Assembly: GCA_963836405.1 (NCBI GenBank)
Contig: CAWIJL010000019.1
Location: 121,379 to 161,378, forward strand
DNA from: an uncultured Solibacteraceae bacterium
Lineage (GTDB): Bacteria; Acidobacteriota; Terriglobia; Bryobacterales; Bryobacteraceae
Reading direction: 5' to 3'
Length of the DNA stretch: 40,000 bases
Both the position numbers and the translations under genes were made by a program. Of the stretch, positions 1-40,000 are shown in pieces. Under the pieces are notes generated by a model that saw only the letters and a program-made list of their open reading frames with translations, had not been told where the DNA came from and did not search any database. The stretch's first letter is position 1, and the number at the start of each line of letters is the position of its first letter.

Positions 1-2099
1 GCGCGCTGGGCCAGGTCGGCCGCCCATCGGATGCCGGCGGCGGACTGGGTCCTCGCGAAACCGCGGAACTCACCAACGCCATTCAGCGCTTCTTCCTCGA
101 GAACTCCCGGCTGGGAATCCCCGTCATTTTTCACGAGGAGTGCCTGCACGGCCAGGCCGCCCCGGGCGCCACCAGCTTCCCGCAGCCCATCGCGCTCGGC
201 GCAAGCTTCGACCCCGCGCTGGTCGAAAATCTGTTTACGATGACCGCGCTCGAAGCCCGGCTGCGCGGCACGCATCAGGCGCTCACCCCCGTGGTGGACG
301 TGGCCCGCGATGCGCGCTGGGGCCGCGTCGAAGAAACCTACGGCGAGGACCCGTACCTCGTATCGCGCATGGGCATCGCCGCCGTGCGCGGCTTCCAGGG
401 AGACGCCTCGTTTCGCGACAAAACGCGCGTCATCGCCACGCTGAAACATTTCGCCGCCCATGGACAGCCGGAGTCGGGAATCAACTGCGCTCCGGCGAAT
501 GTCTCCGAGCGGCTGCTGCGCGAGACGTTCCTGTTTCCGTTCCGGGAAGCGCTCGACCGGGGCGGCGCTATCAGCGTCATGGCTTCGTACAACGAGATCG
601 ACGGCGTTCCCTCGCATGCCAGCCGCTGGCTGCTGCGCGACGTCCTGCGCAAAGAGTGGGGGTTTCGCGGCTTCGTCGTCTCCGACTATTACGCCATCTG
701 GGAGTTGAGCCACCGTCCCGACACGCACGGGCACCACGTCGCCAAAGACAAGAAAGAGGCCTGCGCGCTCGCCGTCCGTGCCGGCGTCAACATCGAGTTG
801 CCCGAGCCCGATTGCTACCTGCACCTCGCCGAACTGGTCCGCAAAGGCGTGCTCCGCGAATCGGAGCTCGACGAACTGGTGGCGCCGATGCTCGAATGGA
901 AGTTCCGCCTGGGCCTGTTTGACGATCCCTACGTGGATCCGGACGAAGCTGCGCGCGTGGTGGGCTGCGATGCGCATCGCGGCCTCGCCCTTCAGGCCGC
1001 GCGCGAATCCATCGTCCTGCTCAAAAACGAGGGCGACCTGCTGCCGCTGGACGCTGGAAAGATTCGTTCCATCGCGGTCATCGGGCCGAATGCCGCTCGC
1101 GGCCTGCTGGGCGGGTATAGCAGCGTTCCCAGGCAGGAAATCACGGTCCTTGACGGCATTCGCGCGCGCGCCGGCAGCGCGGTGAAGGTGCTGCACAGCC
1201 AAGGATGCGGGATCACGATCGGGGGATCCTGGAACCAGGACGAAGTGGTCCCGAGCGATCCGGAAGAAGACCGCCGTCAGATCGAGGAAGCCGTGAAGGT
1301 GGCGCGCAAGGCGGATGTCGTCGTGCTGGCAATCGGCGGCAACGAACAGACGTCGCGCGAAGGCTGGTCCACGAAACACCTCGGCGACCGCGCGCGCCTC
1401 GAACTTGTGGGCCGGCAGCAGGAACTGGTGGACGCCATGGTAGCCACCGGCAAGCCGGTGATCGCACTGCTGTTCAACGGGCGGCCGCTCGCCGTCGGTC
1501 CGCTGAGCGAAACCGTGCCCGCCATCCTCGAGTGCTTCTATCTCGGCCAGGAGACCGGACGCGCCGTCGCCGATGTGCTCTTCGGCGACTTCAACCCTGG
1601 CGGGAAATTGCCCATCACCATCCCCCGTTCCGCCGGACACCTGCCGGCGTTCTACAACTACAAACCTTCCGCGCGCCGCGGCTACCTGTTCGACGACGTG
1701 ACGCCGCTCTATCCTTTCGGATACGGGCTGAGTTACACCACCTTCGAAATTTCTGACGTGCGCCTGGAAAAGCAGCGCATTCGAAAGGACGGCGCCACCC
1801 GGGTGCTGGCCGGCGTGCGCAACACGGGCGCGCGAGCGGGCAGTGAAGTGGTCCAGATGTACATCCGCGATGTAGTCGGTTCGGTCACGCGGCCCGTCCG
1901 CGAATTGAAGGGCTTCGAACGGGTGTGGCTCGAGCCCGGCGAATCGCGGACCGTGGCGTTTCCTGTCGCCGCGGAGCATCTCGCTTTCTGGGACGTGAAC
2001 ATGAAATTCGTAGTGGAGCCGGGGGACTTCGAAATTATGGTCGGGAACTCCTCGCGAACCGCCGACTTACAAACCGTTTTACTGCGGGTGACCGGATGA
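1..2099 (+). CDS. Glycoside hydrolase family 3 beta-glucosidase/beta-xylosidase-type enzyme; 5' end lies outside the window
   Basis: Frame 3 is open from base 3 (..LGIPVIFHEECLHGQAAPGATSFPQPIALGASFDP..) and runs into ORF 240..2099. GH3-type motifs are present: RDARWGRVEETYGEDPYL, KHFAAHG, GFRGFVVSDY. Stop TGA at 2097-2099. Confidence 0.9.
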   Translation, partial: ALGQVGRPSDAGGGLGPRETAELTNAIQRFFLENSRLGIPVIFHEECLHGQAAPGATSFPQPIALGASFDPALVENLFTMTALEARLRGTHQALTPVVDVARDARWGRVEETYGEDPYLVSRMGIAAVRGFQGDASFRDKTRVIATLKHFAAHGQPESGINCAPANVSERLLRETFLFPFREALDRGGAISVMASYNEIDGVPSHASRWLLRDVLRKEWGFRGFVVSDYYAIWELSHRPDTHGHHVAKDKKEACALAVRAGVNIELPEPDCYLHLAELVRKGVLRESELDELVAPMLEWKFRLGLFDDPYVDPDEAARVVGCDAHRGLALQAARESIVLLKNEGDLLPLDAGKIRSIAVIGPNAARGLLGGYSSVPRQEITVLDGIRARAGSAVKVLHSQGCGITIGGSWNQDEVVPSDPEEDRRQIEEAVKVARKADVVVLAIGGNEQTSREGWSTKHLGDRARLELVGRQQELVDAMVATGKPVIALLFNGRPLAVGPLSETVPAILECFYLGQETGRAVADVLFGDFNPGGKLPITIPRSAGHLPAFYNYKPSARRGYLFDDVTPLYPFGYGLSYTTFEISDVRLEKQRIRKDGATRVLAGVRNTGARAGSEVVQMYIRDVVGSVTRPVRELKGFERVWLEPGESRTVAFPVAAEHLAFWDVNMKFVVEPGDFEIMVGNSSRTADLQTVLLRVTG

Positions 2100-3451
2100 G
2101 TTACATCGAGAAGCTGTCCGTCAAAGAGAAGATCGGCTATGGCCTCGGTGACGCAGCCGCCAACTTCGTCTTCCAGACGATGGTGGTGTTCCAGCTCAGC
2201 TTCTACACCGATACCTTCGGCATCACCGCCGCCGCGGCTGGCACCCTTCTGCTGGTGGCCCGTTTTTTCGACGCTATCTTCGACCCCATCATGGGAATCG
2301 TCGCCGACCGCACCAATACCCGCTGGGGCAAGTTCCGTCCCTGGGTGCTGTGGACCGCCGTTCCCTTCGGCGTGATGGGCTTCGTCGCCTTTCTGACTCC
2401 GGATTTCTCTCCGGGCGGCAAGCTGGCATACGCCTATGTCACTTACATTCTCCTGATGATGGTGTACTCGGCCAATAACCTGCCTTACTCGGCCTTGAGC
2501 GGCGTACTTACCGGAGATATCGGCGAACGGACCAGCCTCTCGTCCTACCGCTTTGTCTGCGCCATGACCGCCGCGTTCATCATACAGGGGCTGGCCCTGC
2601 CGATGGTGAAGTACTTCGGGCAGGGCAACGATGCCAAGGGCTACCAGTGGACGATGGGCATCTTCGGCGCCCTCTGCGTCGTGCTGTTCCTCATCACCTT
2701 CGCGACCACGAAGGAGCGCATCGGGCCGGACCCGGCGCAGCAGTCCAGCATCGCGCAGGATTTCGCGGACCTGGTGCGCAACGGCCCGTGGATCAACCTG
2801 TTCATCCTCACCATCCTCGTCTTCGTCACCCTTTCCATGCGGGGCGGTGTGATGCTCTACTACTGGCGCTACTACATGCAGCGCGAGGACCTGTTCAGCC
2901 TGTTCAACGTCCTCGGACTCGGCTCCACCATCGTAGGCATTCTGTTTTCGAAGCCGCTCGCCATGCGCTTCGGCAAGAAGAACGTATTTATTGTGGGACT
3001 GTCGTTCACCACCATCTTCATGGCCGCCTTCGTTTTCCTGCCGCGCGGCGCGGTGGTGGCCGCGTTCGCCCTCGACATGCTTCGCCAGTTCGCCTACGGC
3101 CCCACCATCCCGCTGCTCTGGGCCATGATGGCCGACGTGGCCGACTACGGCGAATGGAAGACCGGGCGGCGCGCCACCGCCATCGTCTTTTCCGCCATCG
3201 TCTTCGGCCTGAAGGCCGGGCTGGGCTTCGGCGGGGCCATCGGCGGCTGGCTGCTGTCGCTCTACGGCTACGTCCCCAACGCGGCGCAAACCGTCGAGTC
3301 GCTCGAGGGCATTCGGCTCACGTCCAGCCTGTTCCCGTCCGTGCCCTTCATCCTCGGTGTGATCTGCCTCTTTTTTTACGGAATCGACAAGAAACTGAAT
3401 ATCCGGATTACCAAAGAACTGGCCGCGCGCCGCGAGAAATTCGCGCGCTGA
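2096..3451 (+). CDS. Glycoside-pentoside-hexuronide (GPH) family sugar:cation symporter (MelB/XynT-like)
   Basis: MSYIEKLSVKEKIGYGLGDAAANFVFQ.., FDPIMGIVADRTNTRWGKFRPW. Polytopic hydrophobic profile. ATG 2096 overlaps the GH3 stop (ATGA). The upstream part of ORF 1925..3451 is out-of-frame overlap with GH3. Confidence 0.85.
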   Translation: MSYIEKLSVKEKIGYGLGDAAANFVFQTMVVFQLSFYTDTFGITAAAAGTLLLVARFFDAIFDPIMGIVADRTNTRWGKFRPWVLWTAVPFGVMGFVAFLTPDFSPGGKLAYAYVTYILLMMVYSANNLPYSALSGVLTGDIGERTSLSSYRFVCAMTAAFIIQGLALPMVKYFGQGNDAKGYQWTMGIFGALCVVLFLITFATTKERIGPDPAQQSSIAQDFADLVRNGPWINLFILTILVFVTLSMRGGVMLYYWRYYMQREDLFSLFNVLGLGSTIVGILFSKPLAMRFGKKNVFIVGLSFTTIFMAAFVFLPRGAVVAAFALDMLRQFAYGPTIPLLWAMMADVADYGEWKTGRRATAIVFSAIVFGLKAGLGFGGAIGGWLLSLYGYVPNAAQTVESLEGIRLTSSLFPSVPFILGVICLFFYGIDKKLNIRITKELAARREKFAR

Positions 3452-3467
3452 AGAAAGGAACCTTCGA

Positions 3468-4577
3468 ATGCGAAGCAACGGAGTAGTAGCGGGCCTGCTG
3501 CTGGGGGGCATGGCGGGCGGGGCGTTTGCCCAGCCCACTCTCAAGGACGCCTTTCAGGGCATGTTCCGCATCGGCGCGGCGCTCAACCAGGCGCAGTATT
3601 CCGAGCGCGATGCCCGCGGCGCCGCCCTGGTGAAAGCCCAATTCAACGCCATCTCACCCGAGAACGACCTCAAGTGGGAGCGCGTCCACCCGGCCCTCGA
3701 CACTTACAATTTCGGACCGGCCGACCAGTATGTCGCCTTCGGCGAAAAGAACGGAATGTTCATCGTGGGCCACTGCCTTGTCTGGCACAGCCAGGTGCCG
3801 CAGTGGGTTTTTCGCGACGCCCAGGGCGCCCCCGTGGACCGCGAAACCCTGCTCAAGCGCATGCGCGACCACATCCTGACCGTCGTCAGGCGCTACAAGG
3901 GGCGCATCAACGGCTGGGACGTGGTCAACGAAGCCCTCAACGAAGACGGCACGCTGCGCCAGTCTCCCTGGTTCCGCATCGTCGGCGAGGACTACATCGC
4001 CAAAGCCTTCGAATACGCGCACGAAGCCGACCCTGAAGCCGAGCTGTACTATAACGATTACTCGCTCGAAAATCCGGCCAAGCGCAATGGCGCCGTCGAA
4101 CTGGTCCGCAAGCTGAAGGCGCAAGGGCTCACCGTCACCGCCATCGGCACGCAGAGCCACGACAAGTTGCGCGCCCCCACCGCCGAGCAGCACGACGCCA
4201 CCATCACGGCGTTCGCGGCGCTCGGCGTGAAGGTGGCGGTCACCGAGCTCGATGTGGACGTGCTGCCGGCAGTCAACCGGCAGCAGACCGCCGACATATC
4301 GCAAACTGCCGAGGCCCGGGCGGACGCGAACCCCTACACCCAAGGCCTGCCCGATGAGGTGCAGCAGGAGCTGGCGCGGCGCTACGCGGACGTGTTCGCC
4401 GTTTTCGTCAAACACAAGGACGCGATCTCGCGCGTCACCTTCTGGGGTGTCACGGACCGCGATTCCTGGCTCAACAACTTCCCCGTGCGCGGGCGGACCA
4501 ACTACCCGCTCCTGTTCGACCGCGAGGGAAAACCGAAACCGGCATTCGACGCGGTCATCCGCGCGGCCAAGCCGTGA
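3468..4577 (+). CDS. Secreted GH10 endo-1,4-beta-xylanase
   Basis: N-terminal signal-like MRSNGVVAGLLLGGMAGGAFAQ. GH10 catalytic motifs WDVVNEA (acid/base) and VTELDVD (nucleophile). SD-like AAAGGAA lies upstream of the ATG. Confidence 0.9.
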   Translation: MRSNGVVAGLLLGGMAGGAFAQPTLKDAFQGMFRIGAALNQAQYSERDARGAALVKAQFNAISPENDLKWERVHPALDTYNFGPADQYVAFGEKNGMFIVGHCLVWHSQVPQWVFRDAQGAPVDRETLLKRMRDHILTVVRRYKGRINGWDVVNEALNEDGTLRQSPWFRIVGEDYIAKAFEYAHEADPEAELYYNDYSLENPAKRNGAVELVRKLKAQGLTVTAIGTQSHDKLRAPTAEQHDATITAFAALGVKVAVTELDVDVLPAVNRQQTADISQTAEARADANPYTQGLPDEVQQELARRYADVFAVFVKHKDAISRVTFWGVTDRDSWLNNFPVRGRTNYPLLFDREGKPKPAFDAVIRAAKP

Positions 4578-4688
4578 AACTCTCCGCGTCGGCAAGCGCT
4601 TCCGCAATACGTGTCCGAACTTCTGAAACGACGTGGGAAGCCCCGCTCCTGTTCGACCGCGAGGGAAAACCGAAACCGGCATTCGACG
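4505..4688. repeat. 47-bp perfect direct repeat (4505-4551 and 4642-4688) duplicating the 3' coding end of the GH10 gene
   Basis: cccgctcctgttcgaccgcgagggaaaaccgaaaccggcattcgacg occurs twice, 137 bp apart. Copy 1 encodes PLLFDREGKPKPAFD at the xylanase C-terminus. Copy 2 encodes the same peptide in ORF 4574..4918. Confidence 0.95.
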
Positions 4689-4957
4689 ACGTCCAGCGAA
4701 CCACTAACCCGCCGGAGGGAATTGTGGTGCAGATCGGGAATGCAGACCCGCCGATCATGGTATTGCTCCCTGGCCAGGAATCGTTGGTCACCCTGAAACG
4801 TAAGGTTGGAGAACTGAAGTCTGGGTCCTGCTTGCTCGGCTATCACCGGTCCGAAAGAGACGGCCAAACACACGAAAACCTCTTCTGGCGTCCCTTTATC
4901 GTGTCCAGGGCAAGCTGATAGTTCCCGGCTGTGACATAGGATTAGCTGTTTTCGATT

Positions 4958-5329
4958 TCAACGGCGATGGTGTGTTCGACCGACTGGATTCCCGCCAGGC
5001 AACGACGATCCGGCAGCTACCCGCGCCAGCGATTCCTTTCGCGCCGGCAGGCTGTAGTAATGCGTGTAAGGCAGCGACCAGGCCGGCAGCACCGTGATGG
5101 TCTTGCGGCAGCGCCGGCACCGCCCGCGACGCACCCGGATCCGGGTGTGAATCTCGTCGTGTGCCTGTTTACTGCGCCGGCCGTGACCCACGACGCAGGC
5201 TTGGCCACAGTTTGGGCAGTGGCGCGGCAGCCATTCCTCCGCCTTGAAATCCGCCGGTTCGGGGTTGCTCGGCGGCCCAGTTCGTGGGATAAATACGATC
5301 ATCGGGCGCAAAGGCCCGCACCGAGTCAC
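4958..5329 (-). CDS. Small Cys-rich zinc-ribbon protein resembling the N-terminal domain of some IS transposases (DUF6431-like); probable mobile-element remnant
   Basis: ..EEWLPRHCPNCGQACVVGHGRRSKQ..IRVRRGRCRRCRKTITVLPAWSLPYTHY, a CxxC...CxxC pattern followed by TxTVLP. No catalytic transposase domain follows it. It sits in a visibly AT-richer patch. The true start may be ATG at 5302. Family assignment is from memory, not from a search. Confidence 0.4.
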   Translation of the reverse strand: MTRCGPLRPMIVFIPRTGPPSNPEPADFKAEEWLPRHCPNCGQACVVGHGRRSKQAHDEIHTRIRVRRGRCRRCRKTITVLPAWSLPYTHYYSLPARKESLARVAAGSSLPGGNPVGRTHHRR

Positions 5330-5624
5330 CCGCCAAGGTTATTGCTCGGCCCCGGGCCTTTGCACCTTATATCAGAAGCTACTGAAAGAAAAAGACATCG
5401 CCTGCGGCAAGCCGGCACTTCAAGATTGGCTGGTTTTCGTTCACAAATTTTCCAAAAATATTTTTCCCGTGTTTTCAGTGCTCTTCCCGCCCTACCCCAC
5501 TTCAGCCCTCCGAACCCCTGCTACCGTGTAGCTGAGATTTCGCGCCGCGCCTCACCAGCGCCGGCCGCAACACGTTTTTCTGCCGGGCCCGGTAGCGTTG
5601 CATCTTCGGTGAAACTGAACTTCC

Positions 5625-5915
5625 CGTAGGAGCCGTAAACTCCTAACGGCCTCTACCCAGTGGGATGGGGGCCGGCGGGGAGATCTTGGGTTCGAACCCA
5701 TAACTTCTGGTGGATTGCGGATAGCGCCTATTGCCGTGCCATCGGAAATCAGAGAGGCCGTCTCGAAACGGCAACGATATGCCCGCTTGAATGGGCGGGC
5801 CTAGATCATCGTAGAGACTCCTCGATTCACTGGCGGCCGGAAACGGACGGCGAACACCCGCACCCCCGGCCGCCGCAACGCACCCCGACCTCGCGGCCGT
5901 AGTGTCTCTCGCCGC
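5625..5915. ncRNA. Candidate structured non-coding RNA or element end (family and strand unknown)
   Basis: About 290 nt with no credible ORF and many perfect helices. 5625-5633/5641-5650: 9 bp with one bulge. 5688-5701: 14-nt palindrome TGGGTTCGAACCCA. 5758-5762/5769-5773. 5782-5787/5796-5801. 5833-5841/5867-5875: 9 bp GGCGGCCGG/CCGGCCGCC. 5814-5819/5905-5910: a long-range pairing that encloses the 9-bp helix. Confidence 0.2.
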
Positions 5916-5924
5916 GCCCAAACA

Positions 5925-5953
5925 AAAAAAGCGGCCCGAAGGCCGCCCTTTTC
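5925..5953 (-). terminator. Rho-independent terminator of the TonB-like gene, possibly bidirectional
   Basis: Stem GCGGCC/GGCCGC (5932-5937/5942-5947) with loop CGAA. A7 on the + strand (5925-5931) gives a U7 tail on the minus strand, 30 nt after the stop at 5979. CCTTTT follows on the + strand. Confidence 0.7.
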
Positions 5954-5978
5954 ACACAATTTTCGAATTGTTCGTTTC

Positions 5979-6977
5979 TTACAGAAGTCTGAAGTTGACT
6001 TCGATGGTTGCCGCCACGGTCACCGGCTTTCCGTCCTTGTAGCCCGGCTTGAACTTCCACTTGCGAACGGCCTCGATGGCCTTCTCGTCAAGGCCGAGAC
6101 CGAGGCTGCGAGCCACCCGGATGTTGGAGGCGCGGCCGCTCGGGTCCACTTCGATGTACAGCAACACCGTTCCCTGGTATTTGGCCTTGCGGGCTTCTTC
6201 CGAATATTCCGGCTCGATCTTGGAAAGCAGCGCCGGAGCGGTCACGCCGCCGCCGACTTTATAAACGCCGCCACCCACACCGCCGCCTTCACCCGGACCG
6301 AAACCTCCGCCCTTGCCCGAACCCACGCCGCCGCCGGATCCCGAGCCAATGCCCGCGCCGGACCCCGTGCCGTTCGAAGCAGGACCCAGTTTCGCCAGCG
6401 GGTCTCCGTATTGCGCCATGTTCACCTGCGGCAGGTTCACGTCGGGCGGGGCGATAATGGTCGGCTCCATCGTCAGCCGCGGGTTCGGATTGTTGATCAC
6501 CGCCATGGGAGGCGTGAACTGCTTCAGCGAAACCTTGGGGAGTCTGCCCTTGCTGGCCGGGAGCGGAGACCGGTCGCCGCCACCACCGCCGCCGCCCATC
6601 GCCTGCTTCTTGGGCGCCATCTTGGGTTGGTAAGGCGCAATGTCCGGCGGCATGACCAGCGAAACCGCGTTCTTGACCTGGTCCTGAACTACCTTCGTCG
6701 AGAAGACGGTGAAAAGCAGAACCACGATCCCCACCTGGAATCCGGTGGACATCATGAACGACTTCTTCTGTCTGCCGTACAGTCCCCAGATTTCTTTCAC
6801 CGCGACAGGTTTGGATGTGACCTGTAATGGCGGCAATTTCGGTGGGTTAAAGTACTCTTTGACGTTCTGGATGAAAGAGCTATACCACGGCTCCTCCACC
6901 TCGGAAACCAGCAGGCGCGACAAATGATCGTCCGCGTTGGGGAAAAACGGGTTGTTGGGTTGCGACAGGTCAGCCAT
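5979..6977 (-). CDS. TonB-family energy transducer, orphan, with a Gly-rich linker
   Basis: C-terminal TonB domain: ..LLSKIEPEYSEEARKAKYQGTVLLYIEVDPSGRASNIRVARSLGLGLDEKAIEAVRKWKFKPGYKDGKPV... One TM helix (FQVGIVVLLFTVFS). Linker is GGGGGGDRSP...GTGSGAGIGSGSGGGVGSGKGGGFGPGEGGGVGGG. Confidence 0.8.
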   Translation of the reverse strand: MADLSQPNNPFFPNADDHLSRLLVSEVEEPWYSSFIQNVKEYFNPPKLPPLQVTSKPVAVKEIWGLYGRQKKSFMMSTGFQVGIVVLLFTVFSTKVVQDQVKNAVSLVMPPDIAPYQPKMAPKKQAMGGGGGGGDRSPLPASKGRLPKVSLKQFTPPMAVINNPNPRLTMEPTIIAPPDVNLPQVNMAQYGDPLAKLGPASNGTGSGAGIGSGSGGGVGSGKGGGFGPGEGGGVGGGVYKVGGGVTAPALLSKIEPEYSEEARKAKYQGTVLLYIEVDPSGRASNIRVARSLGLGLDEKAIEAVRKWKFKPGYKDGKPVTVAATIEVNFRLL

Positions 6978-7200
6978 TTTTAATTCACCAGTTCTCCCGA
7001 AGAGAACCGCTGTCCACAGCTATTGGACGCCGATGCCTACCAAGCCGTTACAGCTTTTGGTAAAACCTTACCCAGGGATCTCATCGATAGTGTAACACAG
7101 GTCCAGTATAAGCCTCTTGTAAAAACAACGACATAGCTAGCAGAATCGGCTGCCCGCGAGGACTTCTACAAGATTTGGTATTTTTAACCAGTGAATCGGT

Positions 7201-7229
7201 TTGCGCGGCCGGGCGCCGTTTTGCACAAT
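7201..7229 (+). promoter_or_regulatory. Putative sigma70-type promoter of pepA, leaderless configuration
   Basis: TTGCGC (7201-7206), 17 nt, then CACAAT (7224-7229). ATG 7237 is only 7 nt after the -10 and has no SD. Confidence 0.3.
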
Positions 7230-7236
7230 CAAACTG

Positions 7237-8685
7237 ATGCAAGTCTCCATCCAAACGATTCCCGCTGAGCAGGCAAAAGGCGACGCCCTGCTCATTCCCG
7301 TCTTCGAGGGCATTCCCGACCCGCGTTTTCCGCGCGAACTCTTCGATTCCGGCGAAGTGTCCGGAAAAACGTCCGAAATGACACTTCTGCACCACCCCGC
7401 GGGAATGGCGGCCGACCGCGTCCTGCTGGGCGGCGCCGGAAAAGCCGAGCGTTTCGATGCCGCCGCGCTGCGCAAACTCGCAGGCGCCGCGGCGCGCTTC
7501 CTCAAAGCCAAATCGATTAAGAACATCGCCATCGCTCTCGACGCCGAGCACAGCTTGCCGGATTTCGCCGCCGCTGCCGTGGAAGGCGTCCTGCTCGGCA
7601 ATTTCGACCCCGACCGCTACCGCACCGGCGACGACAAGAAGTCCATCGATTCGCTGCTGCTCGCCGCGGCCGGCGGGGCGAGCCTGGACACGGCCGTGGA
7701 GCGGGGCCGCATCCTCGGAGAAGCGCAGAATTTCACCCGCAACCTGGTGAACGAACCCGCCAACCGGCTCACCCCCATGGGTATCGCCGATGCCGCCAGG
7801 AAGATGGCGGCTGAGCAAGGCCTCGAGTGCGAAGTGCTCGACCGCGAACGGATGGCCGAACTCGGCATGGGTGCGCTGCTCGGCGTCGCCCAGGGCAGCG
7901 CGGAACCTCCCGCCATGGTCGTGCTTCGCTATCGCCCCTGGCGTGATGGAAGCAGCGCCCACCTCGGCCTTGTCGGCAAAGGCGTCACCTTCGATACCGG
8001 CGGCATTTCGATCAAACCGGCCGACGGCATGGAAAAGATGAAGTACGATATGGCCGGCGGCGCTTCCATGCTGGGCGCTATGATGGCCATCGCCCGCCTC
8101 AAGCCCGCGATTCCCGTTACCGCCTTCGTCCCCTGCGTCGAAAACATGCCCGGAAGCCGCGCCCAGCGGCCCGGCGATATCGTCACCGCCCTCTCCGGCA
8201 AGACTATCGAGGTCATCAATACCGACGCCGAGGGGCGGCTGATTCTGGCCGACGCGCTCGCCTACGCGCGCCGCCAGGGCTGCACCCACCTGGTGGATGC
8301 CGCCACCTTGACCGGCGCCATCGTGGTCGCGCTCGGGCACCTCAACGTAGGCTTGTTCGCGAGCAACGACGACATGCGCGATCGCGTCCAAAACGCCGCC
8401 CGCGCCGAAGGCGAACGCATGTGGGCCATGCCGCTCGAAGACGATTATAAGGATTACCTCAAGAGCGCCTTCGCGGACCTGGCCAATGTAGGCGGCCGCT
8501 GGGGCGGCGCGGTCACCGCGGCCATGTTCCTGAAGGAATTCGCCGGGGATACGCCCTGGGTGCACCTCGACATCGCCGGCACTGCCTGGCTCGACGACGA
8601 GAAGCCCCACATGGCCAAAGGCCCCTCCGGCGTCACCGTCCGCACCCTGGTGCGCCTGGCGGAGACGTGGAATCCGGCCGAATAA
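7237..8685 (+). CDS. pepA: Leucyl aminopeptidase (M17 family)
   Basis: M17 signature VINTDAEGRLILADAL, plus GKGVTFDTGGISIKP and KYDMAGGA. The ATG at 7237 (MQVSIQTIPAE..) is preferred over TTG at 7201. Confidence 0.9.
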   Translation: MQVSIQTIPAEQAKGDALLIPVFEGIPDPRFPRELFDSGEVSGKTSEMTLLHHPAGMAADRVLLGGAGKAERFDAAALRKLAGAAARFLKAKSIKNIAIALDAEHSLPDFAAAAVEGVLLGNFDPDRYRTGDDKKSIDSLLLAAAGGASLDTAVERGRILGEAQNFTRNLVNEPANRLTPMGIADAARKMAAEQGLECEVLDRERMAELGMGALLGVAQGSAEPPAMVVLRYRPWRDGSSAHLGLVGKGVTFDTGGISIKPADGMEKMKYDMAGGASMLGAMMAIARLKPAIPVTAFVPCVENMPGSRAQRPGDIVTALSGKTIEVINTDAEGRLILADALAYARRQGCTHLVDAATLTGAIVVALGHLNVGLFASNDDMRDRVQNAARAEGERMWAMPLEDDYKDYLKSAFADLANVGGRWGGAVTAAMFLKEFAGDTPWVHLDIAGTAWLDDEKPHMAKGPSGVTVRTLVRLAETWNPAE

Positions 8686-8715
8686 AATCGGACTCCCGCA
8701 ACTATAATCAATTTA

Positions 8716-11367
<2,652 letters not shown>

Positions 11368-11421
11368 ATCCGCCATTCGGGGGCATTCATCGGCGGATTC
11401 CCGGTGTTCGTCGGCACGCCG

Positions 11422-11452
11422 TTGAACACCCGCGGGTTGGAGCGGGTACACT
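11422..11452 (+). promoter_or_regulatory. Putative promoter of the ABC efflux operon, leaderless configuration
   Basis: TTGAAC (11422-11427), 19 nt, then TACACT (11447-11452). ATG 11459 is 6 nt after the -10 and has no SD. Confidence 0.3.
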
Positions 11453-11458
11453 TGTCCT

Positions 11459-12619
11459 ATGCTTCGGTACCTTCCTCTGATCCTCAAGAACTGCTGGCGC
11501 AACCGGCGCCGCACGATTCTGACGGTAGTGAGCGTCGGTGTCTCGATGTGCCTGCTGGGCGTGATGATCGCCGTCTATCACGGCTTGTACCTGAGCGACC
11601 CCACGCCCGAATCGGCCTTGAGGCTGGTAACCCGTAACAAAGTTTCGCTGACCGTGCCGCTGCCCGAATCCTATGCCTCGCGCATCCGGCAAGTGGCCGG
11701 GGTGCGGGAAATCATGAACTCGAGCTGGTTCAACGGCCAGTACAAGGACGAGCGCGACTCGCGAAATTTCTTCGCGCGATACGTCGTCGATCCGGAAAAG
11801 ATGTTTTCGATGTATCCGGAGTACAAGATATCCGAAGAGGAGAAGAAGGCGTTCATCCGCGACCGCACGGGCTGCGTGATCGGCGGCGACCTTGCCAGGA
11901 AGTTCGGCTTCAAGATCGGCGACCGCATCACGCTGGTGGGCGATATCTATCCGGGCAGCTACGACTTCACCGTGCGCGGTATTTTCGAGAGCCCGCGCAA
12001 CAGCGAGGAGCTGTACTTCAGCCGCGAATACCTGGAGCAGTCGCTGCCGTCCGGGCGGCGCGGCCAAGTGGGCACCTTCGCCATCCTCATCGATAAGCCG
12101 GAGTCGGCGGCGCGAATCAGCCGGCAGGTGGACGACCTGTTCCGCAATTCCACGGCGCAGACGAAAACCGAAACCGAACAGGCCTACATCGTCGGATTCG
12201 TTTCCTTCCTCGGCAACGTCAAAGTATTCCTGATCGGAATCTCGGCGGCGGTGATGTTTACCATCCTGCTGGTTTCCGCGAATACCATGGCCATGTCGGT
12301 GCGCGAGCGGGTGCGCGAAGTGGGCGTGCTCAAGACGCTCGGCTTCACGCCGGGCGCGGTGCTCGGCATGATTCTGGGCGAAGCCTGCGCGCTGGCGGTA
12401 GCGGGCGGGCTGATCGGCTACTTCATCTCCACCATCATGACGGCGGGGCTCAGCAAGAGCCCGGCGGGAATGTTCCTGCCGGCGGTGGCGCCGTACGATC
12501 CGGCAGTGGCCGGCATCTGCCTGGGCGCGGCGGCCATCGTAGGGCTCATCAGTTCGCTGGTTCCGGCGCTGGCCGCCTCGCGGACTCCGATTGTCGAAGC
12601 ACTACGGAGCACAGACTAA
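11459..12619 (+). CDS. ABC transporter permease, FtsX/MacB-type (permease 1)
   Basis: N-terminal TM helix, large periplasmic domain, then a C-terminal FtsX 3-TM bundle (..[36 protein letters not shown]..). Confidence 0.85.
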
Positions 12620-12620
12620 G

Positions 12621-13784
12621 ATGGCCGTCCCACTCGCGTACAATCTCCGCAACCTGGTGGTCCGCAAGACGACCACGATCATGACGGCGCTCGGCATCGC
12701 CCTCACCGTGGCGGTGCTGCTGGCCATCCAGGCGATGGTCAACGGCCTCAACACGACGCTTGAAACAACCGGCGATCCGCTGCAAATCCTGGTGCTGCGC
12801 AAGGGCTCCACCTCGGAGGTGGTCAGCAATTTTTCGCGCAGCGCGTTTCAGGATCTGAAGTTCAAACCGGGCATCGCGAGTGGGCAGAACGGCGAGCCCA
12901 TGGCCTCGCTCGAAGTGGTGACGGTGATCAACCTGCCGAGCCGCGAAAACCCGGACGGGATGAACGTCACGATACGCGGCTTGACGCATCCCGGAATCGA
13001 AATGCGGAAAGGCATCCACATTGCGCAGGGCCGCTGGTTCCAGGAGGGCCGGCGCGAGGTGGTGGTAGGCAATTCCATCGCCGCCCGTTATCCCGGAACC
13101 GCGATCGGCAACAAGATCCGTTTCGGCCGCGGCGAGTGGGAAATCGTAGGTGTGATGGACGCGGGCCGGGGAGCGCAGGCCAGCGAAATCTGGGGCGACC
13201 TCAACCAGATTGCCGCCGACGAACAGCGCCTCGAAGTGCTCAGCGCGGCCCTGGTGCGCGCGGCGGACCCGGTGGGAGTCGGAGCGCTGGTCAACTCCAT
13301 CAACGACGACCAGCGGCTGAACATGGTGGCGGAGCCCGAGGTGGAGTACTACCGGCGGCAGAATGCAAGCGCGGCGCCGATTCAATTCGTGGGCGTGTTC
13401 GTGTCCGTGATCATGGCTATCGGGAGCAGTTTCGCGGCCATGAACACCATGTACGCGGCGGTGGCGCGGCGCGCCCGCGAGATCGGAACGCTGCGCGTGC
13501 TGGGCTTTTCGCGCGGCAGCATCCTGGTCAGCTTCTTCGTCGAATCGGTGGTGCTCTCCGGCCTGGGCGGGCTGCTCGGATGTCTGCTGGTATTGCCGCT
13601 GAACGGCATCACCACCTCGGTGGGCACGGCCAACTTCAGCGAGACGGCGTTCAACTTTCACGTGTCTCCGCAGATCATGCTCGGCGGAGTGCTCTTCGGT
13701 ATCGTGCTGGGAGCGCTGGGCGGTTTGTTCCCGGCGCGCATGGCGTCGCGGAAAGAGATCCTCACGGCGCTGCGGGAAGTCTGA
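12621..13784 (+). CDS. ABC transporter permease, FtsX/MacB-type (permease 2)
   Basis: Same architecture (..[24 protein letters not shown]..). ATG 12621 lies 1 nt after the upstream stop. The 12591 start would overlap the preceding gene. Confidence 0.85.
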
Positions 13785-13790
13785 TTCGTT

Positions 13791-15125
13791 ATGGATGCGG
13801 AACTCAAGAACCTGCGGATCGATCGCAATCGCCGGCGAACGGAAGGGTCGCGGTGGGCGAAGGTATGGATCGTCGGCGGCGTGCTTCTTTTTCTGGGCTT
13901 TGGGGCCTGGCGCCTGCTCTCGGGAGTTTTCGATAACGCGCCGGAGGTGGCGGTGCAGCGGGTTTCCGCGGCATCGGCCGGCGACGCGGCGAGCGGCGCG
14001 ATCCTGAATGCCACCGGTTATATCGTGGCCGCGCACAAGATCCAGGTGGCCGCCAAAGTCGTCGGCCGCGTGAAGTGGATCGGCGTGGATAAAGGCGACA
14101 AGGTCCGCGAGGGCCAGGTGATCGTGCGGCTCGAAGACGACGAATACCAGGCGCAGCGGCAGCAGGCCAAGGGTCAGCTCGACAGCCTCCAGGCGCGGCT
14201 CGAGGAGGCCCTGAACGGATCGCGGCCGCAGGAAGTGGCGCAGGCGCAGGCCAATGTGGAGGCGGCGCGCGCCGACCTGGACAATGCCAAAGTCACGCTC
14301 GACCGCACCAAAAATCTGCTTCAGGAGGGCATCACGACGCGCCAGGCGCTGGACGATGCGCAGGCCCGCTACGACTCCGCCGTCTACAAAGTCAACGCGC
14401 TTCAGAAGACGCTGGAACTGGTGAAACTGGGGCCGAGGCGCGAGCAGGTGGACGCCCTGCGCGGGCAGGTGGAACAGATGAAAGGGGCGGTGGCTTACGC
14501 CGAGACGGCGCTGGCCAACACGGTGATTCGCGCTCCGGTGAGCGGGACCATTCTGGAGCGGGCGGTGGAGAAGGGCGAGTTCGTCACCACCGGATTCGTG
14601 GGCGATCGCGGGGCCAAAGGTTACGTGGTTTCGCTGGCGGACCTGAACGATCTTCAGGTGGAGCTCGACATCAGCCAGAACGACTTTGCGAAGCTGCGCT
14701 CGGGACAACGCGGCATCGTCACCACGGATGCATTTCCCGACCGCAAATACGAAGGCGCAATCAACGAGATCTCGCCCGAGGCGAACCGCCAGAAGGCCAC
14801 CGTGCAGGTTAAGGTCCAGGTGACGCACCCGGACGATTTTCTGCGGCCCGAGATGAATGCCAGCGTGGCGTTCTTGTCCGACGAGAAGCCCGGCGCTTCC
14901 GAGGGCGCGGCCGCTCGGCCGCTGGTGGTGGTGCCCACGACCGCGGTGCGGGACGGCGGCGTGTTCGTTTTCCTGGGCGGGAAGGCCGTGCGCCGGCCGG
15001 TGAAAACGGGCCCGACGAGCGCCGCGGGAATTCGCATCGAAGAGGGATTGATTGGCGGAGAGGACCTGATCGTGAACCCGCCCGCCGGCCTGAAGGACGG
15101 CGACAAAGTCCGCCAGAAAGCGTAA
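13791..15125 (+). CDS. Periplasmic adaptor / membrane fusion protein (HlyD/MacA family)
   Basis: N-terminal TM anchor. Coiled-coil hairpin ([40 protein letters not shown]). Beta-barrel region ([20 protein letters not shown]). Confidence 0.85.
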
Positions 15126-15127
15126 CC

Positions 15128-15823
15128 ATGCCTGAACCGATCATCGAAACACGACAGCTCACCAAGGAGTTCATTCGCGACGAATTCCACGTGGTCGCCC
15201 TCAAGGAGGTGAGCCTGGAGATTCAGAAGGGCGAGTTTATCGCCTTGATGGGGCCCTCGGGGTCGGGGAAATCGACGCTGCTGCACCTGATCGCGGCCAT
15301 GGACCGGCCGACCGGCGGCGAGATCCGCGTGCTCGGGCACAATCTGCGCGAGTTGAGCGACCGAGGCATCGCGCACTGGCGGAACGAGCATGTGGGATTC
15401 ATCTTCCAGCAGTTCAACCTGATTCCGGTGTTGACGGCGCTCGAAAACGTGGAGCTGCCGCTGAAGCTGACGAACCTCAGGAAGGCGGAACGCCGCGAGC
15501 ACGCCGCCACGGCGCTGAACCTGGTGGGGCTCGGGGACCGCATGAAGCACCTGCCGCGACAACTATCCGGCGGGCAGGAGCAGAGGGTGGCGATTGCCCG
15601 GGCGATCGTCACGGACCCCGACCTGCTGCTGGCCGACGAGCCGACCGGGAACCTCGATGCCGCCTCCGCGCAGGAGGTGCTGACCATCATGGGCAAGCTG
15701 AACCGCGACTTCGGCAAGACTATCGTGATGGTGACGCACGACCCGCACGCCGCCGGCTTCGCGAGCCGGGTGCAGCATCTCGAGAAGGGTGAACTGGTAG
15801 CCGAAGCGGGGATCGCGGGCTGA
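15128..15823 (+). CDS. ABC transporter ATP-binding protein (MacB/LolD-like)
   Basis: Walker [10 protein letters not shown], signature [14 protein letters not shown], Walker [14 protein letters not shown]-loop VMVTHD. Confidence 0.9.
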
Positions 15824-15869
15824 GACTCGGGTGTAGCCGGCAGCGCGCATTGTTTTATAATCGGGCCTA

Positions 15870-16619
15870 ATGAGAGTTTTTGCTATTCTTCTGCTTGCTG
15901 GTGCCGCGGCCCTCGCCCAAACACCCGCCAAATCCGCAGCCAAGACGCCTGCCAAAAGCGCCGCCAAACCGGCCGTCAAGAAAGCGGCGGCTGCTCCGCG
16001 TACCGCTTCGTTGATGAACCCCGCCGCCCTGCGTGCCAAGGCGCCGGAACTGTATAAAGTCCGGCTGAACACGACCAAAGGCGACGTCGAGATTGAAGTG
16101 CACCGTGCCTGGGCTCCGCTCGGCGCGGACCGTTTTTATAACCTGGCGAAGAACGGCTACTTCAGCAATGCCGCGTTTTTCCGCGTGATGCCGAATTTCA
16201 TCGTGCAGTTCGGAATGGCCGCGAATCCGGCCATAGGCAAAGTCTGGCAGGATGCCCACATCAAAGACGACCCTCGCACGCAGAGCAACAAGCGGGGATA
16301 CGTAGTGTTTGCGACGGCGGGACCGAACACCCGCAGCAACCAGCTTTTCATCAATCTCGCGGACAACGCATTTCTCGACTCCCAGGGATTCTCGCCGTTC
16401 GGAGTGGTAACCGAGGGCATGGCCGTGGTGGACCAGATCTATTCCGGCTACGGCGATACTCCCGACCAGGGACAGATCCTGGCGCAGGGCAAGGCGTACC
16501 TGGATAAGAATTTCCCCAAGCTGGACTACATCAAATCGGCCACGGTGCTGCCGGCGGAGGGCGCCGCCCCGGCTGCGCCGGCGACGAAGGCCGCTCCCCC
16601 CGCGCCCACCAAGAAGTAG
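15870..16619 (+). CDS. Secreted cyclophilin-type peptidyl-prolyl cis-trans isomerase with Ala/Lys/Pro-rich tails
   Basis: Signal [17 protein letters not shown]. Cyclophilin core [13 protein letters not shown]...[11 protein letters not shown]. Low-complexity [24 protein letters not shown] at the N-terminus and [18 protein letters not shown] at the C-terminus. Confidence 0.9.
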
Positions 16620-16671
16620 ATCGTCCCTCAGGGGCGGCCCGCCCGCCCCGCTATACTCGTAGCAGCACCCT

Positions 16672-18381
16672 ATGCGCTCCCGTTGTGCCCTTCTCTTGCT
16701 TTGCGCCGGACTTGCCTGGCCGCAATCCGTCCGCGTCACCGTACTCGCCACGACGGATATGCACGGAAACATTTTTCCGGTGGACTATACGACGGACCGT
16801 CCGGCCGCGCGAGGTTTGGCCAAGCTGGCGACGCTGATCCGGCAGGCGCAAGCGGAGAATCCGAACAACCTGTTGATCGATTGCGGGGACACGATTCAGG
16901 GCACTCCGCTCGAATACGTCTATCAGGCCTATGTGCGCACCGGCAAGCCGCCGCTCGACCTGCGCGCGCCCGCCGGGTTCGCGGCTGAGCCGATGATGAC
17001 CGCCATGAACAAGCTCGGCTACGATGCCATGGCGGTGGGGAATCACGAGTACAATTTCGGCCTCAAGAACTTCAATAACGCGCGCTCGACGGCCCGTTTC
17101 CCGTGGCTTTCCGCGAATACCGTGGTTGCTCCGGGGGGCGCGGAGAAGCCTTTTCAGGCGTACATCGTGAAGACCGTGGGCGGCGTGAAAGTAGCGGTGA
17201 TCGGGCTCACCACGCCGGCCGTTCCCACTTGGGAAAAGCCGGAGAATTACGGGTCGTACCGCTTTCTTCCGGCGGTGGAGGCGACGCGGAAGGCGATTGC
17301 GGAGCTGCGAGGAAACGAGAAGCCGGACGCGATCGTAGTGGCCGCCCACTCGGGACTGGGACGCAATCCCGCGACGGGGGCGGTGGAGTCCGGGAGCGAG
17401 AATTTTGTATACGAACTGGCGACCCAGGTGCCGGAGATCGACGCAATTTTTTACGGCCATTCGCACCAGCAGATGGAGGGTCTCGAGATCGGGAAGGTGC
17501 TGGCGGTGCAGCCGAAGAACTGGGCGATTTCGCTGGGGCGGCTGGATTTCGAGATGGAGAAGAAGCCCGGCGGCGGCTGGACGGTTGCGTCGAAGAAGAG
17601 CCGCCTGATTCCGGTGACGGCGGAAACAGCGGCGGCGCCCGACATTGTCGCTATCGGCAAGCCGTATCACGAACTGGCCGAGGCTTACCTCAACACGCCG
17701 GTGGCGACTTCGCCGCGCGACCTGAACGCTTCTCTCGGCCGCGTGGAAGATACGGCGCTGGTGGACGCGGTGCAGCAGGTTCAATTTTTCTACAGCAAGG
17801 CGGACGTGTCCTTCACGGCGCTGTTCAACCCCGCAGTGCGGGTGCCCAAGGGGCAGGTCACGGTGCGGCAGATTGCGGCGCTGTACCCCTACGACAACGA
17901 GTTGTTCCTGATCGAGGGGACTGGCAAGATGGTGAAGGACGCGCTCGAAAACTCGGCCCGTTATTACCTTTCCTGCACGGGCGAGCGCTGCGGGCAGCCG
18001 CCGCTCACCAACCGCTCGGTGGCGGGGTTCAACTACGACATGGCCGAAGGCGTGGACTACGAAATCGACCTGACGCGACCCGAAGGCGACCGCATCCGCA
18101 ATCTACGCTACAAGGGGAAGCCGCTCGGGCCGGACGAAAAACTGCGGATCGCCATCAACAATTACCGGGCCGCGGGCAGCGCGGGTTACTCCATGTTCCT
18201 GGGCGCCAAAGAGCTGTGGCGCTCAGGCGAGGAGATCCGCGATTTGATGGTCCGCTATTACACGGAGCGGAAGACGCTGCCGGCGGAGGCCAGCGGCAAC
18301 TGGCGCGTGCTGCCGGATGCGGCGCGGCTCACGCTGGAACGGGAAGCGCGCTCGCAGGCCGGACGGCCGCAGTTGCAGTAG
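16672..18381 (+). CDS. Bifunctional metallophosphatase/5'-nucleotidase (UshA/CpdB-like), secreted
   Basis: Signal-like N-terminus. Calcineurin-fold motifs ATTDMHGN, GDTIQGTP, GNHEYNFG, HSGL. C-terminal 5'-nucleotidase substrate-binding domain. Confidence 0.85.
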   Translation: MRSRCALLLLCAGLAWPQSVRVTVLATTDMHGNIFPVDYTTDRPAARGLAKLATLIRQAQAENPNNLLIDCGDTIQGTPLEYVYQAYVRTGKPPLDLRAPAGFAAEPMMTAMNKLGYDAMAVGNHEYNFGLKNFNNARSTARFPWLSANTVVAPGGAEKPFQAYIVKTVGGVKVAVIGLTTPAVPTWEKPENYGSYRFLPAVEATRKAIAELRGNEKPDAIVVAAHSGLGRNPATGAVESGSENFVYELATQVPEIDAIFYGHSHQQMEGLEIGKVLAVQPKNWAISLGRLDFEMEKKPGGGWTVASKKSRLIPVTAETAAAPDIVAIGKPYHELAEAYLNTPVATSPRDLNASLGRVEDTALVDAVQQVQFFYSKADVSFTALFNPAVRVPKGQVTVRQIAALYPYDNELFLIEGTGKMVKDALENSARYYLSCTGERCGQPPLTNRSVAGFNYDMAEGVDYEIDLTRPEGDRIRNLRYKGKPLGPDEKLRIAINNYRAAGSAGYSMFLGAKELWRSGEEIRDLMVRYYTERKTLPAEASGNWRVLPDAARLTLEREARSQAGRPQLQ

Positions 18382-18404
18382 GGCGGTCGCGGCTTCGAAT
18401 GGGG

Positions 18405-18740
18405 TCAGGGCTCCTGACACTCGCCGCAGGGGCAGATGCGGCGGAAATGCTCGTAAGAGTAAATTCCGGCGCTGTGACCGTCGCTCCAGTTTATTTTGAT
18501 GGCATAGTTGCCCACCGGCTCGACGGAGAGCATCTTGAGCGCGGGCTTGAACATCTGGAACGGGTTGGCCGATTCGGGCTGGCGCGGCGGGGTGCCGTGC
18601 GCTCCGGTGCAACCGGCGCAGGGGCATTTGTCGCGGAGGTACTCCAGGCCGTAGTCGCTGTGGTGGCCGTCCTTCCAGTCGATTTTGATGCCTTTCGATT
18701 TGGAAATCGCCAGGTGTTCGGGGTCGGTTAAAAAAGACAT
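18405..18740 (-). CDS. DUF971 domain protein (gamma-butyrobetaine hydroxylase-like N-terminal fold)
   Basis: Two W-DGH repeats (IDWKDGHHSDY.., INWSDGHSAGIY), each followed by a Cys pair (CPCAGC, CPCGEC). Confidence 0.75.
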   Translation of the reverse strand: MSFLTDPEHLAISKSKGIKIDWKDGHHSDYGLEYLRDKCPCAGCTGAHGTPPRQPESANPFQMFKPALKMLSVEPVGNYAIKINWSDGHSAGIYSYEHFRRICPCGECQEP

Positions 18741-18742
18741 TG

Positions 18743-20968
18743 TCAGTTATAAAGACGCTCGACGTCGCGCACGCCGGAGATGCGCCGCATGGCGGAGACG
18801 AGCTTTTCGAGCTGCTTCTTGTCCCGCACATCCACGGTCATTTCCACGACGCCGCCGCCCTGGTCCATGTCGGTTTTGGCTTCCAGGCTGCGGATGTTCG
18901 TATTTTCGTTCGAGAGCACGTTGGTGAGCTGGTTCAGCATGCCGGGGCGGTCGTCGGTATGAATGATGATGCGCACCGGGAAGGCGTCTTCGGCGGCGCG
19001 CGCCCACTCGACTTCGATCTTGCGCTCCACATCGTAGAGCAGGCTCTGCACGTTGGGGCAGGCCTTGGAATGGACCGCGACGCCCTTGCCGCGCGTCACG
19101 TATCCGACGATGGCTTCGCCGCGAATGGGGTTGCAGCACTTGGCCCGGTACACCAGCAGGTCGTCCACGCCGCGCACTTTGATGACGCCGTCGCCATCGT
19201 GCGGGCGCCCCGGCATGGTGGCGGGGAGAGTGGTTTCGGGCGCGGGCGCGGGCTCTTCCTTGACCATCCCGGGCGCGGCCTTGCTCAACACCTGGCGGGC
19301 GGAGAACCTGCCGTAGCCGAGGGCGGCGTACAGGTCCTCCATCTTGCTGTACCCGTATTCGGCGGCCACACGCTCGAATTCGGCGCGGCCGATTTTGCCC
19401 AACTGGACACCCAGGCGGCGCGCCTCCTTTTCCAGGTATTTCTGGCCGATCTCGATGGCCTTGACGCGCTCGCTGGCGTTGATGACGTGCTTGATCTTGT
19501 TGCGCGCGCGAGTAGTCTTGACGAAGGCCAGCCAGTCCTTGCTCGGCTCGTGGCCGGGCTGGGTCATGATCTCGACGATGTCGCCGTTGCGCAGCGAGGA
19601 ACGCAGCGGAACGATGCGGCCGTTGACCTTGGCCCCGACGCAGGTGGCGCCGACGTCCGAGTGGATGGCGTAAGCGAAGTCGATGGGGGTGGCTTCCCGC
19701 GGCAGCACGATGACCTTGCCGCGCGGCGTGAAGGTGTAGACCTCTTCCGGGTACAGGTCCACCTTGAGGGTGGACATGAACTCGCTCGGATCCTGCACGT
19801 CGCGCTGCCATTCCACCAGGTGGCGCAGCCAGGCGATGCGCTGGTCGTCGGCGGCCGGTCCGCGGCGGCCTTCCTTGTACTTCCAGTGCGCCGCGATGCC
19901 CTCTTCGGCGATGCGGTGCATCTCTTCGGTCCGGATCTGCACTTCGAAAGTCTGGCCTTGCGGTCCGACCACGGAGGTGTGAAGCGATTGATAGAGGTTC
20001 GGCCGCGGGATGGCGATGAAGTCCTTGATGCGGCCGGGAATGGGCCGCCACTTGTTGTGGATCACGCCCAGCGCGGCGTAGCAGTTCTTCACCGAGTCGG
20101 TGAGGATGCGCAGGGCCATGAGGTCGTAGACCTGGTCCACGGTAATTTTCTGCCGCCGCAGTTTCTGGAACACGGAGTAGGGCCGCTTCACGCGTCCGTC
20201 GATGCGGGCGGGAATGCCCTCGCGCCGGAGCTCGGCTTCCACGGTCTGGCGGATCTGGTTGAGGAACTCCTCGCTGGAGTGGCGGCGCGATTCGATGGCG
20301 GCCAGGATCTCTTCGTAGGCGTCGGGTTCGAGGTGCTGGAAGGCCAGGTCTTCGAGCTCGCCGCGAATCTTGCCCATGCCGAGGCGGTGGGCGATGGGCG
20401 CGTAGATCTCGATGGTTTCGCGGGCGATGCGCTCGCGGCGCTCGGGACTGAGGTAGCCCAGGGTGCGCATGTTGTGCATGCGGTCGGCGAGCTTGACCAT
20501 GATGACGCGGATATCCTCCACCATGGCCAGGAGCATTTTGCGAAAGCTTTCGGCCTGCCGGTCCTCGGCGGAGAAAACGTCCAGCTTACTGAGTTTGGTG
20601 AGGCCGTCCACGCAGCGCGCGACTTCCTCGCCGAATTCCTTGCGGACCTGTTCCACGGTGACGCTGGTGTCTTCCACGACGTCGTGGAGAATGCCGGTCT
20701 GAATGGCCACCAGGTCCATGAGCATGCCAGCCAGGATGTGGGCGACCATGAGCGGATGGGCCATATACGGCTCGCCGGAATCGCGGGCCTGGCCGGCGTG
20801 ATATTGGGCGGCGAAGCGGTATGCCTTTTCGACAGCCCGGAGATCGTCGTTGGGACGGTACTCGCGAATCCTGGCTTCGAGTTCGCGGTACAACTGTTCC
20901 ACCGGATCGACAGGGGACGATGGTAAGGCGGATTCCGACAGGCTGGCGGGTTCGGATGCCACTCTCAC
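18743..20968 (-). CDS. rel: Bifunctional (p)ppGpp synthetase/hydrolase (RelA/SpoT homologue)
   Basis: HD hydrolase motif (HDVVEDT), synthetase domain (KDFIAIPRPNLYQSLHTSV), then TGS and C-terminal ACT regions. GTG start at 20968, or GTG at 20962. Confidence 0.95.
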   Translation of the reverse strand: MRVASEPASLSESALPSSPVDPVEQLYRELEARIREYRPNDDLRAVEKAYRFAAQYHAGQARDSGEPYMAHPLMVAHILAGMLMDLVAIQTGILHDVVEDTSVTVEQVRKEFGEEVARCVDGLTKLSKLDVFSAEDRQAESFRKMLLAMVEDIRVIMVKLADRMHNMRTLGYLSPERRERIARETIEIYAPIAHRLGMGKIRGELEDLAFQHLEPDAYEEILAAIESRRHSSEEFLNQIRQTVEAELRREGIPARIDGRVKRPYSVFQKLRRQKITVDQVYDLMALRILTDSVKNCYAALGVIHNKWRPIPGRIKDFIAIPRPNLYQSLHTSVVGPQGQTFEVQIRTEEMHRIAEEGIAAHWKYKEGRRGPAADDQRIAWLRHLVEWQRDVQDPSEFMSTLKVDLYPEEVYTFTPRGKVIVLPREATPIDFAYAIHSDVGATCVGAKVNGRIVPLRSSLRNGDIVEIMTQPGHEPSKDWLAFVKTTRARNKIKHVINASERVKAIEIGQKYLEKEARRLGVQLGKIGRAEFERVAAEYGYSKMEDLYAALGYGRFSARQVLSKAAPGMVKEEPAPAPETTLPATMPGRPHDGDGVIKVRGVDDLLVYRAKCCNPIRGEAIVGYVTRGKGVAVHSKACPNVQSLLYDVERKIEVEWARAAEDAFPVRIIIHTDDRPGMLNQLTNVLSNENTNIRSLEAKTDMDQGGGVVEMTVDVRDKKQLEKLVSAMRRISGVRDVERLYN

Positions 20969-20996
20969 TCAATTGTAGCAGCGTGAGCTCGGGTGC

Positions 20997-21042
20997 AAAA
21001 GAAAACGCGGGGTAGGCCGGGCGGAAAGCCCGGTGCCCCGCG
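20997..21042 (-). terminator. Rho-independent terminator after the Ton/TPR operon
   Basis: On the minus strand: CGCGGGG...CCCCGCG stem (21036-21042/21006-21012) enclosing an inner CCGGGC/GCCCGG hairpin, followed directly by TTTTCTTTT. It lies 26 nt after the TPR gene stop. Confidence 0.55.
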
Positions 21043-21067
21043 TCCTGTTCCAAGCGAAAACCGTGGA

Positions 21068-21877
21068 CTACTTCTGATCCATGGTGATGCCGCCGCCGCT
21101 CGATGCTTTGCGTTCGGCCTTGATTTTCTTGGTGGCGAGCGCCTTGTCCACCCACTCGTCGGCCTTTTTGATCTCCGCTTCGTACTCGGCCTTGCTGTCC
21201 GCCAGGTCGGCACGTTCGCGGATGAGCAGGTTTTCGTAGGCCATGGCGTCGTCGTATTCCGGATCGATCTGCAGCGCCCTGTCGAGCGAGGCGAGACCGG
21301 AGTCGATGACGGGGCCGTACTGTGCCTTCAACTCTTCGCGTACCTTTTTGTCCTTGATGGGACCGGGATCTTCCTGCTTCATCCCGAGGTTGGCGCGCGC
21401 CGTACCATAGGCCGGATACCACTTCGACCAGGCGATAAATCCGAGGCTGTAGTGAGCTTCCTTGTTGCTCGGATCGACGGCGATCAGCTTTTCATACCAC
21501 TGCTGGGCTTCGTCCCACTTCTTCTGATTGAGGTAAAGGGACGCGATGGAGGCCATGGCGACCTTATCCTTGGGATCCTGATCCAGCACTTTCATGAACT
21601 GGTCGTGGGCCGCCTGCGCCATCTGGTTGTTTTCCGGGGACTCGGCGCCGGGGATGTACTGCTGCATGTAGGCCGTGGCGAGATACAGGCGCGCCGTGGG
21701 GAAATTCGGATCGAGTTCCACGGCTTTCTTGAAGCTCTCGACGGCCTCGGCGTACTGCGCGTTCTTGAACGCCTGCACGCCTTTGTTCAGGCGGTCGCGG
21801 GACTGCAATTTGCTGCAGCCGGTGCTCAACAGGGCCAGCGCCGCCAGACTGAGCACTACAATAAGTTTCCGCATCAC
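21068..21877 (-). CDS. Tetratricopeptide-repeat lipoprotein associated with the Ton system
   Basis: Lipobox MMRKLIVVLSLAALALLSTGC. Repeated TPR-like units (..AEAVESFKKAVELDPNF.., ..WDEAQQWYEKLIAVDPSNKEA..). The start overlaps the exbD stop (ATGA). Confidence 0.75.
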   Translation of the reverse strand: MMRKLIVVLSLAALALLSTGCSKLQSRDRLNKGVQAFKNAQYAEAVESFKKAVELDPNFPTARLYLATAYMQQYIPGAESPENNQMAQAAHDQFMKVLDQDPKDKVAMASIASLYLNQKKWDEAQQWYEKLIAVDPSNKEAHYSLGFIAWSKWYPAYGTARANLGMKQEDPGPIKDKKVREELKAQYGPVIDSGLASLDRALQIDPEYDDAMAYENLLIRERADLADSKAEYEAEIKKADEWVDKALATKKIKAERKASSGGGITMDQK

Positions 21878-22302
21878 TGTCCCGCCTCCACCGCTTTCGT
21901 CATCAGGCCCACCTTATCGATACCGGCCCCGTGGGCGATGTCGATGGCAGTGGCCACGGCCCGGAATTCCAGGTCGGGATCCCCTTTGACGAAGACCACG
22001 CGTTCGGCGCGGGTTTTGAAGATTTCCTGCAACCGGGCGCCCATCGAGGCCTCTTCGATCGGGTCCTGATTGATCGAGTATTTGGGACCTTTGTCCACGA
22101 CGATCACCACCGTTCGGAGGTCCGACTGGTTCGGCGGCTGGTTCGGCGGCGGAGGCTGCGGAACCAGTGCTTCAAGGCCCTTCGGCGTCAGGGGCGTGAT
22201 CACCATGAAAATGATAATCAGCACAAGCAGGACGTCGATCATCGGCGTCATGTTGATGTCGGCTTTCGGACCACTACCGGGCCCGCCTACGGACATTCCC
22301 AT
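21874..22302 (-). CDS. exbD: ExbD/TolR biopolymer transport protein (copy 2)
   Basis: ADINMTPMIDVLLVLIIIFMV TM motif. AAGGAG SD lies upstream. Confidence 0.85.
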   Translation of the reverse strand: MGMSVGGPGSGPKADINMTPMIDVLLVLIIIFMVITPLTPKGLEALVPQPPPPNQPPNQSDLRTVVIVVDKGPKYSINQDPIEEASMGARLQEIFKTRAERVVFVKGDPDLEFRAVATAIDIAHGAGIDKVGLMTKAVEAGQ

Positions 22303-22314
22303 AAAATTGCTCCT

Positions 22315-22776
22315 TTATAAATCCGGTCTACTGCCCCGCGGGCGGGGTCGCGGTTTCGGCCGTTTTTCCTGAGACTGTTCGGTCAGAAGACCGATGTTAT
22401 CCACGCCTGCCGCGCGCAGGTTATCTACCACGTCTACCACTCTTTCATACCTGGCACGGGAGTCCGACTTCACGAACACGGTTTTATCGATCCGGTTTGT
22501 GAGCAGGTCCTTCACCTTGGCGGGCATATCGGCGGGCGACAACTGCGTGGTATTCAAATACGTCTTGCCGTCCCGCGTCACGGCGCAGACAATTGCATCG
22601 CTTTTGTCGGCGGCGGCCATCGGGATCGGGTTCTTGGTCTTGGCAAGGTCCACGCTGACGCCTTTTGACAACATCGGCGTGATGACCATAAAGATGATCA
22701 ACATCACGAGCATCACGTCAACCATGGGGGTGACGTTAATGTCGGCCATCGGAGGCGGCGCCTTCATCAGTTTCAT
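22315..22776 (-). CDS. exbD: ExbD/TolR biopolymer transport protein (copy 1)
   Basis: ADINVTPMVDVMLVMLIIFMV. ATG 22776 is preceded by GGAGAAG. The 22809 start is unlikely. Confidence 0.85.
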   Translation of the reverse strand: MKLMKAPPPMADINVTPMVDVMLVMLIIFMVITPMLSKGVSVDLAKTKNPIPMAAADKSDAIVCAVTRDGKTYLNTTQLSPADMPAKVKDLLTNRIDKTVFVKSDSRARYERVVDVVDNLRAAGVDNIGLLTEQSQEKRPKPRPRPRGSRPDL

Positions 22777-22895
22777 GTTTGCTTCTCCTTCGCCACGTGA
22801 ATTTCGCAACCAGCTTCAGGTTTGGGGCCTTTCCTCGGGAAAGGCCCCGTTCAACTCGCCGGTTCCGACTATCCTTGAGGCGGCCTGGGCAGCCG

Positions 22896-23624
22896 CTACT
22901 TGCGTGCGCCGGCGCGCTGGGACCGCTTCAGGAAGTAGTCGATGAGCTCGGAGCTGGAGTTACCCATCTCCACGTCGAACGCTTCGATTTTGTTCGTGAA
23001 GAAGTTGAACATCCAGACCGCCGGGATGGCCACGAAAAGTCCGATAGCCGTGGCAACCAGAGCTTCCGAAATACCGCCCGCGACCGCGCCCAAGCCAGTC
23101 GACTTTTCGGTCGAAATGCCTTTGAACGCGTTGATGATGCCGACGACCGTTCCGAACAGTCCGACGAACGGAGCCGTGGAACCGATGGTCGCCAAGCCGC
23201 TGACGCCGCGCTTCAGTTCGGCGTGCACAATCGCCTCGGCGCGTTCGAGAGCGCGCTTGGAGGCTTCGATTTCTTCACCCGGGATTTCCGAGCTGATCTG
23301 GTGGGCCTGGAATTCCTGCAAACCAGCCACAACCACTTTCGCGAGATGGCTCTTCTTGTAACGGTCGGCGATCTTGACGGCTTCGTCGAGCTTGCCTTCA
23401 CGCAATGCGCCGGCGACCGCCGGAGCAAACGCGCGCGACTGCTTGCGGGCCGCGCTATAGGCCATCAGGCGATCGATCATGACGCCGATGGAGTATGCGG
23501 ACATGATGAACAGTCCGATAACAACCACCTTGGCGAGGAACCCCATCTGGTTCCACATAGTGATCGGATCCCAACCGACTTCCTGCAACATGTACAGGGA
23601 CCAAACGTGCATCTGCAAAAACAT
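22896..23624 (-). CDS. exbB: MotA/TolQ/ExbB proton-channel protein
   Basis: Three TM helices. Conserved C-terminal [25 protein letters not shown]...[27 protein letters not shown]. Confidence 0.9.
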
Positions 23625-23691
23625 TGTTCTTTTTCTCCTGCGAGTTGAATTTAAAACTTCTAAACTTCCGATGGCCGGCGAAGACCCTCGG

Positions 23692-24450
23692 TTACTGGCT
23701 CAACGTAAAGTTGACATCGATCTGGGTGGCCACCTCCACCGGTTCTCCGTTGAGGAGAGTCGGCTGGTAGACCCACTGTTTCACTGCATCAATGGCCGCC
23801 GGGACCAGCAGGGGGTGGCCGCTCAAGACATTGAGCTCCATGATGGTTCCGTCCTTGGAAATCACGGCGCTGAGCTTCACGACGCCCTGAATACGGGCCT
23901 GTTTAGCCAGCGGAGGATAAACCGGGCGGGGCTGGCGGACCAGTCTCGCCTGCTGGACGTTACCACCGACCCTGATGCGAGACGGCGGCGGCGGCGCTTT
24001 CTCCTTGGGAGGAGGCGGCGGCGGTGCTGCCGTGGGAACCGCACCCAGAATTCCACCGAGGACGCCGCCCGGAGTGCCGCCGGCAACGCCGCCCGGCACG
24101 CCACCGACAACTCCGGCAACGCCGGAAGTTACAGGCGGCAACTCTTCTTCTTTAATGGTTGCTACTTCTTTCGGAATCGCCTTGGGCGCCACCAGTTTTC
24201 CTGCATCGAACTGACGCGGAATCACCTTCACGACTTTAACGGGAGGCGCTGCCGCGGGCGGCGGGGGCGGGGGAGGCGGCGGCGGGGGGGCCACCAAGAA
24301 ACTGGTCAGCGTGGTTGACGGGAGCACGTCGAAGTAGACCATGGGGATGATGATCGCGATGCCAACCAAAAACATCTGGGCGACCATCGCGCCGACCATG
24401 GTCCAGGTTGTCTTCGTCTTCCCGCTGCCAACAAATGTTTGCTCAAACAT
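23692..24450 (-). CDS. tonB: TonB-family energy transducer with a Pro-rich linker
   Basis: TM anchor, P11 and P7 runs, and a C-terminal TonB domain (..[55 protein letters not shown]..). ATG 24450 is preceded by GGAAAGGA. Confidence 0.85.
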
Positions 24451-24511
24451 AGTTGCGTCCTTTCCAAACCCCGGGCTCGGCGGCAACTGGTTTCGCCGCC
24501 CGAGGACTGTC

Positions 24512-25744
24512 CTACTTGACCGCCTTAGTCGGGGCCTTTTTCATTGCTTCCGGCCGAACAGCCGTTGTTACGGCCGCCTGGCGCGGCTTTCGCTTATCCG
24601 CATAGTTGTGCCAGAACAGCACGATCGGACTTGCGACGAACACCGAAGAATACGTACCGACAAGAATGCCGCACACCAGGGCGAAAGCAAATCCGTGCAA
24701 TACCGGACCGCCCCAGATAAAGAGGGCCAACACGGTCAGGAACGTCAGCCCGGAAGTCATTACGGTCCGGCTCAGGGTCTGATTGATGGCCCGGTTCATT
24801 ACATTTTCGAGAGGCTCGCGGCGCGCCATGCGCAGGTTCTCGCGCACGCGATCGAAAATCACGATGGTATCGTTCATGGAGTAGCCGACCAGGGTCAGCA
24901 ACGCCGCGATGACGGTCATCGAAATTTCTTCATTGAATAAGGAGAAGAGGCCGATGGTGATCACGGTGTCGTGGAAGACCGCGATGACGGCGCCCAGACC
25001 GTAGATCCATTCAAAGCGGAATGCGATGTATACCAGCATCCCCGCGAGGGCATACAGTGTGGCCAACACTGCCTTGTTCCTCAGATCCTTACCGACCTTC
25101 GGACCAACCATTTGTACCTGCAACACGTGGAAGGGCGCCAGATACGTCTCCTGCCGAAGAGTGTTCATGATACCAGCATTCATGCCGGATACGGAGGAGA
25201 GTTGATTGAAATCCGTAACCAGCCCGGAGAGCTGGGTATCACGGTACTCGAGGATGTTTTTGGCCAGATCCTGGACCTGCTGTTCGCTCATGGCCACACC
25301 CGAACCTGCCAGGGGCCCGCGCAACCGCTCGACCAGCGCCGCCGTGCCCGTGTTATTCAGGTCGAGTTTACCGCTTCCGGGCTGCCCGAAGCTGGCGGTC
25401 AGAACATCCTGCATGGCCTGCCGGTTGACATTGAGCTGCTTTTCGTCCAGCAGCTCGGTCCCGATCTCAACCTCGTTTTCGGTTCCCGAGCCGGTGAAGT
25501 TTTGAACCGACACCTCGCCCTTGATCTTCGACGAGTCGCGCATGGCGGAGCGGATCTTTTCAACCGGCGGCTTGGACGCAAACTTGACCGTCATCAGGGC
25601 GCCACCCTTGAAATCGATGCCATATTTCACGCCGCCTTTGGCCGCGATGCTGGCCAACCCGGCGGTCACCAACACCAGCGAGGTAATGATGAACGGCCAC
25701 TTCTTGCCCAGAAAGTCGTAATTCGTGTTTTTGAAGATTTCCAT
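24512..25744 (-). CDS. secF: Protein translocase subunit SecF
   Basis: GIDFKGG motif followed by the C-terminal 6-TM SecD/F domain. Confidence 0.9.
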   Translation of the reverse strand: MEIFKNTNYDFLGKKWPFIITSLVLVTAGLASIAAKGGVKYGIDFKGGALMTVKFASKPPVEKIRSAMRDSSKIKGEVSVQNFTGSGTENEVEIGTELLDEKQLNVNRQAMQDVLTASFGQPGSGKLDLNNTGTAALVERLRGPLAGSGVAMSEQQVQDLAKNILEYRDTQLSGLVTDFNQLSSVSGMNAGIMNTLRQETYLAPFHVLQVQMVGPKVGKDLRNKAVLATLYALAGMLVYIAFRFEWIYGLGAVIAVFHDTVITIGLFSLFNEEISMTVIAALLTLVGYSMNDTIVIFDRVRENLRMARREPLENVMNRAINQTLSRTVMTSGLTFLTVLALFIWGGPVLHGFAFALVCGILVGTYSSVFVASPIVLFWHNYADKRKPRQAAVTTAVRPEAMKKAPTKAVK

Positions 25745-25839
25745 CGAAACGTGCCGTGCTGGTGTTCGTAACTTTGGACACCAGCCCTCCTCAAATTGTT
25801 CCCGCCTGTGCGGAAAGGTTTAACAGGCTTAACAGAAGC

Positions 25840-27459
25840 CTAGATGCTCAACGGTTCGGTCTGCCGGCGACCCGACAGCTCGAAGTCGAAAATCGTCCTG
25901 GAAACAAAAACCGCCGTGAAAATGTTGGCGATCAAGCCGATAACCAGCGTCACCGCGAACCCCTTCACCGGACCTTCGCCAAACAGGAACAGAAACGCGC
26001 AGGACACCACCGTGGTGACGTGGGTGTCGACAATCGTCCACCAGGCCTTGTTGAAACCGGTATCGACGGCGGTGATCACGCCTTTTCCGGTCTTCAACTC
26101 TTCGCGGATCCTCTCGAAAATCAGGACATTCGAGTCTACCGCCATACCGATGGTCAGGATTACCCCGGCAATTCCGGGCAGGGTGAGGACGGCGTGGAAG
26201 TAGGAGATGGCGGCCAGCAGGATGACGGTATTGAGGAACAGGGCCAGAACGGCGTTCACGCCGGCCCGCTTATAGTAGAGCAGCATGACGACGACTACGG
26301 CCAAAAGTCCGGCGAGTCCGGCGATGAAGCCCTGCCGGATCGAGTCCGCGCCGAGCGAGGGACCGATGGTCCGCTCCTCGCCGTACTGGACGGAGGCAGG
26401 CAGGGAACCCGAGCGGAGGAAGCGCGCCAGGTCGACGGCCTCCTGCTCGCTGCCGAGATTGGTGATGCGGCCGGAATCTTCGATGCGGCTCTGGATGGTG
26501 GCCACGCTGACGAGGCGGTTATCGAGCGAAACCGCCAGGCGGTTACCGATATTAGCTTCGGTGAAGCGGCCGAAACGCTTGCCGGCGTCCGGGGACAGGG
26601 TGAAATTCGTCTCCCATTTGCGGAACTCGTCCTGGGAGGCGCGGGCATTGCGCATCTCCTGGCCGGAAACCACGGGGACCTTGCTGACCAGGTACCACTC
26701 TTCGCCTTCCGAACCGCCGCGGGGAACGGCGCGCACTTCCTTGGTACCGAGCGGACGCACGCCGCCGTGCTGCGCGAGGAGGGCATCCCGGCTGGGGTAA
26801 GGACCATCCTTGACGTCGGTCAGTTCCAGCACCGCCGCGGTACCGATCAGTTCTTTGACGCGGGCCGGATCGTCCACGCCCGGGAGCTGCACCAGAATCT
26901 GGTAATCGGACCCGGAACCGCCGTACTGCTGGACGGACTTCTCGGCGAGGCCGAGCTGGTCGATGCGGTTGCCGATGGTGTCGATGGTGCGCTGCACCGT
27001 GTCGCGCTTGACGGCGATCAGGTCGGTGGGCTTCAGGCGCATGGTGTAGTCGGTGGAGTTGACGGCGGTCAGCACATAGGTGGGGAAGCGCTCGTTCACG
27101 AGGCTGCGGAAGGCGCTGGACTGGGTGGCGGGAACCCCTTTCACGGTGATTTCCACCTTGTCGGCGTCCTCGACGGTCTCGGGCTCGTTCCGGTCCATGC
27201 TGGTCCAGGTGATGTTCTGCTTCTTCAGGTCTTCCTTCATGCGGTCCATGGTCTGGTCCGCATCCGCCTTGACGGCGTCCTGCACCTGAACGGTCATCAC
27301 CAGATGGCTGCCGCCCTTCAGGTCGAGACCCAGGCGGATGTTGTTCGAGAAGTTCTTCGCGAGATCCGCCTTCGACTTGGGGAACCCGATAATGCCAAAA
27401 ACGCAAAGCAGTATCGTGACAATGATGACCGCGCTTCGGGCCTTGATATTCGTCTTCAT
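25840..27459 (-). CDS. secD: Protein translocase subunit SecD
   Basis: GLDLKGG motif, a large periplasmic P1 domain and the SecD/F TM bundle. Confidence 0.9.
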   Translation of the reverse strand: MKTNIKARSAVIIVTILLCVFGIIGFPKSKADLAKNFSNNIRLGLDLKGGSHLVMTVQVQDAVKADADQTMDRMKEDLKKQNITWTSMDRNEPETVEDADKVEITVKGVPATQSSAFRSLVNERFPTYVLTAVNSTDYTMRLKPTDLIAVKRDTVQRTIDTIGNRIDQLGLAEKSVQQYGGSGSDYQILVQLPGVDDPARVKELIGTAAVLELTDVKDGPYPSRDALLAQHGGVRPLGTKEVRAVPRGGSEGEEWYLVSKVPVVSGQEMRNARASQDEFRKWETNFTLSPDAGKRFGRFTEANIGNRLAVSLDNRLVSVATIQSRIEDSGRITNLGSEQEAVDLARFLRSGSLPASVQYGEERTIGPSLGADSIRQGFIAGLAGLLAVVVVMLLYYKRAGVNAVLALFLNTVILLAAISYFHAVLTLPGIAGVILTIGMAVDSNVLIFERIREELKTGKGVITAVDTGFNKAWWTIVDTHVTTVVSCAFLFLFGEGPVKGFAVTLVIGLIANIFTAVFVSRTIFDFELSGRRQTEPLSI

Positions 27460-27487
27460 GGGAGTTTAAGAGCTACTTCTGTTCAAA

Positions 27488-27820
27488 TTACTTCTTTACT
27501 TCGGTCGAGGCCAGGCTGGACACGGCGCTACGCGCCACCTGCATCTTTATATTGTCCGGTTTCACGCGCAAGACCAGGGTGTCGTCGGCCTCGATGGCCA
27601 CGATGGTCCCGATAATTCCTCCGCTGGTCACCACCACATTGCCGTTCTGCAAGCCGGCCAGCATCTTCTGCTGCTGCTTGCGCTGGCGCTGCATGGGCAT
27701 GAAAAGCAGGAAATAGAAGATCCCAAAGATGAGCACGATGGGAAGGAATCCCAGCCAGGAACTGGACGGCGATTGCAGCAAGTACAGGTTGAGAATCACG
27801 TTTTGGCCAATGGGGGTCAC
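27488..27820 (-). CDS. yajC: Preprotein translocase subunit YajC
   Basis: Single TM helix followed by [14 protein letters not shown] and [19 protein letters not shown] motifs. GTG 27820 is preceded by GGAGG and overlaps the tgt stop (GTGA). Confidence 0.8.
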
Positions 27821-28957
27821 TCGGCCTCCAACGGGGCAGAGCGCACACACTTCAAGTATTCCGGGAATGAATCCGATATTATAGCGTGCCTAATCTCACG
27901 CATGATGTCAAGGTACCGCCGGATGTTGTGTCGTGTCGCCAGCACCGCGTACAAAATCTCCCCGGACTGGAACAGGTGACGAAGGTATGCTCGGGAGTAC
28001 TTGCTGCAGGTATAACACTGGCAGGCCGGGTCGACGGGGCGGGGGTCGTCGCGGTAGCGGGCGTGCTTGATGATGAGGCGGCCCTGGGAGGTGAACAGGT
28101 AGCCGTTGCGGGCGTTGCGGGTGGGCAGGACGCAATCCATCATGTCGATGCCGCGCGCCACGTACTCGGGGAGTTCGTGGGGCATTCCGACTCCCATGGC
28201 GTAGCGGGGCCGGTCAGCGCGGCAGCAGATCGGCGGAAACTTCGGCCATTTCGAGGCTCAAAGGGCGCGGTTCGCCGACCGAGAGGCCGCCGATCGGCAT
28301 AGCCGTCGGCATCGAGATCGACCAGGGCCGGGCGCATTCGCGGCGCAGGTCGGCGAACATGGAGCCCTGCACGATGGGGAACAGCGCGTGCCGGGTTTCC
28401 ATGGCGGCCAGCCGTTGGCGGTGGTGGGCGGCCGCCTGGCGAGCCCAGCGGACGGTCCGCTGCATGCTGGCGCGGGCGTACTCATGGCTCACCGGGTACT
28501 CGGGGCACTCGTCGAGCGCCATCAGGATGTCGCTGCCGTAGGCAAGCTGGGCGTCCACGGTGGATTCGGGGGTAAAGGTGTGGAGGTCGCCATCGAGGTG
28601 GGAGTGAAAGACCACGCCCTGGTCGGTGATTTTGCGCAGGCCGCTGAGGCTGAACACCTGGAAGCCGCCCGAATCGGTGAGGATGGCGTTCGGCCAGGAC
28701 ATGAAGCGGTGGAGGCCGCCCAGTTTGCGAATCAGCTCGTGGCCGGGGCGCAGGAAGAGGTGGTAGGTGTTGGCCAGGAGAATGCGGACGCCGAGCTCCT
28801 CGTCGAGGTCGCGCTGGGTGAGGCCCTTGACGGTGGCCTGGGTGCCGACGGGCATGAAGACGGGCGTTTCGATGGTTCCGTGGGGGGTGTGCAGCAGTCC
28901 GGCACGGGCGCGGGTCTGGCGGCACTCGGCCACCACTTCGAAAGAGATCTGCGGCAA
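27817..28957 (-). pseudogene. tgt: tRNA-guanine transglycosylase (queuine tRNA-ribosyltransferase), interrupted by three frameshifts as sequenced
   Basis: ORF 28214..29095 carries ..TPVFMPVGTQATVKG..TDSGGFQVFS..LFPIVQGSMFADLRRECA. ORF 28140..28337, in a second frame, carries the expected ALVDLDADGYA. The first frame resumes with IGGLSVGEP and hits TGA after SADLLPR. ORF 27817..28197, in the third frame, carries (RY)[33 protein letters not shown]. Total length 1141 nt is not a multiple of 3. The likely start is TTG 28957 (MPQISFEVV..). Confidence 0.85.
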
Positions 28958-29079
28958 GCTTCGATTGTAATGACATTTCAGCGGGACGCGGCGGCGGGCG
29001 GGGCAAACGTCGGCGGGCGGGATGCGTCCAATCCTCATCGCGCGCGCGGGGCTTCCGGCGCGGGGCGGTAGACTGGACG

Positions 29080-30156
29080 ATGATGGAAAGCACACGACGG
29101 ACGTTCGTAACCTCCCTGGCGGGGGCTGGAGTGCTGGCGGCCGCGCCGCAGGCGAAGAAAAAGATCCTGATTCTGGGCGGCACCGGCTACCTGGGACCGG
29201 CCACCGTGGAAGCGGCCCGGGCGCGGGGCCACGAGATCACCCTTTTCAATCGCGGCAAGACACGGCCGGACCTTTTCAAGGACCTGGAGATCCTGCACGG
29301 CGACCGCGACCCGCTTAAGGACGAGGGCCTGAAGGCGCTCGAAGGCCGCAAGTGGGACACGGCGATCGACAACTCGGGCTACTTCCCGCGCCTGGTGAAC
29401 GCGTCCGCCCGGCTGCTTGCTCCCAATGTCCGGCAGTACATCTTCATTTCCTCGATTTCGGCTTACGCGGACAACGTCACCGAGAACCAGGACGAGACCG
29501 GGCGGCTGGCGACGACGAAAGAGCCGGAGGTGGAGAAGATCACCGATGGGAGTTACGGTCCGTTGAAGGCGCTTTGCGAGAAGGCGTCGCAGGAAGCGTT
29601 CCCGGAACGGGCGGCGGTGGTGCGGCCGGGGTACATTGTGGGGCCGGACGATCCCAGCGGGCGGTTCACGTACTGGCCGGTGCGGGTGGACCGGGGTGGG
29701 GAGGTGCTGGCGCCGGGCGCGCCTGCCGACCCGCTTCAGATCATCGACGTGCGCGACCTGGGCGCCTGGCTGATAACGCTGGCGGAGCAGCAGACCAGCG
29801 GGGTATTCAATGCCTGCGGCCCGAAGGACCGGCTGGCGTGGGGCGATGTGCTGCAAGCCTGCCGCAAGGCCACCAAGACGGAAAGCAAGCTGACCTGGGT
29901 GCCCGCCGAATGGTTGGCGAAACACGACGGAGAAGTATTCCCCATTTGGGCGCCGTACCGCACGGAAACGCGGGGATTCCATACCTGGAAGAACGACCGG
30001 GCGGTCAAGGCGGGACTCAAGTTCCGTCCGGTGCAGCAGACCGTTTCCGACACCCTGGCGTGGTACAAATCGCAGAGCGAGCGCACGAAGCTGGCGGGTC
30101 CGGCGGCGGAAAAAGAGGCGGAACTGCTGGCGCAGTGGAAGAACGGCACGAAATAA
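29080..30156 (+). CDS. NAD(P)-dependent epimerase/dehydratase-family (SDR) oxidoreductase with a Tat-type signal
   Basis: MMESTRRTFVTSLAGAGVLAAAPQA (twin-Arg motif) followed by the Rossmann motif ILILGGTGYLG. Confidence 0.8.
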   Translation: MMESTRRTFVTSLAGAGVLAAAPQAKKKILILGGTGYLGPATVEAARARGHEITLFNRGKTRPDLFKDLEILHGDRDPLKDEGLKALEGRKWDTAIDNSGYFPRLVNASARLLAPNVRQYIFISSISAYADNVTENQDETGRLATTKEPEVEKITDGSYGPLKALCEKASQEAFPERAAVVRPGYIVGPDDPSGRFTYWPVRVDRGGEVLAPGAPADPLQIIDVRDLGAWLITLAEQQTSGVFNACGPKDRLAWGDVLQACRKATKTESKLTWVPAEWLAKHDGEVFPIWAPYRTETRGFHTWKNDRAVKAGLKFRPVQQTVSDTLAWYKSQSERTKLAGPAAEKEAELLAQWKNGTK

Positions 30157-30167
30157 GCGTCTAAAGT

Positions 30168-32696
30168 TTACTGCAGGATCTCGACATAACCGGCGGTTCC
30201 GTGCACGCGGATGCGCTGTCCGTCGCGGATCAGGCGGGTGGCATGCTCCACGCCGACAACGGCCGGCAAGCCGTACTCCCGGGCGATCACGGCACCATGG
30301 GTCATCAGGCCGCCCACCTCCGTCACCAGGCCTTCGATCGCGACAAACAGGGGCGTCCAACTGGGATCGGTGTAGGCGGTGACCAGGATGTCGCCGGGTT
30401 CGAGATCGGCCTCGGTCATGTCCGCGATGACGCGGGCGCGCCCCTCGACGGTGCCGGCGGAGACGGGTAGACCGATCAAAGCGCCGGGAGGCAAACCGTC
30501 GCGCCGGTACGTCCCGGCGACGACCTCACCTTCGGAGGTGAGCACGCGCGGCGTCGTGAGCGCTTGGTGCGACCGGAACGCGTCCTTGCGGCGGCGGAGG
30601 AGCTGCTCGTCGACCCGGTTGGTGCGCACCACCTCCTGAAACTCCTGGAACGTGAGATAGAAGATGTCTTCCCGGTCGCGAAGCACGCGGGCTCGCACGA
30701 GGCGGCAGGCTTCTGCGAGGAAGGCCCGCTTATAGACGAAGTAGCGGCTGACCATGCCGTACTTCGGATACTCCCGGTAGCCGATGAAGGTCCGGACGAG
30801 GTCGATCATGCGCTTGACCTCTTCGGCCTTGCGCTCCCCGTCCGGCAAGGACCGCAGGCGCTGGAGCAGGTCCCGTTCTTTGTTCGAGGCCTCGAGCCGT
30901 CCTTGCTCGAAGCGCCGCTTGCCCGCGCCCGGCTCGAAGTTCGCGACGTTGCCCAGGATGAGCGGCAAAAGCGTGGCGGGGCGTTCGCTCCAACGCGGCC
31001 GGGTGATATCGATCTCGCCGGCGCAGCGCATGCCGTACTTGTCGAGCCAGGCCAGGATGGCATCTCGCGTTTCGCGCCCGCCGGCAAGCTTGGGCAGATG
31101 GTCGAGGAAGCCCTCGTCCTGGACGTGCCGCAGAAAAGCGACCACTTCGGGATGGGGGCGGATGGCGTCGGCGACATCCAGGAGTGCCAGCCCCATTTCC
31201 GAGGTGACGTTATGGGGGACGGACTGCGTGAGGGTGTCGGCCGCGTTCTTCTCGCCCAGCCACGACTCTAAGCGCTCGTTGAGCCACCAGGTGGCCTCGA
31301 TGGCGGCCATGAATACGCGATGGCTTTGCGGGTCGAACAGGATGCGCCTCAGTTCCTGGATATCGGCCAGGATGAAATCGAGCAGCGCCGATCCGGATTT
31401 GGTACGGATTTCGCGCTCCGCAGCGGCGATGGAGGCCTGGCAGCGGCCGATCAAATCGGTGACGATAGCCGGATCGGGCTTGATCGGGGCAGGCGCGGCG
31501 GCCGCCGGACGTCCGCCGGGCGCATCGCCGGCAAGCGGCCGGATGAAGTCGCCGCGTTCGAGGATGTTCTGCAGGGCGTCACGGATCAGGGGATCGTGTT
31601 TCCCCATCATCTCCAGGAGTCCGGCGCGGCTGGCGGGGGACGACAGCGCCCGGGTCAAGTCGACGAACAGCCTCCCGCCGGCGTCGTACATTGGCCCACT
31701 CGCCGTCAGTTGCCAAAGGGAAATCCCCAGGGGCTTGATGGCGTCGGTCATCATCTGCTGATGGCCGACGGAGATGTAGACGTGGTTCTCGTGGTCCGCG
31801 GCCGCGGGGATGGGGAACAGCGTCGTGACCGGCCGGCTCTGCACGAATTCAAAGCCATCGTCGAGGAGGCACCATTCGATGTCCTGGGGACAGCCGAAGT
31901 GCGCTTCGATCCGCCGGCCCAGGTGGACGAGCCGCACGACCTGCGCATCGGTCAGCGCCGGCTCGATTGCCGCGGCGACCTTGCTGGCGAGGATCCGGCC
32001 GTCCCGCACCTTGTAGACGTCCCCGTTGACCAAGCCGGAGACGAGGGCTTCGCCGAGGCCGAAGCCGGCTTCGACGGAGGCGATTTTGCGGTTGCCGGTG
32101 ACGGGGTCGGCTGTGAAAAGAATGCCGGCGGCGTGGGGGAAGACCATCCGCTGCACGACCACCGCCATCCGGACCTTGCGGTGATCGAAGCCGTTCCGCA
32201 GGCGGTAGGTCACGGCCCGCGCGGTGAAGAGCGAAGCCCAGCAGCGGCTGACGTGCCGGAGGATCGCGGCCGGCCCAACGACGTTCAGGTAGGTGTCGTG
32301 CTGGCCGGCGAAGGAGGTCGAGGGCGAGTCCTCCGCGGTGGCACTGGATCGGACGGCGTAGGCGGCTTGGGGGCCGAGCCGGGCGAGCGGGCGGGCGATT
32401 GCGGCGGCCAGGTCGCCGGGGATGGCGACGGCTTCGAGGGTCTGGCGGATCTCCGCGGTGAGCGCGCCGATCGCCTCGCGGTCTTCCGGCTGGAGACGCG
32501 ACAGCTCATGGAGGCGGTCGTCAAGCGACGGCGCTTCCGACAGGATCCGCTGGAAGGCGTCGGTCGTCACGCAGAAGCCGGCCGGCACGCGGAGGCCTTC
32601 GATGCGCGAAAGCTCCCCCAGGTTCGCGCCCTTGCCGCCGGCCACGGCGACCTGCGTCCGGTCGATCTCGTGGAAATCCAACACGTAGCTGCCCAT
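30168..32696 (-). CDS. PEP-utilising enzyme of the rifampicin-phosphotransferase-like architecture (often annotated as phosphoenolpyruvate synthase)
   Basis: 842 aa. N-terminal PPDK_N/ATP-grasp (VAVAGGKGANLGELSRIEGLRVPAGFCVTT), a long central domain, and a swivel phosphohistidine domain at the extreme C-terminus (GGLMTHGAVIAREYGLPAVVGV). Confidence 0.8.
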   Translation of the reverse strand: MGSYVLDFHEIDRTQVAVAGGKGANLGELSRIEGLRVPAGFCVTTDAFQRILSEAPSLDDRLHELSRLQPEDREAIGALTAEIRQTLEAVAIPGDLAAAIARPLARLGPQAAYAVRSSATAEDSPSTSFAGQHDTYLNVVGPAAILRHVSRCWASLFTARAVTYRLRNGFDHRKVRMAVVVQRMVFPHAAGILFTADPVTGNRKIASVEAGFGLGEALVSGLVNGDVYKVRDGRILASKVAAAIEPALTDAQVVRLVHLGRRIEAHFGCPQDIEWCLLDDGFEFVQSRPVTTLFPIPAAADHENHVYISVGHQQMMTDAIKPLGISLWQLTASGPMYDAGGRLFVDLTRALSSPASRAGLLEMMGKHDPLIRDALQNILERGDFIRPLAGDAPGGRPAAAAPAPIKPDPAIVTDLIGRCQASIAAAEREIRTKSGSALLDFILADIQELRRILFDPQSHRVFMAAIEATWWLNERLESWLGEKNAADTLTQSVPHNVTSEMGLALLDVADAIRPHPEVVAFLRHVQDEGFLDHLPKLAGGRETRDAILAWLDKYGMRCAGEIDITRPRWSERPATLLPLILGNVANFEPGAGKRRFEQGRLEASNKERDLLQRLRSLPDGERKAEEVKRMIDLVRTFIGYREYPKYGMVSRYFVYKRAFLAEACRLVRARVLRDREDIFYLTFQEFQEVVRTNRVDEQLLRRRKDAFRSHQALTTPRVLTSEGEVVAGTYRRDGLPPGALIGLPVSAGTVEGRARVIADMTEADLEPGDILVTAYTDPSWTPLFVAIEGLVTEVGGLMTHGAVIAREYGLPAVVGVEHATRLIRDGQRIRVHGTAGYVEILQ

Positions 32697-32827
32697 CGCT
32701 CCCTCCCTGGTGCGGACGACAACCGCAGGTTTTGGCTATAGGCTGACGATTATGCGGCACGGCCCGGGTATTGCCGCAAGCCCGGGGGCGCACGATAAAA
32801 TGGAAGCAGGCGGGTGGAAGGCGAGCT

Positions 32828-34087
32828 TTAGGTCTCAGGCAGCGGCGGGGCGGCCTTCGGGAGAATGCCCAGCTCGCGGTAGATGGGCCGGATTTCGCGG
32901 CGGATCCCCGGCAATCTCATCGAGAACCAGAGGGCGCCTGCGAGGCACAGGATGCCGCCGCAGACGATCGTGGCGGGCGCGCCGATTCTGCCCGCGACGA
33001 AGCCGGCGGCGAGGCTGCCGAAGGGCGCCAGTCCTTGAAAGGCCATCAAGTAATAGGCCATCACCCGTCCGCGCTTGTCCTCGTCAACGATGGTTTGGAC
33101 GATGGTGTTGCTGGATGCCATGTGGCGCATCATGCCGAAACCGGCGGCGGCGACGGCGGCGAGCGAAAGCGGGAGCAGCCGCGAGAACCCGAGCCCGATC
33201 AGCCCCACGCCGAAGAGGCCGGCCGACCAGACGATGACTCTGCCCAGACCCAGAACGCTCCTGCGCATGGCCAGCGCGACGGCTCCGGCGAGCGCACCGA
33301 GACCCGCCGCCGCCATCAGAAACCCTAGCGTGTGCGGGCCTCCGCCCAGCACCGAAGTGGCGAAGATCGGCATGAGAACCGTGTAGGGCATGCCGACGAC
33401 GCTCACCAGCGTGAGGAACAGGAGGACCGAGCGAATGGCGCGCGATTCGGTGACATATCGCCAGCCTTCCTGCATCTCTTGGACGAGGTTGCGCGAGGCC
33501 GGACGGGGCTTGGCCGGAGGACGGCGCATGGCCAGCAGCGACGCGATCACGGCCACGTAACTGATACCGTCGATGAGGAAGCAGTAGCCCTCGCCCACGG
33601 CGGCGATGAGCATTCCCGCCACGGCCGGCCCCACCAGCCGCGCCGCGTTGACCATGGAGGAATTCAGCGCGATGGCATTACCAAGGTCCTCGCGCTGCTC
33701 GATCATCTCGACCACGAACGACTGGCGGGCCGGCATGTCGAAGGCATTGATCGCGCCCTGGGCCAGCGCCAGCAGCAGGACCTCCGCGATGGTAATCACA
33801 TGGGCGAGCGCCAGGGCCGCCAGCGCGAGCGACTGCAGCATGGACAGAATCTGCGTGATCACGAGCGTGCGATGGCGGTCCCAGCGGTCCACCCAAACGC
33901 CGGCGATGGGGGTCAGGAACAGAATCGGGATCTGGCTGGCGAAGCTGGTCAACCCGAGCAGAAACGGAGAATCGGTCAGGCGGTAAACCAGCCAGCTCAT
34001 CGCGACGCGCGTCATCCAGGTGCCGATGAGGGAGACGATCTGGCCTTCGAAGAAGAGGCGGTAATTGCGCGAGTGGAGCGCCCGCAA
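32828..34087 (-). CDS. MFS transporter (efflux-type, 12 TM)
   Basis: RNYRLFFEGQIVSLIGTWM.., GVWVDRWDRHR loop motif, hydrophobic throughout. TTG start. Confidence 0.85.
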   Translation of the reverse strand: MRALHSRNYRLFFEGQIVSLIGTWMTRVAMSWLVYRLTDSPFLLGLTSFASQIPILFLTPIAGVWVDRWDRHRTLVITQILSMLQSLALAALALAHVITIAEVLLLALAQGAINAFDMPARQSFVVEMIEQREDLGNAIALNSSMVNAARLVGPAVAGMLIAAVGEGYCFLIDGISYVAVIASLLAMRRPPAKPRPASRNLVQEMQEGWRYVTESRAIRSVLLFLTLVSVVGMPYTVLMPIFATSVLGGGPHTLGFLMAAAGLGALAGAVALAMRRSVLGLGRVIVWSAGLFGVGLIGLGFSRLLPLSLAAVAAAGFGMMRHMASSNTIVQTIVDEDKRGRVMAYYLMAFQGLAPFGSLAAGFVAGRIGAPATIVCGGILCLAGALWFSMRLPGIRREIRPIYRELGILPKAAPPLPET

Positions 34088-34172
34088 CAGCAGGCGCCCG
34101 GATGCCAGGATGGAGCGTTCTTTCGGCAGTTAAGGGTCCGGTGCAATCGGAGTGCCGCGGTGGCGTGGCGTA

Positions 34173-34625
34173 CTATGTACCGACGCTGAGCACCAGGATT
34201 GCGAACGCCGCGATCAGGGCACAGGTGCGCAACCAGTGGTAGAGATCCCACCGATGCTGCTGCGCCGCCCAGTTCCCGGGGAGCGATTGCGGGGTCCACG
34301 TTTTGATTCTGTTATTGATTGGAACCAGACCGGCGATGGAAAAGAGGATGGCGCCGACCTGGATGACGAACGCAATCAGGGCCAGCCGCCATGCGGGCTC
34401 GTTCAGATGAGCGAACGGCAGCAACAGGAGCAAATTGAGCAAAGTGGACGCCGCCATCCAGAACGGCATTACACGGCCAAGTAACGCCGCAAGGGACGAT
34501 CGAAGGGGTATGCGCACGGCCAGGGACTGCCGGTTCAGCATGGGATGGGCGAAAGCCGCCACGTTTAATTCGCTTCCGCACATGGCGCCGAGGACAACCA
34601 CGGCCAATATCTGGAGCTCTGTCAC
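34173..34625 (-). CDS. DUF1772 (anthrone-oxygenase-like) membrane protein
   Basis: 150 aa with four TM helices. ..GSELNVAAFAHPML.. and ..WDLYHWLRT.. are typical of DUF1772. Family assignment is from memory. Confidence 0.65.
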   Translation of the reverse strand: MTELQILAVVVLGAMCGSELNVAAFAHPMLNRQSLAVRIPLRSSLAALLGRVMPFWMAASTLLNLLLLLPFAHLNEPAWRLALIAFVIQVGAILFSIAGLVPINNRIKTWTPQSLPGNWAAQQHRWDLYHWLRTCALIAAFAILVLSVGT

Positions 34626-34693
34626 GGGAACCTCCCTCAGCTATGGATGCCGTTCACCTGCCGATCGGATCAGGCTTGGTAGTACCAGTTCTT

Positions 34694-34723
34694 TTGTTGG
34701 TTTGTCTCAAAATCTGACATACT
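34694..34723 (+). promoter_or_regulatory. Putative promoter of the cNMP/Fe-S/FHA/cytochrome cluster
   Basis: TTGTTG (34694-34699), 18 nt, then CATACT (34718-34723), in the AT-richer divergent intergenic region. ATG 34748 is preceded by GGACTGGGG. Confidence 0.3.
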
Positions 34724-34747
34724 GAACCAAATCGCACAGGACTGGGG

Positions 34748-36728
34748 ATGGCAAAAGACGTAATCCTCGCGGCGGACCTGGGGGGGAGCCTGCTTTCTGC
34801 CGAGGAGCTGGCGGCGATTCCGGACTTTGCCGGGATCCGGAAGGAGATCTGGGACAAGTTCCCCGGCGCGATCGCCCGGAAGGAGTATCGCGCGGGCGAA
34901 ATGCTGATGCGGGAGGGCGAGAACGGTACCACGGCCTTCTACATCCTTTCTGGGACGATCGAATCTACTCATTCAGAACCCGGTATCGCGGGCGGAGAGC
35001 CGGCGCTCGAGCGGAGGCGGGTGGCTGTTCGGCAGCCTCTCCAAGATCACCAACTACATGAAAGGCGTTCCGGCAGCGGCCGAGGCGGCGAGCGGGGGCG
35101 CGCACGCACATCCCCATCGACGCGCCGGTGGACCTGCCGATGGACGATCCGATCGCCGAGGTATACGCGGGCGACCTGATCGGCGAACTGGCGGCGCTGG
35201 CGGCGACTCAAGCAGGAGCGGCTCAAGCGGCCCAAGTTCTATCCGCGCTCGGCGACGGCGCGGGCGAAGACGGACGTGGTGGTGCTTGGAGATGCTGCCG
35301 AACATCCTGAACAACGTCCTTTACAATGCGCCGGCCTTCAAGGAGAAGCTGAACCGGAACTACCGGACGCCGCGCGCTCGACAGCCACCTGCGCTCGGTT
35401 CCCGACGTTTCGCAACCTGAGCCCGGAGTTTCTGAACGCGCTGCGGGAACGGGTGGAACTGGTGGACGTGGCGCCGGGGCAGGTGATCTGCCGGCAGGGC
35501 GAGATCGCCGATTCGTTCTACCTGATCCGCATGGGATTCGTGAAGGTCTCGCAGATTTTCCCGGGCGGCGAACTGGTGCTGACTTATCTTTCGCGCGGCT
35601 CGTATTTCGGGGAGATGGGCCTGCTGCCGCCGGTATTTCCGCGTGCGCGCGCGGGGACGGCAAGGCGGGACAGATGGCGGAGGCGGCGGTTTCGAGCGAA
35701 GATCTGCCGGTGGGCCGCGCTCCGGACAGCGGCGGCTGGCGGTGCCGTGGGACGAGTACATTTCGCGCGAGCATGCCGCGCTGCGGGTGGAGGGCAAGCA
35801 GCTTCGCGTGTTACCGCTGCCTACGGGCAAGAATCCGATCACGTTCCGGATGCAAGCCGGTGGAGAGCGCGCTGGTCTCGCCCGGGCGAAAGCTTTCGTC
35901 ATCGGCGAAACGACCTTCGAAGTGATGGAGGATCCGCTGCAGGCCGGCCGGCGCACCGCCACCTGCACGGCGGTGGATTTCGTGCAATTGGTGCGCATCA
36001 AGGCCGACGATTTCGCCGCGATGCTGGGCGGAGTTTCCGGAGGTGGCGGCCGGCATCACGGAGGTCGGCGCGGGCGCGGCGGCAGATGGATCTGCGAACT
36101 GCTCGGGCGCGTGCAGCAGGCCTCGCTTTCGAGCTTTCTCGAACAGGAGCTGATGCAGGGGCAGAACCTGCTGCTGCTCGACCTGGACAAGTGCACGCGC
36201 TGCGACGAGTGCGTGAAGGCGTGCGTCGCCACGCACGACGACGGCGTCACGCGGCTGGTGCGCGACGGTCTGCGCTTCGAGAACTACCTGGTGGCGACCA
36301 GTTGCCGCGCCTGCATGGATCCGCTGTGCATGACGCGCTGTCCGGTGGGTTCGATCCGGCGCAAGGCCACGCTGGACATCGTGATCGAGGACTGGTGCAT
36401 CGGCTGCGGCAACTGCGCGACCGATTGCCCGTACGGCAACATCAACGTGGTGCAGGTACAGGATCCGCGGCCGCAAGCAGAAGGCCGAGCCGCGGCCGAA
36501 AGCGGTGGTGTGCGATCTGTGCGCCGAATTTCCCGGAGCCCAACTGCGTGCGCGCCTGCCCGCACGACGCCGCCATCCGGGTGGAGCCGAAGACGTTCTT
36601 CGCGCGCGACCTGGCGGGCATGCAACTGCCGTGCCCGTACCGGCGGCCGCGCCGTCTGCCCCGGCCGGACGCGTCGGCGGAAGCGGTCGAGACGCGGATT
36701 TACTCCAATGTGGACGAAGTGCTCGAAC
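34748..36728 (+). pseudogene. Protein with two cyclic-nucleotide-binding domains and a 4x[4Fe-4S] ferredoxin domain; reading frame broken about 10 or more times as sequenced
   Basis: CNB1 is pieced from three frames: YRAGEMLMREGENGTTAFYILSGTI / WLFGSLSKITNYMKG / IPIDAPVDLPMDDPIAEVYAGDLIGELAAL / KFYPRSATARAKTDVVVL / EMLPNILNNVLYNAPAFKEKLNRNYR. CNB2: FRNLSPEFLNALRERVELVDVAPGQVICRQGEIADSFYLIRMGFVKVS..SRGSYFGEMGLL ... RTATCTAVDFVQLVRIKADDF. Fe-S motifs: CTRCDECVKAC, CRACMDPLCMTRCP, CIGCGNCATDCP, CDLCAEFPEPNCVRACP. The 3' boundary is uncertain, and this gene may be fused to the next one. Confidence 0.7.
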
Positions 36729-38013
36729 ATGCTGCCGCGGCTGAAGATCGATCTCCGGCCCGCGCGCCGGCGCCTTCCTCCAGTTGCGGTACCCTTCGAC
36801 GACATTCGGACGCGGGCGCGGGCAACGACTACCGCTTTGCCGACGACACGCTGATGTCGCGCGCCCAGGCGGCGATCGTGTGCGAGGGCGGCCGCTTCAT
36901 GCTGCGGGACCTCAACTCCACCAACGGCACGCTGGTCAACGGCAATCCGGTGACGGAGATGGAACTGCGGCCGGGCGACGTGATGGAGATGGGCGAGATG
37001 CAGCTCGAATTCTATCGGGGGCCAGGTGCAATGATCCTGGACCGGCGGACAATCGCGGGCGGCGGCGCTCTCGGCAACTGCGGCGCTGGTGCCTGTCACG
37101 CTCGGCCTACGCCGCGTATGCGGCGGCATCGCCGCAACGGGCGCGCGGGGCGGCTCGTTCATGGGCCTGTTTTTCGCGGCCGCTGGGGACCGGCATCGAT
37201 CGTGTTCGAGTGCCTGCTGGGACTCCGCAAGCGGTATCCGGCCTCGCCGCTGGGCCGGGTGAGGACCTGGCTGCGGGCGCACACTGTGGCTGGGGCTGCT
37301 GGCGTTCCTGCTGATCCTGATGCACTCCGGTTTCCGCTGGGGCGCGGGCCTGGCCGGGCTGCTGATGTGGCTGTTCGCCGCGATCGTCGGGAGCGGAATT
37401 TTCGGGGTGGCGCTGCAGAACTACATTCCGAGGCGAATGACGGAACTGGTGGCGCGCGAAACGATGTTCGAGCAGATCCCGGCCGTGATCCGCGGGCTGC
37501 GCGCGGAAGCCGGCGGAGCGGGTGGAATTCGTCACGGCGGACCTGGGGCTGGAGGAAGAAGAGGCGGAGGAATTCGTCCGCGCCGGCGGGGTGAAGCAGT
37601 ACTTCGATCCGGCGCAGAAGAAGAGCGCCGCGGAAAAGGTGCAGGCGGCAGTCGAGAAGCGCAAGAGTGCGCCGCAGATGGAGGTGGAGGAGAATGCGCG
37701 GCGGGCGCTGCGGGCTCACTTTGTGGAGGAGATCCGGCCGTTTCTGGCGGACCGTCCGGGCGCGTATTGCCGGCAACTGTTTGCTTCGCGGGCGCGGGTG
37801 GCGGCCTATTTCTCGCATCTCCGCACGATCATGCCGGTGGCTGCGCACAACGTGCTGCACGATCTCGAAGAGATCTGCGAAGAACGGCGGCAACTGCTGG
37901 TGCAGCGTCGCCTGCACCTGTGGCTGCACGGGTGGCTGCTGGTGCACGTGCCGGTTTCGTTCGCCTTCCTGGTGCTGATTGCGGCGCACGCGGTGCTGGC
38001 GTTGAGGTACTGA
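36729..38013 (+). pseudogene. FHA domain plus polytopic membrane domain with histidines in its helices; frame-broken, and possibly the C-terminal part of the preceding gene
   Basis: FHA pieces: MLPRLKID / LSGPRAGAFLQLRYPSTTFGRGRG / NDYRFADDTLMSRAQAAIVCEGGRFMLRDLNSTNGTLVNGNPVTEMELRPGDVMEMGEMQLEF. Then TM segments: ..RTWLRAH/LWLGLLAFLLILMHSGFRWGAGLAGLLMWLFAAIVGSGIFGVALQNY.. and ..RRLHLWLHGWLLVHVPVSFAFLVLIAAHAVLALRY*. Stop at 38011-38013. Confidence 0.6.
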
Positions 38014-38014
38014 T

Positions 38015-39295
38015 ATGGCGAAAGAGGAAAAACCTTTCGAATATCAGCGCCGCATTCGCGACACCAAAGGCCTGGCGCAGCGGCTGGACCTGAACTACCT
38101 GCGGCGTGCAGGGGCGATGGCTGTTCTGCGCAGCCGGCTCACGTGGGGAGTAACGGCGCTGGCGGTGCTCGCCTGCGTGCCGCTGGTGCTTGGGCGTAGG
38201 TGGGCGGAAGGCGCTGACGAGCGGGCCGGTTTCGCGGGCGCACGCGTTGCTGGCCGACCGCTGCGAAGCGTGCCATGCGCAGGCGTTTGCGGGAGTAGCG
38301 CGACGCGAGCTGCCGCAAATGCCACGATTCCGGCGCGCACACGATGCATGCCCGCTCGACGCCGCGGTGCGCGCAATGCCATGCGGAGCACCGGGGCGAG
38401 ACCCTGCTGGTGCGGGTGGCGGACGGCAACTGCACGGCGTGCCATGCCAACCTGACGGCGCACGCGAACGGCGTCGACCATCAAAGGGCGGGAGATCACG
38501 GCATTCCGCGCGGGCCGGCATTCCGAATTTGCGGCGGTTTCGGCGCGGGACACGCGGCCCTTGAAGCTGAACCACGCGATACACATGCCTTCGCAGCCGA
38601 AGACGCTCCGCGGGATGAAGCTGCCGATGCAGTGCACGGACTGCCATGCGACGGACCGCGGGTCGCGGGAAGGCGCGCTGCTGCCGGTCACCTTCGAGAG
38701 GAACTGCAAGTCGTGCCACGCGCGGGAACTGGAGTTCGATGTGGATCGCGTGCTGGGGGCGGGGGCCGCTCCGGCGCCTCACGCGAAGGATGCCAACGCG
38801 ATCCGGGAGTACGTGGCGAAGGCGTACCGCGATGCGCTGGCGGCGGATCCGGGAATGGCGCGGCGGCCGGTGGGCAACGACTTGGCGGCGCAGCCCGGCG
38901 CGTCGGCGTGGCTGGCGCGCGTGACGAACGATGCGGAGCGGTACCTGTTCGATCGGAAATGCGGTTACTGCCACGAGGGCGATCCGGCGGCGGCGAAAGC
39001 GGGGCGGATCGCCGGACGATATCCGGAGGGCGTCCGGTGGCTGCCGCACACGGAGTTCGAGCACCGCACCCACCGCCCGGTAGCCTGCGAATCGTGCCAC
39101 ACCGCGGCGCGCGCGAGCGTGAAGACGGCGGACGTTCTGGTTCCTGGCATGAAGACATGTCTTCCGTGTCACGGCCGGTCCGACGCCGGTATGGACCGCT
39201 GTTCCGAGTGCCACCTCTATCACGACCGGAAGCTCGAAAAAGAGCCCGTGCGACAACCCACGGAGAGGCTGATTGCGGTGGGGGTGGCGCGTTGA
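38015..39295 (+). pseudogene. Membrane-anchored multihaem c-type cytochrome (10 CxxCH motifs); three frameshifts in the first 480 nt as sequenced
   Basis: N-terminal anchor LTWGVTALAVLACVPLVLG. Haem motifs: CEACH (38262, frame 0); CRKCH, CAQCH and CTACH (frame 1); CTDCH, CKSCH, CGYCH, CESCH, CLPCH and CSECH (frame 2, ORF 38561..39295). The ATG lies 1 nt after the upstream stop. Confidence 0.75.
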
Positions 39296-40000
39296 TCTAC
39301 GCCGGAATGACCGATCCGGGCCGCAGGCGGGCGAACAACGAGGACGCGTTTGCGATCGAGGCGTCGCTGCACGCGGCGGTCCTGGCGGATGGGATGGGGG
39401 GCGCGAACTGCGGGGAGGTGGCCTCCGCCCTGACGGTGGAGGAGGCCCTGAAATATCTGCGATGTCCGGAGCCGGGGCTGACGCTGGAGGAGATTTGCAA
39501 AGAGGCGGTGCGCGCGGCCAACCTGCGGGTGTTCGCGGAATCGGCCGGGCAGCGGGACTGCCGGGGAATGGGATCGACGGTGGTGCTGGCGCTGTGGCGG
39601 GGCGCGGAACTGGTGATCGGGAATGCGGGAGACAGCCGCGCGTACCTGCTGCGGGGGGGCGTGCTGCGGCAGCTTTCCTACGACCAGAACTTCGCCAACG
39701 AATTGCGGACCAAGCTGGGCTTCACGCGAAGAACGGCTGCGCCACATGCCGAACCGCAACGTGCTCACGATGGCGGTGGGAATTTACGAACAGGTGCTGG
39801 TGCGCACGCAGGTGGAAAGGCTGGCGTGCGGCGACCGGATCCTTTTGTGCTCGGACGGGTTGCACGGGCCGGTATCCGAGGACACGATCTGGCAGATTCT
39901 GATGGGCGGGACGACGGCACGGGAGAAGGTGGAAATGCTGGTGCGGTGCGCCAACGAACGCGGCGGGCCGGACAACATTACGGCGGTCCTGCTGGAGTAT
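39292..40000 (+). pseudogene. PP2C-family Ser/Thr phosphatase; one frameshift near 39727; 3' end outside the window
   Basis: TTG 39292 overlaps the cytochrome stop (GTTGA). (M)IYAGMTDPGRRRANNEDAF..LADGMGG..MGSTVVLAL..IGNAGDSRAYLL. After an extra base near 39727 the frame shifts to ..EERLRHMPNRNVLTMAVG..LLCSDGLHGPV..ANERGGPDNITAVLLEY. Confidence 0.75.

What the first reader, a model, noticed from the sequence alone, without database searches (positions are those of the whole stretch)
34748..40000. Candidate undescribed redox / cyclic-nucleotide / phospho-threonine signalling module
Four tightly packed, same-strand genes share one putative promoter. The junctions are a 1-nt gap at 38013/38015 and a GTTGA start-stop overlap at 39292-39295.

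The cluster combines parts that do not normally sit together:
- two CNB (cNMP-binding) domains fused to a DmsB/NrfC/HybA-type four-cluster ferredoxin domain, with no HTH;
- a canonical FHA phospho-Thr reader attached to a polytopic membrane domain;
- a membrane-anchored cytochrome c with 10 CxxCH motifs;
- a PP2C phosphatase.

Read together, this looks like a trans-membrane electron-transfer chain (cytoplasmic Fe-S, a membrane domain, a periplasmic multihaem cytochrome). Its assembly or activity would be gated by cNMP binding and by Ser/Thr phosphorylation. I know of no characterised system with this composition. A Hanks-type kinase is the expected missing partner just downstream of the window.
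Basis: partly seen in the sequence, partly recalled or inferred. Interest (0 to 1): 0.8.

Follow-up and report, generated by a model that had tools for sequence, protein, structure and literature searches.

The report
Signal-gated cytochrome electron conduit, frameshifted copy
The stretch holds four genes of a conserved but uncharacterised acidobacterial cluster that looks like an iron-sulfur and haem wire carrying electrons across the cell membrane, controlled by cyclic-nucleotide and phospho-threonine sensors; in this copy every gene is broken by about thirty stray single-base insertions, most likely sequence errors.

Summary
The domain inventory is real, but no gene is intact. About 30 window-specific frame-breaking insertions interrupt 34748-40000. 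After correction there are no in-frame stops, and gene 1 keeps 256 of 258 family-invariant residues. This points to sequence error rather than decay.

The gene boundaries differ from the finding. Gene 1 (34748-37034) is one ~754-aa protein:
- two PKA-R-like CNB domains, the second with an FHA-like domain nested in its phosphate-binding cassette;
- a 16-Cys HycB-type four-[4Fe-4S] module;
- the canonical FHA.

Gene 2 (37031-38013) is a separate DUF4405-like membrane protein with two H-x13-H pairs. Gene 3 is an anchored decahaem cytochrome c. Gene 4 is a PP2C, cut by the window end.

The g1-g2-g3 order is kept in about 42 Bryobacterales loci.

The core trio recurs in other Acidobacteriota and in a Phycisphaerae MAG. 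There it sits next to NuoEF-like NADH-dehydrogenase genes, nucleotide cyclases and kinases.

Best reading: a cytoplasm-to-periplasm electron conduit gated by cNMP and Thr phosphorylation. This is inferred, not shown. No paper or curated family describes it. It is a new variant of known transmembrane redox complexes.

The parts
34626..34747 (+). 122-nt intergenic region between the divergent DUF1772/anthrone-oxygenase-like gene (34173-34625, minus strand) and gene 1. This is the presumed promoter and 5' UTR.
   Evidence: ORF list; Pfam on 34173-34625; no sigma-70-like site; no Rfam match.
34748..37034 (+). Gene 1: a ~754-aa cytoplasmic protein with the order CNB1, CNB2 (with nested FHA-like domain), four [4Fe-4S], C-terminal FHA. 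About 22 frame shifts break it in this window.
   Evidence: Orthologues are 747-778 aa with up to 83% identity to the hand-stitched query. Frameshift-aware alignment gives 86% identity to P0001 and no in-frame stop. Pfam on the corrected protein. 256 of 258 family-invariant residues are kept.
34835..35290 (+). CNB1: a cNMP-binding domain. Its phosphate-binding cassette keeps Glu (IGELAAL) and Arg-Ser-Ala (PRSATARA), but is lengthened by about 11 residues compared with relative P0244.
   Evidence: Pfam cNMP_binding, 2 stretches; invariant G144 E145 ... R165 S166 A167; comparison with P0244; Foldseek top hits are tandem CNB domains of PKA/PKG regulatory subunits.
35408..36030 (+). CNB2, split into FGEMGLL (ending ~35640) and RRTATCTA (from 35949) by the nested domain.
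   Evidence: Pfam cNMP_binding best stretch 238-292; invariant F284 G285 E286, and R399 T400 A401; three-frame translation.
35641..35948 (+). FHA-like beta-sandwich domain (~105 aa) nested inside the phosphate-binding cassette of CNB2. It keeps the GR and SxxH motifs (VGRAP, ISREHA).
   Evidence: Pfam is below threshold: Yop-YscD_cpl 28.6 bits (cut-off 33.2) and FHA 18.8 bits (cut-off 20.7). hhalign against the C-terminal FHA gives probability 90% and E 1.4e-6, with GR and SRxH aligned. AF2 pLDDT is 80-92 for residues 295-395. In relative P0244 a PilZ domain occupies the same site.
36192..36565 (+). 16-Cys four-[4Fe-4S] polyferredoxin module. The motifs are CTRCDECVKAC, CRACMDPLCMTRCP, CIGCGNCATDCP and CDLCAEFPEPNCVRACP. 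There is no signal peptide, so it is cytoplasmic.
   Evidence: Pfam Fer4 families. Best solved relatives are HDCR HycB4 (7qv7_B, 3.4e-15), an aldehyde-oxidoreductase Fe-S subunit (8c0z_C) and HycB (7z0s_B). All 16 Cys are invariant.
36800..36995 (+). C-terminal canonical FHA domain (FGRGAGNDYRF...SRAQ...NSTNGT).
   Evidence: Pfam FHA 67.5 bits, residues 679-743; GarA/OdhI-like, 4e-12; AF2 pLDDT 75-91.
37031..38013 (+). Gene 2: a ~324-aa membrane protein with 5 predicted TM helices and a ~155-aa charged loop. It has two H-x13-H pairs, with His codons at 37280, 37323, 37945 and 37987. It is a probable di-haem b cytochrome. Six frame shifts break it.
   Evidence: Orthologues are 322 aa and all annotated 'hypothetical'. 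DUF4405 scores 29.1 bits (cut-off 26.7) in the S. usitatus orthologue. 21 of 23 family members match DUF4405 at E<=1. The corrected window protein itself gives no hit at E<=0.01. H81, H95, H301 and H315 are invariant. The His pairs are conserved in distant homologues. Frameshift map.
38015..39295 (+). Gene 3: a ~425-aa decahaem cytochrome c. It has a cytoplasmic N-tail carrying a conserved DTKGLAQRL motif (38060-38086), one TM helix (~38138-38200), and 10 CxxCH motifs (38262-39214). Three frame shifts break it.
   Evidence: Frameshift-aware alignment and motif count; Pfam Cytochrome_C7 46.8 bits and Cytochrom_c3_2 41.2 bits; the N-tail motif is conserved in 43 of 45 loci.
39292..40000 (+). Gene 4: a PP2C Ser/Thr phosphatase. 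The window end cuts it at 236 of about 240-248 codons. The catalytic motifs NED, DGMGG, GDSR, SDGL and DN are present. It has one frame shift near 39725.
   Evidence: Pfam PP2C_2 58.2 bits; the orthologue scores 208 bits against the NCBIfam Stp1/IreP model (cut-off 230); frameshift map.
34964..39725 (.). About 30 window-specific frame-breaking insertions, mostly of a single base.
- They involve all four bases, and only 9 of 25 lie next to an identical base.
- 26 lie between 34964 and 37515. The other 3 are at 38297, 38477 and 39725.
   Evidence: The GC3 frame plot shows dense frame switching only in 34748-40000. The G7 run at 34781-34787 is in frame.

Best explanation
The window end carries the first four genes of a conserved ~8-gene Bryobacterales (Acidobacteriota) cluster.

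**What the three core genes look like (shown).** Genes 1-3 are translationally coupled (ATGA overlap, 1-nt gap) and look like subunits of one complex:
- a cytoplasmic HycB-type chain of four [4Fe-4S] clusters;
- a di-haem b membrane protein of the DUF4405 / ferric-reductase kind;
- a membrane-anchored periplasmic decahaem cytochrome c.

**How it most likely works (inferred).**
- The trio passes electrons between a cytoplasmic donor and the periplasm. Many relatives carry NADH-dehydrogenase-like modules, so the donor there is probably NADH.
- In orthologous loci the path continues to a c554-like cytochrome, a probable outer-membrane protein and a ~1200-aa LVIVD/multihaem protein.
- The Fe-S subunit carries its own regulators: a PKA-R-like tandem CNB pair and two FHA domains, one of them nested in the cNMP phosphate-binding cassette.
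- The cluster encodes a PP2C and, just beyond the window, a membrane-anchored Hanks kinase.
- The likely control is twofold. cNMP binding changes the conformation of the Fe-S subunit. Thr phosphorylation creates or removes an FHA docking site. That site may be the conserved DTKxxAQRL tail of the cytochrome, the cytoplasmic loop of gene 2, or the kinase itself. Together these would switch electron flow post-translationally.

**State of this copy.** All four genes are broken by about 30 random +1 insertions. I read these as sequence or assembly error (about 0.75), not as decay.
For: **Composition.** Pfam, PDB and NCBIfam results. Tandem-CNB fold similarity to PKA/PKG regulatory subunits.

**Single-protein architecture of gene 1.**

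**Haem b.**
- DUF4405-like match plus invariant H81-x13-H95 and H301-x13-H315.
- Experimental haem b binding by a DUF4405 protein (PMC11334425).

**Synteny.**
- g1-g2-g3 are adjacent in every locus long enough to show it.
- PP2C is present in about 31 loci and the kinase in about 34.
- The c554-like and 661-aa genes are usually adjacent.

**Electron-wire reading.** Relatives of gene 1 are fused to NuoG-N-terminal or NuoE+F+G modules (P0257, P0286, P0376), or sit next to a NuoEF fusion with homologues of g2 and g3 (L048; L050 and L051).

**cNMP reading.**
- The Glu and Arg-Ser/Thr-Ala of both phosphate-binding cassettes are invariant.
- A CHASE2-cyclase lies next to the trio in L051, and an FHA-GAF-cyclase in L050.
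- An NDH-2/CNB fusion is present in L047.

**Phospho-Thr reading.**
- FHA-bearing versions co-occur with kinases in two architectures: Bryobacterales, and L050 with a 1673-aa Pkinase.
- FHA-less versions (L047, L048, L051) have no kinase or PP2C in the stretch seen.
- A Thr motif is conserved in the g3 tail.

**Error reading.**
- 256 of 258 invariant residues are kept.
- There are no in-frame stops.
- The +1 bias is 27 to 5.
- The inserted bases are random.
- A further +1 insertion lies in tgt.
Against: - No experiment exists on any member. No paper was found.
- Complex formation is inferred only from gene order. No multimer model could be made.
- The AF2 models of the Fe-S part (pLDDT <50) and of gene 2 (mean 48.9) are unusable.
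- The corrected window gene 2 does not itself reach DUF4405 at E<=0.01.
- The Bryobacterales cluster has no NuoEF-like gene, so its cytoplasmic donor or acceptor and the direction of flow are unknown.
- Both phosphate-binding cassettes carry insertions, so cNMP binding is not assured.
- The nested FHA is below Pfam thresholds.
- A subclade lacks the PP2C (L030, L032, L033, L036-L039), and a few loci lack an adjacent kinase.
- The insertions are concentrated in the cluster: 26 in 2.55 kb against 1 found in the other 34.7 kb. Error alone does not explain this.
Confidence: 0.55

Rival explanations
1. The cluster is a real, recently inactivated pseudogene cluster in this genome. The ~30 insertions are true mutations and the system is dead in this organism.
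For: - Frame shifts are dense in 34964-37515. They are nearly absent in the 34.7 kb upstream, where long genes such as aconitase (883 aa), RelA/SpoT (741 aa) and a PpsA-like gene (842 aa) are intact.
- The onset lies close to the start of the cluster.
Against: - After correction there is no in-frame stop.
- 256 of 258 family-invariant residues are kept, and identity to the nearest orthologue is 86%.
- Events are almost only +1 insertions of random bases, whereas bacterial decay is expected to include deletions and substitutions (general knowledge).
- An isolated +1 insertion also splits tgt, a housekeeping gene.
Confidence: 0.2
2. Gene 1 is not a conduit subunit but a redox and second-messenger sensor scaffold. 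Its Fe-S clusters report the redox state of the neighbouring cytochromes. The output is FHA-mediated recruitment of phosphoproteins in the kinase/phosphatase pathway. Bulk electron flow would not pass through it.
For: - Four sensor or reader domains sit in one protein with no catalytic or DNA-binding output.
- It is tightly associated with a kinase and a PP2C.
- No donor module is found in the Bryobacterales cluster.
Against: - The Fe-S module is a complete 16-Cys, four-cluster HycB-type wire. Its closest solved relatives are electron-transfer subunits.
- Relatives are fused in line with the NuoE/F/G NADH-oxidising chain. That arrangement makes sense for throughput, not for sensing.
- The trio is conserved where no kinase is present.
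Confidence: 0.2
3. The membrane protein and decahaem cytochrome form a quinol-dependent inner-membrane module, like Geobacter CbcL or ImcH. Electrons would come from the menaquinol pool. The Fe-S protein would be a peripheral regulator or a second entry point.
For: - b-type plus multihaem c inner-membrane modules that oxidise quinol are the known route into porin-cytochrome conduits (general knowledge of CbcL, ImcH and CymA).
- Gene 3 has weak similarity to DmsE-family, QrcA and ActA cytochromes.
Against: - No NapC/NirT, NrfD or HydC/FdnI family match was found for g2 or g3.
- g2 resembles the DUF4405 / MsrQ / ferric-reductase type. These are trans-membrane electron carriers between a cytoplasmic donor and an outside acceptor (PMC11334425).
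- The cytoplasmic Fe-S subunit is always present.
Confidence: 0.15

Closest known systems
Tmc / Hmc / DsrMKJOP-type transmembrane redox complexes of sulfate reducers
   Same: The overall logic matches: a periplasmic multihaem cytochrome c, a membrane b-type subunit and a cytoplasmic Fe-S subunit, encoded side by side, linking periplasmic and cytoplasmic redox chemistry (general knowledge).
   Different: - There is no family membership. Scores are far below the curated cut-offs: HmcB 24.6 against 420, DsrO 42.4 against 200, QrcA 19.9 against 180.
- The membrane subunit is DUF4405-like, not NarI- or NrfD-like.
- The Fe-S subunit is HycB-like, not HdrD-like.
- None of those complexes has CNB or FHA domains or a dedicated kinase/phosphatase.
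Porin-cytochrome extracellular electron-transfer conduits (MtrCAB; Geobacter Pcc/Ext with CbcL/ImcH)
   Same: The whole orthologous cluster contains an inner-membrane module, a periplasmic multihaem cytochrome, a 661-aa signal-peptide protein ending in ...VRMVF, and a very large multihaem/LVIVD protein. In relatives MtrC/MtrF-like domains are detected.
   Different: - No Mtr or Ext family cut-off is met: DmsE-family decahaem 27.6 against 192, ExtN 23.3 against 200.
- The putative porin has no Pfam, NCBIfam or PDB match.
- Electron entry is from a cytoplasmic Fe-S protein rather than a quinol dehydrogenase.
- These parts lie outside the window.
HycB / HydN / HDCR polyferredoxin subunits
   Same: A 16-Cys, four-[4Fe-4S] cytoplasmic electron-transfer module. 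These are the best solved relatives: 7qv7_B at 3.4e-15, 7z0s_B.
   Different: Here the module is a ~180-aa part of a 754-aa protein, flanked by CNB and FHA domains. The HydN equivalog scores 55.8 against a cut-off of 260.
DUF4405 / MsrQ / PepSY-like / FezC membrane cytochromes (PMC11334425)
   Same: A small polytopic membrane protein with four conserved His on two helices. A DUF4405 member was shown to bind haem b and was proposed to carry electrons across the membrane.
   Different: - The sequence match is only borderline.
- It has 5 predicted helices, with a ~155-aa cytoplasmic insert before the last helix.
- It partners with an Fe-S protein and a multihaem cytochrome, not with flavinylated proteins or ApbE.
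PKA/PKG regulatory subunits (tandem CNB-A/B)
   Same: The N-terminal half has the tandem-CNB fold. Foldseek top hits are 5j3u, 4x6r_B and 4z07 at E about 1e-12. The Glu and Arg of the phosphate-binding cassette are conserved.
   Different: Both phosphate-binding cassettes carry insertions, and in CNB2 the insertion is a whole FHA-like domain. The regulated partner is an Fe-S module in the same chain, not a kinase catalytic subunit.
FHA / Hanks-kinase / PP2C modules (Mycobacterium GarA/OdhI with PknG/PknB/PstP; T6SS Fha1-PpkA-PppA)
   Same: A canonical FHA (GarA-like, 4e-12) is encoded with a PP2C and a membrane-anchored Hanks kinase. Phospho-Thr-dependent docking that switches an enzyme or machine on or off is the established mode of action (general knowledge).
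   Different: The target would be a respiratory-type electron-transfer complex. The FHA is fused to the Fe-S subunit, and a second FHA-like domain is nested in a CNB domain.
cAMP-CRP control of anaerobic respiration and extracellular electron transfer in Shewanella; the specialised Ndh2 route of Listeria flavin-based electron transfer
   Same: These link a cyclic nucleotide, or a dedicated NADH dehydrogenase, with electron export (general knowledge). In L047 an NDH-2 is fused to a CNB domain next to the trio.
   Different: Those controls are transcriptional (CRP has an HTH). Here there is no HTH, and the CNB domains are built into the electron-transfer protein itself.

Membership tests
Cyclic nucleotide-binding domain (PF00027) | Profile match above the gathering score | tested here: met
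   95.8 bits against 27.5 on the corrected window protein, in 2 stretches; 99.7 bits on the first stitched version.
Cyclic nucleotide-binding domain (PF00027) | Phosphate-binding cassette with conserved Glu and Arg-[ST]-Ala | tested here: met
   CNB1 has IGELAAL...PRSATARA. CNB2 has FGEMGLL...[insert]...RRTATCTA. These residues are invariant or nearly invariant in 20 orthologues. Cassette length is atypical: about +11 residues and about +105 residues.
Cyclic nucleotide-binding domain (PF00027) | Binds cAMP or cGMP | not testable with these tools
   Needs ITC or fluorescence binding assays on purified protein.
FHA domain (PF00498), C-terminal copy | Profile match above the gathering score, with the GR, SxxH and NG motifs | tested here: met
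   67.5 bits against 20.7. GR and NG are present. The SxxH motif reads SRAQ in the window and SRxH in the family consensus.
FHA domain, copy nested in CNB2 | Profile match above the gathering score | tested here: not met
   FHA 18.8 bits against 20.7; Yop-YscD_cpl 28.6 bits against 33.2. However, hhalign to the C-terminal FHA gives 90% probability and E 1.4e-6, with GR and SRxH aligned, and the beta fold is modelled confidently.
Four-cluster ferredoxins of the HycB/HydN/DmsB/NrfC/HybA superfamily | Four Cys motifs (16 Cys) for four [4Fe-4S] clusters | tested here: met
   All four motifs can be read in the window. All Cys are invariant. Pfam Fer4_9, Fer4_7, Fer4 and Fer4_10 are above their cut-offs.
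DmsB / NrfC / HybA (periplasmic, Tat-exported members) or HydN equivalogs | Reaches the curated equivalog score; has an N-terminal Tat signal | tested here: not met
   DmsB 43.9 against 214; NrfC 30.1 against 378; HybA 33.7 against 263; HydN 55.8 against 260. The module is internal to a cytoplasmic multidomain protein, so there is no signal peptide.
DUF4405 (PF14358) haem-b membrane cytochromes | Profile match above the gathering score | tested here: inconclusive
   - The S. usitatus orthologue scores 29.1 bits against a cut-off of 26.7.
- P0122 scores 24.7 bits.
- 21 of 23 orthologues match at E<=1, the best at 1.8e-5.
- The corrected window protein gives no hit at E<=0.01.
DUF4405 (PF14358) haem-b membrane cytochromes | Four conserved His on two TM helices able to ligate two haems b | tested here: met
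   H81-x13-H95 and H301-x13-H315 are invariant. They are present in the window and in distant homologues. Haem binding itself cannot be tested here.
Multihaem cytochrome c | Multiple CxxCH motifs, export signal or anchor, and a multihaem profile match | tested here: met
   10 CxxCH motifs and an N-terminal TM helix. Cytochrome_C7 46.8 bits against 24.8; Cytochrom_c3_2 41.2 bits against 25.
DmsE/MtrA decahaem family (TIGR03508); NapC/NirT/CymA quinol dehydrogenases | Reaches the curated family score | tested here: not met
   TIGR03508 scores 27.6 against 192. No NapC/NirT-type family is listed in Pfam or NCBIfam.
PP2C phosphatase (PF13672 / PF00481) | Profile match and metal-binding Asp motifs | tested here: met
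   PP2C_2 58.2 bits against 24; PP2C 38.3 bits against 20.3. The motifs NED, DGMGG, GDSR, SDGL and DN can be read. The Stp1/IreP equivalog scores 208 against 230, so that is not met.
Hanks-type Ser/Thr kinase as cluster partner | A Pkinase gene directly downstream | tested here: inconclusive
   The window ends inside the PP2C gene. In orthologous loci the next gene is a Pkinase: 160.8 bits, adjacent in about 34 loci.
Tmc/Hmc/Dsr/Qrc complexes | Subunits reach the curated family scores | tested here: not met
   HmcB 24.6 against 420; DsrO 42.4 against 200; QrcA 19.9 against 180.

The most novel reading that the evidence does not exclude
A family of respiratory-type electron wires in which second-messenger and phospho-protein receptors are built into the Fe-S subunit itself.
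- Tandem CNB domains carry an exchangeable reader domain nested in the cNMP phosphate-binding cassette: FHA-like in Bryobacterales, PilZ in a relative.
- These domains would gate electron flow post-translationally, from cytoplasmic NADH or ferredoxin through a di-haem b protein to multihaem cytochromes outside the cytoplasm.
- This would be a direct, quinone-independent export route switched by cAMP/cGMP, c-di-GMP or a dedicated kinase/phosphatase pair.
Probability: 0.35. Interest if true: 0.8.

Novelty: new variant of a known kind. Interest (0 to 1): 0.62.

Why it matters
Control of bacterial respiration and extracellular electron transfer is known mostly at the level of transcription. A cyclic-nucleotide receptor and phospho-threonine readers fused in line with an Fe-S wire, plus a dedicated kinase and phosphatase, would be a fast, post-translational switch on electron export.

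The organisms concerned are abundant soil Acidobacteria whose multihaem cytochromes have no assigned function (PMC8100337).

The wider family is large and unnamed: 712 50%-identity clusters at E<=1e-30. Its links to NuoEF-like modules and nucleotide cyclases give a concrete hypothesis. It can be tested in a cultivated strain, Solibacter usitatus Ellin6076, which carries an intact orthologue (P0032).

The nested FHA/PilZ swap inside a CNB phosphate-binding cassette is also an unusual piece of domain architecture.

For this window specifically, the lesson is practical. The locus as deposited cannot be annotated by ORF calling. It would be missed or labelled as pseudogenes.

Tried and rejected
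- **AF2 model of gene 2.** The 23-sequence alignment gave mean pLDDT 48.9 and was unusable, so no fold search was run on it.
- **AF2 model of gene 1.** Mean pLDDT was 57, and the Fe-S part and linkers were below 50. Only the CNB, nested and C-terminal FHA parts are trustworthy. The Foldseek search therefore reports only tandem-CNB hits.
- **PDB sequence searches.** The gene 2 profile and the 661-aa downstream protein found nothing meaningful. Gene 3 gave only a weak ActA hit at E 0.0036.
- **NCBIfam.** No curated family reaches its cut-off for g1, g2, g3, g6 or g7.
- **Sigma-70 promoter scan.** No sites were found. Terminator-like sites are at background level.
- **Rfam on the whole window.** No match.
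- **Repeat search on 34000-40000.** Only short chance matches.
- **Seven literature searches** on combinations of the domains, Solibacter, DUF4405 and LVIVD. No description of the system was found. The one useful paper is on DUF4405.
- **Source genome.** It was not among the 45 fetched genome loci; the best nucleotide identity was 75%.
- **Homopolymer-type sequencing error.** Rejected as the cause of the frame shifts. A G7 run is in frame, and only 9 of 25 inserted bases sit next to an identical base.
- **Plain tblastn.** It was too coarse to map the frame shifts. I replaced it with a custom protein-to-DNA alignment that allows frame shifts.
- **Cluster-member look-up.** It gave no organism names for the wider family.

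Full report
**1. What is in the sequence**

The last 5.25 kb of the window (about 67% G+C) is coding on the + strand, but no ORF spans any of the four proposed genes. The recognisable peptide pieces jump between all three frames. On hand-stitched translations Pfam finds cNMP_binding, several 4Fe-4S families, FHA, multihaem-cytochrome families and PP2C. No HTH is found.

A search with the stitched first gene returned hundreds of intact orthologues of 747-778 aa, with up to 83% identity. Where named, they come from Bryobacteraceae or Solibacter, including Solibacter usitatus Ellin6076. All of them contain CNB, Fer4 and FHA in one chain.

**2. The frame shifts**

I wrote a protein-to-DNA alignment that allows frame shifts.
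- Gene 1 has 22 frame shifts. Nineteen are +1 and three are +2 or -1. Four different guide proteins give the same result.
- Gene 2 has 6, gene 3 has 3 and gene 4 has 1.
- After correction there is no in-frame stop. Gene 1 is 86% identical to its nearest orthologue and keeps 256 of the 258 residues that are invariant among 20 orthologues.

A nucleotide alignment with ten orthologous loci shows 25 single-base window-only insertions, two of two bases and one of four bases. All four bases are involved, and only 9 of 25 lie next to an identical base. A G7 run at 34781-34787 is in frame.

Frame switching is confined to 34748-40000. The rest of the window has uniform 1-2 kb coding frames and intact housekeeping genes. 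The one exception is tgt, which a +1 insertion near 28216 splits.

The pattern is random +1 noise with no sign of relaxed selection. I read it as sequence or assembly error (about 0.75) rather than decay. I cannot explain why 26 of the events fall in 34964-37515 without the reads.

**3. Corrected gene map**

- **Gene 1, 34748-37034.** CNB1; CNB2; a 16-Cys four-[4Fe-4S] module (36192-36565); a linker; a canonical FHA (about 36800-36995).
- **Gene 2, 37031-38013** (ATGA overlap with gene 1). A 322/324-aa membrane protein.
- **Gene 3, 38015-39295** (1-nt gap). A cytoplasmic tail, one TM helix and ten CxxCH motifs.
- **Gene 4, 39292 to the window end** (TTGA overlap). A PP2C with all catalytic motifs.

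However, the FHA belongs to the Fe-S protein, not to the membrane protein.

**4. Details of the proteins**

*CNB domains.* The N-terminal half folds like the tandem CNB-A/B of PKA/PKG regulatory subunits (Foldseek E about 1e-12). Both phosphate-binding cassettes keep the Glu and the Arg-Ser/Thr-Ala.

*Nested domain.* In CNB2 the cassette is split by a ~105-aa beta domain (35641-35948).
- It is below the Pfam thresholds for FHA (18.8 against 20.7) and for Yop-YscD_cpl (28.6 against 33.2).
- It aligns to the C-terminal FHA at 90% probability, with the GR and SRxH motifs in register.
- It is modelled with pLDDT 80-92.
- In a 44%-identical relative (P0244) a PilZ domain (52.7 bits) sits at exactly this site.

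*Fe-S module.* It is closest to the cytoplasmic polyferredoxin subunits HycB, HydN and HDCR HycB3/4.

*Gene 2.*
- Orthologues are all annotated 'hypothetical'.
- 21 of 23 match DUF4405 weakly. The S. usitatus one scores above the cut-off, but the corrected window protein does not match.
- The family has invariant H81-x13-H95 and H301-x13-H315 pairs on two TM helices. This is the spacing expected for two bis-His haems.
- A DUF4405 protein has been shown to bind haem b and was proposed as a trans-membrane electron carrier (PMC11334425).

**5. Conservation**

A scan of one genome per species found 45 loci, almost all of them Bryobacterales MAGs.
- g1-g2-g3 are adjacent in every locus long enough to tell.
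- The PP2C follows in about 31 loci and a Hanks kinase in about 34. A subclade lacks the PP2C.
- A c554-like cytochrome and a 661-aa signal-peptide protein with no known family lie downstream or divergently upstream. A ~1200-aa multihaem/LVIVD protein follows.
- The cytoplasmic tail of gene 3 carries a DTKxxAQRL motif, conserved in 43 of 45 loci. It is a candidate phospho-Thr site.

**6. The wider family**

An exhaustive profile search found 712 50%-identity clusters at E<=1e-30. They share the end of CNB2 plus the Fe-S module. Only one other cluster has the full CNB-CNB-FeS-FHA architecture.

Other members have N-terminal FHA-FHA, a NuoG-N-terminal module, or a NuoE+NuoF+NuoG-N module fused in front of CNB-FeS.

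Their loci keep the trio, with g2 homologues at E 1e-46 to 1e-78 that retain the His pairs:
- **L048.** A NuoEF fusion, a NuoG-N-CNB-FeS protein, g2, a multihaem cytochrome and a g7-like gene.
- **L051.** NuoEF, NuoG-N-CNB-FeS, g2 and a multihaem cytochrome, next to a CHASE2-nucleotide cyclase.
- **L050.** An FHA-bearing version, next to NuoEF, a 1673-aa Ser/Thr kinase and an FHA-GAF-cyclase.
- **L047 (Phycisphaerae).** The trio plus an NDH-2 fused to a CNB domain.
- **L049.** FHA-FHA-CNB-FeS with g2 and a multihaem cytochrome.

**7. How it most likely works**

*Shown:* the domain content, the gene order, and their conservation.

*Inferred:*
- g1, g2 and g3 form one complex that moves electrons between a cytoplasmic donor and the periplasm. 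In many relatives the donor is probably NADH, through NuoEF-like modules. In the full cluster the path continues towards the cell surface.
- The CNB pair changes the state of the Fe-S subunit on binding a cyclic nucleotide made by nearby or distant cyclases.
- The kinase/PP2C pair writes and erases a pThr mark read by the FHA domains. The mark may be on the g3 tail, the g2 loop or the kinase.

The direction of flow, and the donor in Bryobacterales, are unknown.

Rival readings, each less likely for the reasons given in their entries:
- the locus is truly decayed;
- g1 is a sensor scaffold rather than a wire;
- g2 and g3 are a quinol-oxidising, Cbc-like module.

**8. Comparison with what is known**

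The logic is that of Tmc/Hmc/Dsr-type transmembrane redox complexes and of porin-cytochrome conduits. No subunit reaches any curated family score. None of those systems carries CNB or FHA domains or its own kinase and phosphatase.

Seven full-text searches found no description. Sources name the proteins only generically.

**9. Verdict**

The domains and junctions are right; the gene boundaries and gene integrity are not.
- Novelty: a new variant of a known kind.
- Interest: 0.62. The score is held down because everything is inferred from sequence and because this particular copy is corrupted.

Noticed in passing
window 27817-29095 (-): The tgt gene (queuine tRNA-ribosyltransferase) is split into a 293-aa and a 126-aa ORF by a single +1 insertion near 28216-28222. 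Removing one base from 'CTGCTGCCGCGCTGACCGG' restores [14 protein letters not shown]. It is the only frame shift I found outside the cluster, and it is the same kind of event.
   Followed up: partly
P0244 (relative of gene 1), residues 279-379; compare window 35641-35948: In a 44%-identical CNB-CNB-FeS relative, a PilZ domain (52.7 bits) occupies the exact site in the CNB2 phosphate-binding cassette where the Bryobacterales proteins have the FHA-like domain. This looks like a swappable nested reader domain.
   Followed up: partly
L047 10812-12455 (Phycisphaerae MAG): A type-II NADH dehydrogenase (Pyr_redox_2 + NDH2_C) is fused to a C-terminal cNMP-binding domain. It lies directly after the CNB-FeS / g2 / multihaem / c554-like genes.
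   Followed up: no
L051 14493-16862 (-) and L050 1-788 (-), 2695-7716 (-): Signalling genes lie next to NuoEF + NuoG-N-CNB-FeS + g2 + multihaem clusters in other Acidobacteriota contigs. L051 has a CHASE2-nucleotide cyclase. L050 has an FHA-GAF-cyclase and a 1673-aa Ser/Thr kinase with TPR repeats.
   Followed up: partly
window 38060-38086; g3 N-termini in L001-L046: The cytoplasmic tail of the decahaem cytochrome carries the motif DTKxxAQRL, conserved in 43 of 45 loci. L037 and L038 have EAKT(F/Y)AQRL instead. It could be an FHA-binding pThr site or a subunit-docking motif.
   Followed up: partly
L013 14552-15571 and 17777-19657; L044; L045; L051 12190-13002: Several long-read MAG loci of the same cluster also show truncated or fragmentary matches. 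Examples: the PP2C matched only over residues 1-175, g7 cut at 622, g1 matched in pieces, and a g2 homologue that loses its C-terminal helix. Frame errors in this G+C-rich cluster may be common in such assemblies.
   Followed up: no
window 34964-37515 versus 37516-40000: Insertion density drops from about 1 per 100 nt (26 events in 2.55 kb) to about 1 per 800 nt (3 events in 2.5 kb) inside the cluster. It is about 1 per 35 kb upstream. The cause is unexplained.
   Followed up: partly
window 1-34625: The rest of the window is ordinary, intact housekeeping and transport content: GH3, an MFS sugar transporter, GH10, TonB, leucyl aminopeptidase, aconitase, MacB/FtsX x2, HlyD, a 5'-nucleotidase, RelA/SpoT, a TPR protein, ExbB, SecF, SecD, an epimerase, a PpsA-like gene, an MFS gene and a DUF1772 gene. 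No nucleotide cyclase or NuoEF-like gene is present. No Rfam family matches anywhere in the window.
   Followed up: yes

Follow-up and report, generated by a model that had tools for sequence, protein, structure and literature searches.

The coding frame hops repeatedly between positions 34964 and 39727 of the analyzed window, a 40,000-nt stretch of contig C19 of an Acidobacteriota metagenome-assembled genome, and these frame shifts very probably stem from bases wrongly introduced into the consensus and not from mutation in the organism. As a sequence feature, the frame hopping is genuine, yet it is nothing unusual, since a local error of the metagenome consensus fits the evidence better than a biological cause.

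Frame shifts in the window

The frame hopping was observed directly by three concordant methods: a GC3 frame plot, tblastn with intact orthologues, and a frameshift-aware protein-to-DNA alignment, for which four intact orthologues served as references. The report of the first-pass annotation that coding peptides hop between frames across this region was thus borne out. The alignment revealed about 30 single-base shifts on the plus strand (34964, 35073, 35206, 35285, 35367, 35401, 35636, 35658, 35728, 35856, 35887, 36030, 36067, 36092, 36462, 36529, 36629, 36670, 36728, 36753, 36814, 37067, 37185, 37198, 37283, 37515, 38189, 38301, 38476, and 39727), 27 of which were +1 nt; the ratio of +1 to other shifts, 27 to 3, differs from a 1:1 split with a binomial p = 8e-6. 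The position of each indel is accurate to roughly a codon, as no near-identical copy of the patch genes exists: among 5.8 billion proteins, the best match reached 66% at the amino-acid level. Of the switch points given in the first-pass annotation, all except two were reproduced within 6 nt; the other two, 35110 and 36830, were present with an offset of up to ~40 nt (aligned at 35073–35102 and 36814, respectively).

The shift density was 10.2 per kb in 34964–37515 and 1.6 per kb downstream of 37515. Across 1744 codons, the corrected frames were free of in-frame stops and had conserved motifs, in agreement with the initial impression that neither nonsense codons nor degraded motifs lie between the shifts. 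The patch extends past the window end by ~8.5 kb, to approximately C19:168.5 kb; its full length is ~12 kb (C19:156.3–168.5 kb), and the window holds its start. No motif, slippery sequence, or repeat was common to the 30 sites, and no RNA family match indicating a structured RNA was found in the patch region.

The rest of the window had been described as intact, and the other genes indeed read through, with the exception of tgt, encoding tRNA-guanine transglycosylase. Three single-base indels, which form a separate mini-patch on the minus strand (28214..28331), divide this gene into two ORFs (293 and 126 aa): compared with a genome of the same genus (G001), it had additional bases at 28214 and 28294, and one base was absent at 28331.

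Patches and insertion signature across the genome

The genome comprises 6.7 Mb in 21 contigs and is 84% complete by marker genes, with 2.8% estimated contamination; it looks like a metagenome bin obtained, presumably, by long-read sequencing. A codon-usage HMM identified 35 such patches of 0.5–12 kb, ~90 kb altogether. Shift-like junctions occurred at 2–8 per kb inside the patches vs. 0.09 per kb elsewhere, these counts being approximate and the background count including false positives. The local clustering, which had seemed extreme from the window, is real as a dense patch, but this patch is one of about 35 and runs beyond the window. Over all patches, net +1 shifts outnumbered net −1 shifts (single-base losses) by 224 to 77. 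The broken genes included gltB, gltD, recG, a GlnD-like gene, a sulfite reductase gene, and tgt, with domain scores still very strong; the same error type recurred irrespective of gene function, housekeeping genes included.

The patches on contigs C5 and C12 had a clean homologue elsewhere in the bin at 88–92% identity, and the collapsed-paralogue explanation does apply to them; it was rejected for the window patch, of which the bin has no second copy. Contig C12 begins with a noisy stretch that overlaps the end of C19, which is clean, with an identity of 92%; thus, the assembly holds two versions of some loci. The gltBD genes of the C5 patch are a second copy that may be redundant. GC bias, i.e., poor short-read polishing at high GC, was mostly rejected as a cause: 96–97% of 2.5-kb windows with 66–70% GC were clean.

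The base-level insertion signature was measured in patches of the genome other than that of the window. Compared with its clean copy on contig C9 (88% identical), the C5 patch had gained a single base at 41 sites and lost one at 12. The inserted base was the same as its neighbor in 10 of the 41 cases (48% expected) and, in two other patches aligned to G001, in 9 of 64 cases (48% by chance, p = 2e-8). Among 34 coding insertions in C5, 28 adjoined a third codon position; none of these 28 repeated the adjacent third-position base, and 17 of them formed a C/G pair, which makes up 48% of natural third-position differences. For the 30 shift sites of the window, a homopolymer cause was rejected, since base runs in the surrounding 9 nt were at most as long as at random positions; tandem repeats with phase variation were rejected as well, with no simple-sequence repeat tracts present at the shift sites. 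The indel spectrum was found to be non-biological: one-sided and independent of slippage-prone contexts.

In four genes of the C5 patch, dN/dS was 0.15–0.18, with reading frames taken from the HMM; differences concentrated at third positions, and there were no stops in ~2400 codons. Judging from these values, the sequence under the C5 indels is under purifying selection.

The same-genus genome G001 was ~90% identical to the window over positions 15000–30156. The region C19:155552–170674 had no match in G001, which is only 92% complete; this segment of ~15 kb starts at ~34174 in window coordinates and encloses the noisy stretch, and synteny resumes at C19:170675. The closest orthologues of the segment lie in another family. 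A simple insertion relative to G001 beside the MFS gene was not supported: the neighborhood of the MFS gene in G001 is unrelated.

Origin of the extra bases

We infer that a consensus artifact in a strain-variable or low-depth accessory segment is the best reading of these data. About 35 short stretches of the genome would have a consensus with roughly 0.5–1% single-base errors, mainly insertions. Such an accessory segment is probably missing from some members of the population or exists there in differing versions, so that reads over it would be sparse or mixed. By the likeliest route, two alternative bases occurred in the reads at a site and the consensus step may have retained both consecutively; keeping both alleles would account for three features, namely that the extra base almost never equals its neighbor, is mostly at or next to a third codon position, and most often forms a C/G pair, also the commonest natural third-position difference here. 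The other route would be plain low depth. Among the three candidates of the first-pass annotation, the mis-polished or low-coverage patch and the collapsed strain-variable region—both artifacts—are favored, and recent indel-only inactivation is weighed against, on the basis of the lack of nonsense codons, the dominance of +1 shifts (27 to 3), the lack of a homopolymer link, the 35 patches hitting housekeeping genes, the low dN/dS in C5, and the absence of the segment from the nearest genome.

Typical nanopore consensus errors are homopolymer deletions, a mismatch that counts against the artifact; the signature found here consists mainly of insertions, avoids homopolymers, and is confined to ~35 patches instead of being evenly distributed. 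At the same time, indel errors known from long-read genomes and metagenomes similarly leave genes as short ORFs that are separated by single-base indels and free of nonsense codons, and they lower marker completeness, more severely at low depth (PMC9262707; proovframe preprint, 10.1101/2021.08.23.457338); frame-breaking indels in long-read consensus, and its poor quality where depth is low, have been described (Sereika et al. 2022, PMC9262707). Polishing failures have been documented in mixed-haplotype regions, where a consensus of two versions can lose the reading frame and errors are local to variable regions (Hapo-G paper, PMC8092372). Unlike our case, in which two versions are presumed, the latter work concerned diploid eukaryotes and short-read polishers.

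It is unlikely that the patch is a chimeric join, i.e., a piece from a related, less abundant member of the sampled community stitched into the contig, with few reads and with errors representing low-depth noise rather than mixed alleles. The identity of 88–92% between two patches and their clean homologues in the bin, similar to the divergence from G001, is consistent with such a join, as are the estimated contamination and the patch sizes, which are on the scale of long reads. However, the window patch is single-copy in the bin, the flanks of the patches on both sides lie in long clean contigs, and random read noise should neither avoid neighbor repeats nor favor third codon positions.

Real indels are very unlikely; they would imply a horizontally acquired accessory island, very recently inactivated by many single-base insertions and forming an early-stage pseudogene cluster. 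A dispensable, transferred island would fit the absence of the segment from G001 and the position of its closest orthologues in another family, and the C5 patch, as a possibly redundant copy, also suits inactivation; loss of reading frames by clustered neighboring genes is common to our locus and to pseudogene decay. In bacterial pseudogenes, substitutions usually outnumber indels 5–10 fold; at such an excess, 4–9 stops would be expected in the 1744 corrected codons, against none found (P(0) of 0.013 to 0.0002). The excess of +1 shifts is contrary to the deletional bias for which bacteria are known, indels of one base arise in nature mainly in homopolymers, which are avoided here, the same signature occurs in 35 patches, breaking gltB, recG, and tgt, and the dN/dS under the C5 indels is low. 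Pseudogene decay, e.g., in reductive genomes, is marked by nonsense codons, relaxed dN/dS, deletions exceeding insertions, and homopolymer-linked indels; none of these four marks was found here when tested (dN/dS in the C5 patch only).

It is highly improbable that the extra bases are truly in the DNA through an unknown mutational process that inserts single bases not copying their neighbors into accessory segments of this acidobacterium, maybe coupled to read-through; if true, this would be indel-only gene silencing in ~35 patches. Biological read-through, by which programmed ribosomal frameshifting, transcriptional slippage, or RNA editing would express the genes despite the shifts, has its sole support in the well-conserved peptide segments between the shifts and is extremely improbable: all orthologues have uninterrupted single frames, the sites share neither motif, slippery sequence, nor repeat, no RNA family matched, and with thirty recodings needed one after another in four genes, practically no full-length protein would be made. 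Programmed +1 frameshifting of the prfB type also changes the frame within a conserved gene, but programmed shifts occur at one conserved site whose defined motif is common to orthologues; here, 30 sites without a common motif were found, none of them present in the orthologues. Phase-variable contingency loci differ in having simple-sequence repeat tracts at the switching sites.

Affected genes and their annotation

The probable consensus artifact calls for a quality flag: genes in 34.9–40 kb and in ~35 other patches (~90 kb) should not be annotated as pseudogenes, and re-polishing is needed before they enter analyses of gene content or selection. The insertion signature—an extra base never copying its neighbor, usually beside a third codon position, in patches located in accessory or two-version segments—may help to spot the same artifact in other long-read bins for which reads are not at hand.

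The shifts of the window patch fall in four genes of the plus strand. The first gene (34748..37024, ~21 shifts) encodes a cNMP-binding/FHA/4Fe-4S dicluster/FHA protein, the orthologues of which are ~750 aa in length. After correction it had 74% identity to the orthologue from genome G020 (555/747), with no stops and with every Cys motif retained; the orthologues in G020, G022, G026, and G008 are single open frames of 743–802 aa. The second gene (37031..38010) encodes a membrane protein of ~323 aa and has about five shifts (37067, 37185, 37198, 37283, and 37515); its orthologue showed weak DUF4405 and ferric-reductase-like matches. The third gene (38015..39286), encoding a multihaem cytochrome c (c7/c3-like) of ~435 aa, has three shifts (38189, 38301, and 38476), and its C-terminal 270 aa are uninterrupted. 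The fourth gene (39283..40000) encodes a PP2C phosphatase, has one +1 shift at 39727, and runs past the window end; a gene of a Ser/Thr kinase follows it just past the end.

If the consensus artifact is the correct explanation, the true locus is an intact, conserved signaling/redox operon encoding the cNMP/FHA/Fe-S protein, membrane protein, multihaem cytochrome, PP2C, and Ser/Thr kinase, followed by further cytochromes. Within Bryobacterales the operon is conserved; it is not new in kind. An intact minus-strand ORF of 150 aa (34173..34625), belonging to an anthrone-oxygenase-like family, separates the patch from the last clean gene.

Broken reading frames in genes A–D and tgt

The window is the middle part of a 265-kb contig (C19) of a 6.7-Mb genome assembled in 21 contigs with ~63% G+C. 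By its protein matches, the genome belongs to Acidobacteriota, among Bryobacterales/Solibacter-like organisms. All frames are open at this G+C content; ORF lists are thus uninformative. The GC3 frame plot, Pfam matches to fragments in differing frames, and tblastn with intact orthologues of four related genomes as queries agreed with the first-pass annotation that the + strand coding frame hops repeatedly at 34.9–39.8 kb.

Shifts were placed by a purpose-written frameshift-tolerant protein-to-DNA alignment against orthologues from these genomes (G020, G026, G022, and G008). Gene A (34748–37024, +), encoding a cNMP-binding, FHA, 4Fe-4S dicluster, FHA protein, carried ~21 shifts, followed by gene B (37031–38010, +; membrane protein) with ~5, gene C (38015–39286, +; multihaem cytochrome c) with 3, and gene D (starting at 39283 and running off the window, +; PP2C phosphatase) with one, at 39727. 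Single extra bases accounted for 27 of the 30 events, and the other three were of the "+2" type; stretches separating close +1 pairs aligned well to the orthologues, so that such pairs represent separate events. As far as position 37515, the shifts had a density of 10.2 per kb, which fell to 1.6 per kb beyond it. Switch points proposed earlier lay within 6 nt of the aligned shifts, except for two (35110 and 36830), which were within ~40 nt.

Corrected gene A shared 74% identity (555/747) with the G020 protein and retained all Fe-S cysteine motifs, and no stop codons were found in the 1744 corrected codons of genes A–D, in agreement with the first-pass annotation, which saw neither obvious motif degradation nor in-frame nonsense codons. 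Shift sites in the window showed no association with homopolymers and no tandem repeats, and no Rfam families matched the patch region. Sequences nearly identical to the patch genes were not found elsewhere; therefore, the indels of the window were resolved only to about one codon, and the base-level signature was measured in other patches.

The only other broken gene of the window was tgt (tRNA-guanine transglycosylase, − strand), which now reads as two ORFs (293 and 126 aa) and corresponds to the second place flagged in the first pass (28.1–28.4 kb). Relative to the same-genus genome G001, its three single-base indels (two insertions and one deletion) lay at 28214–28331, inside 120 nt. Both insertions were a T ahead of a C, where G001 has C alone.

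Frameshift patches across the genome and their base-level signature

All contigs were segmented by a seven-state Viterbi procedure with a codon-usage model trained on long ORFs of the genome; a same-strand frame change with the old frame still open was counted as a junction, the resulting HMM counts being approximate. Most 5-kb bins contained 0 or 1 shift-like junction. Thirty-five clusters of 0.5–6.5 kb each (~90 kb in total) contained 2–8 junctions per kb versus 0.09 per kb elsewhere, with 224 net +1 versus 77 net −1 changes. The clustering described earlier is indeed dense at 34964–39727, but it is neither unique to this place nor limited to the window: the patch runs on to ~C19:168.5 kb, and its downstream part contains several genes of cytochrome-like proteins and one of a Ser/Thr kinase. 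Other patches broke gltB, gltD, biotin-carboxylase/carboxyltransferase, M16 peptidase, transketolase-like, recG, GlnD-like, amino-acid permease, and sulfite/nitrite reductase genes, the fragments of which still had very high domain scores. G+C content explained the patches poorly, 96–97% of windows with 66–70% G+C being clean.

Isolated junctions outside the 35 patches were also skewed to +1 (384 vs 215), and ordinary gene boundaries were skewed the opposite way (816 vs 1279). A thin genome-wide scatter of the same insertion error is suggested outside the patches; it may account for the marker-gene completeness of just 84% estimated for this 21-contig bin.

Two patches have a clean homologue within the same bin. 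The C5 patch coincides with a duplicated gltB/gltD block: C5:419471–427694 aligned over 8.2 kb with C9:60891–69042, comprising a second gltB/gltD block and two further genes, at 88% identity. Single-base indels (41 insertions and 12 deletions relative to C9) riddled the C5 copy only, the C9 copy being clean. In the frames of C9, the four C5 genes had dN/dS values of 0.15–0.18, differences enriched at third codon positions, and no stops in ~2400 codons, indicating that the sequence beneath the indels evolved under the constraints of a functional gene. Just 10 of the 41 insertions were of a base identical to one of its neighbours. Among 34 coding insertions, 28 adjoined a third codon position; none of the 28 repeated the adjacent third-position base (~1/3 expected by chance), and 17 formed a C/G pair, C/G representing 48% of natural third-position differences between the two copies. 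Avoidance of neighbour copying was replicated in two other patches aligned to G001, where 9 of 64 single-base insertions matched a neighbour (chance 48%, p = 2e-8).

The second pair is formed by contig ends, C12:17–2524 (noisy) and C19:262450–264957 (clean), with 92% identity, 184 mismatches, and 16 gaps. The C12 start and the C19 end are two versions of one locus, which suggests two related populations in the sample.

Origin of the shifts

Judging from the sequence, the frame shifts are most likely a consensus artefact of non-biological origin. Long-read consensus sequences contain frame-breaking indels, and low depth leads to poor quality (PMC9262707); a consensus over two haplotypes results in frame loss (PMC8092372). 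The base-level signature, in which the added base always differs from its partner, lies next to a third codon position, and most often makes up a C/G pair with it, suggests that the consensus retained both alternative bases at a variable site; this route is an inference. Plain low depth and a stitched-in rarer relative are both possible forms of the artefact. The leading interpretations of the first-pass annotation, an assembly patch or a strain-variable region, are supported by the one-sided indels, the absence of stops, the selected substitutions, and the 35 patches.

Natural decay does not fit the one-sided surplus of +1 events, indels that avoid slippage-prone contexts, the lack of nonsense codons, the selected pattern of the underlying substitutions, and the same signature in 35 patches including core genes. 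In bacterial pseudogenes, substitutions usually outnumber indels 5–10 fold; at this ratio, 4–9 new stops would be expected in genes A–D, and the probability of none is 0.013 to 0.0002. Recent inactivation by indels only, the third candidate proposed earlier, is made unlikely by the insertion excess, the slippage-context avoidance, and the core genes hit. Recoding was excluded because the 30 sites have no common motif and are missing from all orthologues. Unless read data show the contrary, genes A–D are best regarded as intact.

Variable segment and the underlying operon

G001 had ~90% identity with window positions 15000–30156, where synteny stops, and no match to 34600–40000 or to C19:163–170 kb, absence here referring to one genome of 92% completeness. 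Synteny starts again at C19:170675; thus, the noisy stretch (C19:156.3–168.5 kb) lies inside a ~15-kb segment without a G001 counterpart. In the 30157–34173 region, the gene of an 842-aa PEP-utilising enzyme matched another part of G001 at no more than 66%, and an MFS gene had an 86% match on a different G001 contig, placing the patch within a wider rearranged, variable region. The C5 patch had no counterpart in G001 either, and that of the C7 patch was partial only.

A non-coding repeat of ~350–420 nt without an Rfam match was present in at least 8 copies (87–96% identity) in the genome and at least 7 in G001. One copy was located at L015:9060–9492 (C5:427.2–427.7 kb), a diverged one at window positions 5578–5880, and copies lay within ~3 kb of four patches, one each on C2 and C3 and two on C5. 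The repeat may be a small mobile element marking variable regions.

The closest orthologues of the operon belong to another family of the order (72–75% nucleotide identity). The gene order cNMP-binding/FHA/4Fe-4S/FHA, membrane protein, multihaem cytochrome, PP2C is conserved in Bryobacterales/Solibacter relatives; here (window 34748–40000 and L090:1–9300), PP2C is followed by a Ser/Thr kinase, further CXXCH proteins, one protein with LVIVD repeats, and a pair of HbpS-like proteins. This arrangement suggests an uncharacterised operon for redox-linked phospho-signalling.
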